Virus record (IMG/VR): IMGVR_UViG_3300028676_000003
Location: 124,001-188,000 of that record
Direction: 5' to 3' (one strand)
DNA: 64,000 nucleotides
The position numbers were made by a program, and so were the translations under genes. The notes below the pieces were generated by a model that saw only the letters and a list, made by a program, of their open reading frames with translations, ran no database searches and was not told where the DNA came from. The stretch's first letter is position 1. Each line of letters begins with the position of its first letter. Of the stretch, positions 1 to 64,000 are shown in pieces.

Positions 1-2
1 GT

Positions 3-1367
3 GCTTATTCACATACTGAAGGTTCAGGTACAACTGCATCAGGAAACTCAGCTCACGCTGAAGGTATGGGGTCAAGAACCCAAGGACAAGCCGCTCACGC
101 TGAAGGTACTAATACAATTGCAAACGCAAATAATGGACACTCAGAAGGTTTAAATACTATCGTTTTAGGTGAAAATGCTCACGCTGAAGGTGAAGGTACA
201 TCTGCTACAACAAGAAATGCGCATGCTCAAGGTTCAGGGACAACAGCATCAGGTAATAACTCACATGCTGAAGGTTCAGGTACTGTTGCATTCGGACCTA
301 ATTCACATGCTGAAGGTTCTAATACTCAAGCAACTGGAAGTTTTTCACATGCTGAAGGTCTTCAAACTCAAGCATCAGGAGATGCATCACATGCTGAAGG
401 TTATGGTAGTGTTGCTTCAGGTCTTTATTCACATGCTCAAAATGATACAACAATTGCTAGTGGAACATATTCACATGCAGAAGGTCATGGTGCTCAAGCT
501 ATTGGTTATACTTCACACGCTGAAGGAAGCTCAACAGCTTATGGTTATTATTCACACGCTGAAGGTAATTCTACTGCCGCTAATGGTGACTATTCACACT
601 CGCAAGGTAATGAAACAACCGCTAATGGTACTTATGGTTTCGTAGGTGGTTTCCAATCAACAAGTGTTGGTGAATCATCTTTTGCATATGGTACTAAGGT
701 GAATGTATCGGGTGATTGGTCAGTTGGTACTGGAACTGGTTCAACAACTTCTAATGAAGGTTCATTTGTTCACGGTTCAGGTGCTACTTCTGATGGTCTT
801 TGGAGTGTTGCTTTTGGTAGAAACACACAAGTATCAGGAGATTGGTCATTTGGTGCTGGTGCAGGTGTAGTTGTATCAGGTGAGTCATCTGTTGCTTTTG
901 GATGGAATAGTATTGCTGGTGGTTATGCATCTTGTTCTATTGGTGAAAACAATAGAGCTTTAGGTTCTCGTAGTACTGCATTTGGTAGTGGTACACATGC
1001 AAATGACCAATGTTCTTTCTCTTGGGGTCAAAATACACAAGCTAACGGTGCTGGAGCAACAGCCTTTGGAGCAACAACACAAGCTAACGGTGGTGGGTCA
1101 TTTGTTGGTGGTTACTTAAGTAATGCTGACGCTAATAACTCATTCGTATTTGGTTCTGCATCAACTACTAATTCTAATGCTGACTGGTCATTCATTTTAG
1201 GTAATGGAATTACAGCAAACACACCAAATACAGTATTTGTTGAAAGACTTAGTATCAAGACAGCTGGTCCATATGCAAATGATGCGGCCGCAGATGCTGA
1301 TGTGAGTCTTGCATCAGGTGGTCTTTATACTCTAACAGGTTCAAGAGTTGTTTATAGAAAACCATAA
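3..1367 (+). CDS. Tail fibre/adhesin-like protein with ~14-aa SHAEG (YadA-head-like) repeats; 5' end lies outside the window
   Basis: Frame is open from position 3 (AYSHTEGSGTTASGNSAHAEG-MGSR...). Many tandem S/A-HAEG-x-x-T-x-A-x-G repeats grade into S-x-A-x-G repeats. Short C-terminal YANDAAA...GGLY motif. Confidence 0.7.
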   Translation, partial: AYSHTEGSGTTASGNSAHAEGMGSRTQGQAAHAEGTNTIANANNGHSEGLNTIVLGENAHAEGEGTSATTRNAHAQGSGTTASGNNSHAEGSGTVAFGPNSHAEGSNTQATGSFSHAEGLQTQASGDASHAEGYGSVASGLYSHAQNDTTIASGTYSHAEGHGAQAIGYTSHAEGSSTAYGYYSHAEGNSTAANGDYSHSQGNETTANGTYGFVGGFQSTSVGESSFAYGTKVNVSGDWSVGTGTGSTTSNEGSFVHGSGATSDGLWSVAFGRNTQVSGDWSFGAGAGVVVSGESSVAFGWNSIAGGYASCSIGENNRALGSRSTAFGSGTHANDQCSFSWGQNTQANGAGATAFGATTQANGGGSFVGGYLSNADANNSFVFGSASTTNSNADWSFILGNGITANTPNTVFVERLSIKTAGPYANDAAADADVSLASGGLYTLTGSRVVYRKP

Positions 1368-1373
1368 TAATAT

Positions 1374-1616
1374 ATGCCAATATTAATAAAAAAAATAAGT
1401 GGAGAAGCCTTAAAGAATGTTAGCGATAGCATTCTTTATGTTTCTGCCATTAACGGACAAATTCAAAGAGAAGACTATATTAATTTATATGGTTTCATTG
1501 GATATACCCAAAACTTAAGCAGAGTTGAAGAGACTTCATTATTGAATAAACCTTCACCTTTTGGGTTAAAAAATGCTTATGATAATACAATAGTTACACT
1601 AGAAATAAATTATTAA
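1374..1616 (+). CDS. Hypothetical protein (80 aa)
   Basis: ORF packed between neighbours, stop overlaps the next start (TAATG). Confidence 0.6.
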   Translation: MPILIKKISGEALKNVSDSILYVSAINGQIQREDYINLYGFIGYTQNLSRVEETSLLNKPSPFGLKNAYDNTIVTLEINY

Positions 1617-3049
1617 TGAGATATCAAGAACGCATATACATACAAAATGAGAATAAAGCTGTTAGAAATAAAGACATTTTAAATGTTAACATGAGTTCTG
1701 ACATTTGTATTTTCGAGACACCTATGTTTTCATTCAGTGGTGGTACGAAATTAGACTGTAGCACAGGTGCTACCAGTGGTACATCTTATGTTATTACAGG
1801 TTCTACAGATACAATTCCTTTAACGTTTGATTTTACAGCAAATACAAGCAGTTTTATTAACACAAATGCGATATTTAAATACGAAATCTATAAGTATTCA
1901 GATGCAATTGGTGAATTCAACTCAACAGCCGTTTACAAATCAAACCAAATTCCATATTCTGCATTTAGCGCAACAAATTCTACTACACAATATATTCCTT
2001 CAAGTCAATTAGATTTAGATGGTGAATATATTATTAAACCATTTTTCCAATATGGTGCATGTACTGAATTCATGAGCAAGCTTAATAAAAAAATAGATTC
2101 ATCAGTTTATATTACAGGTACTATTTATGGTATTTATAACCCTGAATTGGATTATTATTTTATTGCTGTTAGACAAGCTGAAGTGCCATTCTTTATTGGA
2201 AATACAACTAATAATCCACCAGCATTTGCTTTATTTCAATCAGTTATTCCAGTTGAAAGCGGACAAACTCAAATTGTTATGTCTAATTTATTTGTTGGTG
2301 ATTTTTTATTGTCGTTGAATGGGCTTATTCTTGCTAAGGATGTTGATTACGCTTATAGTGCTCAGATAATCAGTTTATCAGGTTCACTTGTTTCTGATGA
2401 TATCGTAACAATAATTTACACAACTGCTGGTTCTATTCAGTTTAGTAGTGATTATTATAATATTGGTGACCCTATTGTTAGTGGTGCTACTGATATGCAA
2501 GGAACAAATAGTGTTTATTTCAACACAACAACTGGAAAATATGAAGTTTATACCAGTATTACACCAGCAAGTGGTAACGCAATTGTTATGATGCTTAATG
2601 GTGCAACACTAGCAAGTGGGATTGACTACTATCAATCAAGTACTAATCCAAAAAGACTTATTCTTGAAGGTGATTTAATGGTTGGAGATTTAATTACACT
2701 GGTTTATTTACCAGTAATTAGCACTGCTGGTGGTTTAAATACCAACACTCCGCTAGTAACTTGGGTAGTTAGTAACCCACCAACACAAAATAATGGTTAT
2801 TTTTCGTTAGAAGTAAGTACTGGAAATACATTTTCAAATTTTTATTATAGTGGAAATACACCATATGATATTGGTTCGAGTCATTATAGTGATTCATTTG
2901 TTGCAACTGGAAGTGTTGGAACCAAGCTATATTATAGAGTTAAGAATACAAAAGACTATGTAACAATATGTAATGATATTGTAAGTAGCGTTTCGTATAG
3001 TGAGATTATTCCAGTAACAATTCAAACTAATTCGATAAATACATATTAA
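1616..3049 (+). CDS. Putative virion structural protein (baseplate/fibre-associated)
   Basis: Two internal repeats (LSLNGLILAKDVDY / MMLNGATLASGIDY), Thr/Ser/Gly-rich beta-type sequence, FN3-like C-terminus (KLYYRVKN), structural gene context. Confidence 0.55.
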   Translation: MRYQERIYIQNENKAVRNKDILNVNMSSDICIFETPMFSFSGGTKLDCSTGATSGTSYVITGSTDTIPLTFDFTANTSSFINTNAIFKYEIYKYSDAIGEFNSTAVYKSNQIPYSAFSATNSTTQYIPSSQLDLDGEYIIKPFFQYGACTEFMSKLNKKIDSSVYITGTIYGIYNPELDYYFIAVRQAEVPFFIGNTTNNPPAFALFQSVIPVESGQTQIVMSNLFVGDFLLSLNGLILAKDVDYAYSAQIISLSGSLVSDDIVTIIYTTAGSIQFSSDYYNIGDPIVSGATDMQGTNSVYFNTTTGKYEVYTSITPASGNAIVMMLNGATLASGIDYYQSSTNPKRLILEGDLMVGDLITLVYLPVISTAGGLNTNTPLVTWVVSNPPTQNNGYFSLEVSTGNTFSNFYYSGNTPYDIGSSHYSDSFVATGSVGTKLYYRVKNTKDYVTICNDIVSSVSYSEIIPVTIQTNSINTY

Positions 3050-3097
3050 AATATTTACTATTAGATATTTATTAGTAAAATACATAAAAACAAACAT

Positions 3098-5239
3098 ATG
3101 AGTTACATAATTAAAAGTACAAGTCCATTTGTTAGCATTAAGTTAACACAAAAGGGTAGAGAGTCATTAGCACAAGGGAAATTAAATTTCTCATTTTGGG
3201 CTATTGGTGATTCTGAAATAAACTACGGAAGAGAATCTATCGTCGATGCTAATCCTACTGATGTTACATTATCAGCGACTAGTATGGTTTTAAGACCGTT
3301 TGACCAACAACCAAATATAAAAACATTTATTACTCCAAGTAATAATACTGACCCATTCCAAGTAGTTAATAGTTCAGTTATAAACGTTGTAAAAGCAATT
3401 GTAAATAACCAAGCAACTGACAGAGGTTTCTTTAGTCAAAGCGGAAGTACATTTACAACACAAAGTGGTTCAACATATACTCCATATAACACAACAATAG
3501 CAAATACAGTTCTTAACGGTACTAATGTACTTGCTATGACAACAACAAATGTTGCGGTTGGTGACCTTATTATGATTAAGGTTTCAAATACAACTCTTGG
3601 TAACGTAGTTCCTTTTGAAAATGGTAGAGCAATGCCGAATCTTTGGTTCAAGGCCCAAGCAGTTAGTGTTGGTTCAGTAACTCTTGATAGAAACCTACCA
3701 AATTATTCAGCACAATCAACTCTTTCTCAAGTATTTGTTTACAGAGGTGGTGAAGTTTATAATTCAATTGCAACTGGTAGTACAGTAGCTTATTGGGATT
3801 CAGGAACTCTTGCTTTTGATTCAAACAACAGCATTACTTGTGATGATGTTCCAGTTTGGAATATGAACAATGTTTGGTGTGAAAACTTAGCTGGTATTAC
3901 TGGTCTTACTACAACAAATCTTTATGAAGACTACACCAAGTTTGGTTCATTCCCTTATTTAGGAACAAAGTACCCTTATTTGGAGTATGCGTGTGACGGA
4001 ACTGGAATAACTCAATCAACAACATTTGATTGTAACAACGCTGGTGATAGTTATTCTGATGATGTAAGCAAATCTATTAGTATTTTACACTACACAAACA
4101 ATACAATATCAAGTCTTTATGGTGAATTTTTCTATACCGATGTTGATAATGGAAAATATGTTAGAATTTCGTTACCTGACCTTATGTATCATAGAAAATC
4201 AGGTACTACTGCTAGTGGAACTAGTATGGGTATGGATTTTGTTGCTACAGGTACTACAAAATTAATTCAAAATACAGATATTCAATATTTAGATTTATAT
4301 GAGGATTCAGCTTTATTATCAAGCGGTTCAACAGCTCAAGTAGTTGGTAGGGTTTTCCCACAATTAAAAACAGTTGTTATCCATGATGATGAAATCGTGG
4401 CGGCTTCTTCTTACAAATCAAACCGTAATTGGACACTACCTGCATTGACTGCTTCATTACAGTCACCAAGTGGTGGTACTTCTACAGGTATGTTGGATGT
4501 TAACAAAACAATGTATATCACTTATAGCTTACAAAATACGCTTGCAACTGGTTTAAAATCAAGTCTTCCTTGTCAAAAATACACAAAGATTACCAACAAC
4601 ACATCATCTGCTAAGGATATTGCATTTAAAATGAGTGATACTGATTTACTTTCATTCATGCGTAAGATTGAATCAGGTTATGATGGTTATGGTTTCTATG
4701 CTGACAAATTTAAGTTGCTTTACCAAATCGTTGATGATTCTAATGATAGACCTGATGCTGGAGCTTGGAAAGAATATGATTTCACAAGTACTGCTATTAC
4801 TGGTGGAGCTGGGCAAACAATAAACCCTAAATTACTTGAAAATCAATCACCATCAACTCTTGGATTTATCCTTGATTCATTAAAGAATACAGGTGCTACA
4901 ACGTTCGATTTGATTAGCTTGTTAAACTTGCCGACTAATCTTCAACCAACAAATTTACAGTTTGGTGATGAGAGATTCTTCTATGGTAACTTATCAACTT
5001 ACATTGGTGCAACAATTTACAAAACAATCTTTGATATTAGAATAAACGCTAGTCAATTTAACTCGACTACAAACCCTTCTAGAAGCAAAGATATTACAAC
5101 AAGTCTTCCAAATATTAAGGTTAGTGAGATTGGAATTTACGATACAGATAAAAATCTTGTTTGTATTGGAAAATTATCAAATCCAGTAGCTCTTACAAAC
5201 GGAAATACAATCATGATTGAGTTAAGTTTAGATTTCTAA
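3098..5239 (+). CDS. Putative virion structural protein with tail-collar-fibre-like C-terminal domain
   Basis: N-terminal KLTQKGRESLAQG...AIGDSEINY and C-terminal SEIGIYDTDKNLVCIGKLSNPV, both paralogous to the next ORF. TATTTATT motif upstream. Confidence 0.6.
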   Translation: MSYIIKSTSPFVSIKLTQKGRESLAQGKLNFSFWAIGDSEINYGRESIVDANPTDVTLSATSMVLRPFDQQPNIKTFITPSNNTDPFQVVNSSVINVVKAIVNNQATDRGFFSQSGSTFTTQSGSTYTPYNTTIANTVLNGTNVLAMTTTNVAVGDLIMIKVSNTTLGNVVPFENGRAMPNLWFKAQAVSVGSVTLDRNLPNYSAQSTLSQVFVYRGGEVYNSIATGSTVAYWDSGTLAFDSNNSITCDDVPVWNMNNVWCENLAGITGLTTTNLYEDYTKFGSFPYLGTKYPYLEYACDGTGITQSTTFDCNNAGDSYSDDVSKSISILHYTNNTISSLYGEFFYTDVDNGKYVRISLPDLMYHRKSGTTASGTSMGMDFVATGTTKLIQNTDIQYLDLYEDSALLSSGSTAQVVGRVFPQLKTVVIHDDEIVAASSYKSNRNWTLPALTASLQSPSGGTSTGMLDVNKTMYITYSLQNTLATGLKSSLPCQKYTKITNNTSSAKDIAFKMSDTDLLSFMRKIESGYDGYGFYADKFKLLYQIVDDSNDRPDAGAWKEYDFTSTAITGGAGQTINPKLLENQSPSTLGFILDSLKNTGATTFDLISLLNLPTNLQPTNLQFGDERFFYGNLSTYIGATIYKTIFDIRINASQFNSTTNPSRSKDITTSLPNIKVSEIGIYDTDKNLVCIGKLSNPVALTNGNTIMIELSLDF

Positions 5240-5242
5240 GAA

Positions 5243-6436
5243 ATGGGATATATTAATACAGCAACAACACTTACGTTAACTGCAAAGTTAACACCACTTG
5301 GTAGACAAAAACTTGTTTCTACTAATAACGCACTTATAAAAACGTTTAGCTTAGGTGATTCTGACGCTAACTACTACGCAACCAAGACACTACCTACTGG
5401 TCAAGTGCCTAGTCTTGCTGGTAATGTTGGCCCATATGTTAGTACTAGCAATAGTACAACACAATCTATTGGTCTTAAAAGCGTTCTTATGGTTAATACT
5501 TCAGGTTCTCTATACAAGCCTGTTGCATCACAATCATATACGATTCTTTCTGAGATAAAACCTAATGGTGTAAACGTAGTTACTGGTGCCAGTATTACTC
5601 AAAATGTCGTAGATAGAAATAATTTCGCTACTGATGCTCTTGTTAATTTATTTTATTCGTTCGGATTATCGTTGAATAGTGTTGGTGACTCATTATTTAC
5701 AGCAACAACTTATACAAATGGTGGTTTTTCTAATACTGCTTTTAGTGGTCTTGCTCAATCTAAGATTCTTGTTATCGCTATCGATGGTTCACAATATGGT
5801 GAATGTATTGATGGTAAAACAATTAAACTTGAATTACCTACTTCTGCTGGAACATATACTATTTATAGTACTTATCAAGGTGGAGTTTCAAATACTTCAC
5901 AATTAGATGCTTTAAATTCAGATTCTGCTAGTGTTCTTAGTAGATTTGGAAATAATGTTAGCGCATTGGTTTCTGATGATATTATGACACCTAACGGTGG
6001 TGACCCTGCATTGAGTTGGGCAACTGGTTACGGAACTGCAAAGCCATTCTCATTGAATCAGAAACAACCTTATAATTTCCAAACAAACGCAAATCTAGGT
6101 GTAACAGCTGATACTCTTGTGGGTATGGCTTACTTAGATAAAGGTTTCTTGGTTATTACGGACCCTACAATTGTAGGTAATTTTAGTAATATGGCTCCTA
6201 CTATTACTCTTGATAGTGTTTCAACTGATGTTTACCAAAGTATCACTTGTATTGCTGACAGAGGTGAGTTCGGTTCTACAACAAATCCTACATTTAATGT
6301 TGGTGATGTTCCTAGAATTACTGAAATTGGTTTATATGATGACGCAAGCAATCTTATTGCTGTAGCGAAAACTGATAAGCAAATTACCAAAAATGTGAAT
6401 GAATTCCTTGCTTTAGGAATAATTATTAGTCTTTAA
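5243..6436 (+). CDS. Putative virion structural protein, paralog of 3098-5239
   Basis: N-terminal KLTPLGRQKLVS...SLGDSDANY and C-terminal TEIGLYDDASNLIAVAK. Confidence 0.6.
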   Translation: MGYINTATTLTLTAKLTPLGRQKLVSTNNALIKTFSLGDSDANYYATKTLPTGQVPSLAGNVGPYVSTSNSTTQSIGLKSVLMVNTSGSLYKPVASQSYTILSEIKPNGVNVVTGASITQNVVDRNNFATDALVNLFYSFGLSLNSVGDSLFTATTYTNGGFSNTAFSGLAQSKILVIAIDGSQYGECIDGKTIKLELPTSAGTYTIYSTYQGGVSNTSQLDALNSDSASVLSRFGNNVSALVSDDIMTPNGGDPALSWATGYGTAKPFSLNQKQPYNFQTNANLGVTADTLVGMAYLDKGFLVITDPTIVGNFSNMAPTITLDSVSTDVYQSITCIADRGEFGSTTNPTFNVGDVPRITEIGLYDDASNLIAVAKTDKQITKNVNEFLALGIIISL

Positions 6437-6485
6437 CCTTTATTTTATTTTTATCTTGATTAGATTAGGATAAAAAGATTAAAAA

Positions 6486-7142
6486 ATGGAAAAAGAATCA
6501 GAATTTTTATTGGCATTAGACGTATCAACTTCAACAATTGGTATTGCTCTATTTGAAGACTTAGGTGATAAAGGGAAACTTAAATTGTTACACCACGTAT
6601 CACCTAAAGTTAAGCCTAAGCCAAATAATAAAATGGAAGAATTATTCAGAAAGGTTGAAATCTTCGAGAATGAATTCTTATCACACTATAGTGATGTTGG
6701 TATCACTAGAATCGTAATTGAGGAACCTCTTTTACAATCAAATAACGTTTATACCATCGCAACTCTTCTTCGTTTTAACGGAATGATTTCTAAATCTTGT
6801 TGGGACACCATTGGTGTGGTCCCTGAGTTCATTTCTTCATACGATGCACGTAAGTATGCCTTCCCTGAACTTATGGCCGTTAGAAAGGCTAAAAAAGATG
6901 GAACTCCTTTGCCTGAAAAAACCATAGCTAAAAATACACCAGTTCTTTTTGGTGACTATGCTTTTGATATAGATAAAAAATATGTTCTTTGGGAGAAAGT
7001 AGCTGATTTAGAGCCACAAATAACTTGGTTCTTCGATAAAAACAACAAACTTAAAAAAGAAACATTTGATACATCTGATGCGTATACTGCCGCACGTGGT
7101 TATATGAACAAGATGGGTTATTGGAAAATCGAAGATAAATAA
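6486..7142 (+). CDS. RuvC-like Holliday junction resolvase (RNase H fold)
   Basis: LALDVSTSTIG (first catalytic Asp), IVIEEP (Glu), C-terminal FDTSDAYTAA (Asp pair). Confidence 0.75.
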   Translation: MEKESEFLLALDVSTSTIGIALFEDLGDKGKLKLLHHVSPKVKPKPNNKMEELFRKVEIFENEFLSHYSDVGITRIVIEEPLLQSNNVYTIATLLRFNGMISKSCWDTIGVVPEFISSYDARKYAFPELMAVRKAKKDGTPLPEKTIAKNTPVLFGDYAFDIDKKYVLWEKVADLEPQITWFFDKNNKLKKETFDTSDAYTAARGYMNKMGYWKIEDK

Positions 7143-7143
7143 A

Positions 7144-7175
7144 TTTGTGTGAATAAATCTTTTTTCGTACCTTTG
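7144..7175 (+). promoter_or_regulatory. Bacteroidota-type sigma-A promoter for the primase
   Basis: TTTG(7144-47)-N20-TACCTTTG(7168-75) matches the TTTG-N19-21-TAnnTTTG consensus. ATG is 5 nt downstream. Confidence 0.8.
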
Positions 7176-7180
7176 TCCCT

Positions 7181-8155
7181 ATGGCAATGTTATTAGTTAA
7201 TATATTAGAGAGTTTTCTAGGGGATGTTAGAAAGCATAACGAAGATACGGGACAAATCACTTTTGATTGTCCTGCGTGTTCCGCTGAGCAAAACATGCCT
7301 GATGGAGATGGTAAAGGAAACCTAGAAGTTAACTATAATCGTAGTATTTTCAAGTGTTGGGCCTGTCAAGACACCAATAACATGCATGGAGTGATAATGA
7401 AGCTCCTTAAAAAGTATGCCACCCCTAAGAATATACGTGATTACCTACTAGTTAAACCTGATGCTGATACCATTACACCCCTAGAGAAGAAGGAAGTTGT
7501 AGTTACTCTACCTGAAGGCTATAAAAAACTATCAGAATGTACTACCAAGGATTTTAAATACGGTCAAGCAATGAAATATTTGCGTGAACGTGGTATTACT
7601 GATGAAATAATCAGGTATTTTGAAATAGGATATACATACAAGGGTGATTTTTTCAATAGAATTATCATTCCATCGTATGATTCTGAAGGAAAATTGAATT
7701 ATTTCATTGCAAGATGGTTTGGAAATGAGTATACGAAGTTAAAATACATCAATCCAACTGCCGAAAAACAAGAAATAATATTCAACGAAGGTAAAATTAA
7801 CTTTGATGCAACGATTTATCTTGTTGAAGGGGTTACCGACCATATTGTTGTTCCAAATTCTATACCTCTATTAGGAAAATACATCTCAGATAAGCTTATG
7901 GACCTGTTACATGACAATGCTAATGGTAATATAGTAATTGTTCTAGATGATGATGCCTATGAGGATGCTAAGATTCTATACCACCAACTTAATTTTGGTA
8001 ACCTTAGAGATAGAATACGTATAGTAAAGATACAGAATATTGAGGGTCATGACCCGTTGGACCCGTCTAAGATATTTGAAAAGTGGGGTCCTAAAGCTAT
8101 TGTTAGTTTATTAAGAAGTGCTTTTAAACTGCCTGAGACGGATTATTACGTATAA
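7181..8155 (+). CDS. DNA primase (Zn finger + TOPRIM)
   Basis: CPAC...CWAC zinc finger, YLRERGI, RIIIPSY, VEGVTD and LDDDA TOPRIM motifs. Confidence 0.88.
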   Translation: MAMLLVNILESFLGDVRKHNEDTGQITFDCPACSAEQNMPDGDGKGNLEVNYNRSIFKCWACQDTNNMHGVIMKLLKKYATPKNIRDYLLVKPDADTITPLEKKEVVVTLPEGYKKLSECTTKDFKYGQAMKYLRERGITDEIIRYFEIGYTYKGDFFNRIIIPSYDSEGKLNYFIARWFGNEYTKLKYINPTAEKQEIIFNEGKINFDATIYLVEGVTDHIVVPNSIPLLGKYISDKLMDLLHDNANGNIVIVLDDDAYEDAKILYHQLNFGNLRDRIRIVKIQNIEGHDPLDPSKIFEKWGPKAIVSLLRSAFKLPETDYYV

Positions 8156-8648
8156 TTTTAAGTAATTCATCTCTATCAGGATTACCTTTTTTCATAACAA
8201 CCGTAGCTTTATCATCACTATATGACTCTAACTCAGGGTCATTCGCTAAGCCTTGAATCATCTTTGTAAAATTTGGGTTCAAGGTTCTTGCTTTTGTTAC
8301 ATATATATGACCGAAATCCATAATGAAAGCTTTCATTAATTTTGGAGCAACACCCATTCCTTGTAATTTATCTGATAAAAACAAGTGTGGATGAAAATAT
8401 GTACCTTTAATTTGTTGAATGCTGAAAACTATTGAATCAGAAAACTTATTCAATTCAGGATTTTTAAATTTTACATCAAAATAGAATGTTGATACACCAT
8501 CGTCTTTTTTAACATCAAGAATAATATCGTGCCACGTAATGTTTTTTAACATTTGTAGGTCTTCAGGTGTTGGTTGTGTATTTTGTGGTAAATCAAATGA
8601 TGGCATACTCACAGCCTCACGAATTTTATCTTTTATAAACTTCTTCAT
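8124..8648 (-). CDS. Hypothetical protein, possible GNAT-fold acetyltransferase
   Basis: HLFLSDKLQGMGVAPKLMKAF resembles the GNAT acetyl-CoA motif Q/R-x-x-G-x-G/A. TATTTATA lies 11 nt upstream. Overlaps the primase 3' end by 32 nt. Confidence 0.5.
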   Translation of the reverse strand: MKKFIKDKIREAVSMPSFDLPQNTQPTPEDLQMLKNITWHDIILDVKKDDGVSTFYFDVKFKNPELNKFSDSIVFSIQQIKGTYFHPHLFLSDKLQGMGVAPKLMKAFIMDFGHIYVTKARTLNPNFTKMIQGLANDPELESYSDDKATVVMKKGNPDRDELLKIIRNNPSQAV

Positions 8649-8693
8649 AACTTTTAATTATAAATATTTGGAACCTACAAGAAAAAATAGTGT

Positions 8694-9389
8694 TTAATAT
8701 TTTTTTCTATTTAAATTACCTTCATAAATAATACCATTAATTTCTCTCGTTGTTGACCATAAAGGTCTTAAGTTTTCTAATGAATTTACAATTATTATTG
8801 GTGTATCTTTATTATAAGTAACAATTGGTTTGATATGGTCAATATGCCACTCACCATAATTTTCCCAAGTCATACCATCTGTGAACAACGATTCAAGATG
8901 TGATTTAAGTTCTAATGCTGAATAACCTAATAAATTAATCGTTTTATTTTCCTTTTTTTGACCTAACCGTTTTAATGAATTATTTAATACATTTCTCCAA
9001 GCTATTATATGTTTTATTTTATCACGATATTCTTTTGTTTTACCACTTTCTTTATAAAATTGTTGTCTTTCTTTTATTTTAGATTTATTATCGTCTGAAT
9101 ATTTTTTAACTGAAGCTTTTATTTCATCTTTATTATCAATGTAGTGTTTTGCTCTTCTATCTTTATTTTTATCACTTTTAGAATATTTATTATTTTTTTG
9201 TTTCACCTTATCTGGATTATTATTAACCCAAATCTTATATTTTTCTTTATTTTTTTCGCTATAATTTTTGTTTAAAGTACTTTGACATGATTTACAAATA
9301 TATTTCAAATTATCTTTAGGGTCATTACCTTTATTGTATTCTGTTAATGATTTATCTTCTAAACATTTTCTACAGTTTTTAGTTTCCAT
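8694..9389 (-). CDS. Free-standing HNH endonuclease (probable homing endonuclease) with N-terminal Zn ribbon
   Basis: CRKC...CKSC, Lys-rich helical middle, TWENYGEWHIDHIKP...NLRPLW...GN. Start moved to METKN (9389) because TATTTATA lies 12 nt upstream of it. Confidence 0.8.
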   Translation of the reverse strand: METKNCRKCLEDKSLTEYNKGNDPKDNLKYICKSCQSTLNKNYSEKNKEKYKIWVNNNPDKVKQKNNKYSKSDKNKDRRAKHYIDNKDEIKASVKKYSDDNKSKIKERQQFYKESGKTKEYRDKIKHIIAWRNVLNNSLKRLGQKKENKTINLLGYSALELKSHLESLFTDGMTWENYGEWHIDHIKPIVTYNKDTPIIIVNSLENLRPLWSTTREINGIIYEGNLNRKKY

Positions 9390-9409
9390 ATTTCTTTTTA
9401 CTATAAATA

Positions 9410-9441
9410 GTTGCAACTATTGAAAAAATTCGGTAACTTTG
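9410..9441 (+). promoter_or_regulatory. Bacteroidota-type promoter (distal) upstream of the DNA polymerase
   Basis: GTTG-N20-TAACTTTG. Confidence 0.6.
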
Positions 9442-9474
9442 TCATACAAAGTTAAAAAAAAATCTTGGTTATCT

Positions 9475-9506
9475 CTTGCATTTACCTTAATTTGGTCGTA
9501 CCTTTG
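9475..9506 (+). promoter_or_regulatory. Bacteroidota-type promoter (proximal) upstream of the DNA polymerase
   Basis: CTTG-N20-TACCTTTG. Confidence 0.7.
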
Positions 9507-9520
9507 TATAAATATTTATA
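9507..9520. promoter_or_regulatory. Palindromic back-to-back TATTTATA motif between the divergent HNH and polymerase genes
   Basis: TATAAATATTTATA is a perfect 14-bp palindrome. An identical copy is at 16704-16717. Confidence 0.55.
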
Positions 9521-9527
9521 ACTAACT

Positions 9528-12500
9528 ATGAGTCAAACAAAAACGAAAGTCGATAACTTGGTTATCGAAAAATTTCTTGAAGGAACTGACCCGCAAAAGT
9601 ATATAGTTGGTGTTGAAGCTGTTTATGATAAACCAATTGTAACGTTGGTAATCAATGATAGAGATACAGACACCAAGTATTTAGAAGAGCACAGGTATAA
9701 ACCATTCCTTTGGTTTAAAGAAGACATTACCACAGTCATTTACGGTGGTAGTAAAACAAAGATACGAGAAGCGGCCGCTAGGCACGGTATCAAAATGGTT
9801 AAGCTTAGAACTGCTAATGATGATGGGTTTACACCTGTACGTCTACAAAATGGTTATAAGTTCTTAGCAACATGTACTAAATCATACAATGAATTAATCA
9901 ATTTCTTTAAATTCGGTGGTGTAGACCCATTTAGTAAAGAATACCAAAAGAACTTCGTTATGTTTAGTCCTACTGAACAATTCCTTATCCAAACAGGTAA
10001 GCGTTTGTTCAAAGGTATCGACGATTATAACGATGTTCACAGGTTCCAATATGACTTGGAGACCGAGGGTTTATTTGCTGACAGTCATGCAATATTCCAA
10101 ATCGGTGTACGAGACAATAGAGGATTCGAAGGTGTTCTAGAAACTGTCGGTGCGAGAACACAAGCACTTATCGAACAAGAGCGTGAAGCTAAGGATGAAA
10201 TAACGAAACTAGCCATTAGAGCTGAGTTAGAATTAATCAAAGATACACCTCAAGAATTACGTGAGGCAGAACGTCAAAATATCAAGAAATTCTTTGAAAT
10301 TATTGACGCTGTTAAACCTGATATTATCACTGGATATAACTCAGAGGACTTTGACTGGCCTTTCTTATTTAAAAGAGCTGAGAGACTTGGTATTTCAATT
10401 ACTGAATTAGCAATTACTCTTAATCGTGCATCTAAGATTAAACGTAAAGAAGCTTCTTTGAAATTGGGTGGTGAGACCCAAAAGTATCAACAAACTCACA
10501 TGTATGGATATAGTATTATCGATATCTCACATGCTGTTCGTAGAGCCATGGCGATTAACTCGGAAATCAAAGGATGGGGATTGAAATATATCACTCAATA
10601 CTCTGAGATTGCGAAGCCAAATAGGGTTTATGTGCCTGGGGATAAGATTAATACAACTTGGAGAGATAAGAAAAACGAGTACGCTTTCAACAATGAAAAT
10701 GGTGATTGGTACAAGATTACAGCAAAGGCTCCATTAAAAGAAAAATATTCAAAAGTTAAAGGTGCTTATATAGTACAACGTTACTTATGTGATGACTTGT
10801 GGGAAACTGAACAAATTGATACTATTTTCAACCAAGCCAGTTTCCTTATTTCGAAGATTCTTCCAACATCATTCCAACGTAGTTCTACAATGGGTACAGC
10901 TGGACAATGGAAGCTTATTATGTCTGCATGGTCTTATGAGAACGGTCTTGCTATTCCTGAGTTACAACAAAAACGTGAATTTACTGGTGGTCTTTCTAGA
11001 CTTCTTGAAGTAGGTTTCGCTAAAAATGTATACAAGTTAGATTATGCCGCTTTATATCCTAAAACACAGTTAACTCACTTTATTTTCCCTGACTTAGATA
11101 TTTCAGGTGTAATGGAAGGAATGCTTACTTATGTTGTTGATAGCCGTGATAAATTTAAGTTCTTGACTGGTGTTGAAAAGAAAACATATAAAGCATTAGA
11201 AGGTAAATTGAAAGCTGAGAAAGCTAATATGACTGACGCTGAAATCGAGGAATTAACTGAGAGAATTGCGAAGCATAAAGCACTATCAAATCTTTACGAT
11301 AAAAAACAATTACCACTTAAGATTCTTGCTAACTCATGGTTCGGTTCATATGGTGCGCCATATATCTTTAATTGGGGTGATTCGGATTCTGCTGAGGAAA
11401 CAACTTGTCGTGGTCGTCAATATTTACGTCTTATGGTTAAACACTTCTATGAGAAATATAAGTTTAGACCTCTTGTAGGTGATACCGATGGTTTCAACTT
11501 TGCGGCACCTGATAACTTGGAAGAAATTACTTATCTTGCTAAAGGTACGCATTGGAAAACTGAAGATGATGCAAACAAGTTACTTGTTGGTATCGATGCT
11601 GTTCTTGCAGAGTTTAACGAAACTTATATGGAAGGTCGTATGGGTCTAGATTTAGATGATGTATGTTCTTCAACAATCAACTTTGCTAGAAAGAACTACG
11701 CCAATGATATTGGTGGTAAGATTAAGCTTGTTGGTAACTCGGTTAAATCTAAGAAAATGTCGGTTTATATAGAAGAATTCTTAGGAAAAGGTATTCGTAT
11801 GCTTTTAGATGGTGATGGTCATTCATTCATAAATTATTACTATGAGTATGTAGATAAAATCTATAATTACCAAATTCCATTGGTTAAGATTGCATCTAAA
11901 GCTAGAGTTAAAACAACAGCTACTGAATACGCTAAGAAAGCAACTCAGAAAAATAAAGCTGGGAATCCAATGCCAAAGCAAGCTCACATGGAGTTAGCAT
12001 TAAAAGATGGACTTGGAATTAACTTAGGTGATACACTTTATTATGTGAATACTGGTCTTATGAAGTCTCACGGAGATTTAAAAACAGAAACAAACAAGGC
12101 TACTGGTTTAAAAACAGTAACTCTTAACTGTAAATTAATCAACCCTGATACTGTAGAAAAAGATTTTGAGCTTATAAAAGAATTGGAGATTCTTAAAAAA
12201 GGTTTACTTGTACTTGAAGAAGCTGAGTCCGAAGCTAAAAAAGATATTGAAGATAGAATTCAAGAAATTGAAAACTCTCTTGTAACTGATGAGTATAATG
12301 TTGCTCGTTACTTGGATAATTTCAACAAAAAGGTTAAACCTCTTTTGGTTTGTTTCAACGAAGAAGTTCGTGGTAAGGTTTTATTAGATATCGTTAAGGT
12401 TAAAAATAAAGAAACCAAAAAAACAACTGACACACTAAAACAAAGAGTTATTTTTTCTCCTTATGAGTGTGAACTAATTTCAGGTATTCCTTTTAAAGAA

Positions 12501-13307
12501 GGTGACCAAGATTCATATGAAGACCTTATGCGTATGGAAGATAAAGAAATTAAGTTTTGGGATAAGGTTGATAAGGTTCCAAATAACATGGAAGAACACG
12601 TTTGGGCCGAGCTTAGAATTGATTATCATGAAAGAATGGTAATTGCTAAGATTGAAGGTGTTGAACGAGAAAAAGAAGTTATGGATGATATCATCAAACA
12701 CTTAGAAGTTAGTGACTTAGAAGGTGCAATGAGAGGTGAATTACCACTAGATGTATTTGTCATGGCTGATATGGCTGACGATGATTCAGGTGCGATTGTT
12801 TCTAGAAAATTTGGAGAAGTACTATGTTATTTCGATGAATTATTTAAATACGAATCTGATGCTATTAGACGTAATGAATTTTACCATCTTAATGGAAATC
12901 TAAATGATGCTATCGACAGATACGAACAATGGTTAGATTACAACGCAGAAAACATTGTAATGACTGGTTCAACAGTTGAAACAAGCGGACAAATGGAATT
13001 ATTCTCAGATTCTGATATTGATTCCGTAATCAAGAGAGTTAAGGTAAAAAGCAAGACAGCTACTAAGAAATCAATAGCTATGCTTAATGCTGAGAAAGCT
13101 GAACCTAAAAAGAAAGCTAGTGAAGATGAAGATGATGAAGAAGTTGTTTTTATTCTTGACGCTAACGGACAATTGGTTAGAAAAGATGAAATATTACAAT
13201 TGGATGACGAATTCGATGATACCTTTGGAGATATGCCTGAAGGATATGTTGTTTATGAAGCACCAATTACTCCAAAAGAACCTGAAAAGGACGAGTGGGG
13301 ATTTTAA
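9528..13307 (+). CDS. Family B DNA polymerase with 3'-5' exonuclease
   Basis: Exo motifs YDLETEG, GYNSEDFDWP, YLCDD. Polymerase motifs LDYAALYP (A), KILANSWFGSYG (B), VGDTDG (C). Confidence 0.95.
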   Translation: MSQTKTKVDNLVIEKFLEGTDPQKYIVGVEAVYDKPIVTLVINDRDTDTKYLEEHRYKPFLWFKEDITTVIYGGSKTKIREAAARHGIKMVKLRTANDDGFTPVRLQNGYKFLATCTKSYNELINFFKFGGVDPFSKEYQKNFVMFSPTEQFLIQTGKRLFKGIDDYNDVHRFQYDLETEGLFADSHAIFQIGVRDNRGFEGVLETVGARTQALIEQEREAKDEITKLAIRAELELIKDTPQELREAERQNIKKFFEIIDAVKPDIITGYNSEDFDWPFLFKRAERLGISITELAITLNRASKIKRKEASLKLGGETQKYQQTHMYGYSIIDISHAVRRAMAINSEIKGWGLKYITQYSEIAKPNRVYVPGDKINTTWRDKKNEYAFNNENGDWYKITAKAPLKEKYSKVKGAYIVQRYLCDDLWETEQIDTIFNQASFLISKILPTSFQRSSTMGTAGQWKLIMSAWSYENGLAIPELQQKREFTGGLSRLLEVGFAKNVYKLDYAALYPKTQLTHFIFPDLDISGVMEGMLTYVVDSRDKFKFLTGVEKKTYKALEGKLKAEKANMTDAEIEELTERIAKHKALSNLYDKKQLPLKILANSWFGSYGAPYIFNWGDSDSAEETTCRGRQYLRLMVKHFYEKYKFRPLVGDTDGFNFAAPDNLEEITYLAKGTHWKTEDDANKLLVGIDAVLAEFNETYMEGRMGLDLDDVCSSTINFARKNYANDIGGKIKLVGNSVKSKKMSVYIEEFLGKGIRMLLDGDGHSFINYYYEYVDKIYNYQIPLVKIASKARVKTTATEYAKKATQKNKAGNPMPKQAHMELALKDGLGINLGDTLYYVNTGLMKSHGDLKTETNKATGLKTVTLNCKLINPDTVEKDFELIKELEILKKGLLVLEEAESEAKKDIEDRIQEIENSLVTDEYNVARYLDNFNKKVKPLLVCFNEEVRGKVLLDIVKVKNKETKKTTDTLKQRVIFSPYECELISGIPFKEGDQDSYEDLMRMEDKEIKFWDKVDKVPNNMEEHVWAELRIDYHERMVIAKIEGVEREKEVMDDIIKHLEVSDLEGAMRGELPLDVFVMADMADDDSGAIVSRKFGEVLCYFDELFKYESDAIRRNEFYHLNGNLNDAIDRYEQWLDYNAENIVMTGSTVETSGQMELFSDSDIDSVIKRVKVKSKTATKKSIAMLNAEKAEPKKKASEDEDDEEVVFILDANGQLVRKDEILQLDDEFDDTFGDMPEGYVVYEAPITPKEPEKDEWGF

Positions 13308-13310
13308 AAT

Positions 13311-13340
13311 AAGAAAGGGACCTTTGGGTCCCTTTTTTTA
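13311..13340. terminator. Bidirectional intrinsic terminator between the convergent polymerase and neck genes
   Basis: AAAGGGACC-TTTG-GGTCCCTTT followed by a T run, with an A run on the left. Confidence 0.85.
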
Positions 13341-14486
13341 TTAGTATACATAGAACCCTAGAGGTCTAAATTGTAATTGTCTGTTTAAGAATTCTGCTTC
13401 TTGTGCTCCACGCTCCAATTGAGCTGTACTTGAAAGCCTAAGAAGTCTTGCATCAAGTCTTTCTAAAACTGCTCTTCTTTCATCGTTTCCTTCTGAAATA
13501 AGTGTTTCATAATCCATGATTCTTTCAGCTTCAGGCGGTCCAACAACACCACCAAACTTTCCACGAGTTCTACCAAGTGCTCTCTTAGCTTCAGCAATAA
13601 ATAATTGTCTGATAAGAGTCTTTGTAGGTGGGTTAAATGATGAGAAATCTAATTCTGATAAAGGAACTTGATTTGGTAATTGGATAATATCAGGATTATC
13701 TTTCTTACACTTGTCAGCATCTTCATCTGTTAATTTTGAAGTATCGTAATAGTGATACCAAACTTGACACCCAGTCATATTGATTGAGTTAGGTACTCCA
13801 CCTAATCCAGTACCAAACGATAACTTAGACCCAGGAACACTCAATAAATGAAGTAATTTCGTTCCATTAGGACCTGCTGTAATCTTGTGAACAAGCTCAC
13901 TTCTAACCATTCTATTCTTAAGGTTCATATCTGCCGCAGTAAGAAGTACATCGAACGCTGGTGTAATGTAGTAACCAGCATTTTGACCACCACCTTGAGC
14001 AACACCTTGTCCAGTTTGGGCAAATCCACCACCGAAACCACCATCAAGTCCACCGTAGCTACCAAATAAGGCTGGCGTAATTGTTGGAGGTGTAATCCAA
14101 AGAACTTCGTTAATTTCACGTCCTGCTGGGATTGTGTAGACTTGTCTACCTGCTTCGATTTCAACGAAGTCTTTCTTTAATTCATAAGGACCATTAGCTT
14201 GTAGACCAACTCCTTTAGAATAAGCATAAGTATATTGTGTAATGAAGTCAAAGCCTCTTACACTTAATGCAAATGCCATATCGGTTGTGTCAATACTTGA
14301 ACCTAACAATGATTGCCATTGGTGTTCAACAAGCCATTCTTGAACGTATTGAGCATAGTCTTCAATAGCTATTTCTAATAGCGTACAAAGTTGCTCATCT
14401 TCCAATTCAATCTGACGGATTGGTGCTCCGACAGAGTGTCTAAATTGACGAAATATTTTATCTCTTTCTGTTGTGCTTACTGCCAT
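13341..14486 (-). CDS. Neck / head-tail adaptor protein (T4 gp13-like)
   Basis: N-terminal SVGAPIRQIELEDEQLCTLLEIAIEDY resembles the gp13 LGAPVINVE-type motif. C-terminal LGRTRGKFGGV. TATTTATA 14 nt upstream. Confidence 0.7.
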   Translation of the reverse strand: MAVSTTERDKIFRQFRHSVGAPIRQIELEDEQLCTLLEIAIEDYAQYVQEWLVEHQWQSLLGSSIDTTDMAFALSVRGFDFITQYTYAYSKGVGLQANGPYELKKDFVEIEAGRQVYTIPAGREINEVLWITPPTITPALFGSYGGLDGGFGGGFAQTGQGVAQGGGQNAGYYITPAFDVLLTAADMNLKNRMVRSELVHKITAGPNGTKLLHLLSVPGSKLSFGTGLGGVPNSINMTGCQVWYHYYDTSKLTDEDADKCKKDNPDIIQLPNQVPLSELDFSSFNPPTKTLIRQLFIAEAKRALGRTRGKFGGVVGPPEAERIMDYETLISEGNDERRAVLERLDARLLRLSSTAQLERGAQEAEFLNRQLQFRPLGFYVY

Positions 14487-14523
14487 GTTTGTTGTTTTAT
14501 TATAAATATAATAAAACTTGTAA

Positions 14524-14778
14524 TTAAGCTAAAAACTTCTTTGTTAATTCCACAGCCTCATCTATCGAGTGAAACGATACATTAGGGATAAATAATTGCT
14601 TACCAATCTTTACAACTGGCACTTCGTTAGAATTGCTTGCTACAACAACCTTACCATATTCTTCAGCATTTTCAGCCAAGTTAACGTTTATATCATTATA
14701 TTCGATACCTTCAGCTGTTAGCTTTTCTTTTAATTCCTTACAAAAAGGACACTCAGGGAATGTATAAATTATTACCAT
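14524..14778 (-). CDS. Glutaredoxin/NrdH-like redoxin
   Basis: IYTFPECPFC (CxxC) and VPVVKIG cis-Pro motif, 84 aa. Confidence 0.88.
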   Translation of the reverse strand: MVIIYTFPECPFCKELKEKLTAEGIEYNDINVNLAENAEEYGKVVVASNSNEVPVVKIGKQLFIPNVSFHSIDEAVELTKKFLA

Positions 14779-16619
14779 TACTCTTCTATTAATTCGTTAA
14801 TTAAGATTTCTGTTAATTCTTCATCTGAAGGACGCTTGTCACCCATGATTGTTGAAATAACATCTTTTTTATTATTAAGCATTAACCACATACGACTTGA
14901 AATTGTATCATCAAATAGTTGGTAGTAAACGTTTACGTTATTTTTTTGTCCGATACGGAAAGCTCTATCTTCAGCTTGTTCATTATTCCCAGGCACCCAA
15001 TCAAATGAGTTAAACACAACAACCGTTCCTTCAGTAAGTGTAATACCAACACCCGCTGACTTAATATTCCCTACAAATACCTTAACCTTGTCATTTTGTT
15101 GGAAAGCATCGACAGATTTTTGTTTTTGAATAGTAGACATAGGCCCGTTGTGTTTAACCGCTTGTTTTCCGAAGTGGTTAGCAATCATTTCTAATTCTTC
15201 AGTAAAGCTTGTAAATACAATAACCTTTCTTCCCATTTCAATAGCATTCTCAACCATTTCAATTGTTTGTGGAATAGCTTGTATCGCAATGAATTGTCTA
15301 AGGAGAATTAGTTCAACTAAATCCTTTTGAGATTCAACACTACGCTTTCCTTCAAGCTTACGCTTCAGCATATATTCATCCCAAAGCAACTCATATTGTT
15401 TAAGACCTTTTTTATCAAGTAAATGGTGCATCGGTGTGATAACCTTATCAGGCATATCAAGAACTTCAGTTTTTAAACGTCTTAGAATGATGTTTTTTGT
15501 TTTAGAAGCTAATTCTTCTAAGTTGCTGGCACCATCGGTAAGCCATATCTGCTTTTTAACACCATTTTTAAGCGTTCTAAAGAACTGTCTTCCGTCACAG
15601 TACCTTAGAGCGTAGTGCTTCCAATTCTCTGCAATAGGAGACTTTATAATCTTTAATAGATTAAAGAAGTCCATTGGTCTGTTTGCAACTGGTGTTCCAG
15701 TAAGAAGCCAAGTCTTATTTATTCCGTATTTGTTAGTCAATTCAACCATAATCTTTCCACGGATGCTTTCATTGTTTTTAAGGTAGTGAGCCTCATCAAT
15801 GATACATAGGTCAAATCCAGCTTCAGCTAATTGTCTGTTGATTACTTCTTCAGGTTCACCTTCTTTTTTCTTTGTTGTTTTAGCTAGAGTATGGAAATTT
15901 TTAAGAATATCAAAATTAATGATAACAAATTTAGCATCTGACCATTTTTTACCATCAATAATTGTTGTATCATCACAAAAAACGTTAATTTCACGTTCCC
16001 AATTTATCTTCGTTGCCGAAGGACAAACAATTAGAATCTTCTTAGCTCCACTTTCAAGGGCCGCAATGATGGATTGAATACTCTTTCCAAGACCCATATC
16101 ATCTGCAAGAATACAACCATTTCTAGCTAAAAGGAACTTGATTCCTTCCTCTTGGTGTTGATAGAGTTTTTTACCGTCTTTAGCCAATACATTATTGTAA
16201 GGTGTGAAGTCTACATCAATGTTGATTGGTTCAAAGTAAGGGTCATCAAGAACCTGAGTCTTTGCGAGCCAATACATTTTAGAAACCGTTTGGTTTTGTT
16301 TCAGCTTCCCATAAACGTGAAATGCTTTTTCAGTTTCACCCAAGATAAATTCAATTAGAACCTTTTGTGGTGTAAAAGCTACATTATCTGCTTTTTGTAA
16401 TTCAAGTCCTAGGTATTCAGTTATTCCAACTACTCGGTTAACGAATATTGGTTGTCTGTTATGGTTATCAATAATGTACTTTGATTGGTTTTCAGTCAAA
16501 GGTATTTTTTTATTTTTCAAATAAGCATTTTTAAGCTTTATAAGGTACGGATTTATCCCTTCGTAACCCTCAAGTAGCGCAACTGCTGATTGTGACTTTA
16601 AATCGTTTAATGTTATCAA
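14778..16619 (-). CDS. SNF2-family (SF2) helicase/translocase
   Basis: LADDMGLGKS, IIDEAH, LTGTP, GVGITL, QAEDRAFRIGQ. Starts with TTG. Confidence 0.92.
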   Translation of the reverse strand: MITLNDLKSQSAVALLEGYEGINPYLIKLKNAYLKNKKIPLTENQSKYIIDNHNRQPIFVNRVVGITEYLGLELQKADNVAFTPQKVLIEFILGETEKAFHVYGKLKQNQTVSKMYWLAKTQVLDDPYFEPINIDVDFTPYNNVLAKDGKKLYQHQEEGIKFLLARNGCILADDMGLGKSIQSIIAALESGAKKILIVCPSATKINWEREINVFCDDTTIIDGKKWSDAKFVIINFDILKNFHTLAKTTKKKEGEPEEVINRQLAEAGFDLCIIDEAHYLKNNESIRGKIMVELTNKYGINKTWLLTGTPVANRPMDFFNLLKIIKSPIAENWKHYALRYCDGRQFFRTLKNGVKKQIWLTDGASNLEELASKTKNIILRRLKTEVLDMPDKVITPMHHLLDKKGLKQYELLWDEYMLKRKLEGKRSVESQKDLVELILLRQFIAIQAIPQTIEMVENAIEMGRKVIVFTSFTEELEMIANHFGKQAVKHNGPMSTIQKQKSVDAFQQNDKVKVFVGNIKSAGVGITLTEGTVVVFNSFDWVPGNNEQAEDRAFRIGQKNNVNVYYQLFDDTISSRMWLMLNNKKDVISTIMGDKRPSDEELTEILINELIEE

Positions 16620-16650
16620 AATTATATGTGTTTCTTTTAAAAATTATATC

Positions 16651-16680
16651 TAAATATAATTAAAATTAAAGAAAAATCAA
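16651..16680 (-). promoter_or_regulatory. Host-type promoter variant for the SNF2-glutaredoxin operon
   Basis: Minus strand TTG-N19-TATATTTA (one mismatch to TAnnTTTG). Confidence 0.45.
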
Positions 16681-16703
16681 TAGTTATGGTATATTAAGTA
16701 AAT

Positions 16704-16717
16704 TATAAATATTTATA
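16704..16717. promoter_or_regulatory. Palindromic back-to-back TATTTATA motif between the divergent SNF2 and neck genes
   Basis: TATAAATATTTATA, 13 nt upstream of ATG 16731. Confidence 0.6.
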
Positions 16718-16730
16718 ATAAAACAAAATT

Positions 16731-17261
16731 ATGGACGAAACTAATAAAAAAGTAACACCGATTACTAGAATAAACAAATGGTTTTCTCATGAAGATTTCG
16801 CTTTAGAAGTTTCAATGGGAAGAGAAGCTATCGAAGGTGATGGAAATTTTACCATCATTTTATATAGAGTTAATAGAGATGAAACGGAATATGACAAGTT
16901 ATATGGTGAAGCAACCAAAGATGGTATTAGATTTCATCCACCTCTTGAACTTAAGGTTGTTCCTATCATGGCAACACCTGAAAATAAAGCATATAATTCA
17001 AGTGCTGGTTCACTTCAACACTTACAAGATGGGCCATTTACATTTGGAATATATGACCAACAATTATCTGAAATGGACGCTGAAATTAGCCACGGTGACT
17101 ACATTGGATATCCAGTGACTGAGACAGATGTTAGATATTTTTCAGTTGTAAATTCAGGAATAAAAAATTACGATAACAGACACACCATCATGGGTTACAA
17201 AGGAGCTTTCAGAACAGTAGTATGTGCTGGAGTTGACGATAGTGAATTCAGAGGTATTTAA
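16731..17261 (+). CDS. Head-closure / neck protein (T4 gp14-like)
   Basis: Size, YDKLYGE motif, beta-rich sequence, position before the terminator-like protein and sheath. Confidence 0.5.
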   Translation: MDETNKKVTPITRINKWFSHEDFALEVSMGREAIEGDGNFTIILYRVNRDETEYDKLYGEATKDGIRFHPPLELKVVPIMATPENKAYNSSAGSLQHLQDGPFTFGIYDQQLSEMDAEISHGDYIGYPVTETDVRYFSVVNSGIKNYDNRHTIMGYKGAFRTVVCAGVDDSEFRGI

Positions 17262-17275
17262 TAAAGACATAAAAC

Positions 17276-18070
17276 ATGGTAATGCAAAAAGGATATTTAA
17301 CTAATATCAACACACAAAATCAAAAAATTGGATTCGAAAGAAGACAAGAAATACTTGACGACATATCAGATAAAGGCACATTCCTTCCAAAGGGTGTTCT
17401 TGAAGAAGACATGGACGGAAGCTTTATTGAACATATGGAAAATAACTTGTCTATTGTAGTTGATGGTGAGAAGGTACCTGTTATATTCTTAACTATTCAA
17501 AGATGGTCAGAGTTTACTAAGACTTGGCAATTTACTGATAAGTACAAGAATATACAAATGCCTTTTATAACTGTTGTAAGAAAACCTGATATTCAACAAG
17601 GACAAAATCAAGCTGGACTTTGGAATATTCCAATGAATCACACATATACTTACATGAAGGTACCAACCTTTGATGGTGTTAGACGTGGTGTAGATTTATA
17701 TAAGATTCCTCAACCAACTAGTGTTGATTTACTTTATGAAGTGCGTATCTTTACTGGAAAGATGAAAGACTTGAATAAATTCAACAGAAAGGTTCAAAAA
17801 GCTTTCCAATCAAGACAATCATATTTAAATGTTAACGGACATCCAATGCCGCTTCACTTAGAAAGTATCGGTGATGAGAGTAATATTGAAGATTTTGAGA
17901 ACAGAAGATTTTATGTTCAAATGTTTGAAATGAAACTACTTGGATATATCCTTGATGAAGATGACTTTGAAGTAATTACAACAGTTAACAGAGCAATAAT
18001 ATCGACAGAATCAATAGAAACAACTAGTGTTGTTCCACAAAATAATAACCCATACCAAAAATATATCTAA
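17276..18070 (+). CDS. Tail terminator/completion protein (T4 gp15-like)
   Basis: IQMPFITVVR and PTSVDLLYEVRIFT-type motifs, position between neck and sheath genes. Confidence 0.5.
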   Translation: MVMQKGYLTNINTQNQKIGFERRQEILDDISDKGTFLPKGVLEEDMDGSFIEHMENNLSIVVDGEKVPVIFLTIQRWSEFTKTWQFTDKYKNIQMPFITVVRKPDIQQGQNQAGLWNIPMNHTYTYMKVPTFDGVRRGVDLYKIPQPTSVDLLYEVRIFTGKMKDLNKFNRKVQKAFQSRQSYLNVNGHPMPLHLESIGDESNIEDFENRRFYVQMFEMKLLGYILDEDDFEVITTVNRAIISTESIETTSVVPQNNNPYQKYI

Positions 18071-19651
18071 ATGGCAATAACAATAAATTCAGTAGACTTA
18101 GGCCCTATATGGTTTCAGAGTGGTAATGGTATTCCTGACCACATGGCTTTTAAAGGAACTCTTTTCATTGATTTGGACACGGCTATTGAATATATTAATA
18201 AAGATGGATTTTTTCTTTGGGAAGTAAATGGTGGTGGTGGTCCTGTAGGACCTGATATTTATATTTCAGGTATGTCATTTAACAATGGAAACTATGACCT
18301 TATTTTAAATAGAAATGATGGAGTTAACTTTACCCAAAATTTAGGTATATTAGCGAGTGACATGACAGTTACTGGTGGAACATACAATGTTAATACAGGT
18401 ATAGTTACGTTCACCAATAATTCAGGTGGTACATTCAATGTTACTGGGTTTACTAGTGGTATGACTGATAGTTATACTACTGGTGCTACACTAGTTGGTA
18501 ATTCTATTGAATTTGATAACAACATTTATGGTTCTGATTTTTATAGTGTTGATTTGACACCTGTTATATCTGGTAAAACAGATAATTCTTTATTTAATTT
18601 ACATACTGGTAACACTAGTAATCCACATCAAACATCTTTTAATAATCTAATATCAACTGCACATACACATTCAATTAGTGATATTGATAATTTACAAACT
18701 ATTTTAAATTCAAAATTTGATAATACAGGTGGAACAATAAGTGGTAATATAACAGTAAATACTATTTCTGCAACTACCTATCAAAACTTACCAACAAATC
18801 TTTTTGTTGGTGGTACAGGTACAACAAATACAGTTCCAAAGTTTACTAGTTTAAACAATATTGGTAATAGTTCTATTATTGATAACGGTAGTTTTATAAG
18901 AATAAATGGTCAAATAACTGGTACTACATCCATGTACGATTTTTATGATTCTAGTAGTACACTTAGAACACGTTTAACTGGTTCAGGTGCTCAAACTTGG
19001 TTTTTAAACAATGGTTTAGCAAATGTTGGGTCTGTAGCATATTCGACCCCTAATAGTAACCCAGGAATTGTATTCCTTGGTCTTACTGGTAATGGTCGAA
19101 CAGATATTAGGTTAAATTCACAAACTGGTGGTTTAGCTTTTGCAACTGGAACTGGTAGTGGTACCACATCAACCCAAGTTTTACTTACTACAAATGGTAA
19201 TTTTTTAATAAACACTACTACTGATAATAATACCGATAAATTACAAATAAATGGTTCATTAGTTGCAACAACGATTAAAAAAAGTGGTGGTTTATCAACA
19301 CAATTTTTAAAGGCAGATGGTAGCGTTGATACTAATCCTTCACAGATTAGACTTTCTGCCAGTACAGCAATTTCAACTCTAACTAATGATGTTAGTGGAT
19401 TTGGTCAGAATGGTCGAAATGTAATCATTGATAATTCAACTGCTATTACACTTACAACTAGTGTTTCATCTGAATCTAACTTTATTGCATCATATTTAAA
19501 ACATGGTATAACTCCTGTAACATTTTCTGCTGGAAGTGGTACTGTTGTATCTGCTTTAACTGGAACCTTATTAATGAATGGTGGAGCTGGAAGTCGTGCT
19601 ACTTTAAATAGAGTGGATAATTTATTTTATTTAACAATTACAAATGTTTAA
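18071..19651 (+). CDS. Fibre/whisker-like mosaic structural protein
   Basis: Gly/Thr/Asn-rich modules (HTGNTSNPHQT, HTHSISDI, DKLQINGS, TQFLKADGSVD) of the kind seen in phage fibres. Confidence 0.55.
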   Translation: MAITINSVDLGPIWFQSGNGIPDHMAFKGTLFIDLDTAIEYINKDGFFLWEVNGGGGPVGPDIYISGMSFNNGNYDLILNRNDGVNFTQNLGILASDMTVTGGTYNVNTGIVTFTNNSGGTFNVTGFTSGMTDSYTTGATLVGNSIEFDNNIYGSDFYSVDLTPVISGKTDNSLFNLHTGNTSNPHQTSFNNLISTAHTHSISDIDNLQTILNSKFDNTGGTISGNITVNTISATTYQNLPTNLFVGGTGTTNTVPKFTSLNNIGNSSIIDNGSFIRINGQITGTTSMYDFYDSSSTLRTRLTGSGAQTWFLNNGLANVGSVAYSTPNSNPGIVFLGLTGNGRTDIRLNSQTGGLAFATGTGSGTTSTQVLLTTNGNFLINTTTDNNTDKLQINGSLVATTIKKSGGLSTQFLKADGSVDTNPSQIRLSASTAISTLTNDVSGFGQNGRNVIIDNSTAITLTTSVSSESNFIASYLKHGITPVTFSAGSGTVVSALTGTLLMNGGAGSRATLNRVDNLFYLTITNV

Positions 19652-20375
19652 TCCAAATTTACATTACGAATATAGTAGTAATGTTGTATTACCTAATATA
19701 GCAACAGGTAGTATGGTATTATATTTAGATGCTGGGAATCCATTGTCATATCCTGGAACTGGTACAACATGGAATGATTTGAGTGGTAATAATTATAACT
19801 CAACAATAAGTGGTGCAACTTTTAATAATTCTAATTATTATAATAACTTTTTATTAGATGGAATAAATGATAATGTAATATCTCCATTAGCCGCAGCTAA
19901 AACAAATACTGATAGTTTTACTATTTCTTTTTGGTCAACACCAAGACAAAGTGGAGGAGGGCCAACTATTTCTAGAGGAAATGATAATTTTGGTTCTGGT
20001 TGGAGTATGTCGTGTGCAATGTTTAGTGGTGGTAGTAGTTTTGCCTTAGTTATAAATGGTGTTCAATATACAACTAGTTATACTGGGGCAAGTTTTGATT
20101 TAAATACATTTTATCATTTCAGTGGTACTTATAATAGACCAAGTGGTGTTATTAAAATGTATGTACAAGGTATTTTAGTTAGTAGTGGTACTACTGTTGT
20201 TAATGGAACACTTAGAGATTCAACCAGAGGGTTTGTTTTAGGTCAGATAAGTAATAGTAGTTTTGGTAAATATAATATTAGTGAGGTCATAGTATATAAT
20301 AGAGTTTTAACTGATAATGAAATAAGAGGTAATTATTTATATGGTTTGAACCGTTATAACTATTATAAACACTAA
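19644..20375 (+). CDS. LamG / concanavalin A-like lectin domain protein
   Basis: LYLDAGNPLSYPGTGTTWNDLSGN, FTISFW, YHFSGTY, IKMYVQG, ISEVIVYNRVLTDNEI. Confidence 0.8.
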   Translation: MFNPNLHYEYSSNVVLPNIATGSMVLYLDAGNPLSYPGTGTTWNDLSGNNYNSTISGATFNNSNYYNNFLLDGINDNVISPLAAAKTNTDSFTISFWSTPRQSGGGPTISRGNDNFGSGWSMSCAMFSGGSSFALVINGVQYTTSYTGASFDLNTFYHFSGTYNRPSGVIKMYVQGILVSSGTTVVNGTLRDSTRGFVLGQISNSSFGKYNISEVIVYNRVLTDNEIRGNYLYGLNRYNYYKH

Positions 20376-20525
20376 TTATTCTCCATATAAATCCTTCTTT
20401 TGAACACATTTTTCTTTGATAAGTTTCTCAACAAAAGCAAACATTTTAAGTCCATTTTCCTCACAGTACTTTTTAAGTATCTCATGTGTATTAGGTGTGA
20501 TTTTAAGGTTTTTATCTCGTTTCAT
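20376..20525 (-). CDS. Unannotated 49-aa ribbon-helix-helix (CopG/Arc-like) DNA-binding protein
   Basis: My translation: MKRDKNLKITPNTHEILKKYCEENGLKMFAFVEKLIKEKCVQKKDLYGE. Pattern is strand (KNLKI), helix, Gly turn, helix. It is below the ORF-track length cutoff. Confidence 0.7.
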   Translation of the reverse strand: MKRDKNLKITPNTHEILKKYCEENGLKMFAFVEKLIKEKCVQKKDLYGE

Positions 20526-20541
20526 AAGGTCTTTTACAATA

Positions 20542-20572
20542 AGTATGACGAAAGTATGAAAAAAAACATACT
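20542..20572. repeat. Candidate RHH operator: AGTATG direct repeats plus an inverted copy
   Basis: AGTATG at 20542 and 20553 (11-bp period) and CATACT at 20567, just upstream of the RHH start. Confidence 0.45.
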
Positions 20573-20620
20573 AAAAGTTAGATATCGAAGAAACTTATCT
20601 TTCTTTTGATAAAACGTGAA

Positions 20621-20628
20621 TATTTATA
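20621..20628 (+). promoter_or_regulatory. Putative late promoter for the tail sheath
   Basis: TATTTATA, a motif shared by most structural transcription units. Confidence 0.6.
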
Positions 20629-20677
20629 ATAAAGAAAACTACAAAGTAAATAATAACATAAAACAAAAAAAGAAAAT

Positions 20678-23512
20678 ATGTCAACAAAAGTATTTGTAAG
20701 TCCTGGGGTTTATACATCAGAAAAAGACTTAACTTTTATTACACGTCAAGTAGGGGTAACTCAACTTGGTTTGGTGGGTGAGACTACAATCGGTCCAGCT
20801 TTCCAACCAATCTTCATTAGCAACTACGGTGAATTCCAATCATTCTTTGGTGGCCTAAACGCTACTAAGGTTAAAGATACTGGTGCGCCTCAATATGAAT
20901 TACCTTATATTGCCAAATCATATTTAACTCAAGCAAATCAATTATTCGTAACAAGAGTATTAGGTTTCTCAGGTTACTATGCTGGTAAAGCATGGGGTAT
21001 TACTCTTGATGCCGCTGTAGATACTACAACCGTTGCACCTACAGGTGGAAGTAACGTAGCAAACATCATAACATACTCAACAACATCTGCTGGAACAAGT
21101 ACATTTACATCGGCTAGTCCTATTGTAACTGCGCTTTTAGCTGATAACTTGATACAAGACCAATTACAATACATTTCTTTATTGAATGTAGGTCAAACAG
21201 GTAGTGTTACAACAACATTTATTAAAACTGGAAACTCATTTACTGGTGCTTCATTCAACTATATCATTACCGCTACTGGTAGTACTGGTAGTACTTTAAC
21301 AGGTGTTGCTTCAGGTGTAACTGTAACTTATTCAGGTACAGGTTATACAGATGTTGAAAACCAATTGGTTGCGTTATTACGTTCAAGAGGTACAACAGAC
21401 TTAGCTACACAATTTCCAGCATTTGAGGTAACTGGTGCTACTGGTGTTATCTTCGACCCAGCATTTACTGATTCTGAAATGAATCCATTAGGAGATTTCT
21501 CTTTAAGTGGTTTCTCTCAAACTCAAGGTGCTTTTGATAACTTGGTATCTTTAGATAGAACTAAAAAGAATTACTTACCAAGAGTTCTTGGTAGAAGCGT
21601 TCAAAATGGTAATACACCATTATACCTTGAAGAATTCTACAACAGTATGTTCGAAGAACTTGTTGCTGAAGGAAAAGTAAGAGGACTTAAACAAACAATC
21701 GTTAGTTATAATAATGAATTCTCTGATTACCAACAACAATACTCGCCAGCGGTTACACCTTATGTTGTATCTGAGTTACGTGGTACAAAGGTGTTGAAAT
21801 TATTCAGATTCCATACAATTTCTGATGGTAATGCGGCTAATGAGCAATTCAAAATCTCATTCGTTAACATTAAACCTGATACAAGAGAGTTTGACGTAAT
21901 CATTAGAAGCTACTACGATAGTGATGCTTCACCAACAGTATTAGAAAGCTTTAGCCGTTGTACAATGGACCCAAATTCTAATAACTATATTGGTAGAAGA
22001 ATTGGTACACTTGATGGTTTATATCCTTCTAAATCAACTTACGTTCTTATAGAAATGGATGATACATCTGATACAAGTGATGCATTCCCAGCTGGTTTCA
22101 TTGGATTCCCAATTAGAGACTACCAAGAGAATAGCAACACAAGTGTTGTAGCTCCAAAATTAACATACAAAACTGCTTATGGTGCTTTTGAAAACAAACG
22201 TAAATTCTATTTAGGTTTATCTGAGACAATTGGTATTGATGCTGATTTCTTCGATTACAAAGGTGTACCACAAACAAATAATCCAAACGTTTGGACTGGA
22301 ATGACTAACGGTTTCCACATGGATATCGATGCTACTGGTGCAACAATTGACAACGTTAACGTTGTTATAAATACTTCAGGTGGAACTTACTCTCCTATAT
22401 TCTTATTCGACACAGGTGATGCTGAGTTTAGAACTGAATCAGGACTTGCTGGTGGACCATATGAAAAAATCTACGCTCGTAAATTTACATTCGCACCTTA
22501 TGGTGGATTTGATGGATGGGATGTTTACAGAACTAGAAGAAGTAATCTTGATAGCTACATAATCAATGGTACCAACGGTGCTAACGGTTTAACTTCAGGT
22601 GCATTTAGTAACAAAGCTTTATCTAATGGAGACATGGGTATTACATCTGATTACTATGCGTTTTTAGAGGCTATTTGGACATTCAGAAACCCTGAAGCGA
22701 TTAACATTAACGTGTTTGCTACACCTGGGATTGATAATTTCGATAATACTAACTTAATTGAAGATACTATCGAGATGATTGAAGAAGAAAGAGCGGATTC
22801 ACTTTACATCATGACAACACCTGATTTAAACACTGGTGGAGATGTGATGAGTGTTGAAGATGTTACTGACTATTTAGATGGTATGTACGATAGTAACTAT
22901 TCTTGTACATATTGGCCTTGGGTACAAATCAACGATACTGAAAATAACGTGTTTATCTACGTTCCACCAACAAGAGATGTTGTAAGAAATATTGCCTTAA
23001 CTGATAATGTTTCATTCCCTTGGTTTGCGGTTGCGGGTATTCAACGTGGTGATGTTGATGCGGTTCAAGCTAGAAAGAAATTAACACTTTCTGAAAGAGA
23101 TGAATTGTATGAAAACAGAATTAATCCGATTGCTACATTTACATCTGATGGTATCAAAATTTGGGGTAATAAAACACTTCAAGTTAGAGAATCTGCTCTT
23201 AATAGAATCAACGTAAGAAGACTTTTATTACAAGCAAGAAAACTTATCTCTGCTGTATCTATTAGATTGTTATTTGAACAAAATGATAACGTGGTTAGAA
23301 ACCAATTCTTATCTATAGTTACTCCTATCTTGGATAACATTAGAAGCGAAAGAGGTTTAACAGATTTCCGTGTGGTTCTTTCAAACGACCCTGAAGATAT
23401 CGACAGAAACCAATTAACTGGTCAAATATTCTTGAAACCAACAAGAGCCCTAGAATTTATTCAATTAGAGTTCGTAATCATGAATACAGGTGCTTCATTT
23501 GATAATGTATAA
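20678..23512 (+). CDS. Tail sheath protein (T4 gp18-like)
   Basis: N-terminal VSPGVYTSEKD. C-terminal YWPW, VPPT, PWFAVAG.QRG, LYENRINPI, IWGNKTL, RINVRRL, KPTRALEFI. Confidence 0.95.
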   Translation: MSTKVFVSPGVYTSEKDLTFITRQVGVTQLGLVGETTIGPAFQPIFISNYGEFQSFFGGLNATKVKDTGAPQYELPYIAKSYLTQANQLFVTRVLGFSGYYAGKAWGITLDAAVDTTTVAPTGGSNVANIITYSTTSAGTSTFTSASPIVTALLADNLIQDQLQYISLLNVGQTGSVTTTFIKTGNSFTGASFNYIITATGSTGSTLTGVASGVTVTYSGTGYTDVENQLVALLRSRGTTDLATQFPAFEVTGATGVIFDPAFTDSEMNPLGDFSLSGFSQTQGAFDNLVSLDRTKKNYLPRVLGRSVQNGNTPLYLEEFYNSMFEELVAEGKVRGLKQTIVSYNNEFSDYQQQYSPAVTPYVVSELRGTKVLKLFRFHTISDGNAANEQFKISFVNIKPDTREFDVIIRSYYDSDASPTVLESFSRCTMDPNSNNYIGRRIGTLDGLYPSKSTYVLIEMDDTSDTSDAFPAGFIGFPIRDYQENSNTSVVAPKLTYKTAYGAFENKRKFYLGLSETIGIDADFFDYKGVPQTNNPNVWTGMTNGFHMDIDATGATIDNVNVVINTSGGTYSPIFLFDTGDAEFRTESGLAGGPYEKIYARKFTFAPYGGFDGWDVYRTRRSNLDSYIINGTNGANGLTSGAFSNKALSNGDMGITSDYYAFLEAIWTFRNPEAININVFATPGIDNFDNTNLIEDTIEMIEEERADSLYIMTTPDLNTGGDVMSVEDVTDYLDGMYDSNYSCTYWPWVQINDTENNVFIYVPPTRDVVRNIALTDNVSFPWFAVAGIQRGDVDAVQARKKLTLSERDELYENRINPIATFTSDGIKIWGNKTLQVRESALNRINVRRLLLQARKLISAVSIRLLFEQNDNVVRNQFLSIVTPILDNIRSERGLTDFRVVLSNDPEDIDRNQLTGQIFLKPTRALEFIQLEFVIMNTGASFDNV

Positions 23513-23524
23513 TAAATAAAAATC

Positions 23525-23549
23525 AAGAAACCCCTTAATGGGGTTTTTT
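23525..23549 (+). terminator. Intrinsic terminator after the sheath gene
   Basis: AAACCCC-TTAAT-GGGGTTT followed by a T run. Confidence 0.8.
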
Positions 23550-23579
23550 GTTTTATCACATATTTATAATTAAAACACA

Positions 23580-23981
23580 ATGTCAAAGTTAAAGATAACA
23601 CAAAAACAATATGATGCAATTATTCTTCACGAGCAAAATTCTCGTAAGGAGTTGCTTAGTGAGAATATCAAAGATTTAACATTAACAATTGCTTTGTTGA
23701 CTGGAATTAAATTAACTGGTCAAAATGAGCATACTGTTAATAATTTAATCAAAGATAAAAAAAATATGCAAGAGATGAAATCTACTCTTGAAGATGAGAA
23801 TAAGATGCAAGATTTGGTTGATGCTCTGACTGAAAAAGGTATGAAAGACCCCGAAGGTAGACTATCTAGAAATGCTGACAAGATTGTAGCTAAATTCAAC
23901 GAGATTGCAGAAAAAGAGAAATTAAACTTAAAATTAGACTTTTTAACTTCTAATAATTTAAAAAATTTAACTGATAAGTAA
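23580..23981 (+). CDS. Hypothetical protein with KLKITxxQY N-terminal motif
   Basis: TATTTATA 11 nt upstream. N-terminus shared with 26666-28144. Confidence 0.65.
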   Translation: MSKLKITQKQYDAIILHEQNSRKELLSENIKDLTLTIALLTGIKLTGQNEHTVNNLIKDKKNMQEMKSTLEDENKMQDLVDALTEKGMKDPEGRLSRNADKIVAKFNEIAEKEKLNLKLDFLTSNNLKNLTDK

Positions 23982-24042
23982 AAGAAAATAAATTTTATGA
24001 TATTTATTATAAAATAAAACAATTTAAAAAATACAAACGAAC

Positions 24043-24531
24043 ATGGCTGATTTATTGATGAAAATGCCCCTACCATACGAACCTAAGAAAAAGAATCGTT
24101 GGTTAATTACTTTCCCAGCAGACCTAGGAATCCAACAATGGTGGTTAGCTTCTGCTTCAAGACCTTCAATCACACAAAATGAGGTTGAAATTCCGTTCCT
24201 TAATACTTCTACATGGGTAATCGGTAGATTTACTTGGGAAGCTATTGATGTTACTTTCCGTGACCCAATAGGGCCATCTGCAACACAAGCTATCATGGAG
24301 TGGGTTCGTCTTCACTCTGAATCTATCACAGGTCGTCAAGGTTATGCGGCAGGTTATAAAAGACCAGTTGAACTTGAGATGCTTGACCCAACAGGTGTAG
24401 TTATTGAAAAATGGCTTCTTGATGGAACGATGCTTACAAACGTTGGATTTGGTGACTTATCTATGGATGATGATGGTATCGCTGAGATTACAGCAACTCT
24501 TAGATTTGATAGAGCAATCTTATTATTCTAA
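24043..24531 (+). CDS. Tail tube protein (T4 gp19-like)
   Basis: YEPKKKNRW, ASRPSIT, GRFTWEAIDVTFRD, LEMLDPTG.VIEKWLL, TLRFDRA. 162 aa, follows the sheath. Confidence 0.9.
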   Translation: MADLLMKMPLPYEPKKKNRWLITFPADLGIQQWWLASASRPSITQNEVEIPFLNTSTWVIGRFTWEAIDVTFRDPIGPSATQAIMEWVRLHSESITGRQGYAAGYKRPVELEMLDPTGVVIEKWLLDGTMLTNVGFGDLSMDDDGIAEITATLRFDRAILLF

Positions 24532-24547
24532 TTTAAAACAAAACTTA

Positions 24548-24967
24548 TTAAAATGCCTCGTCTGAGGCATTTTTTTTGTTTATATGTGTCATTATTTGTT
24601 TTTCAATATCACGATAATCGGCCGCTTGCTGATACTCTTGCAGACTTACATGATAAATCTTAAGTTCATAGACTTGCTTATGAATTTGTAAAAGAAATTT
24701 ATATAAATCATCATGTGTTTCATACATCTTGTTTAAATCATCAATTAGTGTCTCTGTTCTGAATGGAAAAACACTAAATTCTTCAAACTTGCTTTTTTCT
24801 TTGATTATTTTGCCAATAGCCTCATTTACCTTTTTTTTACTAATTGCAAAAATACTAGAAACACTTTGAATGAAACCTTTATCAATAACTGCGATATAAC
24901 CTTCACCAACGCTTATTTTTATTTTTTCTAACTCATTAGAAATGTAGTCTTTAATAATTTCATCCAT
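24548..24967 (-). CDS. Hypothetical protein with C-terminal UVR (UvrB/UvrC)-like motif
   Basis: LQEYQQAADYRDIEKQI resembles the UVR consensus (E-x-Y-E-x-A-A-x-x-R-D). Has its own host-type promoter. Confidence 0.6.
   Translation of the reverse strand: MDEIIKDYISNELEKIKISVGEGYIAVIDKGFIQSVSSIFAISKKKVNEAIGKIIKEKSKFEEFSVFPFRTETLIDDLNKMYETHDDLYKFLLQIHKQVYELKIYHVSLQEYQQAADYRDIEKQIMTHINKKNASDEAF
24550..24577. terminator. Bidirectional terminator after the tube gene (overlaps the 3' end of the antisense ORF)
   Basis: AAAATGCCTC-GTCT-GAGGCATTTT followed by T run. Confidence 0.8.
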
Positions 24968-24970
24968 AAG

Positions 24971-25001
24971 TAAAGATACTAAATATCTAAAAAAATGTCA
25001 A
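24971..25001 (-). promoter_or_regulatory. Host-type promoter for the UVR-motif gene (probably leaderless)
   Basis: Minus strand TTG(ACA)-N20-TATCTTTA, with ATG 3 nt downstream. Confidence 0.6.
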
Positions 25002-25068
25002 GCTATTTACAAAAAAATTTAAATTTCTATATTTATTTTTATACATAATAATTTAAACACGTTTCATA

Positions 25069-26334
25069 ATGGATAGAAAACCAAATGTTGTTCCAACAAA
25101 AGAACAAATAAATTCAGTTAAATCTGAAAAAGAAAAAAAAGAACTTTACGAACAAGAAAAAGCTCTAGCAACAAATGAAATCTACTCGGCTTCATTTAGA
25201 GAAGCTGAAATGCCGACAGGTCAATTATCTGCCATTGAGCAAATGCAACAACGTACAGCACATCAATTAAATCTTAACGCACAAGGAATGCAAGTTAAAG
25301 ATGAAACTTTAGCTGAAGCACCTACTTATAGTGATGTCGCAAGATTTCGTAACGAAGAACAAATGAGACTTCGTGATGTGCAATTACAACAAAATCTAGA
25401 TAATATACAAAAGTTTCAAGACCAAACCGCTGAGGCTACAGTAAGACACCAATCTTACCAAAATCAACAACAAAAACCAATCATGGAAATCGACAACGGA
25501 TATCAAAAACCACCAACTCCACCTGTAACACCAAAAAACGGTAGCATTTGGGACGACTATTCTAACCAAAGTAGTGATGAACACATCAACGAAATTAGTC
25601 AACCAAACTATAACGCTCCTTTTGATGTAATTTCATTACCATCGTTAGGAAAAACTTATAAAAATAAGAAATCTAACATCAAGTTAAGTTATATGACAAC
25701 TGCTGATGAGAACATTCTTTCAAGTCCTAACTTATTACAAAGTGGTGAGTTTCTTGAGATTCTTATCAATAGAAAAATGCTTGAACCAAGCCTTAGATAT
25801 AAGGATTTATTGCCTGGGGACAGGAACGCTATTATGATTTGGTTAAGAGCTACTGGTTACGGTGAAATGTACCCTGTTGTTATCGAAGATGAGAAAGGAA
25901 TTCCATTTGAAACTGTTGTTAATTTAGATGACTTAAAAACGGTAGAATTAACGGTTGAGCCTGATGAAAATGGACTTTTCACGTTTGATTTACCATTAGC
26001 TAGACAAACCATCAAGTTCAGATTATTAACTTGTGGTGAAATTGATTTCTTGGACAAGAAAATGGAAGAAGAAAAAGAGAATAACGTTTTAATTAACAAT
26101 TATAATACTTACAAATTAGAGAGAATGATTGTTGAAGTTGATGGGTCTAAGGATAGAACTTTTATTTCTAGCGTTGCTAACAATATGAGACTACCTGATT
26201 CAAAAAAACTAACGGAATTTATGAACACAATTGATTGTGGGATTGACTTGGATATTGTTGTTAAGACTCCTGGGGGTGGGTCTGTAGCCACCTTTCTTCC
26301 ACTTAACCTCAACTTTTTTTGGCCTAACCTCTAA
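25069..26334 (+). CDS. Baseplate-hub/tail assembly chaperone (T4 gp26-like) with Gln/Glu-rich N-terminal extension
   Basis: FDVISLPSLGK, YMTTADENIL, DLLPGDRNAIMIWLRATGYG, ends FFWPNL. Lies between tube and tape measure. Confidence 0.65.
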   Translation: MDRKPNVVPTKEQINSVKSEKEKKELYEQEKALATNEIYSASFREAEMPTGQLSAIEQMQQRTAHQLNLNAQGMQVKDETLAEAPTYSDVARFRNEEQMRLRDVQLQQNLDNIQKFQDQTAEATVRHQSYQNQQQKPIMEIDNGYQKPPTPPVTPKNGSIWDDYSNQSSDEHINEISQPNYNAPFDVISLPSLGKTYKNKKSNIKLSYMTTADENILSSPNLLQSGEFLEILINRKMLEPSLRYKDLLPGDRNAIMIWLRATGYGEMYPVVIEDEKGIPFETVVNLDDLKTVELTVEPDENGLFTFDLPLARQTIKFRLLTCGEIDFLDKKMEEEKENNVLINNYNTYKLERMIVEVDGSKDRTFISSVANNMRLPDSKKLTEFMNTIDCGIDLDIVVKTPGGGSVATFLPLNLNFFWPNL

Positions 26335-26599
26335 TTATAAAGTTCCGTTACTAGAAGAAATTTATATTTGCACACAATATTTAAAAGGTTTTACGTATAA
26401 TGATGTTTTAAGTATGCCTGTTTATGAAAGAAGATTCTTTTTAGGGTTATTGAATAAAGAAAACTTTGAAAAACAGGAAAAAATTGAAGAAATGAAGGAG
26501 CAAAGTAAAACTACTGGCTCAAAAGGTACTAGAACAACCAAAATCAGCGGACAGAATCTTAAAAATAGGATGAACAACGGTGATTTACCATTATCATAA
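26314..26599 (+). CDS. Frameshift extension of the chaperone (gp51/tail-chaperone GT-like); ORF track lists only 26414-26599
   Basis: The +1 frame is open from 26288 with no ATG until 26414. It reads FFGLTSNYKVPLLEEIYICTQYLKGFTYNDVLSMPVYERRFF from the T7 run at 26314-26320. Confidence 0.6.
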
Positions 26600-26601
26600 C
26601 T

Positions 26602-26632
26602 AAAAATGCCCGCAGAAATGTGGGTATTTTTT
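26602..26632 (+). terminator. Intrinsic terminator after the chaperone pair
   Basis: AAAAATGCCCGC-AGAAAT-GTGGGTATTTTT, with G-U pairs. Confidence 0.7.
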
Positions 26633-26665
26633 ATTTAATATGATATTTATAAACAAAGATTAATC

Positions 26666-28144
26666 ATGAATAATAAAAAACTTAAGATAACTGAAGCACA
26701 ATACAATAGACTACTACAGTTTATTGTTGAAACTCCTTTTGACACAATGGTTAAACAAAGTATCGATATAGGTGATGTTGTTTCTATTAATTGGAAAGGT
26801 AGTAAGAATAATTTCAAGGTAATTGATAATTCAGGTGGGCAAATCATTATGGATAACATCGATAAAGGTTCAACCAACATCAACAATAGATACTTCATGA
26901 GCTTTACATCGTTGAATGGTGATGACCTAGAGATGAGAAAGGTAAACAAGGTTAAAGAACCTGAAAAACTTAACGATATCAAGTCATGGTCACCAGTAAC
27001 TGTTAAAGATATTTCAAACATACAAATCTTCAGAGACGGTGAATTAATTGATACGGTTGACCCAGTTTCTCCTACTGCTGAAAAACAACAAAAAAATGGT
27101 CCAAAACCTGATACAAACACAGATAATAACCCAAGTCCTGACTTCATGAATGAGGTTAATAACGACTTGGCTATTATTCTTGAACAATTGGAAAAAGGAA
27201 AAGGAATCAATTTTATATTTAATTCAGGGTTTATTAATTTCTGTTGCTTAGATAGAGTTGATTCTACATTTATCTTAGAAATTAATGAAGAACAAAATAC
27301 AATCATCGATAGTCTTAATAAATGGGACACCTTCATTTTGGATATCAAGGGTAATCCTCAAACAGATAACCTATATCTTAAAAACAAAGACATTGTTTCA
27401 ACTAATGATGGAGTAACTTATAACCTTAAATTCAAGGTTTCAGCTGGAAATACACACAAAGAGACTGTTATAAAAGCAATCAAAGGTGTTAGTGTTTTGA
27501 GCTCTTGTGATACAACTGAAGAAGATGAAGATGAGAAACCTGAAGTAAATGGCCCTGAAGAACAGAAAGCGGATGCTGAAAAGGCACTACAAATGATTCT
27601 TAAGGATAAAGATTTACAAGATGCGTTTTATAAACAACCTGGATTTTGGGAGATGTTTAAAGCTGAACTTTCAGGTGAAAAAGCTGTTGGTACTGGTATA
27701 ATTACCGTATTAGACGTTATGCGTAAAGTAACTGAATCTAGACTTGTTAAAAAGGTAGGTAAAGGGTTTAATGTTGGTAAAAAAGCCAAGTTTATTCCTA
27801 TTGAAAACGTTAACGTTAAGTATCGTGATGATAAAGATATAATCCATAATTATGACCTTCCAATGGTTGAAGATATGATTACGGTTAGAAGACACCTTAT
27901 CGATGATGTTAGTCAAGTTTTACAAAAAAGAGTTGAGGGTGGAAATGGACTAATTCTAAGAATCCTAGTTAAAGACCAAACAGACGAACCAAATATCAAG
28001 AATTGTGATGTTCAGATTGGTATTAAAAATAAAAGCGATAAATTCGTTGAGAAGGGACAAACATCAGATGTTAACATAAAATTCTTAAATTCAGAAGGTT
28101 ATGAAGCACAAGTTCAACAACCACAAACACAAAATACTAACTAA
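26666..28144 (+). CDS. Hypothetical protein (492 aa) with KLKITxxQY N-terminal motif
   Basis: TATTTATA 14 nt upstream. SH3/KOW-like IDIGDVVSINWKG segment. Stop overlaps the tape-measure start. Confidence 0.65.
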   Translation: MNNKKLKITEAQYNRLLQFIVETPFDTMVKQSIDIGDVVSINWKGSKNNFKVIDNSGGQIIMDNIDKGSTNINNRYFMSFTSLNGDDLEMRKVNKVKEPEKLNDIKSWSPVTVKDISNIQIFRDGELIDTVDPVSPTAEKQQKNGPKPDTNTDNNPSPDFMNEVNNDLAIILEQLEKGKGINFIFNSGFINFCCLDRVDSTFILEINEEQNTIIDSLNKWDTFILDIKGNPQTDNLYLKNKDIVSTNDGVTYNLKFKVSAGNTHKETVIKAIKGVSVLSSCDTTEEDEDEKPEVNGPEEQKADAEKALQMILKDKDLQDAFYKQPGFWEMFKAELSGEKAVGTGIITVLDVMRKVTESRLVKKVGKGFNVGKKAKFIPIENVNVKYRDDKDIIHNYDLPMVEDMITVRRHLIDDVSQVLQKRVEGGNGLILRILVKDQTDEPNIKNCDVQIGIKNKSDKFVEKGQTSDVNIKFLNSEGYEAQVQQPQTQNTN

Positions 28145-30633
28145 TGGCAGATACATCAAATATGAGTCAAGACGAGTTAAATGCGCATAACAGATTAGTC
28201 GCAGAGGCTCTTAAACTCGCAAAACAAGAAGCTAGATATAGAAAAGAAGTTAGCACCAGTCTTGCTGATTATTTAGCTGGTGTTGAGAAGGCAAATAAGA
28301 TGAAAAAAACTTATAATGCCAACTTAAAAATTCAATCTAAATTTGAGAAAGAATTAGAAAAAGCACAGCAAGATAATGATGCTCAAGCTATTCTTAATGC
28401 TCAAGTTAAGCTAGACCTTATAAAGAAACAAAATAAAGAACTTAAGAAACAACAAGAAGCTCTAGAAGACGCTTTGGCAACTGTTAATAAGACTTCTATG
28501 GTTACTGCCAAGTTAGGTGCTGAAGCTTTAAAAGGTATCGCAAAGCTTGCAACAAACATCCCAGGTCTTATCACCAAGGGTTACGGTCAAATCAAGAGTG
28601 CTGGTTTATTCGATATGGATAAAGCCATTAAGCAATCAGGTTTAAGTATGGGTCTTTTATCTAAACAAACTAGTGATTATAGAGCTAATATTACTGCGGC
28701 CGCTAAAAGAACAACTACCTTTGGTATTGGAATTGAAGAACTTGCTCAAATGCAAGCTAGTTATTCTGAAGAATTAGGTAGAGCTGTTGTTTTAACTGAA
28801 CAAGAAAGCGTTGCTATGGCTAAGATTGCCGCTGATGCTCAATTGAGTACCGAAGCAATGGGTCAAATGACTGCTGAATTAGATAGACAAGGTGTTTCTG
28901 CTGAAAGAACTGCTGACTATATTCACAAGGTTATGGAAGACACCCATAAAATGGGTCTTAATTCATCTAAGGTTATTAAGAATATCAATGCTAATTTCAA
29001 GATGCTTAATAGATATAACTTCAAAAATGGAGTTGATGGACTAGCTAAAATGGCCCAAACAGTATCTAAATTAGGTGTTTCTATGGAATTTGCCGCTGGT
29101 TTTGCAGATAAGTTATGGGATGTTGAAGGAGCTGTTGATATGTCTGCACAATTACAAGTATTAGGTGGTGAATGGTCTAAGTTAGCGGACCCATTCAAGC
29201 TTATGTATCAAGCTCGTAATGATATTGAAGGATTGACTGAAGAATTAGGTAAAGCCGCATCGGCTTCTGCTCACTTGAATAAAAAAGGTGAAATAGAAAT
29301 TGCCGCTGTTGAAATGCATAAATTAAAAATCATTGCTCAACAAACTGGTGTTGCATATGATGAGTTAGCTCAAGCTGGTAAAAATGCATTCAAGTTGAAT
29401 AAGATTAAAGGTCAAGTTCAATTCCAAATGTCTGATGAAGAAAAAGAATTCCTTACAAATCAAGCTCACTTAGATAAAGACGGAAAAGCCTATATCGTAG
29501 TTAAAGGTGATAAGAAATTCCTTGGACAATTAGGAGCTAATGCTCAAAGTATTGTTAAGGCCCAAATGGAAGAACAAAAAGCTATGGGTGAAAGAGCTAA
29601 GGATGCTCAAACATTTGATGAGGCGTTGAATAATACAATCAACGGTATGAAGGTTTATTTGCTTCCAATCATTACAGCTATAAACGAAAAATTACTTCCT
29701 AAATTGAAAGATTTTGGTGATAGATTCGAAAACGAAAAATGGGGTGATAAAATAGAGAAATTTGCTGGTATTGTTGGTGACTTGGTTACTACCATCGGTG
29801 GATTTATTATTGATAACCCAATCAAAACTGGTCTTATTTATCTTACAACTAAATTAGGTGGTTTCCTTATGGATAAAGCTACTTGGTTTAGTAATGGTCT
29901 TATACTTGCACAAGGATTTAACGCTGGGTCTGCTGGTGGTGGAGCCGCAAGTGCTGTAGCTGGTGGTGTCGGTAAATTTGCTAAGTTAGGTAAGTTTGCT
30001 AAGATTGGTGGTGGTGTAATTGCCGCTGGTGCTAGTGGATATGATGAATGGACAACCAATAAAGAAAATGGAGTTGAAGCTGGTGAAAACGCTGGCCGTA
30101 CTGCTATTAGAGCAGGGGGTGCTGGTTTAGGAGCATGGGGTGGTGCGGCCGCAGGTGCCGCATTGGGTTCTGTTGTTCCAGTTATCGGTACAGTTGTTGG
30201 TGGGATTATTGGTGGTATCTTAGGTGGACTTGCTGGTGATAAACTAGGTGATATGGGTGGTGATGCCGCTTATGGTGTTCACGATGGTAAATTCCCTGCA
30301 ATTGGTAAGAACTTAGGTAGCGATTTTTCTCAAGGTAGAGGAATTATTCAAGGTGGAAAAATTACACCTATTGATAATAAAGATGACCTTATGGCAATGA
30401 AACGTGGTGGTCCAGTCGATAATGCGTTGAGAGATGGTGGTGGAAGTGTGAACACTACTAGAGTTGATTTTGGTTCTATTACAATCAATGGTGAAATCTT
30501 GATTAAATCTCCTGGAAGTCCAGGTATGTCTGAAGACCTTATGAAGGACCCTTCATTTAGACGTGATATCACAAGAACAATCCAAGTTGAATTAGAGAAA
30601 AATAAAATTGGTGGAAAAAATAAAGGTCAATAA
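28144..30633 (+). CDS. Tail tape measure protein
   Basis: 829 aa, Ala/Lys/Glu-rich helical sequence with Gly-rich hydrophobic C-terminal segments, downstream of tube and chaperones. Confidence 0.8.
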   Translation: MADTSNMSQDELNAHNRLVAEALKLAKQEARYRKEVSTSLADYLAGVEKANKMKKTYNANLKIQSKFEKELEKAQQDNDAQAILNAQVKLDLIKKQNKELKKQQEALEDALATVNKTSMVTAKLGAEALKGIAKLATNIPGLITKGYGQIKSAGLFDMDKAIKQSGLSMGLLSKQTSDYRANITAAAKRTTTFGIGIEELAQMQASYSEELGRAVVLTEQESVAMAKIAADAQLSTEAMGQMTAELDRQGVSAERTADYIHKVMEDTHKMGLNSSKVIKNINANFKMLNRYNFKNGVDGLAKMAQTVSKLGVSMEFAAGFADKLWDVEGAVDMSAQLQVLGGEWSKLADPFKLMYQARNDIEGLTEELGKAASASAHLNKKGEIEIAAVEMHKLKIIAQQTGVAYDELAQAGKNAFKLNKIKGQVQFQMSDEEKEFLTNQAHLDKDGKAYIVVKGDKKFLGQLGANAQSIVKAQMEEQKAMGERAKDAQTFDEALNNTINGMKVYLLPIITAINEKLLPKLKDFGDRFENEKWGDKIEKFAGIVGDLVTTIGGFIIDNPIKTGLIYLTTKLGGFLMDKATWFSNGLILAQGFNAGSAGGGAASAVAGGVGKFAKLGKFAKIGGGVIAAGASGYDEWTTNKENGVEAGENAGRTAIRAGGAGLGAWGGAAAGAALGSVVPVIGTVVGGIIGGILGGLAGDKLGDMGGDAAYGVHDGKFPAIGKNLGSDFSQGRGIIQGGKITPIDNKDDLMAMKRGGPVDNALRDGGGSVNTTRVDFGSITINGEILIKSPGSPGMSEDLMKDPSFRRDITRTIQVELEKNKIGGKNKGQ

Positions 30634-30687
30634 TCGTTGAAAATCAATCATTTGATAAATTCTTTAGAAAAAATCTTTTACACTTAC

Positions 30688-30718
30688 TTGACAATGTCGA
30701 AAAAAAACCGTATATTTG
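30688..30718 (+). promoter_or_regulatory. Strong host-type promoter with no adjacent ORF
   Basis: TTGACA-N17-TATATT, which is also TTG-N20-TATATTTG. Confidence 0.75.
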
Positions 30719-30720
30719 TC

Positions 30721-30820
30721 TAAATTAAATAATAATATAAAAAATTAATATTAATAAATAAATTATAATAATTAAAATATTTAAATATATAATATAACCT
30801 AATATTATATATAATAATTA
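30721..30820. other. Extremely AT-rich tract (candidate DNA-unwinding element or sRNA body)
   Basis: 100 nt with only two C and no G. 77 consecutive A/T (30721-30797). No ATG. Confidence 0.8.
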
Positions 30821-30845
30821 AAAGGCACTAATTGTGTCTTTTTTT
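30820..30845 (+). terminator. Intrinsic terminator closing the AT tract
   Basis: AAAAGGCAC-TAATT-GTGTCTTTT followed by T run. Confidence 0.7.
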
Positions 30846-30891
30846 ATTTGGTCTAAAACCATTTATTTTTATAAAAATTCAAGTACTATAG

Positions 30892-30907
30892 TATTTATAT
30901 ATAAATA
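30892..30907. promoter_or_regulatory. Late-type motif in tail-to-tail palindrome
   Basis: TATTTATATATAAATA, identical to 41973-41988, 7 nt before ATG 30915. Confidence 0.55.
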
Positions 30908-30914
30908 AGTTACT

Positions 30915-33900
30915 ATGCAAAATTTTTATAACTCTTCTAAACCAAGTCCTACTACTAGAAACACTATTAACAGTGTAAGTATAGATATTAGAGATTATCT
31001 TTTAACGAAGAATTTAAAACCACAATACCCACAATTATCAACGACACTTAACGGTGCTCCTAAGATTGGTGAACCAGTTGTTGATACAACTATTGGTGAG
31101 AACGCTGTATTGGTTCCAATTGGTCTTCCATTGGAAACCGAAGGTATTTCATTTAAAAATAAGAACATCTCAACTAATCAATTTAAAAATGATGTTCAAA
31201 TTGCTGATGAACTTAAGAACATTGACCTATCAACGAAAGATGTAAATAAAGACTACCCTCAAGCAGTTTGGCCTCAAGGAACACAAAAATATCCTAATTC
31301 AGCTACTGAAGAAGTTACAAAGTATGGACTTATTGGAAAAACAGATGAAGCAGGATATCGTAAAAGAAATACAATCAAGAACTTATATCTAGATGCTGAT
31401 AAACAAATAGATATTTCAACTTTCATTGATTTAAACCCTACAGATACTACTCAACAAATAAAAGGATATTTAGACACTTATGGTGGTTTAAATACTGGAA
31501 ATGGTGGAGCAACAAAAGCAATCAATATCATTGGTAGCGTACTAAACGGACAAGGTTTAGGTATAGCTAAGGGTGGTGTTGTGACTAACTATGATGTTAG
31601 AGCAACGTTAGTTGGTAGAGTTCTTGGAGCAACAGGTTTCATCAACGATACAAAGCTTGGAACAATCGGTGGACAGCAATTAGCACTAGCATTGGCAAAC
31701 AATGCGGCATTTAATGTTCAACAAGATATTTTAGGGTCCTTCAATGTTACTGATAACATGATGAGCCTTGTTAAAAATGGTACACTTGCTGGATTTAGGT
31801 CAGATTATACTATTACAAAACCTTCAAGTACAGGTGGACAAATTGCTGATTATACTTCAAGAATCCTAGGATTCACACTACCTAAGAGTTATTTAGATGA
31901 TTCAGGGTCTATTTTCCAAAGTGAAAATAACAACGCTGAAAATGTAACTAGAGCCAACGCAATGATTCTAAATACTGGTAAGGGTCAAAATCAAGCCCTT
32001 TTAACGAACGTTAATGCGAATTTGATAGGGATTAGTCCATCAGGTATAGATAATCCTTCTAACTCGTCATTTAGGGTTGGTTATGCACCAGCATATACAA
32101 ACAACAACGGTGAGGTACAAATTACCAATGGAGTTATCTATGCTTTCTCAAATCAAGGTAAAACAATATCTCTATTTGGTTCAGACGATAATATCATTCC
32201 AAACTTGTCTTATAACAGAGAACAAAAGGTTCAAGCTTCAGGTTTTGAGGCTCCTGAAGACTTATTCTTTGTAGGACACAAATCAAACCCAGGTTATTCT
32301 GACCGTAAAATCAGTGACGTTACCTTCTCATGGGGTACTGAGATTGGTGGTAAGGTAAATTCAGATGCTAATTATTATCCATTTAGTGGTGATAAGAAAA
32401 GTCTTCTTGCTAAAACTCAAAAGCTTTTCAACAGTAAAGGTATGTTGAATATCGTTACAGCCAAAGGTGATATGGACAAGACTTCAACACAAATACAACA
32501 AGCTAACGGTAATGGTTTCTCTAAGGGTAGCCAAGTACTTAAAGCTGATTTATACGATGATAATGGACGTTATAACAACGCAACTGGTAAAACAGCTGAC
32601 GAAACATATTGCCGTAGTTGGACTACGCTTGACAGATATGATTCTGTTAATAATCTTATTAGAAAACACGGACTTTGGAAATCTCCAACGGTTCCATATA
32701 GATTCAATACTGAAAACTCAGTATTAGATGAGTATGGAATACCTAAGATTGCACCATATACAACAGATAAACCTGAAGACCCTAAGAAATTTATGTTCTC
32801 AATTGAGAACTTAGCTTGGGCCGATGAGAGTTCATATGCAAACCTACCACAATCAGAACGTGGACCAGGAGACCTTATCTCAGGTAAAAGAGGTCGTATC
32901 ATGTGGTTCCCGCCTTATAATATTAATTTCACAGAAAATAGTAGTGTAAATTGGGATTCTAATAATTTCATTGGTCGTGGAGAACCATTATACACATACA
33001 ATAACACCGAAAGAACAGGTACACTTTCTTTCCAAGTAATTGTTGACCATCCTAGTTATGCAAATTCATTTAGAGGTGTTAACGGACCCGATGATAACTA
33101 TATTGCTTCATTTTGGGCTGGATGTGTTGACCCTAGTAGTGAAATATCTAAAAAATTAACACCAAGTCAAGTAAGTTCACTTGTAGTTGAGTCTTTAACG
33201 GTTCAAGAACCTAAAAAGATTACTAGTGAGCCAACACCTGATGATATGGTTGTTTATTTCCCTAATGATAATGCTAATATTCCAGCAACATATGAAAATG
33301 GGTTAAGTGGTGCAACAACTGCTAATACAATCAATTATAATGTATCTGCAACTGGTTTAGGTTTCGGATTAGGCTCTTATCCAAGTAACTTCACCCCAGG
33401 TGTCACAAGTGCTTGGCCTGATAGATATAACTTCGGTTTAAACTACAAAGGTGAAAGAGCTCCTGTTTCTAATGTTGATGGTGTGCCTTATTATGGTTAT
33501 TTTGACCCAAGATACGACCAAGCTATTGTTAATTTCTTGAATACCAAGTGTAAGTATTGTGTAGTTGAGGTAACTGGTTATGCCAGCCCACAAGGTTCTG
33601 CACCATATAATCAAAAATTAGCTAACGCTAGAGCCAAGGCTATCCGTGATGAGTTAAGAGATACGAAATGGGGACCATTATTAACAGATAAAAGAAATTT
33701 TGATAAGAGATTTAAAACAATGCCAAGCATCGCTTTGACAAATACTCAGTGTATTCCTAACCATGGTGAAGATACTGATACTATTTGGTGTAAATTAGAT
33801 AGAAAAGCTGTTATTCATTTCAGATTTAGTCCTGAATTAGCAGCGGCCGACTATGCGAAAGCAACACCTGTTATTAAAAAATCATCTAAAACTGTTAATA

Positions 33901-34940
33901 CGCTTATAACAAATAAATTCTATGATGAATCTAAGTATTTTGACCAATTGGTTAATGATGATGCTTTTGTTTTTGATAGATTTAGAGATAAAATTAAGTA
34001 TTTTCACCCAGCGTTCCACTCAACAACACCTGAAGGGTTGAATTCTAGACTTACATTCTTATTGCAATGTACAAGACAAGGACCAACTTCAGAGGACCAA
34101 GGGGCAAATAACTTGGCATTCGGTAGACCGCCAGTTTGTATTTTAAGAATTGGAGATTTTTATAATACTAAGATTGTAATCGATAATATTGGAATTGATT
34201 ATGAGCCGTTGGTATGGGATTTAAACCCTGAAGGTATTGGAGTTCAGCCAATGATTGCGAATGTTAACATGTCGTTTAAATTTATCGGTGGTTCAACACT
34301 TATGGGTCCAATCAACAAGTTACAAAATGCGTTATCATTTAACTATTTCGCTAATACACAAGTGTATGACCCAAGAGCTGATTATATTGCTAAGACAGAT
34401 TTAACTGTTACTAAAAAATATAAAAAGAGTGATGGAACTGAAGTATCAGAAACAAACCCTGTTTATAAAATTAGCAATGGACAAGTTGATATTTCAAATC
34501 CTGAAACTGCGATTACACCTGATGTTATTGCTGATAATACACCTGAAGTAAATCAAACAGCGGCCGCAGAGCAAGCAATTAGTGGAACAACAGCACAAGA
34601 TGCTCAACCGCCAGCGGGTACATCGGCTACAACTAACAATGACATTTATGTTTATGTTACTGGTGATAGAACAACAGATGCTTATAATGGAACAATTGAT
34701 ATTAAATTGGTAACACCAGCACTGGCTGATTCTTACGATATGAAGGTTAGCATTTTTGATGCAACAAATAAGAGAGTTGAAATAGGTGTTGGACGTGTTG
34801 ATAAAACCAAGATGGAACAATCATACACTTATCCAATAAACCTAACAAGTAGTAACTTTAAGTTTTCTACAACAAATGCATATGTGATTAGAATCGATTT
34901 TATCGGTTACAAATCATTTAATATAACAAAAGAATTTTAA
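30915..34940 (+). CDS. Baseplate/tail-tube-initiator-like protein (gp48/gp54-like domains) with internal OmpA-like domain
   Basis: Two tube-like segments (WFPPYNINFTENSSVNW...GRGEPLYTY; GRPPVCILRIGDFYNTK) flank VEVTGYASPQG...YNQKLANARAKAIRDEL. Confidence 0.55.
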   Translation: MQNFYNSSKPSPTTRNTINSVSIDIRDYLLTKNLKPQYPQLSTTLNGAPKIGEPVVDTTIGENAVLVPIGLPLETEGISFKNKNISTNQFKNDVQIADELKNIDLSTKDVNKDYPQAVWPQGTQKYPNSATEEVTKYGLIGKTDEAGYRKRNTIKNLYLDADKQIDISTFIDLNPTDTTQQIKGYLDTYGGLNTGNGGATKAINIIGSVLNGQGLGIAKGGVVTNYDVRATLVGRVLGATGFINDTKLGTIGGQQLALALANNAAFNVQQDILGSFNVTDNMMSLVKNGTLAGFRSDYTITKPSSTGGQIADYTSRILGFTLPKSYLDDSGSIFQSENNNAENVTRANAMILNTGKGQNQALLTNVNANLIGISPSGIDNPSNSSFRVGYAPAYTNNNGEVQITNGVIYAFSNQGKTISLFGSDDNIIPNLSYNREQKVQASGFEAPEDLFFVGHKSNPGYSDRKISDVTFSWGTEIGGKVNSDANYYPFSGDKKSLLAKTQKLFNSKGMLNIVTAKGDMDKTSTQIQQANGNGFSKGSQVLKADLYDDNGRYNNATGKTADETYCRSWTTLDRYDSVNNLIRKHGLWKSPTVPYRFNTENSVLDEYGIPKIAPYTTDKPEDPKKFMFSIENLAWADESSYANLPQSERGPGDLISGKRGRIMWFPPYNINFTENSSVNWDSNNFIGRGEPLYTYNNTERTGTLSFQVIVDHPSYANSFRGVNGPDDNYIASFWAGCVDPSSEISKKLTPSQVSSLVVESLTVQEPKKITSEPTPDDMVVYFPNDNANIPATYENGLSGATTANTINYNVSATGLGFGLGSYPSNFTPGVTSAWPDRYNFGLNYKGERAPVSNVDGVPYYGYFDPRYDQAIVNFLNTKCKYCVVEVTGYASPQGSAPYNQKLANARAKAIRDELRDTKWGPLLTDKRNFDKRFKTMPSIALTNTQCIPNHGEDTDTIWCKLDRKAVIHFRFSPELAAADYAKATPVIKKSSKTVNTLITNKFYDESKYFDQLVNDDAFVFDRFRDKIKYFHPAFHSTTPEGLNSRLTFLLQCTRQGPTSEDQGANNLAFGRPPVCILRIGDFYNTKIVIDNIGIDYEPLVWDLNPEGIGVQPMIANVNMSFKFIGGSTLMGPINKLQNALSFNYFANTQVYDPRADYIAKTDLTVTKKYKKSDGTEVSETNPVYKISNGQVDISNPETAITPDVIADNTPEVNQTAAAEQAISGTTAQDAQPPAGTSATTNNDIYVYVTGDRTTDAYNGTIDIKLVTPALADSYDMKVSIFDATNKRVEIGVGRVDKTKMEQSYTYPINLTSSNFKFSTTNAYVIRIDFIGYKSFNITKEF

Positions 34941-34954
34941 TAAAAATATAAAGA

Positions 34955-35275
34955 ATGGCTAGTTATTTCGATAGATACGGAAGCTTTAGAGTTAATGCGG
35001 GTATGAAAACAATACCTGGAATCCAGGTCCCACAACTCGACTCAGATAAGAACATGGTTTATAAACAAGGTGTCTCTAGACTTGACAAATTGAGTCTTAT
35101 GTATTATAATAACCCTTACAGTGGTTGGTTAATTATGTTAGCCAACCCTGAATTTGGTGGTTTGGAGTTTAATATTCCTGATATGGCCCTGATTAGAATC
35201 CCATTTCCATTTGAGAGTGCGGTTTCTAGATATATAACACAAGTAACGAATCATAAAGCACTATATGGCGAATAA
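34955..35275 (+). CDS. LysM-like baseplate wedge protein (T4 gp53 / tail X-like)
   Basis: RLDKLSLMYYNNPYSGWLIMLANP...LIRIP. Confidence 0.75.
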   Translation: MASYFDRYGSFRVNAGMKTIPGIQVPQLDSDKNMVYKQGVSRLDKLSLMYYNNPYSGWLIMLANPEFGGLEFNIPDMALIRIPFPFESAVSRYITQVTNHKALYGE

Positions 35276-38200
35276 CATAACAAATAAGATAGGTTGTCAA
35301 ACAAGCGGAATAAAGATTGTAGACCCTAACGATTTTGACGGTTTTAACTCATCATCAAATATGTCAGTTCTAACTGAAGATTTAAATATCTCAGTTGTCC
35401 TTAGAACAAAGAAAAAAGGTAGAACTGTTTTAACAAAAACTGGTGATAATTCTACAGGTACTAGAGAAAGTACCAGCAATATAGCAATCAACTTCATTGA
35501 AGGTAGTGATATTAGCGGTAAAAAGGTTTTAACTACAAAATACACTGATTTAACAACAATCTTTGATAAGGATATAATTAATAACGAAACACTTGGAATT
35601 ACAGGTATCGATATTGATTTTAATTCGTCTATGGCTCCAATGATTAACATTAATTTTGTTGATGTTAGAGGTTCTAGTATTTTCCAAAACGAAGAAAATA
35701 TTTCAGGGAATAATTCAGCAAATAAATATTCAACATTCTTCCAACTTCCATATCCAATCTTCGAATTGGAAATTAAGGGTTATTACGGGAAACCAGTAAC
35801 CTATTGTCTTCACATGCTTAAGTTTAGTTCTAAATTTAACTCTAAGACTGGAAACTTTGAGATTCAATGTCAATTCATCGGATATACTTATGCGATGCTT
35901 TCTGACATGCTTATTGGTTTCCTTAAAGCTATTCCATTTACAACAATTGGTGCTTCAAAATTTAAGGACTACAAAGCAAATAGTGCAAACCCTGATAATA
36001 TCATAACACTTGTTGATTTGATGCGTAACATTTCTAGAATAAATGATGGTGTTAAAAAACTATCATCAACATCTCCAAATGCGGTAGCTGATAACTCAAT
36101 AAAGGTTGGTATTGAAAAATTGGGTGCTATTACTAGCATCATTAATTTTTTGGGTTCTGAATTACAATACGGTCATAGTACTGATAAGGCTTCAAACCCT
36201 GATACTTATGAATTTATTGTTAAATCATCAACTGTATTAACACAAGCTGAAATAGATTCAATTAAATTATACCAAGATAATGTAAAGACAGCAATTGATA
36301 ACTTTAATGGGTTGAGTCTTGGTGTAACACTTAATGTTGCAGATTTTCAATCAATAACACTTGTTGGTTCAGGTACTGGTTTCTATCATGATATCACAAA
36401 AGCTCAATTATCACCTACAAGTGGAGATATTGCTGGTGATGCTAACTTAGGTGCTAGTATTGGTTCAAATGCTGATTTGGTTACACTTAAAAGAAACTTA
36501 TTAGCTTATTTAGAGAAAAATTACTCAGGTATAAGGGATGATTATAAATTAGATGTTTATGATATGAATTCTCTATTAGCTAAATTAACTACAGCTACTG
36601 AAACACTTACAAAAAGTGCAAAAACAGTTCGTGAAAATCTAGCTCTTGAATTAAAATCAACAGTTCGTGAACAGTTAGGTTTTGAACCAACTGTTAGAAA
36701 TATCATTGAAATATTTACTGCGGCAATCGAAACTTTTATGGAAACAATCTATGAAGTGTCTAGACGTGCTGAAGCAACAACTAACAATGTTAGAACTGCT
36801 CAATTGGAAAACAAATTCAAAGATGACCTTGTTAAGGTAGACTCAAAAAAAGAATACATAGATGCTAAGAAATTCTTTGCTTGGCCTGATTATAGAGAAA
36901 AAGATGAAAAAACAAAAACCTTTGTTGAAAAATACTTAGGTTCAAGTGGTGTATTAGATAACCCAAAACAAGTTGATGAAATTGATTTTATCGATGACCT
37001 TCTTAAGGCGTTTTTAATTGCGGCTGAGAAGAGTGCAGATGTTGTAAATCAAATGCAAAGTGAAGCAACTACTTGGTTTCCAATAAACCCAATGGATAGT
37101 CAAATATTTGTTGATGGTGAACCTTATCAAAGAACTCAATTAAGTAGCAATGAAGATATAACAAGACTTATGGTTATCAGAGGTATGACTTATTTAGGGT
37201 ATACAAACGATGAAACTATTCTAACTGAAGATGAAATCAAAGCAATGGCTGAAATTGAAGCTGAAGCTATTCTTAGAGGTGTTAAAAACCCTACACTTAA
37301 AACTTCACTTACGTTTGTAAATTTAGATTATGTAAAAAACATTAAAGGTGTTATTAATAATATCTCTGAAAATGTTGTTGTACCTAAAGACGATAGATTT
37401 GTTTATAATTATATCTATGGTAAACAACCTGAAGGGCCTAATAGTGTTGTTATTCCAATTAGTGATACATTTACTGGTAATTGGCCTACAAAGACTTCTG
37501 ATTTAAAAATAAAAGCAGATGATGGTTCTACTTTCTTAACAAACTATAGTTCAGATAACTATTTGGTTGGTAAAAAGGTATTGGATGGTGGTCAGTATGT
37601 TAAAATAATTCCAAAAAATAAATTAAATGGTAATGCGCTTATCTCGACAACAGCAAAGGTAAAACCTGAAAGTATTTTTAGTCTTGATAAAATGAAATCT
37701 GATAGTGTTGATGCAACAGCTGGATTCAACTCTTTCGGTGGTAGTATGGGTACTCAAGAATATGTGAATATGGACTTCGGTGGCCTTGATGGGTTACCGC
37801 TTATGTATGTATTTTACAAGAATTCTGATAATGGTATGTCTATGAACAGAACCAATACTGGAATAGAACAGAAAGTACCTAAGAATGCACCAACTAGTTC
37901 AGTTTATGATATAAAATCTAGTGGTTTCATACCAGCAATACTTGGTAGAGATAAAGAAGAAGGTTATGAGGGTAAAAATGGTAGACATATTGTTAGTAAT
38001 CTTGGAAAAAATAGAGAATTATTCCATGGATTTATTAAAAATAGTGATACTAGCCTAACATATCCATATGTTGAGCAAAGATATCGTGATGAAGATAGAG
38101 ATGCGTATGATGAAAACTCATTTAGTCTTTTTGGTAGTCAATGGTATTATAATCAAGATAAAGCTAGGTGTATTCTTTCTGATAACACACAATATAATTG

Positions 38201-40931
38201 TGAACAATACGCTAAAGCTACGTTATTTTTAAACACGCTTCCATTTAATATTGATAATGAACTTGGAAACCCATTTGGTCCAAATGAAATCAAACACTTA
38301 TTTGATAAAAAAGGTGGTTTTATACATGCACCAAGACTTTGGTGTGCTTATGTTGGAAGTATTCTTTGGAGAATAAATGATGGTGTTAACTTAACTACAT
38401 TTAAAGACCCAATTATCCAAGATGGAAAAATTGTAGGTGGTGGTAGTGGTAAATCTGACCCATTTATTTGGACCAAAGGTAAAATGGTTGAAGATGGTCA
38501 AGTAGTTCTTAGAAAATACAAGGCGGCAACCCGTACTGAGTATTTCCCAAATACTCTTGAATTAGTTGAAACTGATAGTGTTGATTATCCAATAATCTAT
38601 GCTACAGATATCATTATTAACCTACCACAACAAGTTAAAGACGCTTTTAAACAAGTTTTCTTTGATTTCGTTAATGGTACTGACGAAATGATTTCATGGG
38701 ATATGATTAGAGAGAAACTTGAGGTTTGGAAAGGAACAGGAGATGCATTCAATGCATTCTTCATAAACCTATATAATAAAACAATTCCTGAAGGAAATGG
38801 TTATAAGTTTAATGCTAATTTAATTAATAATAATACCAATATTAAAAACGTATCAAATTATCAAATAGTTACTTATGTGACTGGTCTTGATGATGCGGAT
38901 GCTCTATTCCTAGAATTGAAAGGTGATTATAGAACAAATCCAGCAGTAACGACTCTTATTAATGCTTTAAATCAAGAACTTATAATTGTTAACAATAACT
39001 ATAAGATTTGGACCAAAGATACCAATACAGTAAGAAACGTATATTCTGATATTTCAGTTAGTGCAAAAAACTTTGATTTGTATTTCAATACAATAATTGG
39101 TAAAATTAAAGAATCAGGTAGTAAGTTCTCTGATACTGCTCTTAAAAAAGAATTTGAACAAAGCTTATTCGGAACAACAAATGAAGATACAATTAAACTT
39201 CTTCTTTATAGAACTTGTAAGAATATACACGATAAATGGCTTGCTGGTGTAACTGATAACAATGATATTATGTATCAGTGTGGTGGTGCGTCAGGAAGAA
39301 GCTCTGTAGATGCAGAATTAGGTAAGCGTTACGGTAATGCTAGTCCTAAGTTCATCGATTCATTCAGATTCGTTTCAAGGTCATTCAAAGATATTGGAGA
39401 CAAGCTATATATCAATCCTATTCCAATCAATGATTATCTTATTGATGGAGTAAATTCAGGTGCTTATGATGCAATTAGTTCATTATTAGCGGCTAATGGA
39501 TTCGATTTTATTGCGTTACCTAACTTCATCAACTATCGTGACCAAGCAGAAGTTGAAGCAATCTTCAAACCATACGGAAACTATGGAGAAGCAATTGCTA
39601 ATGGTTCTTGTGGTCCAGCTTTTGTTAGCGTTTATGTTGGTGAACCATCTAAACACTTAGATTTCAAAAATTCAGAATATAATAATGATGGAATGGATTT
39701 AAGATGTGTTAATGGTGGTATTGATGCAACCAGCATCCCTGATGATTTTACTGAAAATCTAAATTCATATGAAGATGGAATCGGTGTGTTTACTGTAAAG
39801 TATTCACAACAAAATCAGAATATTTTCAAAGATATAAACCTTGACCAAAATGAATTCACTGAAACAAATGAATCACTTCAAATTCAAGATGATATATCTC
39901 AAAAGGGTTCTGAAACAAATAGAACAATTGCTGGTCAAAATATCTATAATGTTTATTCGGTTAGAAGCTACACAGCTGAGGTAGAGATGATGGGTAATGC
40001 CATGATTCAACCAATGATGTATTTCCAATTAGATAATATTCCTATGTTCCATGGGGGTTATATGATTAAGAGAGTAAGACACTCAATACAGCCAAACTCA
40101 ATGAGTACATCATTTAGTGGAACACGTATAAAGTTTAGTGAAACTCCATTGATTACAGCATTAGATTTGTATATGTCTATGGCAGACAACCTAAATACTG
40201 AATCGGCTGGAACGGGTCCTGTGAACATTGTTGACGGTGTTGTAAGCTCAGCAAATAGAAGTCCTAAGAAATCTATTGGATGTAGTGCAATCAAAAAACC
40301 AGTTGTTTCATTTGAAGATACTCTTAGAAATGTTGTATTATACTTGGAAGGAAATTACTGTTCAGGTGGTTATAACTGTGGAGATGATAAAACACGTGCT
40401 CCTAGAAGTGGTGAGACACTTTGGGGTCTTGATAGAAAAAATCACGGTGTTGGTAAAGCGATTGATAATACATTTTGGACAGCAGTTGATGCGGTTAAAA
40501 ATACTCCAAGAAAATGGGGTCAATCATATCCAAACCCAACACAGGCAGATAAATTGGATTCAACGCTATTCGCTAAGTATTCAGCTGTAATTAAGAAAGA
40601 CTTTGATACATTTATGAAATCATATTTAAAAACAGAGGCTCTTAAACAAGCGATACTAAGTGATGGTAGACTTTATTTCAATATGGTTTACGCTGTTTAT
40701 AATGGTCAAGGATTCTTTAGAGGATTTGCTAATCTTCTTGAGACAGCTTATGCCAGCGGAACAACAACAGCTGACGGATTAAACACTGTATTCGTAAACG
40801 AAAGGGTTTATGGTGGTAAAAACGCATACAAATCAGGTACTGGTAAGAACCTAGGAAATCCATCGGCAACACTTATAGCAAATACAGGTGTTGATATTGG
40901 TAAATTGACTGGTGAGTCTAAATTCTGTTAA
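35265..40931 (+). CDS. Baseplate hub (gp27/VgrG-like) fused to a C-terminal lysozyme-like domain
   Basis: Hub-type segments GITGIDIDF...FVDVRG and VEMMGNAMIQP...YMIKRVRHSI. C-terminal LEGNY...SGETLWGL resembles GH108/T4-lysozyme-like motifs. Confidence 0.6.
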   Translation: MANNITNKIGCQTSGIKIVDPNDFDGFNSSSNMSVLTEDLNISVVLRTKKKGRTVLTKTGDNSTGTRESTSNIAINFIEGSDISGKKVLTTKYTDLTTIFDKDIINNETLGITGIDIDFNSSMAPMININFVDVRGSSIFQNEENISGNNSANKYSTFFQLPYPIFELEIKGYYGKPVTYCLHMLKFSSKFNSKTGNFEIQCQFIGYTYAMLSDMLIGFLKAIPFTTIGASKFKDYKANSANPDNIITLVDLMRNISRINDGVKKLSSTSPNAVADNSIKVGIEKLGAITSIINFLGSELQYGHSTDKASNPDTYEFIVKSSTVLTQAEIDSIKLYQDNVKTAIDNFNGLSLGVTLNVADFQSITLVGSGTGFYHDITKAQLSPTSGDIAGDANLGASIGSNADLVTLKRNLLAYLEKNYSGIRDDYKLDVYDMNSLLAKLTTATETLTKSAKTVRENLALELKSTVREQLGFEPTVRNIIEIFTAAIETFMETIYEVSRRAEATTNNVRTAQLENKFKDDLVKVDSKKEYIDAKKFFAWPDYREKDEKTKTFVEKYLGSSGVLDNPKQVDEIDFIDDLLKAFLIAAEKSADVVNQMQSEATTWFPINPMDSQIFVDGEPYQRTQLSSNEDITRLMVIRGMTYLGYTNDETILTEDEIKAMAEIEAEAILRGVKNPTLKTSLTFVNLDYVKNIKGVINNISENVVVPKDDRFVYNYIYGKQPEGPNSVVIPISDTFTGNWPTKTSDLKIKADDGSTFLTNYSSDNYLVGKKVLDGGQYVKIIPKNKLNGNALISTTAKVKPESIFSLDKMKSDSVDATAGFNSFGGSMGTQEYVNMDFGGLDGLPLMYVFYKNSDNGMSMNRTNTGIEQKVPKNAPTSSVYDIKSSGFIPAILGRDKEEGYEGKNGRHIVSNLGKNRELFHGFIKNSDTSLTYPYVEQRYRDEDRDAYDENSFSLFGSQWYYNQDKARCILSDNTQYNCEQYAKATLFLNTLPFNIDNELGNPFGPNEIKHLFDKKGGFIHAPRLWCAYVGSILWRINDGVNLTTFKDPIIQDGKIVGGGSGKSDPFIWTKGKMVEDGQVVLRKYKAATRTEYFPNTLELVETDSVDYPIIYATDIIINLPQQVKDAFKQVFFDFVNGTDEMISWDMIREKLEVWKGTGDAFNAFFINLYNKTIPEGNGYKFNANLINNNTNIKNVSNYQIVTYVTGLDDADALFLELKGDYRTNPAVTTLINALNQELIIVNNNYKIWTKDTNTVRNVYSDISVSAKNFDLYFNTIIGKIKESGSKFSDTALKKEFEQSLFGTTNEDTIKLLLYRTCKNIHDKWLAGVTDNNDIMYQCGGASGRSSVDAELGKRYGNASPKFIDSFRFVSRSFKDIGDKLYINPIPINDYLIDGVNSGAYDAISSLLAANGFDFIALPNFINYRDQAEVEAIFKPYGNYGEAIANGSCGPAFVSVYVGEPSKHLDFKNSEYNNDGMDLRCVNGGIDATSIPDDFTENLNSYEDGIGVFTVKYSQQNQNIFKDINLDQNEFTETNESLQIQDDISQKGSETNRTIAGQNIYNVYSVRSYTAEVEMMGNAMIQPMMYFQLDNIPMFHGGYMIKRVRHSIQPNSMSTSFSGTRIKFSETPLITALDLYMSMADNLNTESAGTGPVNIVDGVVSSANRSPKKSIGCSAIKKPVVSFEDTLRNVVLYLEGNYCSGGYNCGDDKTRAPRSGETLWGLDRKNHGVGKAIDNTFWTAVDAVKNTPRKWGQSYPNPTQADKLDSTLFAKYSAVIKKDFDTFMKSYLKTEALKQAILSDGRLYFNMVYAVYNGQGFFRGFANLLETAYASGTTTADGLNTVFVNERVYGGKNAYKSGTGKNLGNPSATLIANTGVDIGKLTGESKFC

Positions 40932-40934
40932 TGA

Positions 40935-40966
40935 TTTGGTAGATTTAAAAAGTTTTAGTACCTTTG
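40935..40966 (+). promoter_or_regulatory. Bacteroidota-type promoter (probably leaderless)
   Basis: TTTG-N20-TACCTTTG, with ATG 4 nt downstream. Confidence 0.8.
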
Positions 40967-40970
40967 CGGT

Positions 40971-41600
40971 ATGAAGATAGCAAATATTGTTACAACGCAA
41001 AGCACAAATGTTTCAGAAGACTTTAATGTAGTGGGGTCTATGGATGAGATAATCCATGGACTTCCTACGTTGATAGTTGGTTTTGATTATGTTAACAAAC
41101 ACTATCCTGATTTCGATATTATGGAACGTGAAGTGGAGCCTAACTTATATTGGATTTTCAAGAAGACAGAAAAAAGAGATGATTTCGAAACTGGTATGTA
41201 TTGGTTCACAAAAAAAGTCTACTCTGACTTAACCCAAGAAATATCTTACATTTATGTTGACTTTATCCAATACTCACAAAAAACTCTATTTAAAATAGTA
41301 AGAAAAATTTTAAATATTGAAAATAAAATTTCTTTTATTTTTGGCGATATGGTTTACATTTATGGCGAAAACATTATCTTTGGAGTCGATTTGAAATTAT
41401 TGAAATATATGGAGTTTGATGTTGATAAGTTAAAATTGAGAATTCAGGCCAAAAGTTCAGTCTTTTTGGGACTTAGCGATATACTTATAGAAGATAAAAA
41501 CACAGTTGAAGAACTTGGAATACAAGTTAGATACATTCCTTATTTATACTCTATACGAAATGAACAAAACGATACTACTAGCAGCATTTATATTCCCTGA
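40971..41600 (+). CDS. Hypothetical protein (209 aa)
   Basis: Full ORF directly behind a consensus promoter. Confidence 0.7.
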   Translation: MKIANIVTTQSTNVSEDFNVVGSMDEIIHGLPTLIVGFDYVNKHYPDFDIMEREVEPNLYWIFKKTEKRDDFETGMYWFTKKVYSDLTQEISYIYVDFIQYSQKTLFKIVRKILNIENKISFIFGDMVYIYGENIIFGVDLKLLKYMEFDVDKLKLRIQAKSSVFLGLSDILIEDKNTVEELGIQVRYIPYLYSIRNEQNDTTSSIYIP

Positions 41601-41961
41601 AAGACTTGATTGGTTTATGAATTATTTGCAAACAAAATTCAATATAAGCGAAGATAAAATTTTCTGTTATAAGAACTTAGATGATGAGTCAAAGTTGATT
41701 ATAACATTCAAATTAACAATACAAGAGGATAAACCACTTAATCTTAAGAATTTATTCCCTAGTGCTGTTACTATACACAAAAAAGGTGGTGCTTTATACA
41801 CTATAAATGCCTTAAATAAACTGATAGAAGAGATGTACCCTGAATCAATTGGGAATATCAATAATAAATCAGTTAAGATTGATTGGAATAAATATCAAGA
41901 TAAGTTTATCTTGATAAACGGTAAAGAACTGTCTATTTTGAACATAAGTAGAGTTTTTTAA
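41560..41961 (+). CDS. Hypothetical protein (start MNKTILL)
   Basis: Start moved from 41506 to 41560 because TATTTATA (41541-48) is 11 nt upstream of it. Confidence 0.65.
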   Translation: MNKTILLAAFIFPERLDWFMNYLQTKFNISEDKIFCYKNLDDESKLIITFKLTIQEDKPLNLKNLFPSAVTIHKKGGALYTINALNKLIEEMYPESIGNINNKSVKIDWNKYQDKFILINGKELSILNISRVF

Positions 41962-42013
41962 TGATTTTATGATATTTATATATAAATAAAAATATATAAA
42001 AACAATAATAATC

Positions 42014-42214
42014 ATGGAAAATCCAAAAAATAATACAGATTCAAAAAAAGTTGATAACTTAAACAAAGCTATCGATGGTTATTTAAATAACGAAAGTCAA
42101 GACCCTAACTTAGATTGTAGTTCAGGTGTTTGTGTAATTAAAGGTGATAAAAGCCTAGTTGAAAGAATCAACAAAAAAATAATTACTGAAGACGGTAGAC
42201 AATTATTGTACTAA
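42014..42214 (+). CDS. Small hypothetical protein (66 aa, CxxGxC motif)
   Basis: DCSSGVC. Late motif upstream, coupled to the next ORF. Confidence 0.6.
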   Translation: MENPKNNTDSKKVDNLNKAIDGYLNNESQDPNLDCSSGVCVIKGDKSLVERINKKIITEDGRQLLY

Positions 42215-42221
42215 TTTACTA

Positions 42222-42998
42222 ATGAGAAAAAATAAATTTAATCCTGAATTACTAAAAGAGGAACTTAAAAGATTCAAGCTATTAGAAAACTACGATTTCT
42301 ATCATGAAGACAAATCGGCACCTGAATATGAGAAAATCATAGATGAAGACGATGAGGAAAAAGATGTTGACGTAGATATTGATGCTGATGTTGATGCGCA
42401 AGCTCCAGCACCTGATGCAACTGGTGAAGACCCTAATGCGGCTGGTGATGCGATTGCTAACGATTTAGGTGTAGGTGGTGATGCTCCAACAGGAGACATG
42501 CCTGAGCCTGAAGCTGAAGAATTACCTGTTGAGGAACCTGTAGCTCCAGCTCCACCAGCTGAAGATGAAGTAGAAATTGATGTAACAAGTCTTGTTCAAG
42601 CAAGTGATGACGCTAAAGCGGCCGCAGACAGAGCAACACAGAATTCTGAAATTCTATTACAAAAATTATCTGATTTAGAAGCTAGACTTGGAAATATGAG
42701 TGTTATCAACGATAAAATTGATAATCTTGAACACGAACTTGTTAAAAGAAATCCTACACCAGTAGAGAAGCTTGAAATGCGTTCATTCGACTCATACCCT
42801 TACAATCAAAAGTTAACTGATTATTGGGCAGATAAAGAGGGTCCTTACGATGTACTAGATACAGAAGGTAAACCAAAAAAGAAAGAATACATCTTAACAA
42901 AAGACGACATAGACCATGAATATTCAGAGCCAGCTGTTAAAAAAAGCTTTGATGTTACAAATGGTGACGCTGATTACGAAGAAGAAGACATATACTAA
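42222..42998 (+). CDS. Acidic, Pro/Ala-rich coiled-coil protein (scaffold/core-like)
   Basis: Long D/E/P/A low-complexity linker and heptad region LQKLSDLEARLGNMSVINDKIDNLEHEL. Confidence 0.5.
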   Translation: MRKNKFNPELLKEELKRFKLLENYDFYHEDKSAPEYEKIIDEDDEEKDVDVDIDADVDAQAPAPDATGEDPNAAGDAIANDLGVGGDAPTGDMPEPEAEELPVEEPVAPAPPAEDEVEIDVTSLVQASDDAKAAADRATQNSEILLQKLSDLEARLGNMSVINDKIDNLEHELVKRNPTPVEKLEMRSFDSYPYNQKLTDYWADKEGPYDVLDTEGKPKKKEYILTKDDIDHEYSEPAVKKSFDVTNGDADYEEEDIY

Positions 42999-43008
42999 AA
43001 ATATTAAG

Positions 43009-43036
43009 AAAAGGACTCCAAAAGGGTCCTTTTTTT
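43009..43036 (+). terminator. Intrinsic terminator before the SSB promoters
   Basis: AAAAGGACTC-CAAAA-GGGTCCTTTT followed by T run. Confidence 0.8.
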
Positions 43037-43064
43037 ATCGATTTAAAAGAAAAAATACTATTTT

Positions 43065-43096
43065 GTTGCATTCTCTGCGATAAAGTAGTATATTTG
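43065..43096 (+). promoter_or_regulatory. Host-type promoter 1 of the replication module
   Basis: GTTG-N20-TATATTTG. Confidence 0.7.
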
Positions 43097-43148
43097 TTTA
43101 TACGACAAAATAAAATGAATTTATTCACAATAAAGATGTCAAAATGTA

Positions 43149-43178
43149 TTGACTTTTTTTTGATATGTAGTATATTTG
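43149..43178 (+). promoter_or_regulatory. Host-type promoter 2 of the replication module
   Basis: TTG(ACT)-N19-TATATTTG. Confidence 0.7.
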
Positions 43179-43234
43179 TGTAACTTTAAATGAGAACATA
43201 AATAACATACATACAAAAAAAATTAATTAAGAAA

Positions 43235-44146
43235 ATGGAAAAAAATAACCAATTAGAAGCAATGTTAGCAGATTATGCTAAGACTTTAGTACCTAAATTT
43301 GCGCCTAAAGTTGAAGCTAATGTTTTTAACGAAAACAACTACTTTACTATCTATGATATGAAAGAAGGTGTTCAGTCAGCTGAAAAAGAAATCAGAATAC
43401 TTCCTGATGCTAACGGTGGTTCACCAATTGCTGAAGTTTGGATTCACGAAACAACAGTTGATGGTAAAAAAGCTAAATTCCCATGCTTGAAACACTTAAA
43501 AGACGAAGCTTGTCCTTTCTGTGAAGCTAGAGAAGAGTTGCTTGCAACAGGAACTGAAACTAACAAAGAGTTCGCTAAAAGATACAGAGCTAGAAAATAT
43601 CATATCGTTAAATTGATTGATAGAGCTAACCCTGACCACGGACCAAAATTTTGGAGATTCCCTGACGCTTACGATAAAAAAGGTCCTTACGACATGATTA
43701 TGGGAGTTGTTAAGGGACTTAAAAAACACCAAGCGATTATGGACCCTAACGAAGGTCGTGATTTAACTCTTATGATTGGAAGAAGCGACAGAAATGTACC
43801 AACAGTTTCATCAATCGTAGCTCAAGATTCAGACGTTTTATCAGAAGATGCTGAATTACAAGCAAAATGGTTGGCTGATGACAGAACTTGGGAAAAAGTA
43901 TTCTCAGTTAAAAATTACGATTATTTAGAAATCGTAGTTAAAGGTGGAGTTCCAGTTTGGGATAAGGAACTTAAACAATTCGTAGACAAAAACGGAGTAA
44001 AAGCAGTAGAAGCTGAATTACCTGAAGGAGAAAGCGAAATTACAATGGGTGTTGAAAACATCAAAGCTAATATATTAGCAGCGACTGAAACAACACAAGA
44101 AAACAATGTAGATGCTGGCGACGAAGTTGATGACTTGCCTTTCTAA
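43235..44146 (+). CDS. Single-stranded DNA-binding protein (T4 gp32-like)
   Basis: IRILP, CLKH...CPFCE zinc site, GPKFWRF, DPNEGRDL, acidic tail ending DEVDDLPF. Confidence 0.85.
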   Translation: MEKNNQLEAMLADYAKTLVPKFAPKVEANVFNENNYFTIYDMKEGVQSAEKEIRILPDANGGSPIAEVWIHETTVDGKKAKFPCLKHLKDEACPFCEAREELLATGTETNKEFAKRYRARKYHIVKLIDRANPDHGPKFWRFPDAYDKKGPYDMIMGVVKGLKKHQAIMDPNEGRDLTLMIGRSDRNVPTVSSIVAQDSDVLSEDAELQAKWLADDRTWEKVFSVKNYDYLEIVVKGGVPVWDKELKQFVDKNGVKAVEAELPEGESEITMGVENIKANILAATETTQENNVDAGDEVDDLPF

Positions 44147-44162
44147 TTATAAAATTGTTCAT

Positions 44163-44195
44163 AACAAAAAGGGGTATAAAAGCCTCTTTTTTGTT
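44163..44195 (+). terminator. Terminator after SSB
   Basis: AACAAAAAGGGGT-ATAAAA-GCCTCTTTTTTGTT. Confidence 0.65.
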
Positions 44196-44217
44196 CTAGT
44201 ATAACGAAAAAAGAAAA

Positions 44218-45345
44218 ATGTATGGGGAAATGGCTAAAAAGCATCCTGAAAAAAAATCTATTGACAAACCAGCGTTTGACAATAAAGCATTCAAAAAGAA
44301 CCTAGGATTAGGGGAACAAGTAATTAAAGAAAAAGAATTAACGTGGCTTCCGTTCAAAAAAGCGTTCCACGATGCCGTTGGACTCCCAGGTGTTCCACGT
44401 GGTTACACATCACAATTCAGAGGATTCTCCGATGTAGGTAAATCAACTGGTATTTATGAGTCACTTGCTGGCGCACAAAAAATTGGTGATTACTGTATCA
44501 TTATTGACACAGAGGGTTCATTCAATTGGGAACACGCAAGACTTGTAGGTTTCAATTATGAAGAAATTGTAGATGAAGAAACAGGACTTGTAATCGATTA
44601 TGATGGAGACGACTTTATGTACTTCGGTGGTAGTGATTTATTAGCAATGTATCAAAATTTTGATTACAAAGAAGCTAAGATGAAAACTACTCCACAAAGA
44701 TATATTCCAGTTGTTGAAGACGTTGCAAAATTAATCAATGATTTGTTAGACAAACAAGCTAAAGGTGAGTTTCCTCACAACCTAGTTTTCCTTTGGGATT
44801 CAATTGGTTCGATAGGATGTTACCAAGGAGCCGTTTCTAACACAAACAATAACCAATGGACCGCTGGTGCATTAAAAAGAGAGTTTGAATCTATCCTTAA
44901 CTTTAGAATTCCAGCCTCAAGACGTGAAGGTGCGCCTTACACAAATACATTTGTAGCAGTACAAAAGATTTGGCTTAGACCTAACGCAGTTGGACAACCA
45001 ACAGTTATGCATAATGGTGGTGAAGGTTTCAAATACGGTGTGAGAATGATTTTCCACATGGGTGGTATGACAACATCATCTTCTAAGAAATTAGATGCAG
45101 TAAATAGTGGTAAAAGTTTTAACTTCGGTGTTAGAACTGATATCAAGTGTGTGAAGAACCACGTAAATGGTATCGAGAAAATGGGTACTATTTGTTCAAC
45201 ACCACACGGGTTCCTAAACCCTGATGAGAAAAATGCTTATGTTAAAGAAAACAAGGATTTTATCAATATGAAATTGGGAACTAATTTTGATGATTTCAAA
45301 GTTGAAGAAGAAAGCTTCGATGATGATGCATTCGAAAAAGAGTAA
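44218..45345 (+). CDS. RecA/UvsX-like recombinase
   Basis: Walker A GFSDVGKST, IIIDTEG, Walker B FLWDSIG, HNGGEGFKY, KCVKNHVNG. Start may be 44230. Confidence 0.88.
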   Translation: MYGEMAKKHPEKKSIDKPAFDNKAFKKNLGLGEQVIKEKELTWLPFKKAFHDAVGLPGVPRGYTSQFRGFSDVGKSTGIYESLAGAQKIGDYCIIIDTEGSFNWEHARLVGFNYEEIVDEETGLVIDYDGDDFMYFGGSDLLAMYQNFDYKEAKMKTTPQRYIPVVEDVAKLINDLLDKQAKGEFPHNLVFLWDSIGSIGCYQGAVSNTNNNQWTAGALKREFESILNFRIPASRREGAPYTNTFVAVQKIWLRPNAVGQPTVMHNGGEGFKYGVRMIFHMGGMTTSSSKKLDAVNSGKSFNFGVRTDIKCVKNHVNGIEKMGTICSTPHGFLNPDEKNAYVKENKDFINMKLGTNFDDFKVEEESFDDDAFEKE

Positions 45346-45377
45346 AAAAAAGAATATTAAATTAAAAATTTGTTATT

Positions 45378-46430
45378 GTGAGCAAAAGACCTCCACGTAA
45401 CGGTGAAAAAAGAAAAAAAATACAAAATACTTTATTGGTAGACGGAAATGCCCTGTTTAAAACAGGGTTTTTCGGAGCCAAAAATAGCTTTAACCAACAC
45501 GGGCATCATATTGGTGGAATATACCAATTTATGACCACACTACGGATGCTATTAACCGAGGACCTATACCACAGAGTATATGTTTTTTGGGATGGTAATT
45601 TTAGTGGCAAGCTTAGATATGATATCTATAAGCCATATAAAAGTGATAGAGGTAAAGACTATATCAACGGTACTCAACCGATTGATGCCTCAGAATTAAA
45701 TCAACGAGAAATTGTTTGGGAATACCTGAACGAAATGTATGTAAGACAACTGAAGGACCCTATTATTGAGGGTGATGATTTCATTGCTTATTACTGTTTG
45801 ACAAAAAAAGACAACGAAAAAATTACAATATGTACGAACGATAGAGATATGGCTCAATTAGTTACGAAAGACGTTAAGATATATTTCGTAGATTTGAAGA
45901 AATATGTTGATAATACCAACTTTTCTTCGTACTTTTGCTATAATCCCGATAATGCGTGTTTAATGAAAACAATGCTTGGTGATAAATCCGATTCTATTAA
46001 AGGAATTAAAGGGTTAGGGGAAAAGACCCTTATAACTCACTTTCCTGAATTAGCAGAACGAAAGGTGCTTATAGAAGAGATTATCGAAAGTGCAGAAAGA
46101 CAGCAAATCGAACGTAAAAAACAGAAACTAAAACCCCTAAAGGTCTTAGATAACATCATCAACAAAGTAACTGAAGGAGTACAAGGTGAAAAGATTTATG
46201 AGATAAATGAAAGACTTGTAAATCTTCAAAAGCCAATGATGACCATTGATGGTATTGAAGCTTTGGAGCAATTGATGGATGGAACACTAGATGGTAGTGG
46301 TCGTGAACTAAAAAATGTCATGGACATGATGAAACGTGACGGACTAGACAGAGCCATTGGTGAACACAGATATCCTGATTATTTGATTCCTTTTAAGGAA
46401 TTGATAGGGAGAGAAAAATTGAATTTTTAA
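45378..46430 (+). CDS. 5'-3' exonuclease / flap endonuclease (T4 RNase H / PolI N-terminal family)
   Basis: LLVDGNALF, VFWDG, IEGDDFIA, TNDRDMAQL, GDKSDSIKGIKGLGEKT helix-hairpin-helix. Confidence 0.92.
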   Translation: MSKRPPRNGEKRKKIQNTLLVDGNALFKTGFFGAKNSFNQHGHHIGGIYQFMTTLRMLLTEDLYHRVYVFWDGNFSGKLRYDIYKPYKSDRGKDYINGTQPIDASELNQREIVWEYLNEMYVRQLKDPIIEGDDFIAYYCLTKKDNEKITICTNDRDMAQLVTKDVKIYFVDLKKYVDNTNFSSYFCYNPDNACLMKTMLGDKSDSIKGIKGLGEKTLITHFPELAERKVLIEEIIESAERQQIERKKQKLKPLKVLDNIINKVTEGVQGEKIYEINERLVNLQKPMMTIDGIEALEQLMDGTLDGSGRELKNVMDMMKRDGLDRAIGEHRYPDYLIPFKELIGREKLNF

Positions 46431-46450
46431 TTAAACAGAATATAACAAAA

Positions 46451-46942
46451 ATGAACACAGAAAAAAACACACAGTCAGGTAAAAAAATTGAAGAACAACG
46501 ATTTGAATTCGTATTCTATGTAAACAACAACATCATTTGTCAAAGATATTTTCATATCTACGACTTCAATGAAGATGCTCTTAAATCTTTAGAACTAAAA
46601 GATATGATGGACAACATCGGTGGTATGAACAACGGACAATTCGGAGAATTGGGAATAATCCCTAATTACTTAAAAACGAAATCGTTAAACTACCTTTGGG
46701 AAAATTATAACCCATATTCAGTTCAAAATGATGACAGTTACAAGGCACCCGCTAAAAAAGGAGATGTCTTTAAATTTGAATTTAAAGTTGACAAAAGGTC
46801 AGTTTCAGAGATTCAATTTAGTAACGAATTCTTTACTTTAAACCCAAAGATTAACGTTGATATTAGAGAAATCATCCCAGCAGTAATGTCTGAGATTAGA
46901 CAATCAACTAGTCAAAAAAATTATACAATAATTAAGCGTTAA
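46451..46942 (+). CDS. Hypothetical protein (163 aa)
   Basis: Full ORF in the replication operon. Confidence 0.7.
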   Translation: MNTEKNTQSGKKIEEQRFEFVFYVNNNIICQRYFHIYDFNEDALKSLELKDMMDNIGGMNNGQFGELGIIPNYLKTKSLNYLWENYNPYSVQNDDSYKAPAKKGDVFKFEFKVDKRSVSEIQFSNEFFTLNPKINVDIREIIPAVMSEIRQSTSQKNYTIIKR

Positions 46943-46997
46943 TAGAAATTAGTCTATATTTATATTAACAAAAAGGTTTTAAAAGAAAGTAAAAAGC

Positions 46998-48419
46998 ATG
47001 GCAAAAATTGATAAGAATAGTTTGGGTTACTTAGGTTATGAATACCAAGTACGATTATTAGCACAAATTCTAACAGATAGAAAATTCGCTAATTCCATTC
47101 TAGATATCGTTGACCCTAATTATTTCGAAGACCAGTACTTAAGAGTTATTGCCGCAACTATCAAAGATGCGAAACGTGTAGACGATATTGTACCTGATGT
47201 AGGTAGTTTAGAATTTAGATTATTAAAAGATGTGAAAGATGACATACAAAGAAAGTATGTCATCTCACAACTTCGTAAAGTCCAAGAAGCCAATCTAAAC
47301 GACACATTAGAGGTTCAAGATATCGCTATGAAGTTCTGTAAACAACAAGAGTTGAAGAAATCAATAGCTGAAATTACCAAAATCATCAACAAAGGTGATA
47401 TCGAAAATTATGACCAATGTGAAGCAATCCTTAGAAAGGCGTTGGAACACGGTGATAACAAAGATGATGGTATGGACGTATTGGATAACATCGCTGATGT
47501 TTTGGTGGAAGATTTTAGAAAACCAATCCGTACTGGAATTGAAGGATTAGATGAAATTATGGACGGTGGATTGTCCAAAGGTGAATTAGCTGTTATCCTA
47601 GCACCATTCGGTGTTGGTAAAACAACAATGATTACCAAATTCGCAAACACGGCCATGTTAGATGGTCACAACGTTTTACAAATATTCTTTGAAGATAATC
47701 CAAAGGTTATCCAAAGAAAACACTTATCATGTTGGTCAGGTTATGATTTAAATAGTCTTTCGCTTCACAGTGAAGAAATTTTGGCTATGGTCGAAGGAAT
47801 GGCTAATGATGGTAAAAAAGGTAAGTTAAGGCTTAAAAAGTTTTCAAGTGATGGAACAACGATTCCAGTTATTAGACAATACATTAGAAAATTAATCGCA
47901 AGTGGATTTAGACCTGATTTAATTTTATTGGATTACATTGATTGTGTTGAACCGTCAAGAAAATTCGATGATGTTAACGCAGGAGAAGGAAGTGTTATGC
48001 GTCAATTCGAAGCAATGCTTGCGGAATTGGACATGGCAGGGTGGACAGCTATTCAAGGTAATAGAAGTTCGATTAAAGCAGAGGTAGTTGAGGCTGACCA
48101 AATGGGTGGTTCTATTAAGAAAGCACAAATTGCTCACTTCGTATTATCTATTGCAAAAACACTTGAACAAAAAGAGGATGATACCGCTACAATGGCGATT
48201 CTTAAGTCTCGTTTTGGTAAATCAGGTGAGGTATTCGAAAACATTCGATTTGATAACGCAAGAATTCAAATTGATATGGGTCAAAGCAATGGTGCTAGAA
48301 CTCGTACAGAATACAAGCAAGATAAAGAGGTTACAGACCAAGTTAAGATAAATGCAGTATTGGCGGCCGCTGAGAATCGCAAAAAATTACTTAACGGAGT
48401 TACTGTAGTGCCTCAATAA
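46998..48419 (+). CDS. Replicative helicase (DnaB / T4 gp41-like)
   Basis: [49 protein letters not shown]. Confidence 0.92.
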
Positions 48420-48439
48420 AAGAAATATTAACAATTAAA

Positions 48440-49393
48440 ATGAATGAACCAATATTAGTTCCTAATGACAATAGGTTTGTTTTATTTCCAATTGAACATG
48501 ATGACCTTTGGGGATTTTATGAAGAATCGTTAAAGGCAATGTGGACAGTAAGTGAAGTAGACTTATCAAAAGACGTTGACCATTGGAATAATAAATTAAC
48601 AGACAATGAAAGATTTTTTGTCAAAAATGTTTTAGCATTCTTTGCGGCTTCAGATGGAATCGTAAATGAAAACTTAGCGATAAACTTCTTGAATGAAGTA
48701 CAGTATACAGAAGCGAAGTTCTTCTATGGTTTTCAAATCATGATGGAGAATATACATAGTCATATGTACTCTTTGCTTATTGATACGTACATCAAGGATA
48801 TTAAAGAAAGAAACGAATGTTTCAAAGCTATTGAATACATGCCACCAGTTAAGAAAAAAGCTGAATGGGCCCTTAAATGGATTGAATCAGATTCATTTGT
48901 TGAAAGACTGATAGCGTTTGTAGCTGTAGAAGGTATTTTCTTCTCAGGTTCGTTCTGTAGTATTTTTTATCTTAAATCACGTGGTCTAATGCCAGGACTC
49001 TGCGACTCAAACACCTTCATCAACAGAGATGAATCAATGCATGCCGATTTTGCGATACACTTGTTAAACAACCACATCGTAAACAAAGCATCAAAGGAGA
49101 GAATAACTGAAATTTTATTATCAGCTCTAGAAATCGAAAAAGAATTCATTACTGAATCACTTCCAGTTTCACTAATCGGAATGAACTCTGATTTAATGAA
49201 ACAATACCTAGAGTTTGTTGTTGACGGTTTATTAAACCAATTACAATGTGATAAAGTATTCAATGCTTCAAACCCATTTGAGTTTATGAACCAAATTGCA
49301 CTGAAAACGAAGACAAATTTCTTCGAAGGACGTTCAACAGAATACAAAGCGGCTGATTTAAGCGGTCCAATCTCATTTGATGAGGAAATATAA
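48440..49393 (+). CDS. nrdB: Class Ia ribonucleotide reductase small subunit
   Basis: [22 protein letters not shown] (radical Tyr), [23 protein letters not shown]. Confidence 0.95.
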
Positions 49394-49419
49394 TAAAGAG
49401 TACAAGAACTAAAACACTA

Positions 49420-51732
49420 ATGCAAGTAATTAAAAGAAATGGTAGTAAAATAGATTTTAATCCAAATAAAATCTTAAGCAGAATTAAAAAACAATCAGAA
49501 GGGTTAAAAGTTAATCCTGATGATGTCTTCATCAAAGTAACACAGGGTATTGCTAACGAAATGACGACAAACGAATTAGATGATTTAATTTCAGTGGTTT
49601 CAGAATCACTAGCAATGAATCATCCTGATTATTCAAAATTAGCGGCAAACATCGCAATTAGTAAGCTACATAAAGAAACTGAAGATTCTTTCATGAAAGC
49701 AATCAAGAAGATGTACAACGCTGGATTGTTAAACGATTCATATTTCAATAAAGTTAAAGAAAATATTGAACTTATCGAATCAACAATCGATTATAAAAGA
49801 GACTACCATTTCGATTACTTTGGTTGGTGTTCATTAAAAGATATCTATCTTTTGAAAACAAAAGGGAATGTAATTCTAGAAAGACCTCAACAAATGTATG
49901 TTAGGGTTGCACTGATGGTAACAAATACACCTGAAGATTTCATTGAGAAATACAATGACTTAAGCCAACAAAAAGAGAGCCCAGCTACTCCGCTTAAGAT
50001 GAATATTGGTACTAAGATTGGACAGATTGCATCTTGTAACCTTTCAATAGTACCTGACGATTCAACTGATGGTTTATTAGGTATCTTGAATAGAATTGCT
50101 GTATCATCTTCAAAAGCTGAAGGTATTGGTCTTGCAATTTCTAACATTCGTTCAAAAGAAAGCAATGTAGGTAATTCTAATGGAAAAGCTGGTGGACTTT
50201 TGAAATACCTTAAGGTTGTAAATGAAACACTTAGATTTTGGAATCAAAGAGGTAAGAGACCTGGGTCTTGTGCGGTATACATCGAGCCTTGGCATAAGGA
50301 TATCTTCGACGTATTAGATATCAGAAAGAAAACAGGTCAAGAAGAATTAAGAGCTCGTGATTTATTTACAGCACTTTGGATTCCTGACAATTTCATGAGA
50401 GCTATTGAAGCAAATGGAGATTGGTACCTGTTTTGTCCGCACGACATAAAATTAGCTGGTTTAAAGCCACTTTATGAGATTTATGGTGACGAATATGAAG
50501 CAGAGTATAATAAGGCCGTAGAGCTTGGAATTGGTACCAAGATTAAAGCGCATGATTTATGGTTGAAAATCCTTGAAGCACAAATTGAGACAGGAATGCC
50601 TTATATGTGTTTTAAAGACCACGCAAACAAAAAGTCAAACCAAAAGAACATCGGAGTAATTCACAGTTCTAACTTGTGTGCTGAGATTATGGAAGTTACT
50701 GACGCTAAAACGACAGCAATTTGTACCCTTACAAGTATTCCACTTCAAAAATTCGTGGTTGATGGTAAATACGATTTCTTAGGATTAGGTAAGGTTACAC
50801 GTTCTATTACAAAGTCACTTAACATTGCCTTGGAAGTAAACGAGTATTCAACTGAAGAAGGACGTAAAGGTGGACTTGAACAAAGAGCCCTAGGTATAGG
50901 AACTCAAGGACTTGCAGATGTATTTGCTATCCTTAAGTTAGAGTTTACTGGAGCTGAAGCTAGAAAGCTTAATAAAGAAATTTATGAAACAATCTACTTC
51001 AACGCACTTAGAGAATCTTGTAACTTGGCAAAAGAAAGCGGATTAACTTATGATGGTTATGAAGGTTCACCAATATCTGAGGGTATTTTCCAATGGGAAA
51101 TGTGGGGACTTACTGAAGCTGATTTAAGTGGAATGTATGATTGGGCTGGACTTAGAGCTGATATCTTGTTATACGGTGTAAGAAATTCACTTGTAACATG
51201 TGAGCCACCAACAGCTAGTTCTGCTCGTGTAATCGGTTCTAACGAAGCATTTGAAGCTTTTACTTCAAATCTTTATGTACGTAGAGTAACAGGTGGTGAG
51301 TTTGCTATGGTAAACAAACACTTGGTTAGAGACTTAGAAGCTGAAGGATTATGGAATAGAGAAACGCTTAGTGAATTGATTAAAAATGAAGGTAGTGTAC
51401 AAAACATACCAACAATTAGTCAAGAAATCAAAAATAGATACAAAACTGTTTGGGAGTTATCACAAAAAGCACTTATTGAAATGTCTGCAGAAAGAGGTCC
51501 ATTCATTGACCAATCTCAAAGTCTTAACATTTTCTTCTCTACACCAACAGTAGGAAAATTGACTACTTCACACATGTTATCATGGAAGTTAGGTTTAAAA
51601 ACTGGTCAATACTACTTAAGAAGTGAATCAGTAGAAATGAAAGCGAAGCACTTAGCTATCGACGTTTCTAAACAAAAAGAAGTCGAAAGACCAACTGAAA
51701 GCCAATTCGAATGTGTTGGTTGTTCATCTTAA
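49420..51732 (+). CDS. nrdA: Class Ia ribonucleotide reductase large subunit with ATP cone
   Basis: N-terminal VIKRNG ATP cone, ASCNL, SNLCAEI, AICTL, PTASS, YYLRS, C-terminal CVGC. Confidence 0.96.
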   Translation: MQVIKRNGSKIDFNPNKILSRIKKQSEGLKVNPDDVFIKVTQGIANEMTTNELDDLISVVSESLAMNHPDYSKLAANIAISKLHKETEDSFMKAIKKMYNAGLLNDSYFNKVKENIELIESTIDYKRDYHFDYFGWCSLKDIYLLKTKGNVILERPQQMYVRVALMVTNTPEDFIEKYNDLSQQKESPATPLKMNIGTKIGQIASCNLSIVPDDSTDGLLGILNRIAVSSSKAEGIGLAISNIRSKESNVGNSNGKAGGLLKYLKVVNETLRFWNQRGKRPGSCAVYIEPWHKDIFDVLDIRKKTGQEELRARDLFTALWIPDNFMRAIEANGDWYLFCPHDIKLAGLKPLYEIYGDEYEAEYNKAVELGIGTKIKAHDLWLKILEAQIETGMPYMCFKDHANKKSNQKNIGVIHSSNLCAEIMEVTDAKTTAICTLTSIPLQKFVVDGKYDFLGLGKVTRSITKSLNIALEVNEYSTEEGRKGGLEQRALGIGTQGLADVFAILKLEFTGAEARKLNKEIYETIYFNALRESCNLAKESGLTYDGYEGSPISEGIFQWEMWGLTEADLSGMYDWAGLRADILLYGVRNSLVTCEPPTASSARVIGSNEAFEAFTSNLYVRRVTGGEFAMVNKHLVRDLEAEGLWNRETLSELIKNEGSVQNIPTISQEIKNRYKTVWELSQKALIEMSAERGPFIDQSQSLNIFFSTPTVGKLTTSHMLSWKLGLKTGQYYLRSESVEMKAKHLAIDVSKQKEVERPTESQFECVGCSS

Positions 51733-51748
51733 CAACATTAAACTAAAC

Positions 51749-51777
51749 AAAAGGACTCCAATCGGGGTCCTTTTTTT
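51749..51777 (+). terminator. Intrinsic terminator after nrdA
   Basis: AAAAGGACTCC-AATC-GGGGTCCTTTT followed by T run. Nearly identical to 43009. Confidence 0.85.
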
Positions 51778-51835
51778 ATTTGCCATATTTACTTCTAAAA
51801 AATAATTAGTATATATTTATCTAATAAACAATAAC

Positions 51836-52222
51836 ATGGCAAACGGAAAATTCATAAACATAAACTATCCATTCAAGGATAGCAAAAAGGGTTTCTTCTT
51901 AGATTTAAATGATGAAGATTCTCAAGCAATCAAAGCAGATTTACTACATTTGATACTTACTAGAAAAGGTCAAAGACTCTACAATCCAAACTTTGGAACT
52001 GATTTGATTAAATTCATTTTCGAACCTGAAGATGGAATGACTCTAAATGCAATCAAGCAAGAAATAACTTCAGCGGTAAAAATCTATTTACCAAAGCTTC
52101 AATTAGATGATATTTCTATTGAAGAATCAACTGAGAGCGAATATGCGGCAGTTGTAACAATAAAATACACAATAAGTGATGATGTTTTTAGTACTAAAGA
52201 TATCGTAGTTGTAAAATTATAA
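51836..52222 (+). CDS. Baseplate wedge subunit (T4 gp25-like)
   Basis: AIKADLLHLILTRKGQRLYNPNFGTDL...FEP. Confidence 0.9.
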   Translation: MANGKFININYPFKDSKKGFFLDLNDEDSQAIKADLLHLILTRKGQRLYNPNFGTDLIKFIFEPEDGMTLNAIKQEITSAVKIYLPKLQLDDISIEESTESEYAAVVTIKYTISDDVFSTKDIVVVKL

Positions 52223-52227
52223 TTAAA

Positions 52228-54048
52228 ATGGCAAATCAAGGAATACAATATACTTCAAGAAACTTCGCAGACATTAGAACTGACTTAATAAACATGGCTA
52301 GACAATACTATCCTGATATCTTTAATGATTTTAATGATGCATCGGTAGGTATGATGCTTTTAGAGCTAAATGCGGCCGTAGGAGACATGCTTTCGTTTAA
52401 TACCGATAGAATGTTCCAAGAAACACAAATTGACTACGCTACGGAAAGAAAATCAGTTTTATCACTTGCTAGAACCTTCGGATTAAATATCCCAGGAAAG
52501 CGTCCAAGTGTAACAATCGTTGATTTCAGCGTAACCATTCCAGTTCTAGGAGATACATTCGATATCTCATATGCACCAATAATAAAAGCAGGTTCACAAG
52601 TAACTGGTGGTGGAAAGGTATTCGAAGCTTCAGACGATATCGATTTTTCAAGTCCGTTTACAATAGGTGGAATTCCAAACAGAATCATCATTCCTAATTT
52701 CAATGCAAATGGGAATCTTTTAAACTATACTGTAACAAAAAGAGAGATTGTTCTAAATGGTTATACAAAGACTTTTAAGAGAGTTATGACAGCATCTGAT
52801 GTTAGACCATTCCTAGAAATAGTTCTTCCTGAAAACAACGTATTATCGATTGAATCAATCATTACACTTAGTGGGACCAATTTCATTCAAGACCCAAGCC
52901 TTGGAGACTATTTAAACTTGGATAACCAATGGTTTGAAGTTCCAGCACTTGCAGAAGATAAAGTTTTTATTGAAGATAATTCAAGAATCTCAGATAATCC
53001 AGGTGTACGCCCAGGTAAATGGATATCAGTAAACAAGAAATTCATCAAAGAATACACCGATTTAGGGTTCACAAAAATCATACTTGGTGGTGGTTCACAA
53101 GACCTAAGCAGTATTTCACAATTCGATACAAATTCAGCACTTGCTGGACAAATAGGAAATTTCATAAATAATATGTCTTTAGGTACTGTTCCAACAGCTA
53201 ATACAACAATGTTCATTAAGTATCGTGTTGGTGGTGGTGCTGATACAAACTTAGGACCTAACGTATTAAGAGGTGTAGGTGTGTTGAGTATTGATGTTAA
53301 CGGGCAAGACAACACAATTAACCAAGCGGTAAAGAATTCACTTAAAGTAAACAATGCTTTCCCAGCACTAGGTGGTAAAGATTCTCCAAGCATAGATGAA
53401 ATCAAGAATATGGTGAGATATAATTTTGCTTCTCAAAATAGAGCGGTAACAATTAAGGATTATCAAACGAGAATTGCTCAGATGCCTGGGAAATATGGGG
53501 TTCCATTTAGATGTGGAGTATTTGAAGAACAAAATAAGATAAAAACTTACATTCTTGGACTTGATGCCAGCTCTAAATTAACAAACGAATCAACAAGTGC
53601 TCTTAGAGAGAATATTGCGACATACTTAGCTGATTATAGAATGCTTAATGACTACGTTCAAATTACCAATGGTAGAATCATAAACTTGTCATTCGAGATT
53701 GATTTATACATTGATAAAAAGGTTCCATCATCTCAAATCATATCACAAGTAATCACGGATGTACAACAATACTTGGATATCAATAAATTCCAAATGGGTG
53801 ATAACATTTATATCTCTCCGCTTATTGAAACAATCAATAATGTTGGTGGTGTTATGAACGTTACAGATATCAGAATATTCAACAAGGTAGATGAAGGAAT
53901 TTATAGCCTTAATGAAATTTCACAACCTTACATTGATGAAACAACAAGACAAATCGACTTAAGTGATGATTATACTCTTTTTGGTGAGCCAACTAGTATG
54001 TTTGAGATTAAATTCCCGACAAAGGATATTGTATGTAGAGTAAAATAA
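52228..54048 (+). CDS. Baseplate wedge subunit (T4 gp6 / baseplate J-like)
   Basis: SRNFADIRTDL, LLELNAAVGD, KYRVGGG, ALGGKD.PSIDEIK, QNRAVTIKDY. Confidence 0.88.
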   Translation: MANQGIQYTSRNFADIRTDLINMARQYYPDIFNDFNDASVGMMLLELNAAVGDMLSFNTDRMFQETQIDYATERKSVLSLARTFGLNIPGKRPSVTIVDFSVTIPVLGDTFDISYAPIIKAGSQVTGGGKVFEASDDIDFSSPFTIGGIPNRIIIPNFNANGNLLNYTVTKREIVLNGYTKTFKRVMTASDVRPFLEIVLPENNVLSIESIITLSGTNFIQDPSLGDYLNLDNQWFEVPALAEDKVFIEDNSRISDNPGVRPGKWISVNKKFIKEYTDLGFTKIILGGGSQDLSSISQFDTNSALAGQIGNFINNMSLGTVPTANTTMFIKYRVGGGADTNLGPNVLRGVGVLSIDVNGQDNTINQAVKNSLKVNNAFPALGGKDSPSIDEIKNMVRYNFASQNRAVTIKDYQTRIAQMPGKYGVPFRCGVFEEQNKIKTYILGLDASSKLTNESTSALRENIATYLADYRMLNDYVQITNGRIINLSFEIDLYIDKKVPSSQIISQVITDVQQYLDINKFQMGDNIYISPLIETINNVGGVMNVTDIRIFNKVDEGIYSLNEISQPYIDETTRQIDLSDDYTLFGEPTSMFEIKFPTKDIVCRVK

Positions 54049-54110
54049 GGTTTCCTTATTGTTTCAAAATAACTATATTTGTTGAATAACAAATAATTAA
54101 ATAAATTAAA

Positions 54111-54464
54111 ATGGGTTGTAATTGCAAATCGGGGAATCCAAAGATGGATGAATCCTCATATAAAATAGGAAAAAAATCAGCATTAGAAATGGGACTACAT
54201 TATACTGCTAAGATAATAGGTTTTTTAGTTGGTGTGGTTTTATCACCTTTAATGTTACTTGGTATTCTTTGGTTTATGTTTGATATTATTGTTTTGAACA
54301 AAAATGTTGATTTAACCATTATCATGAAGAAAATCGTTAAGATTCACAAAGCCGTAATGGAAGAAGATGAATTGGAAGAAGAAGATGAAGAATATGATGA
54401 AAACTTCGATGAAGAAGATTACGTAACAATAAACGTAGAAGACCTAACACCAAAAAGCGAATAA
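54111..54464 (+). CDS. Small membrane protein (MGCNCK N-terminus, acidic C-terminus)
   Basis: Hydrophobic IIGFLVGVVLSPLMLLGILWFMFDIIVL. TATATTTG at 54074-81 upstream. Confidence 0.65.
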   Translation: MGCNCKSGNPKMDESSYKIGKKSALEMGLHYTAKIIGFLVGVVLSPLMLLGILWFMFDIIVLNKNVDLTIIMKKIVKIHKAVMEEDELEEEDEEYDENFDEEDYVTINVEDLTPKSE

Positions 54465-54465
54465 A

Positions 54466-57400
54466 ATGTCAAATAGTATTAGAATAAGAACAACACCAAA
54501 TGGTGAAGATAAATACCTTAAGGTTAACCTTGAACAAGACTTCGATTTTCTTGAAATTCTTTCTTTAAAGATATCACAAGAAGATGCTTATAGAAACTTT
54601 TGTTCAGACTATGGTGTTGTTGTTGGTAGAGTAGTAATTAACAGCGGTTTTGGAGTACCAAATGCCAAGGTTAGTATATTTGTACCAATTGATGAAATCG
54701 ATAGCTTAGACCCTGAAATAAAGGGCCTATATCCATATGAAATAGTTTCAGATAAAAACATAGATGGAATTAGGTATAATCTTTTCCCTAAAACGTCAGA
54801 AACAGATAATGAGTGCTTTACACCAATAGGTACATTTCCAAGCAAGAGAGAAGTTCTAGATAACGACATACTTTCAGACATATACTCAAAATACTATAAA
54901 TTCACCACAAATACAAATCATGCTGGTGATTTTATGATTTTTGGGGTACCTCTTGGTACGTATGTTCTTCACGTAGATGCCGACTTATCAGATATTGGAA
55001 TTGCTTCACAAAGACCATATGATAGCATCAGCCAAGGAACACCAACCAAGTTTTTTGATAGTCCAACCAAGTATAAAGGTGGTACAAACTTAGATACCCT
55101 TATTCAGGTTAAATCTGCGAATATGGGTGTTAATGTGCAACCATTTTGGGGAAGCCAAGATAATTGTGAGATTGGGATTACAAGAGTTGATTTAGACTTA
55201 AATTATAATATCATTCCTTCTGCAATGTTTATGGGAAGCCTTTTTGGTGACCAAGACAAGGATTCTGTTAATAAAAACTGTAGACCTAGAAAGGGTCTTG
55301 GTGAATTATGTAGCCAAATTTCAGGTGAAGGAACAATCGAAATGATTAGAGAAACTATTGATGGTGGAATTGAATCATTTGATGTTGAAGGTGGACGTGT
55401 GATTGATTCTGACGGTACTTGGGCCTACCAAATACCTATGAATTTAGATTATATGGTTACAGACGAATTTGGTAACCTAGCACCTTCTGATAATCCAAAT
55501 GTTGGACTTGCGACAAGAGCCAGCGTTCGTTTCAGAATTGGTATGGATGAAACAGGTGGAATTGGTAGACTTAGAACAAGAGCCAAGTATTTAATACCAC
55601 ATAATCCAAGTCTTGGAGTACCAAGTGAAATTGACTACGAATTTGGACCTAAAACTAAAAAAACAAGCTTTAGAAGCCTTTATTGGAATAAGATTTATTC
55701 AGTAAATAACTTCATAGCAAGATTTCAGCCAAATGGTACTGTAAGAAGCCGTAACATGACTGGTATCAAGGATGTTGATAGTTGTGTTGGTACAAAGAAT
55801 CCATTTCCGTATAACAAAGTAAATACAAGCTTTAGCCCAATCTTCTTCATTATTTGTTTATTGATTAAGATTGTTGGTGGTATCATTTATATTTTCAATA
55901 ATGTACTTATTCCAGTTATCAATTTTGTTATTGGTATCATTAAAGGAATCTTTGATGCATTATGTGGTGTAAAACTCCCAGGTGGTAAACGTCTATTTAA
56001 ATTTGCTTGTAAATCTTGGGAATATGTACCTTGTATTTTCATCAAGTGCCCATTTGATGGGGAAGGAGCCATCTATGCCCCAGGTTGTAAAAAAGGTTCA
56101 AGAGGATTCGATGCAGTACAACCACCACCGAATTATTATCCAAACGATGGTTTCTGTCACGGTAAAGGATTCTTAGACCTTGCAGGTTTAGATGACTGTG
56201 TGGCGGCAACTATGGCTGTAGAATTAAACCTATTCCAATTCGATTTCTATAATGATTGGATAAATGGTAGTCTTTTCCATTTCTTATTAAAATATAAGAG
56301 AAGAAAAAATTCAGGAAAGTTCTGTGAATTTGATTGTGATGATTTTGAGGGTTCTTCAATGAATGATTGTCATACAAACTATATCATGGACACTTGTTAT
56401 GATGGTGGAGATAATTCAGAAGACAAATCATATTCAACAACAATAAGAGAAGGTCTTATAAAAAAGGTTGGTAATGATTTCTATTATGCGGCCAGTACTC
56501 ACGATGCTAGAGTTAAGATGTTTGCAACAGATATAATCAACTTAGGAAGTGTATTCAGTTGTGATTGGCAAGGTGTGCCTAAGATTCAACAATACTTGAT
56601 TCCAACAACATATAAATTACCACCAATTACACAAGAACTTCTTGAAGAAGATAATAAGATAGTAGATGTTTCAGGTCAATTTAATATTGGTTGTGAATCA
56701 AGCTCATTATTCTTTAAGATTAACTGTTTGGGTATTGAATCAAGTTACAGAAACTGTTTAAATATCAGACACATATCAGAGTTTGGAGTTGAATTAGATG
56801 AGTATCGTTTTGCTTCTAACGGAACACCTATTTTTGTTGATGGTATCATTAGTATGGCAGATATAGATGCAGATGAGAATGGTGGAAAATGGGTTAGAGA
56901 TGTATTTTATGGTCTTAATAAGAACAGAGAACAATTCAATTTAAATTTCCCATTTACAACAAACTTTAATATCGGCCAACCACTTCCTGAAGCTACATAT
57001 GACTTTACAAGTTATGCAAGCAACGGTGTTGATTATGTTGATTTTAGAGGGTATGCTTTGAATTCTAAAAATTCGTTTTCACAACCTAAAAATTCATTCT
57101 TTTTCTATTTTGGTTTAAATCCAAGTAGTTCAGGTTTAGATAAATTAAATCAAAGATTCTTTACACCTTGTACTGCTATTGTAGAAGATGAATTCATCAT
57201 TGAAATTAAAACAACTCCAACAACTCGTCAAACTACAGCTGATGCAACAATGACATTTAATTTTGTTAATGGAACATCACCGTTTACATACAGTGTAAGT
57301 GGACCAAACTCATACCTAAGAACTGGTAGTGTGATTGGTAGTTCAGCTACAACGCTAACAGGTTTAGCTGTTGGTACATATCAAATAACAAGTACAGATG

Positions 57401-58326
57401 ATAGTGGGCTTAGTGTTATTCAATCGTTCAGTATTAGTGGACCGCCAAGACTTTATGGTACAGCGGCAGTAACACAAAATGCTACTACTGATGCGGCTAA
57501 TGATGGACAAATAACAATATCTAGTGTTGGTGGTGGTTCAGGAACGTATTACTATCAATTATATGATAATAATGGTGGAACAGTAAGACCAAAAACACTT
57601 CTTACTAGTGTACCAACAACGATTACAAACTTGCCAATTAATATACTAACAAATGGTCAAACACCACCTAATTTTGGTTATAGACTTGTTATAAGTGATT
57701 CTGATGATAACTTATTAACAATTCCTAACTTATCAGTAAGTGGGCCTAATGTATTGAAATCAAATGTAGTTGTTTCTGATGTAACATGTTTCGGTGGAAA
57801 TAATGGTTCAATCAACTTAAATATTAGTGGCGGTCAACCACCATACTCAATATCAACAACAGGACCAGTAAATGAGGGTGAAGTATTCGAATCACCATTC
57901 GGAAGTATGTCAGATTTATTTGCTGGAACATATACATCGACTGTTATTGATGCACAAAGTAAAACACTAGTATTAACAACGGTTCTACCAACAATAAATA
58001 GTGAGATGTTGATAACTAAAGGATTCACATTTGATTTACAAAATCAAACTGATATTAATAATTTTATCATTCCGATATATGTATTAAAAGGTGGTGTTAG
58101 TGGACAACCAGTTAAGATTCAATTTAACTTGGATGGAGCTATTGATTCAAACGAAGATTACATTTGGATTAACACAAACGGTACATTTGTAGATACAACA
58201 ACACTAGTAACATTCAGTGTTCCAAGAACATCGTTGAATAGTTACATAACAATTAGAATAGCAAATACTAGTATGGCTTGTTTCAGTGAAGAAATAGATA
58301 TACAAGTTAGCGAAATGACACTTTAA
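54466..58326 (+). CDS. Large baseplate/tail-associated protein with Cys-rich region, hydrophobic segment and C-terminal SprB-like repeats
   Basis: GRVVINSGFGVPNAKVSIF transthyretin-like start, many Cys, VTCFGGNNGSINLNISGGQPPY repeat. Confidence 0.6.
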   Translation: MSNSIRIRTTPNGEDKYLKVNLEQDFDFLEILSLKISQEDAYRNFCSDYGVVVGRVVINSGFGVPNAKVSIFVPIDEIDSLDPEIKGLYPYEIVSDKNIDGIRYNLFPKTSETDNECFTPIGTFPSKREVLDNDILSDIYSKYYKFTTNTNHAGDFMIFGVPLGTYVLHVDADLSDIGIASQRPYDSISQGTPTKFFDSPTKYKGGTNLDTLIQVKSANMGVNVQPFWGSQDNCEIGITRVDLDLNYNIIPSAMFMGSLFGDQDKDSVNKNCRPRKGLGELCSQISGEGTIEMIRETIDGGIESFDVEGGRVIDSDGTWAYQIPMNLDYMVTDEFGNLAPSDNPNVGLATRASVRFRIGMDETGGIGRLRTRAKYLIPHNPSLGVPSEIDYEFGPKTKKTSFRSLYWNKIYSVNNFIARFQPNGTVRSRNMTGIKDVDSCVGTKNPFPYNKVNTSFSPIFFIICLLIKIVGGIIYIFNNVLIPVINFVIGIIKGIFDALCGVKLPGGKRLFKFACKSWEYVPCIFIKCPFDGEGAIYAPGCKKGSRGFDAVQPPPNYYPNDGFCHGKGFLDLAGLDDCVAATMAVELNLFQFDFYNDWINGSLFHFLLKYKRRKNSGKFCEFDCDDFEGSSMNDCHTNYIMDTCYDGGDNSEDKSYSTTIREGLIKKVGNDFYYAASTHDARVKMFATDIINLGSVFSCDWQGVPKIQQYLIPTTYKLPPITQELLEEDNKIVDVSGQFNIGCESSSLFFKINCLGIESSYRNCLNIRHISEFGVELDEYRFASNGTPIFVDGIISMADIDADENGGKWVRDVFYGLNKNREQFNLNFPFTTNFNIGQPLPEATYDFTSYASNGVDYVDFRGYALNSKNSFSQPKNSFFFYFGLNPSSSGLDKLNQRFFTPCTAIVEDEFIIEIKTTPTTRQTTADATMTFNFVNGTSPFTYSVSGPNSYLRTGSVIGSSATTLTGLAVGTYQITSTDDSGLSVIQSFSISGPPRLYGTAAVTQNATTDAANDGQITISSVGGGSGTYYYQLYDNNGGTVRPKTLLTSVPTTITNLPINILTNGQTPPNFGYRLVISDSDDNLLTIPNLSVSGPNVLKSNVVVSDVTCFGGNNGSINLNISGGQPPYSISTTGPVNEGEVFESPFGSMSDLFAGTYTSTVIDAQSKTLVLTTVLPTINSEMLITKGFTFDLQNQTDINNFIIPIYVLKGGVSGQPVKIQFNLDGAIDSNEDYIWINTNGTFVDTTTLVTFSVPRTSLNSYITIRIANTSMACFSEEIDIQVSEMTL

Positions 58327-58327
58327 G

Positions 58328-60133
58328 ATGGAAAGAATAAAACAAAGACTTAACGTAATTAAATCAAAGAGTTCGGTAAATACGGACACTTTATTTAAGG
58401 TTAATATTGAAGGTAAAGAAAGACTCTTACCGACAAATGAAATAAACAAGGTACTTAATGTTGCTGACAGATTTAACACTGAAAGACAACGTTGCAGTTA
58501 TTATAGAATCATTGGAACAATAAACCCAACGATTTCAAATCCATTATTTAATTTAACTGATTCAAGTCTTCTAAACAAATATACATTCGCTGGATTCAAT
58601 AATCTTGAATTCCTAGATTCATCATACCCAAAAGATAATGATGTAATCGACCAATCAGATTTTACATATCCAAATTCTATCAAAAAATTTTTAAAAGAAC
58701 ATGATGGATGGTTTGGTTATTCTGAACCTGATTTAACCAAGGCTAGTCTTTGTGGTTATTATGATATGGAACCTAAAAGACAAAGATTTTCATTCTTGCC
58801 TGATACAAACCCATACCATAGTAATGTTTCTACTCCATTAAAAAATTGGGAGCTAACAATTACCTACCCTAAAACTACTGATAAGGTACACCCTATAGTA
58901 AATGGGGGGTTACTAATTATAGATATACAACCAGTTATAGTGGCTAGTAGGGGTATGACAGCCTTTGGTATACCATGTAATCACAATGTATTGGTAGGGG
59001 ATGTAGTTAGAATAACAGGTACACAGGGTTTTGATGGTGATTTCGTTGTTGTAAGACTAGGTTTAGATGATGGAGACCTTAAATTAAACTATTTTGTACT
59101 AGATATTCCAAGTACAGGTAGTATAAATCAGAATTCTAGGTTCAAAAAGATGATAGGTGGTGTTGAATCAGAGTATTATTTTAGAAAATTCAGAAAAATT
59201 GCTACAAAAATGTCTAGTATTATCGAAACTGACGATTATGAAACGTATCAAGCAGGTTTTTCTGAGAATATTTACAATGATGCTATAACACAATTCGTTT
59301 TTAATGAAGATATTGATGTAAATGGACTTACTGATAATCTAAATAGACCACTTAGTGAGTTATTTTTTAGTGTAATTAAGACAAATAGCAATAATTTATT
59401 CACAAATGTTGCTTCAGGTATAGAAATTCCATTCATTCCTAGTCTTAATACTAGTAATGTGAACACATATTTGCAAAAAGTACCATGTATTAGCAAGATT
59501 CATAACGGAAATCAGATACCTTTTCCTTCACATGTACCCCTAGAGGCAAATATTACTATTAATAATAACAATGGTATAGTGGGTAATAATGATTTTTATG
59601 GTGATTTGGTAGAATATAACACTACTACACTACTAGAAACAGTATTATCGGTAGTATCACATAGGTTTAATACTCTAAATAGGGAGACCCCTTCTAATAT
59701 AAGCTATGTAAATGGCCTTTCTAGTATACTACCTATAGTACCTATACTAGCTAATATAGACCTAGGTCCTAGACAAGAGGGGTATTATTACCAAGCACAC
59801 TATCTAATAAAGATTAGAGAGTTTTCTAACTATATAGAAGAAGGGAATTCACTAACGATTGATATACCTGATTATGCAACTAATTTAGGTGATGGTAGAT
59901 ATTTATGGAGAGACCTTATAGAAATTGGTTTTAATGAAAGTAGTGAAAAAGCATTAGACTATCCGTTTTTAAATGGTAGTCATTATATGTACGATAATTA
60001 TGTTTTTAATTTAAAAAGACAAGACCCATTTGCTACTTGGGGATTATATTACAGTAAGTTCCCGTCAGACCCAATTGGTGATAGAATAACAGATATATTT
60101 ACAACAAAAACAACAGATACAGATGTTTGCTAA
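58328..60133 (+). CDS. Hypothetical structural protein (601 aa)
   Basis: Tightly packed in the baseplate operon. Confidence 0.6.
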   Translation: MERIKQRLNVIKSKSSVNTDTLFKVNIEGKERLLPTNEINKVLNVADRFNTERQRCSYYRIIGTINPTISNPLFNLTDSSLLNKYTFAGFNNLEFLDSSYPKDNDVIDQSDFTYPNSIKKFLKEHDGWFGYSEPDLTKASLCGYYDMEPKRQRFSFLPDTNPYHSNVSTPLKNWELTITYPKTTDKVHPIVNGGLLIIDIQPVIVASRGMTAFGIPCNHNVLVGDVVRITGTQGFDGDFVVVRLGLDDGDLKLNYFVLDIPSTGSINQNSRFKKMIGGVESEYYFRKFRKIATKMSSIIETDDYETYQAGFSENIYNDAITQFVFNEDIDVNGLTDNLNRPLSELFFSVIKTNSNNLFTNVASGIEIPFIPSLNTSNVNTYLQKVPCISKIHNGNQIPFPSHVPLEANITINNNNGIVGNNDFYGDLVEYNTTTLLETVLSVVSHRFNTLNRETPSNISYVNGLSSILPIVPILANIDLGPRQEGYYYQAHYLIKIREFSNYIEEGNSLTIDIPDYATNLGDGRYLWRDLIEIGFNESSEKALDYPFLNGSHYMYDNYVFNLKRQDPFATWGLYYSKFPSDPIGDRITDIFTTKTTDTDVC

Positions 60134-60974
60134 TACATACAAAATTAACCTTAAAACAATGAATAGTGGAGCTACAGCTACCACTATTACTTTTCCTATT
60201 GATATGAGTTTTCAAGCCGTTGACCAAGGAGAGTTGATTGAACGTGTTTTTGTTGAAACTGAGACTGAAAACGCTATTAATCCAATCCTTAATTACGACA
60301 AGGTTAGATTCATGCCAACAACTCCTAATGACGTAATTGTAAATAAAATAATTTACAATGTAAATGTATTGGATGAGAACAGCCAATATGTTAATGTGTA
60401 TGGAAAGATTGGATTTACAGATGATGATATAAAATTTAAAAAAGAATCATTTAAACAAACGTTTGTTGAATTGGTATTTTTCGATACGGATAATGCATTA
60501 ACACAGAAACCTATCAACGACCTGACAATATTTTCAAATCTTAATTCAAGTGATTTATTGCCAATAGGTTCAAATAATGGAATCGGTGGACAACCTAAGC
60601 CAGCTATTCAGATTCCAATTAATTTTGTTCTTGAAAATCCAATAATAAATCCAATGGGTTTTGCTGAAGGATATCATTTATATGATTATAAAGATGAATT
60701 AGCTATAGGTCAGTCTAAAGATATCTATATGAGAGCAACATTTAAAAATGCAAAGACTGGTAAAGCGGTTAACCTTATGGTTAAACAATCACCACAGGCC
60801 ATTGATAAATTGGTTAATGAACTATATACTAGGTTTATTCTAACCCGTACTAGTAGTGGGTACTACTATAAATTAGATACTACATACCAAGGTAATGGTA
60901 TAGTAGGGGTAAATAACGTGGTTTATACCTCGAATTCGGTTACAATTGACCTATATGAAATAAAAGCACTATAA
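60123..60974 (+). CDS. Hypothetical structural protein (283 aa)
   Basis: Overlaps the previous ORF by 11 nt, coupled to the next. Confidence 0.6.
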   Translation: MFANTYKINLKTMNSGATATTITFPIDMSFQAVDQGELIERVFVETETENAINPILNYDKVRFMPTTPNDVIVNKIIYNVNVLDENSQYVNVYGKIGFTDDDIKFKKESFKQTFVELVFFDTDNALTQKPINDLTIFSNLNSSDLLPIGSNNGIGGQPKPAIQIPINFVLENPIINPMGFAEGYHLYDYKDELAIGQSKDIYMRATFKNAKTGKAVNLMVKQSPQAIDKLVNELYTRFILTRTSSGYYYKLDTTYQGNGIVGVNNVVYTSNSVTIDLYEIKAL

Positions 60975-61816
60975 TGAAAGTAGAAAAACGTAAAATATAT
61001 TTAGAAAGTAGTACTGATAGAAGTGCAAATAGTGAAACATGGGGTACAATGACTGCATCTACGTTTTATTTGAATGTTTTTATCACACAAGACGTGGATG
61101 ATATGGGTTTATTTACGGATATGTCATTTATTCCAAAGAATATTTCATCATCAACACCAAATTATCAAATATTATCAGATAAATTAAGAGATATTGGAGT
61201 AATTTTTCCATTTATGAATGGTTATGTACCAAATCAAATAACAAACTTAACTGAATCAGAGAAAAAAACACTTAGAATTCCTCAAAAAGTTGAATCTGAT
61301 TACTATAATTTTGGAAATTTACCGATAACTGGTAGAACTGATAGTAAAATTGATGATGTTAAGTCATATTCTAGTATAAATCCGTATAGAATTAACTTTA
61401 ATGTTAACAAAGCGGCCTATATTAACTACCAAAACACTACTATAGTAGGTGTAGATAGGATAAAAACTCTAGGAGACCCTAATATATACGTATTTGATAC
61501 GGTAGAGGATGTAAATTTAGGTACCCCTACACAAATTTATGGTATACAGTACCATGATTATACAGGTAGTACTACCCCATACACTACCTTTAGAATTCTA
61601 GGTGAGGGATGGAACCAAACTAACACTAGTATTTCTGCACTAGGTAAAGAAGAATACTTATTTGGAATTATTTCTAGACCAGAAGTTGAAAGTGATGTAT
61701 TTATAGATAGAGGTGCAATTAGTGTAATGGATATGCATTTGAAATTATCTGAAATTAAAAATCTTGGACAACTAACAAGATATGGAAACGGTTTTTATAA
61801 GATAAATAAACAATAA
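60974..61816 (+). CDS. Hypothetical structural protein (280 aa)
   Basis: TAATG coupling. C-terminal PEVESDVFIDRG motif. Confidence 0.6.
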   Translation: MKVEKRKIYLESSTDRSANSETWGTMTASTFYLNVFITQDVDDMGLFTDMSFIPKNISSSTPNYQILSDKLRDIGVIFPFMNGYVPNQITNLTESEKKTLRIPQKVESDYYNFGNLPITGRTDSKIDDVKSYSSINPYRINFNVNKAAYINYQNTTIVGVDRIKTLGDPNIYVFDTVEDVNLGTPTQIYGIQYHDYTGSTTPYTTFRILGEGWNQTNTSISALGKEEYLFGIISRPEVESDVFIDRGAISVMDMHLKLSEIKNLGQLTRYGNGFYKINKQ

Positions 61817-61886
61817 CAAGTGCTTACTTTTAGCAATCTTGTATTAAATTTAGATTTAATAATAAATAAAAAAATAAACAAATAAT

Positions 61887-62810
61887 ATGGCAACAGGAAC
61901 ATATGGAATAGTTAGACCAGCGGATATAAACCCTGAAGATGTAGAAATTTTCTACCATTATACTCCATCTAGAGATAATGTAGGGAACTCTACACTAATT
62001 AAACTAGATTCAGCGAGCGTTCTATCTAAGGTAGATAACCCTAACAAAACACAGTCAAATGTTACTGGTTTTGAGGTTTTCGGTGGAATGTATACACTAA
62101 AATTACCAGCGGCACAATTCGGAGCCAAAGGATTTTATTCGATTATGATTAAACCAGTCGAAATTAGAACAACTATCGTAGATGTTGGTGTTTTATCAGC
62201 ATTTCCTGATATTAAAGGACTAGTATTCGATTTATCGACAATTCCAAACACATTCCTTAGTAAGTTTGAGAATAATGGTCTTGTTGGGTATAGAATTGAG
62301 TATTTAAACACGAATACTGGTGGAAGTGATGCTAAATTGAACAATTTCTTTAGAGTTATTACATCAAACAACAGAGCTGAACCAGTTAACCAAAATCTTA
62401 CGAATTCTAATCAAAAAGCAATACGTTACAGATTCAACGACAATTCAACTCTTACATTTTGTACACTAACACCAGCTTCAGCATCAAATGTTAAACCAAA
62501 TGCGTTGCCATTCATTGGACAACCTAATCAACAAGTGATTATTACAAATACATTATTCAATCCATTTATGCTTGAAGTAGAAATGGTTGAACACGATATT
62601 GAAACTCTTGCATATGCATTGTTAGGAAACCAAAGCAAGTCTCTTGAAGATGGTATTTATACAATTTACAATTTCAGCAACGATATCTACAAACAATATA
62701 ACTTGTATGAAATAAAAGACCAATTTACTGGTAAACCATTGTTCGAGGTTAGAGAAGAAAGAACGGCTATAGATTTTAGCAAAACATTTAATAATGTAAC
62801 AACAATTTAA
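61887..62810 (+). CDS. Hypothetical structural protein (307 aa)
   Basis: Full ORF with A-rich translation initiation region. Confidence 0.65.
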   Translation: MATGTYGIVRPADINPEDVEIFYHYTPSRDNVGNSTLIKLDSASVLSKVDNPNKTQSNVTGFEVFGGMYTLKLPAAQFGAKGFYSIMIKPVEIRTTIVDVGVLSAFPDIKGLVFDLSTIPNTFLSKFENNGLVGYRIEYLNTNTGGSDAKLNNFFRVITSNNRAEPVNQNLTNSNQKAIRYRFNDNSTLTFCTLTPASASNVKPNALPFIGQPNQQVIITNTLFNPFMLEVEMVEHDIETLAYALLGNQSKSLEDGIYTIYNFSNDIYKQYNLYEIKDQFTGKPLFEVREERTAIDFSKTFNNVTTI

Positions 62811-62814
62811 TAAA

Positions 62815-64000
62815 ATGAGTGATAAAAAAATAAAAGTAGCGGGGTATGCAAAGAAGGTTGTATATGACGGTAACATAGAATACAGAAATTTCAGTCCTGA
62901 CCTAGTTGGTGTACAATTAGCTAGTAATGGTGGAACCCCTTTGTTTACAATGGGGAATTTTTCTATTACAACCAATCTTGACCCTAAAACCAATAAGTCT
63001 TTTATTACCAATAGTTTTTCAAATTTTACGTCTCTTGATGACTTACAGTTAACACTTGACCAAACCAAGGCTCTTTTAACAAATAATGCTGGTGTAATTC
63101 TTAACTTGGATAAAACCAATCTTAAATACTACTCATTATTTGGTTCACTTACTGAGTTTGTTAGAGTTTCATTGGAAAATGTTATTACTACTTGGCCCGC
63201 TTCATTGTATATGTATTCAGTGAATACTAATGCGGCAGGTACAACAATTACAAATAATACATTCGATAATTATACTTATGATAGTATTTCAGATACTTCT
63301 AGCTTTAGAGTTAATACAAATTCAATCATAAACAGCTTTGATATCAATTACCTTTTAAACGGAACTATCCAAGATACTTTCAATGCATCAAATGATATAA
63401 GAAACTTAACAGTAAACTTTTATTCATATGCTGTATTATTTGAAGGTGTGGAATTTCCAGTAATTGGATATACTGGTTCAACTGATACCGTAAACGATTT
63501 TATCTATTTTGATATCAAAGGAAACCCGTTTTCAGGACAACCAAACAATATAACTTATCACGTAAAGCCAAATAAGACGATTGAAGACACGTTCTTTAAT
63601 ACGTTGGATGATTTTACCTCTTATCTATTAAATCGTCTTATAACACCTGTTTATACGGCTACATTCAGTTATCCAATCAAATCTGAAGATGGATTGATTC
63701 TTTATGTAGATAAATCAGTAACTTGGCCTGTAAGTGATGGTTATAACATTGATTTTGATTCAGGTGAGTATTTGTCGTATGCAACAGAATTATTTGAAAT
63801 TGCAACAAATAATGACTTGTATACAAGTAACCTTATGAATAGATTTCTTGTATCGGAATCTATTACATCATTTGATACACAACCTGTATTCCTTGCCGAT
63901 GAGCATATGGATTCTTCAGGTCAAAAAATGAACAAGACTCTTAATCTTTATGGTCAAGAATTTGATGATATTAATAAGTTTATTACTGGTATTTCTTTTG
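62815..64000 (+). CDS. Partial CDS running off the window (MSDKKIKVAGY...), probable structural protein
   Basis: ATG at 62815, 4 nt after the previous stop. Frame appears open to the end. Absent from the ORF track, presumably because no stop is reached. Confidence 0.7.
   Translation, partial: MSDKKIKVAGYAKKVVYDGNIEYRNFSPDLVGVQLASNGGTPLFTMGNFSITTNLDPKTNKSFITNSFSNFTSLDDLQLTLDQTKALLTNNAGVILNLDKTNLKYYSLFGSLTEFVRVSLENVITTWPASLYMYSVNTNAAGTTITNNTFDNYTYDSISDTSSFRVNTNSIINSFDINYLLNGTIQDTFNASNDIRNLTVNFYSYAVLFEGVEFPVIGYTGSTDTVNDFIYFDIKGNPFSGQPNNITYHVKPNKTIEDTFFNTLDDFTSYLLNRLITPVYTATFSYPIKSEDGLILYVDKSVTWPVSDGYNIDFDSGEYLSYATELFEIATNNDLYTSNLMNRFLVSESITSFDTQPVFLADEHMDSSGQKMNKTLNLYGQEFDDINKFITGISF

What the first reader, a model, noticed from the sequence alone, without database searches (positions are those of the whole stretch)
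30688..30845. Orphan host-type promoter, 100-bp 98% AT tract and terminator: candidate R-loop replication origin or AU-rich sRNA
Seen: a consensus promoter (TTG-N20-TATATTTG, also TTGACA-N17-TATATT) fires into 77 consecutive A/T bases (100 nt with 2 C and 0 G), followed by a hairpin and T tract. The unit has no start codon and sits between two late tail genes. Known: T4 origins consist of a promoter plus a downstream DNA-unwinding element, where the transcript forms a priming R-loop. Inference: this is either a transcription-primed origin or a ~120-nt AU-rich RNA, for example a decoy for a host RNA- or AT-DNA-binding protein.
Basis: partly seen in the sequence, partly recalled or inferred. Interest (0 to 1): 0.68.

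Follow-up and report, generated by a model that had tools for sequence, protein, structure and literature searches.

The report
Conserved promoter, A/T tract, terminator unit
Between the tape-measure and baseplate-hub genes of a 369-kb uncultured jumbo phage of Bacteroidota sits a short unit with no gene in it: a consensus host promoter firing into the most easily melted 100 bp of the genome, then a terminator. The unit is kept in dozens of distant relatives and is most likely a transcription-activated replication origin, or else a gene for an A/U-only RNA.

Summary

**What is there**
- TTG-N20-TATATTTG (also TTGACA-N17-TATATT) lies at 30688-30718.
- A 77-nt pure A/T run follows; over 103 nt there are 2 C and 0 G.
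- A GC hairpin with a T tract follows at 30820-30849.

**Why it is not chance or artefact**
- The run is the longest A/T run, and the least stable duplex, in the whole 368,549-bp genome.
- An independent peat assembly carries it unchanged.
- About 45 of 56 non-redundant related phage contigs (hub protein 41-66% identical) have the same unit at the same junction. Promoter, tract composition and tract length (median 88 nt, 97.7% A/T) are kept. The tract sequence is not kept. Terminator stems covary.
- The promoter, including its A-run spacer, matches the full sigma-A consensus that drives tRNA and housekeeping genes in Bacteroidales.
- The hub gene has its own conserved upstream motif, so the unit stands alone.
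- A relative's complete genome has exactly one such tract. This genome has a second, paralogous copy.

**Reading**
- Best reading: a promoter plus DNA-unwinding element of the T4 oriF/oriG type (about 0.37).
- Rivals: an A/U-only small RNA, or an empty expression cassette; one subclade holds a gene in it.
- No transcript or replication data exist.

The parts
30637..30647 (+). Palindrome TTGAAAATCAA (family consensus TTGAT(T/A)ATCAA), just after the tape-measure stop codon (30631-30633). Candidate site for a dimeric DNA-binding protein.
   Evidence: Found in 27 of 46 relatives that have the promoter. Its distance to the -33 TTG is 49-51, 38-40 or 60-61 nt, steps of about one helical turn. The extended form GTTGA-WWW-TCAA occurs only twice in the genome. 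Function is inferred.
30688..30718 (+). Bacteroidota sigma-A promoter: -33 TTGACA (30688-30693), A-run spacer ATGTCGAAAAAAAACCG, -7 box TATATTTG (30711-30718). Predicted transcription start near 30723.
   Evidence: 166 sites in the genome fit TTG-N17-21-TAnnTTTG, and the median distance from the -7 box to an ATG is 28 nt. Orthologous promoters, spacer included, are present in about 45 of 56 relatives. The same full consensus drives tRNA and housekeeping genes in Bacteroidales genomes. In Flavobacterium psychrophilum the -7 box spans -12 to -5 (PMC9723704), which places the start near 30723. The start is inferred, not measured.
30719..30823 (+). A/T tract: 77-nt pure A/T run at 30721-30797, then CC, then 24 more A/T. 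It is rich in alternating TA/AT steps, is about 60% A on the transcribed-sense strand, and has no start codon.
   Evidence: Longest A/T run and lowest duplex stability in the genome. In 30 relatives the length from the -7 box to the hairpin has a median of 88.5 nt (IQR 83-92), with a median of 97.7% A/T and A/(A+T) of 0.60. Sequence is not conserved and often consists of short tandem repeats. There is no helical periodicity. The RNA is not more structured than shuffles (z = +0.23).
30785..30812 (+). 11-bp A/U inverted repeat ATATATAATAT-AACCTA-ATATTATATAT inside the tract.
   Evidence: It is the centroid structure. Such repeats are expected by chance in low-complexity A/T sequence (z = 0.23). 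No significance is claimed.
30820..30849 (+). Intrinsic terminator: stem GGCAC/GTGTC (one G-U pair) with A/T extensions, loop TAATT, then TTTTTTTATTT. It ends the unit, giving a predicted RNA of about 120-127 nt, and probably also ends the tape-measure transcript.
   Evidence: With the hairpin included, folding gives z = -2.5. In 26 relatives, 5 of 6 stem pairs show compensatory double changes. A clear hairpin with a T run is present in about 85% of relatives that have the module.
30860..30908 (+). Conserved two-part motif CATTTATTTT (30860-30869)-N22-TATTTATATATAAATAA (30892-30908), 6 nt before the hub ATG (30915). Likely the hub gene's own, phage-specific promoter.
   Evidence: Invariant blocks with constant 22-nt spacing in the three-lineage alignment. 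TTTATTT-N18-28-TATTTATA is present in 46 of 52 non-redundant relatives. Its promoter role is inferred. Within this genome the motif is not enriched upstream of genes beyond a reversed-motif control.
28144..30633 (+). Upstream gene: tail tape measure protein (829 aa).
   Evidence: PHROG 167, E 7.7e-18.
30915..34940 (+). Downstream gene: 1341-aa tail protein with an OmpA-like peptidoglycan-binding domain, taken as the baseplate hub from its position after the tape measure. It was used as the anchor to find relatives.
   Evidence: Pfam OmpA, 27.9 bits against a cut-off of 27.2. 73 related loci were found.

Best explanation
The unit is a conserved, self-contained early transcription unit whose working part is the DNA. 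A near-consensus host sigma-A promoter fires into about 100 bp of almost pure A/T, the most easily unwound duplex in the genome. In negatively supercoiled DNA the nascent A-rich RNA would stay paired with the template in this unwinding element. That opens the duplex and offers an RNA 3' end and a displaced strand to the phage replisome; a family-B polymerase and a helicase are encoded 14-21 kb upstream. This is the promoter-plus-DUE logic of T4 oriF/oriG and, from my own knowledge, of the T7 primary origin. The terminator caps the unit so that early host-polymerase transcription does not run into the late hub and baseplate genes. The upstream palindrome would be a site for a regulator or initiator.

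Shown: the promoter match, the extreme and unique A/T tract, the terminator, and conservation of architecture without conservation of sequence.

Inferred: that the promoter fires, that an R-loop forms, and that DNA synthesis starts here.
For: 1. The architecture matches the defining parts of T4 oriF/oriG. [quoted passage not shown]
2. Across at least 27 distinct orthologous tracts, composition (median 97.7% A/T) and length (IQR 83-92 nt) are held while sequence is free and microsatellite-like.
3. The tract is the genome-wide minimum of duplex stability (z up to 5.7). It is enriched in the weakest steps: TA+AT make up 62% of steps against 48% expected.
4. It is unique, as expected of a cis-acting site. 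It is the only 100-nt window of at least 93% A/T in the complete 362-kb relative G001, and one of two in this genome. The other is a paralogous promoter plus tract.
5. The RNA itself shows no selected structure (z = +0.23) and no conserved sequence. This argues against a specific RNA fold or a base-pairing target.
6. The empty module is ancestral. It is present in all three deep clades of the hub tree, which shows long-term selection on a unit that codes for nothing.
7. The palindrome lies at helically phased distances upstream.
8. The sense strand is A-rich (0.59 against 0.556 in other non-coding DNA), the polarity that would favour an RNA-DNA hybrid. The excess is slight.
Against: - There is no direct evidence of transcription, an R-loop or initiation. 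No RNA run holds the phage, and only contigs were available, so no depth profile could be made.
- Cumulative GC skew shows no inflection at 154.7 kb. The test is weak because nearly all genes are co-directional.
- Known promoter-plus-DUE origins do not carry a terminator straight after the DUE.
- The narrow length range and the terminator fit a discrete RNA product just as well.
- U-rich RNA-DNA hybrids are intrinsically weak.
- The same promoter and tract serve as a plain 5' leader for protein genes in one subclade. Copy B also lies upstream of a gene.
- A distant complete relative (G003) has no such module.
- No T4 gp59-type loader was found, but that search was uninformative because the control rang nowhere.
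Confidence: 0.37

Rival explanations
1. It is a gene for a small A/U-only RNA of about 120-127 nt that acts through its composition. It would be made in large amounts by host polymerase early in infection and stabilised by the terminator hairpin. It would soak up a host factor that prefers single-stranded A/U-rich RNA, such as ribosomal protein S1 or the 30S subunit in a phylum that does not use Shine-Dalgarno pairing, an A/U-cutting ribonuclease, or a defence RNase.
For: - The promoter is of the full-consensus class that host genomes place in front of tRNAs and other highly expressed genes, which suggests high output.
- The terminator is conserved with covariation in most relatives.
- The distance from promoter to terminator is narrow (IQR 83-92 nt), as for a product of defined size.
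- Near-total exclusion of G and C keeps the RNA unstructured.
- T-T steps are more depleted than A-A steps, as if internal U tracts that could end transcription early were avoided.
- Bacteroidota start translation without Shine-Dalgarno pairing (PMC6847099, abstract). That they rely on unstructured A-rich leaders is from my own knowledge.
Against: - No RNA data exist and there is no Rfam match.
- No known phage sRNA is A/U-only.
- About 7 relatives keep the promoter and tract but lack a terminator, so no defined 3' end would form there.
- Copy B has no terminator.
- G and C counts are about equal (36 against 53), which gives no strong RNA-level asymmetry.
- From my own knowledge, most Bacteroidota lack Hfq and ProQ, which removes the classic partners.
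Confidence: 0.25
2. It is an accessory-gene ('moron'-like) expression cassette that is empty in this genome. It consists of a strong host promoter, a long unstructured A/U leader suited to Shine-Dalgarno-independent translation, a slot for a cargo gene, and a terminator. The short RNA made here would be a by-product, or the promoter would give low early read-through into the hub gene.
For: - In L028 and L069 the orthologous promoter and a 70-85-nt A/T tract run directly into the ATG of a gene of about 200 aa with UVR-like repeats. The terminator and the hub motif follow.
- L026, L050 and L053 carry the same cargo gene.
- Copy B in this genome precedes a 103-aa ORF.
- The junction is an insertion hot spot: a TnpB-like gene in L015-L017 and reverse-strand genes in L045 and L063.
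- About 7 relatives lack the terminator, so the promoter reads into the hub gene.
Against: - Cargo is confined to one nested subclade, while the empty unit occurs in all three deep clades. Empty is therefore ancestral, and it has been kept at consensus quality for a long time, which a useless remnant would not be.
- L023, nested among cargo-bearing relatives, has no cargo but a 127-nt A/T microsatellite tract.
- Normal leaders in this phage are about 20-40 nt.
- Copy B's gene has its own proximal TTG-N20-TATCTTTG promoter, so there too the promoter and tract are an extra upstream module.
Confidence: 0.15
3. It is a DNA-level regulatory or architectural site unrelated to initiation. Examples are a bendable or meltable upstream element, or a protein landing pad (the palindrome plus the A/T tract) that controls the adjacent hub promoter, or a site for a nucleoid-type or packaging protein.
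For: - The palindrome is conserved and helically phased.
- The terminator end lies at a constant 80-92 nt from the hub ATG.
- The hub motif lies at a constant distance downstream.
- The tract is enriched in flexible TA steps.
Against: - There is no A-tract phasing or 10-11-bp periodicity.
- This reading does not explain why a consensus promoter pointing into the tract is conserved.
- Copy B lacks both the palindrome and the hub-type motif.
Confidence: 0.13
4. It is neutral low-complexity A/T DNA, expanded by slippage in a tolerant intergenic gap, that happens to lie beside a promoter-like match.
For: - The tracts are microsatellite-like and differ between relatives.
- In the 10-kb promoter scan, consensus-like matches were no more frequent than in shuffles (35 found against 42 expected).
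Against: - The promoter is conserved at the same place, spacer included, in about 45 of 56 diverged relatives.
- Tract length and purity are held within narrow limits.
- The site is unique in two complete genomes.
Confidence: 0.03

Closest known systems
Bacteriophage T4 oriF (ori(uvsY)) and oriG (ori(34)): promoter plus downstream A+T-rich DNA unwinding element, initiating through an R-loop
   Same: A promoter active before late transcription fires into a unit of about 100 bp whose A+T-rich part works through its unwinding property, not its sequence (PMC3016281). oriG also lies in a late tail-fibre gene region. T4 has several such origins, and this genome has two copies of the module.
   Different: The promoter is a host sigma-A (Bacteroidota -33/-7) type, not MotA-dependent. 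The tract is longer and purer (about 100 bp, 98% A/T). An intrinsic terminator follows at once. A phased palindrome lies upstream. No gp59 homologue was detected. No functional evidence exists.
Bacteriophage T7 primary origin: promoters followed by a 61-bp A/T-rich cluster
   Same: Promoters sit directly upstream of an A/T-rich cluster where RNA-primed synthesis begins. The cluster is cited in PMC12839067. The tandem phi1.1A/B promoters are from my own knowledge.
   Different: T7 uses its own single-subunit polymerase. Here the promoter is of host type, and the phage encodes sigma factors rather than a polymerase of its own as far as tested.
Bacteroidota sigma-A promoters (TTG at -33, TAnnTTTG at -7)
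   Same: Exact match to both boxes and their spacing. The A-run spacer also matches the extended consensus found upstream of tRNA and housekeeping genes in Bacteroidales genomes (PMC9723704).
   Different: It drives no gene here. The leader is about 8 times the usual length and is A/U-only.
Phage 'morons': accessory genes with their own promoter and terminator, inserted between late genes
   Same: The unit has its own promoter and terminator between two tail genes, and one subclade of relatives holds a cargo gene in it.
   Different: There is no ORF in this genome or in most relatives. The empty state is ancestral and conserved.

Membership tests
Bacteroidota sigma-A promoter | TTG near -33 and TAnnTTTG near -7, separated by about 19-21 nt | tested here: met
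   TTG 30688-30690, N20, TATATTTG 30711-30718. The genome holds 166 sites of this form.
Bacteroidota sigma-A promoter | The same extended sequence is used in front of real genes in Bacteroidota genomes | tested here: met
All 80 listed are Bacteroidales. They lie upstream of tRNAs (9) and of ORFs at a median distance of 58 nt.
Bacteroidota sigma-A promoter | A mapped transcription start about 5 nt after the -7 box | not testable with these tools
   No RNA run holds the phage.
T4 oriF/oriG-type origin (promoter + DUE) | A promoter directed into the element | tested here: met
T4 oriF/oriG-type origin (promoter + DUE) | An A+T-rich, easily unwound element immediately downstream that works independently of its sequence | tested here: met
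   Genome-wide minimum of duplex stability. Composition and length are conserved, sequence is not.
T4 oriF/oriG-type origin (promoter + DUE) | A persistent R-loop in the DUE | not testable with these tools
   Needs footprinting or S9.6 assays.
T4 oriF/oriG-type origin (promoter + DUE) | DNA synthesis starts there (autonomous replication, nascent strands, depth maximum) | not testable with these tools
   Only Logan contigs were available, and their depth is flat.
T4 oriF/oriG-type origin (promoter + DUE) | A shift in strand compositional bias at the site (seen at some T4 origins, not all) | tested here: not met
   No GC-skew inflection at 154.7 kb. The test is confounded by co-directional genes and is not a required feature (PMC3016281).
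T4 oriF/oriG-type origin (promoter + DUE) | T4-type helper proteins (gp59 loader) | tested here: inconclusive
   PF08993 gave no match, but it rang in no control genome either. A PolB and a helicase are present.
Intrinsic (Rho-independent) terminator | A GC-rich hairpin followed by a U tract | tested here: met
   30820-30849. MFE -18.4 kcal/mol, z = -2.5.
Intrinsic (Rho-independent) terminator | The stem is maintained by compensatory changes | tested here: met
   5 of 6 pairs show double changes among 26 relatives.
Described RNA family (Rfam 15) | A match at or above a family's gathering score | tested here: not met
   None in the window. The best weak hit was E = 0.6.
Phage moron / accessory expression cassette | Own promoter and own terminator between late genes | tested here: met
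Phage moron / accessory expression cassette | A cargo ORF between the promoter and the terminator | tested here: not met
   There is no start codon in 30719-30823. Cargo is present only in the subclade L026, L028, L050, L053 and L069.

The most novel reading that the evidence does not exclude
The unit encodes a new kind of phage RNA that works purely through its composition. It would be an abundant, unstructured A/U-only transcript of about 120 nt, made from a tRNA-grade host promoter in the first minutes of infection. It would titrate a host factor that binds or cuts A/U-rich single-stranded RNA. In Bacteroidota that could be S1-dependent mRNA recruitment, or an A/U-specific defence or decay nuclease. 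A variant of this reading is that the RNA 3' end in an R-loop serves as the loading point for a replication-coupled activator of the late promoter about 50 bp downstream.
Probability: 0.2. Interest if true: 0.85.

Novelty: new variant of a known kind. Interest (0 to 1): 0.6.

Why it matters
No replication origin or regulatory RNA has been described for this clade of Bacteroidota jumbo phages, as far as my searches reached. The clade has no match in the collection of deposited phage genomes.

This unit gives a precise, clade-wide, 160-bp candidate that can be tested on plasmids without growing the phage. The tests are promoter strength, R-loop formation, and A/U-leader effects in Flavobacterium or Bacteroides.

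- If it is an origin, it extends the T4/T7 rule of promoter plus unwinding element to a distant phage group. It also gives a way to find origins in metagenomic phage genomes: look for the genome-wide stability minimum just downstream of a consensus host promoter.
- If it is an RNA, it would be a sequence-free, composition-defined decoy.

It also shows that conservation of composition and length without conservation of sequence can flag functional non-coding DNA.

Tried and rejected
- **Deposited phage genomes.** Megablast of 29800-31800 and tblastn of the hub protein found no match, so no cultured relative and no prior annotation exist.
- **Rfam.** Nothing at gathering score. The one weak hit (STnc40, E = 0.6) covers the terminator and is chance.
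- **GC skew.** Cumulative GC and AT skew over the whole genome show no turn at the site, but the test is confounded by gene direction.
- **Curved DNA.** I looked for A-tract phasing or a helical period in 27 tracts and found none.
- **Selected RNA fold.** The tract folds no better than shuffles. The 11-bp A/U inverted repeat is within chance.
- **Second copies in relatives.** A pattern search in four large relatives, and whole-genome A/T scans of G001 and G003, found only ordinary promoters. Copy B is specific to this lineage.
- **TATTTATA(A/T)A as a genome-wide late-promoter class.** 12 of 26 sites precede ORFs, but a reversed-motif control gives 9 of 24. I claim only the orthologous conservation at the hub gene.
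- **T4 gp59 loader.** The search was uninformative.
- **The conserved spacer as a special operator.** Rejected as the main reading, because the same spacer is part of the general strong-promoter consensus in Bacteroidales genomes.
- **RNA evidence.** 20 runs hold the DNA (peat, soil, freshwater, groundwater) and none is RNA.
- **Not used.** The large protein searches, structure prediction and complex prediction were not needed.

Full report
**Setting.** The window is bases 124,001-188,000 of a 368,549-bp IMG/VR virus record with 33.6% G+C, rated complete by CheckV. The genome carries:
- a family-B DNA polymerase (window 9528-13307) and a helicase (14778-16619, minus strand);
- a tail sheath (20678-23512), so it is a contractile-tailed jumbo phage;
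- three sigma-70-family genes and about 62 tRNA genes.

It has no match among 50,697 deposited phage genomes, by DNA or by protein. Its DNA turns up mostly in peat metagenomes.

- The sequence at 30688-30718 is TTGACA-N17-TATATT, and equally TTG-N20-TATATTTG.
- The 77-nt A/T run at 30721-30797 is the longest in the genome. 30721-30823 holds two C and no G.
- Only two places in the genome reach 93% A/T over 100 nt: this one at 98%, and a paralogue.
- By nearest-neighbour energies the tract is the least stable duplex in the genome at 50, 80 and 100 bp (z = 4.8-5.7). The paralogue comes second.
- The hairpin and T tract at 30820-30849 are real.
- The tract is not an assembly artefact. A contig from a different peat sample spans 30567-30950 without a difference, and another IMG/VR contig is identical.

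**The host is a member of the Bacteroidota, and the promoter is of the strongest host class.** The genome holds 166 sites of the form TTG-N17-21-TAnnTTTG. Three quarters lie on the gene strand, and the median distance from the -7 box to an ATG is 28 nt. This is the Bacteroidota sigma-A signature; in Flavobacterium psychrophilum the -7 box spans -12 to -5 (PMC9723704). That places the start near 30723.

At first the A-run spacer (ATGTCGAAAAAAAACCG) looked like a special conserved site. A scan of bacterial genomes showed otherwise. TTGnnnATGTCAAAAAAAAGCAGTAnnTTTG is a common full consensus in Bacteroidales and Paludibacteraceae, upstream of tRNAs and housekeeping genes. It also occurs in unrelated Bacteroidota phage contigs. 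So the element carries a near-optimal host promoter.

**Conservation.** The downstream 1341-aa tail protein found 73 related viral contigs, 41-66% identical. About 45 of 56 non-redundant loci show the same layout:
1. the tape-measure stop codon;
2. often a palindrome, TTGAT(T/A)ATCAA;
3. the promoter;
4. a nearly pure A/T tract;
5. a GC hairpin and T run;
6. CATTTATTTT-N22-TAGTATTTATATA;
7. the hub ATG.

The numbers behind this:
- In the 30 loci that passed a strict parser, tract length has a median of 88.5 nt (IQR 83-92).
- A/T content has a median of 97.7%, and A/(A+T) is 0.60.
- The sequences do not align and are often short tandem repeats.
- TA and AT steps are enriched, 62% against 48% expected. 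There is no helical period.
- Terminator stems differ between lineages (GGCAC/GTGCC, GGCGCG/TGCGCC, GCCC/GGGC, GGTGCT/AGTACC and others). 5 of 6 pairs show compensatory changes.
- The palindrome lies 49-51, 38-40 or 60-61 nt before the -33 TTG in 27 of 46 loci, steps of one helical turn.

**The unit stands alone, and the empty state is ancestral.** The hub gene keeps its own two-part motif in 46 of 52 relatives. The upstream promoter is therefore not simply the hub's promoter.

On a tree of the hub protein, the unit without any ORF occurs in all three deep clades. A quick IQ-TREE search was used because the careful search did not finish; L079 sits on a long branch, and near-duplicate loci were left out. 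A cargo gene of about 200 aa with UVR-like repeats, lying between the tract and the terminator, is confined to one nested subclade. Three loci carry other insertions.

A complete 362-kb relative (G001) has exactly one extreme A/T window, and it is at this junction. A distant complete relative (G003) has none.

This genome has a second copy at 365,989-366,100:
- the promoter is 29 of 34 identical, spacer included;
- it is followed by a 48-nt A/T run;
- it has no terminator;
- then come a second TTG-N20-TATCTTTG promoter and a 103-aa ORF.

**What it most likely does.** Three points are firm:
- a consensus early promoter fires into the most meltable DNA of the genome;
- selection holds the composition and length of that DNA but not its sequence;
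- a terminator caps it.

This is the logic of T4 oriF/oriG. There a minimal sequence of about 100 bp holds a promoter and an A+T-rich unwinding element, the transcript forms a persistent R-loop, and the DUE can be swapped for any heterologous unwinding element (PMC3016281; PMC4412123). T7 also has an A/T-rich cluster at its origin (PMC12839067).

I put this reading at about 0.37. The RNA shows no selected fold (z = +0.23) and has no Rfam relative. That speaks against a specific RNA structure or a base-pairing target, but not against an RNA that acts through its composition.

**The rivals.**
- *An A/U-only sRNA (0.25).* It is favoured by the tRNA-grade promoter, the covarying terminator and the narrow size range. 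It is weakened by relatives, and by copy B, that lack a terminator.
- *An empty expression cassette (0.15).* It is directly supported by the cargo-bearing subclade and by copy B. It does not explain why the empty state was held at consensus quality through deep divergence.
- *A DNA architectural or regulatory site (0.13).*
- *Neutral slippage DNA (0.03).*

**Limits.**
- No RNA runs exist, and only contigs could be laid on the stretch, so transcription and replication could not be tested.
- GC skew shows no turn at the site, but nearly all genes point one way.
- The gp59 search had no working control.

**Verdict.** The feature is real, conserved and unique. It is a new variant of the promoter-plus-unwinding-element design, with its function unproven. 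Interest 0.6.

Noticed in passing
Genome 365,989-366,130 (outside the window; L002:1519-1660): A paralogous second module. The promoter ACTTGCAAATGTCGAAAAAAATCCGTACCTTTGT is 29 of 34 identical, spacer included. A 48-nt A/T run follows, the second-least-stable duplex in the genome. There is no terminator. Then come a second TTG-N20-TATCTTTG promoter and a 103-aa ORF of unknown function.
   Followed up: partly
Window 30637-30647: The palindrome TTGAAAATCAA (family consensus TTGAT(T/A)ATCAA) lies at helically phased distances (about 39, 49 or 60 nt) upstream of the -33 box in 27 of 46 relatives. It looks like a site for a dimeric DNA-binding protein, which is unknown.
   Followed up: partly
L015-L017, L045, L063, L026, L028, L050, L053, L069 (upstream of the hub gene): The junction between tape measure and hub is an insertion hot spot. 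L015-L017 carry a TnpB-like (IS605-type) ORF. L045 and L063 carry reverse-strand genes that split the unit from the hub gene; in L045 the first hub codons are duplicated. One subclade carries a cargo gene with UVR-like repeats.
   Followed up: partly
L131-L137, L154; L143, L152, L158, L159, L164: The same full-consensus promoter occurs in unrelated, higher-GC Bacteroidota phage contigs. There it is followed by about 200 nt of GC-rich, hairpin-rich sequence with its own terminator, and in three representatives scanned (L132, L143, L158) it has no Rfam match. These may be undescribed phage non-coding RNAs.
   Followed up: partly
Genome 224,978-301,038 (outside the window): About 62 tRNA genes lie in arrays behind TTGACTT...GTACCTTTG promoters. 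One at 228,804-228,879 has a CUA anticodon (an amber-suppressor type), and several have odd anticodon loops. ORFs in the window read intact under code 11.
   Followed up: no
Whole genome; window 7167, 9433/9498, 40958, 43088, 43170: There seem to be two flavours of the -7 box. GTACCTTTG (46 exact sites) is concentrated at 217-368 kb and 0-20 kb. TAT(A/C)TTTG is used by this element and a dozen other sites, one of them at 204,467, about 200 nt upstream of a sigma-70 domain match at 204,666. With three phage sigma genes present, these may be temporal classes.
   Followed up: no
Relatives' contigs (table): About 13 of 73 related contigs end less than 1 kb upstream of the hub gene. By my rough estimate that is about four times the number expected if contigs broke at random. 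Assemblies probably break at the extreme A/T tract through coverage bias or low complexity.
   Followed up: no
L042:1290-1440: A tandem duplication of an A/T segment together with its terminator (GGGTAC...GTGCTC plus T run, twice) lies within the orthologous unit.
   Followed up: no
Window 35082-35110: A perfect 12 of 12 E. coli-type TTGACA-N17-TATAAT match lies inside the 106-aa ORF (34955-35275), near the start of the 1888-aa gene. It has no TTTG, so it is not of the Bacteroidota type and is probably chance.
   Followed up: no
Window 26602-26665: A strong terminator (13-bp stem plus T run, 26602-26631) is followed by TATTTATAAA 12 nt before the ATG at 26666. This is the same terminator-then-motif punctuation as at the hub gene.
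   Followed up: no
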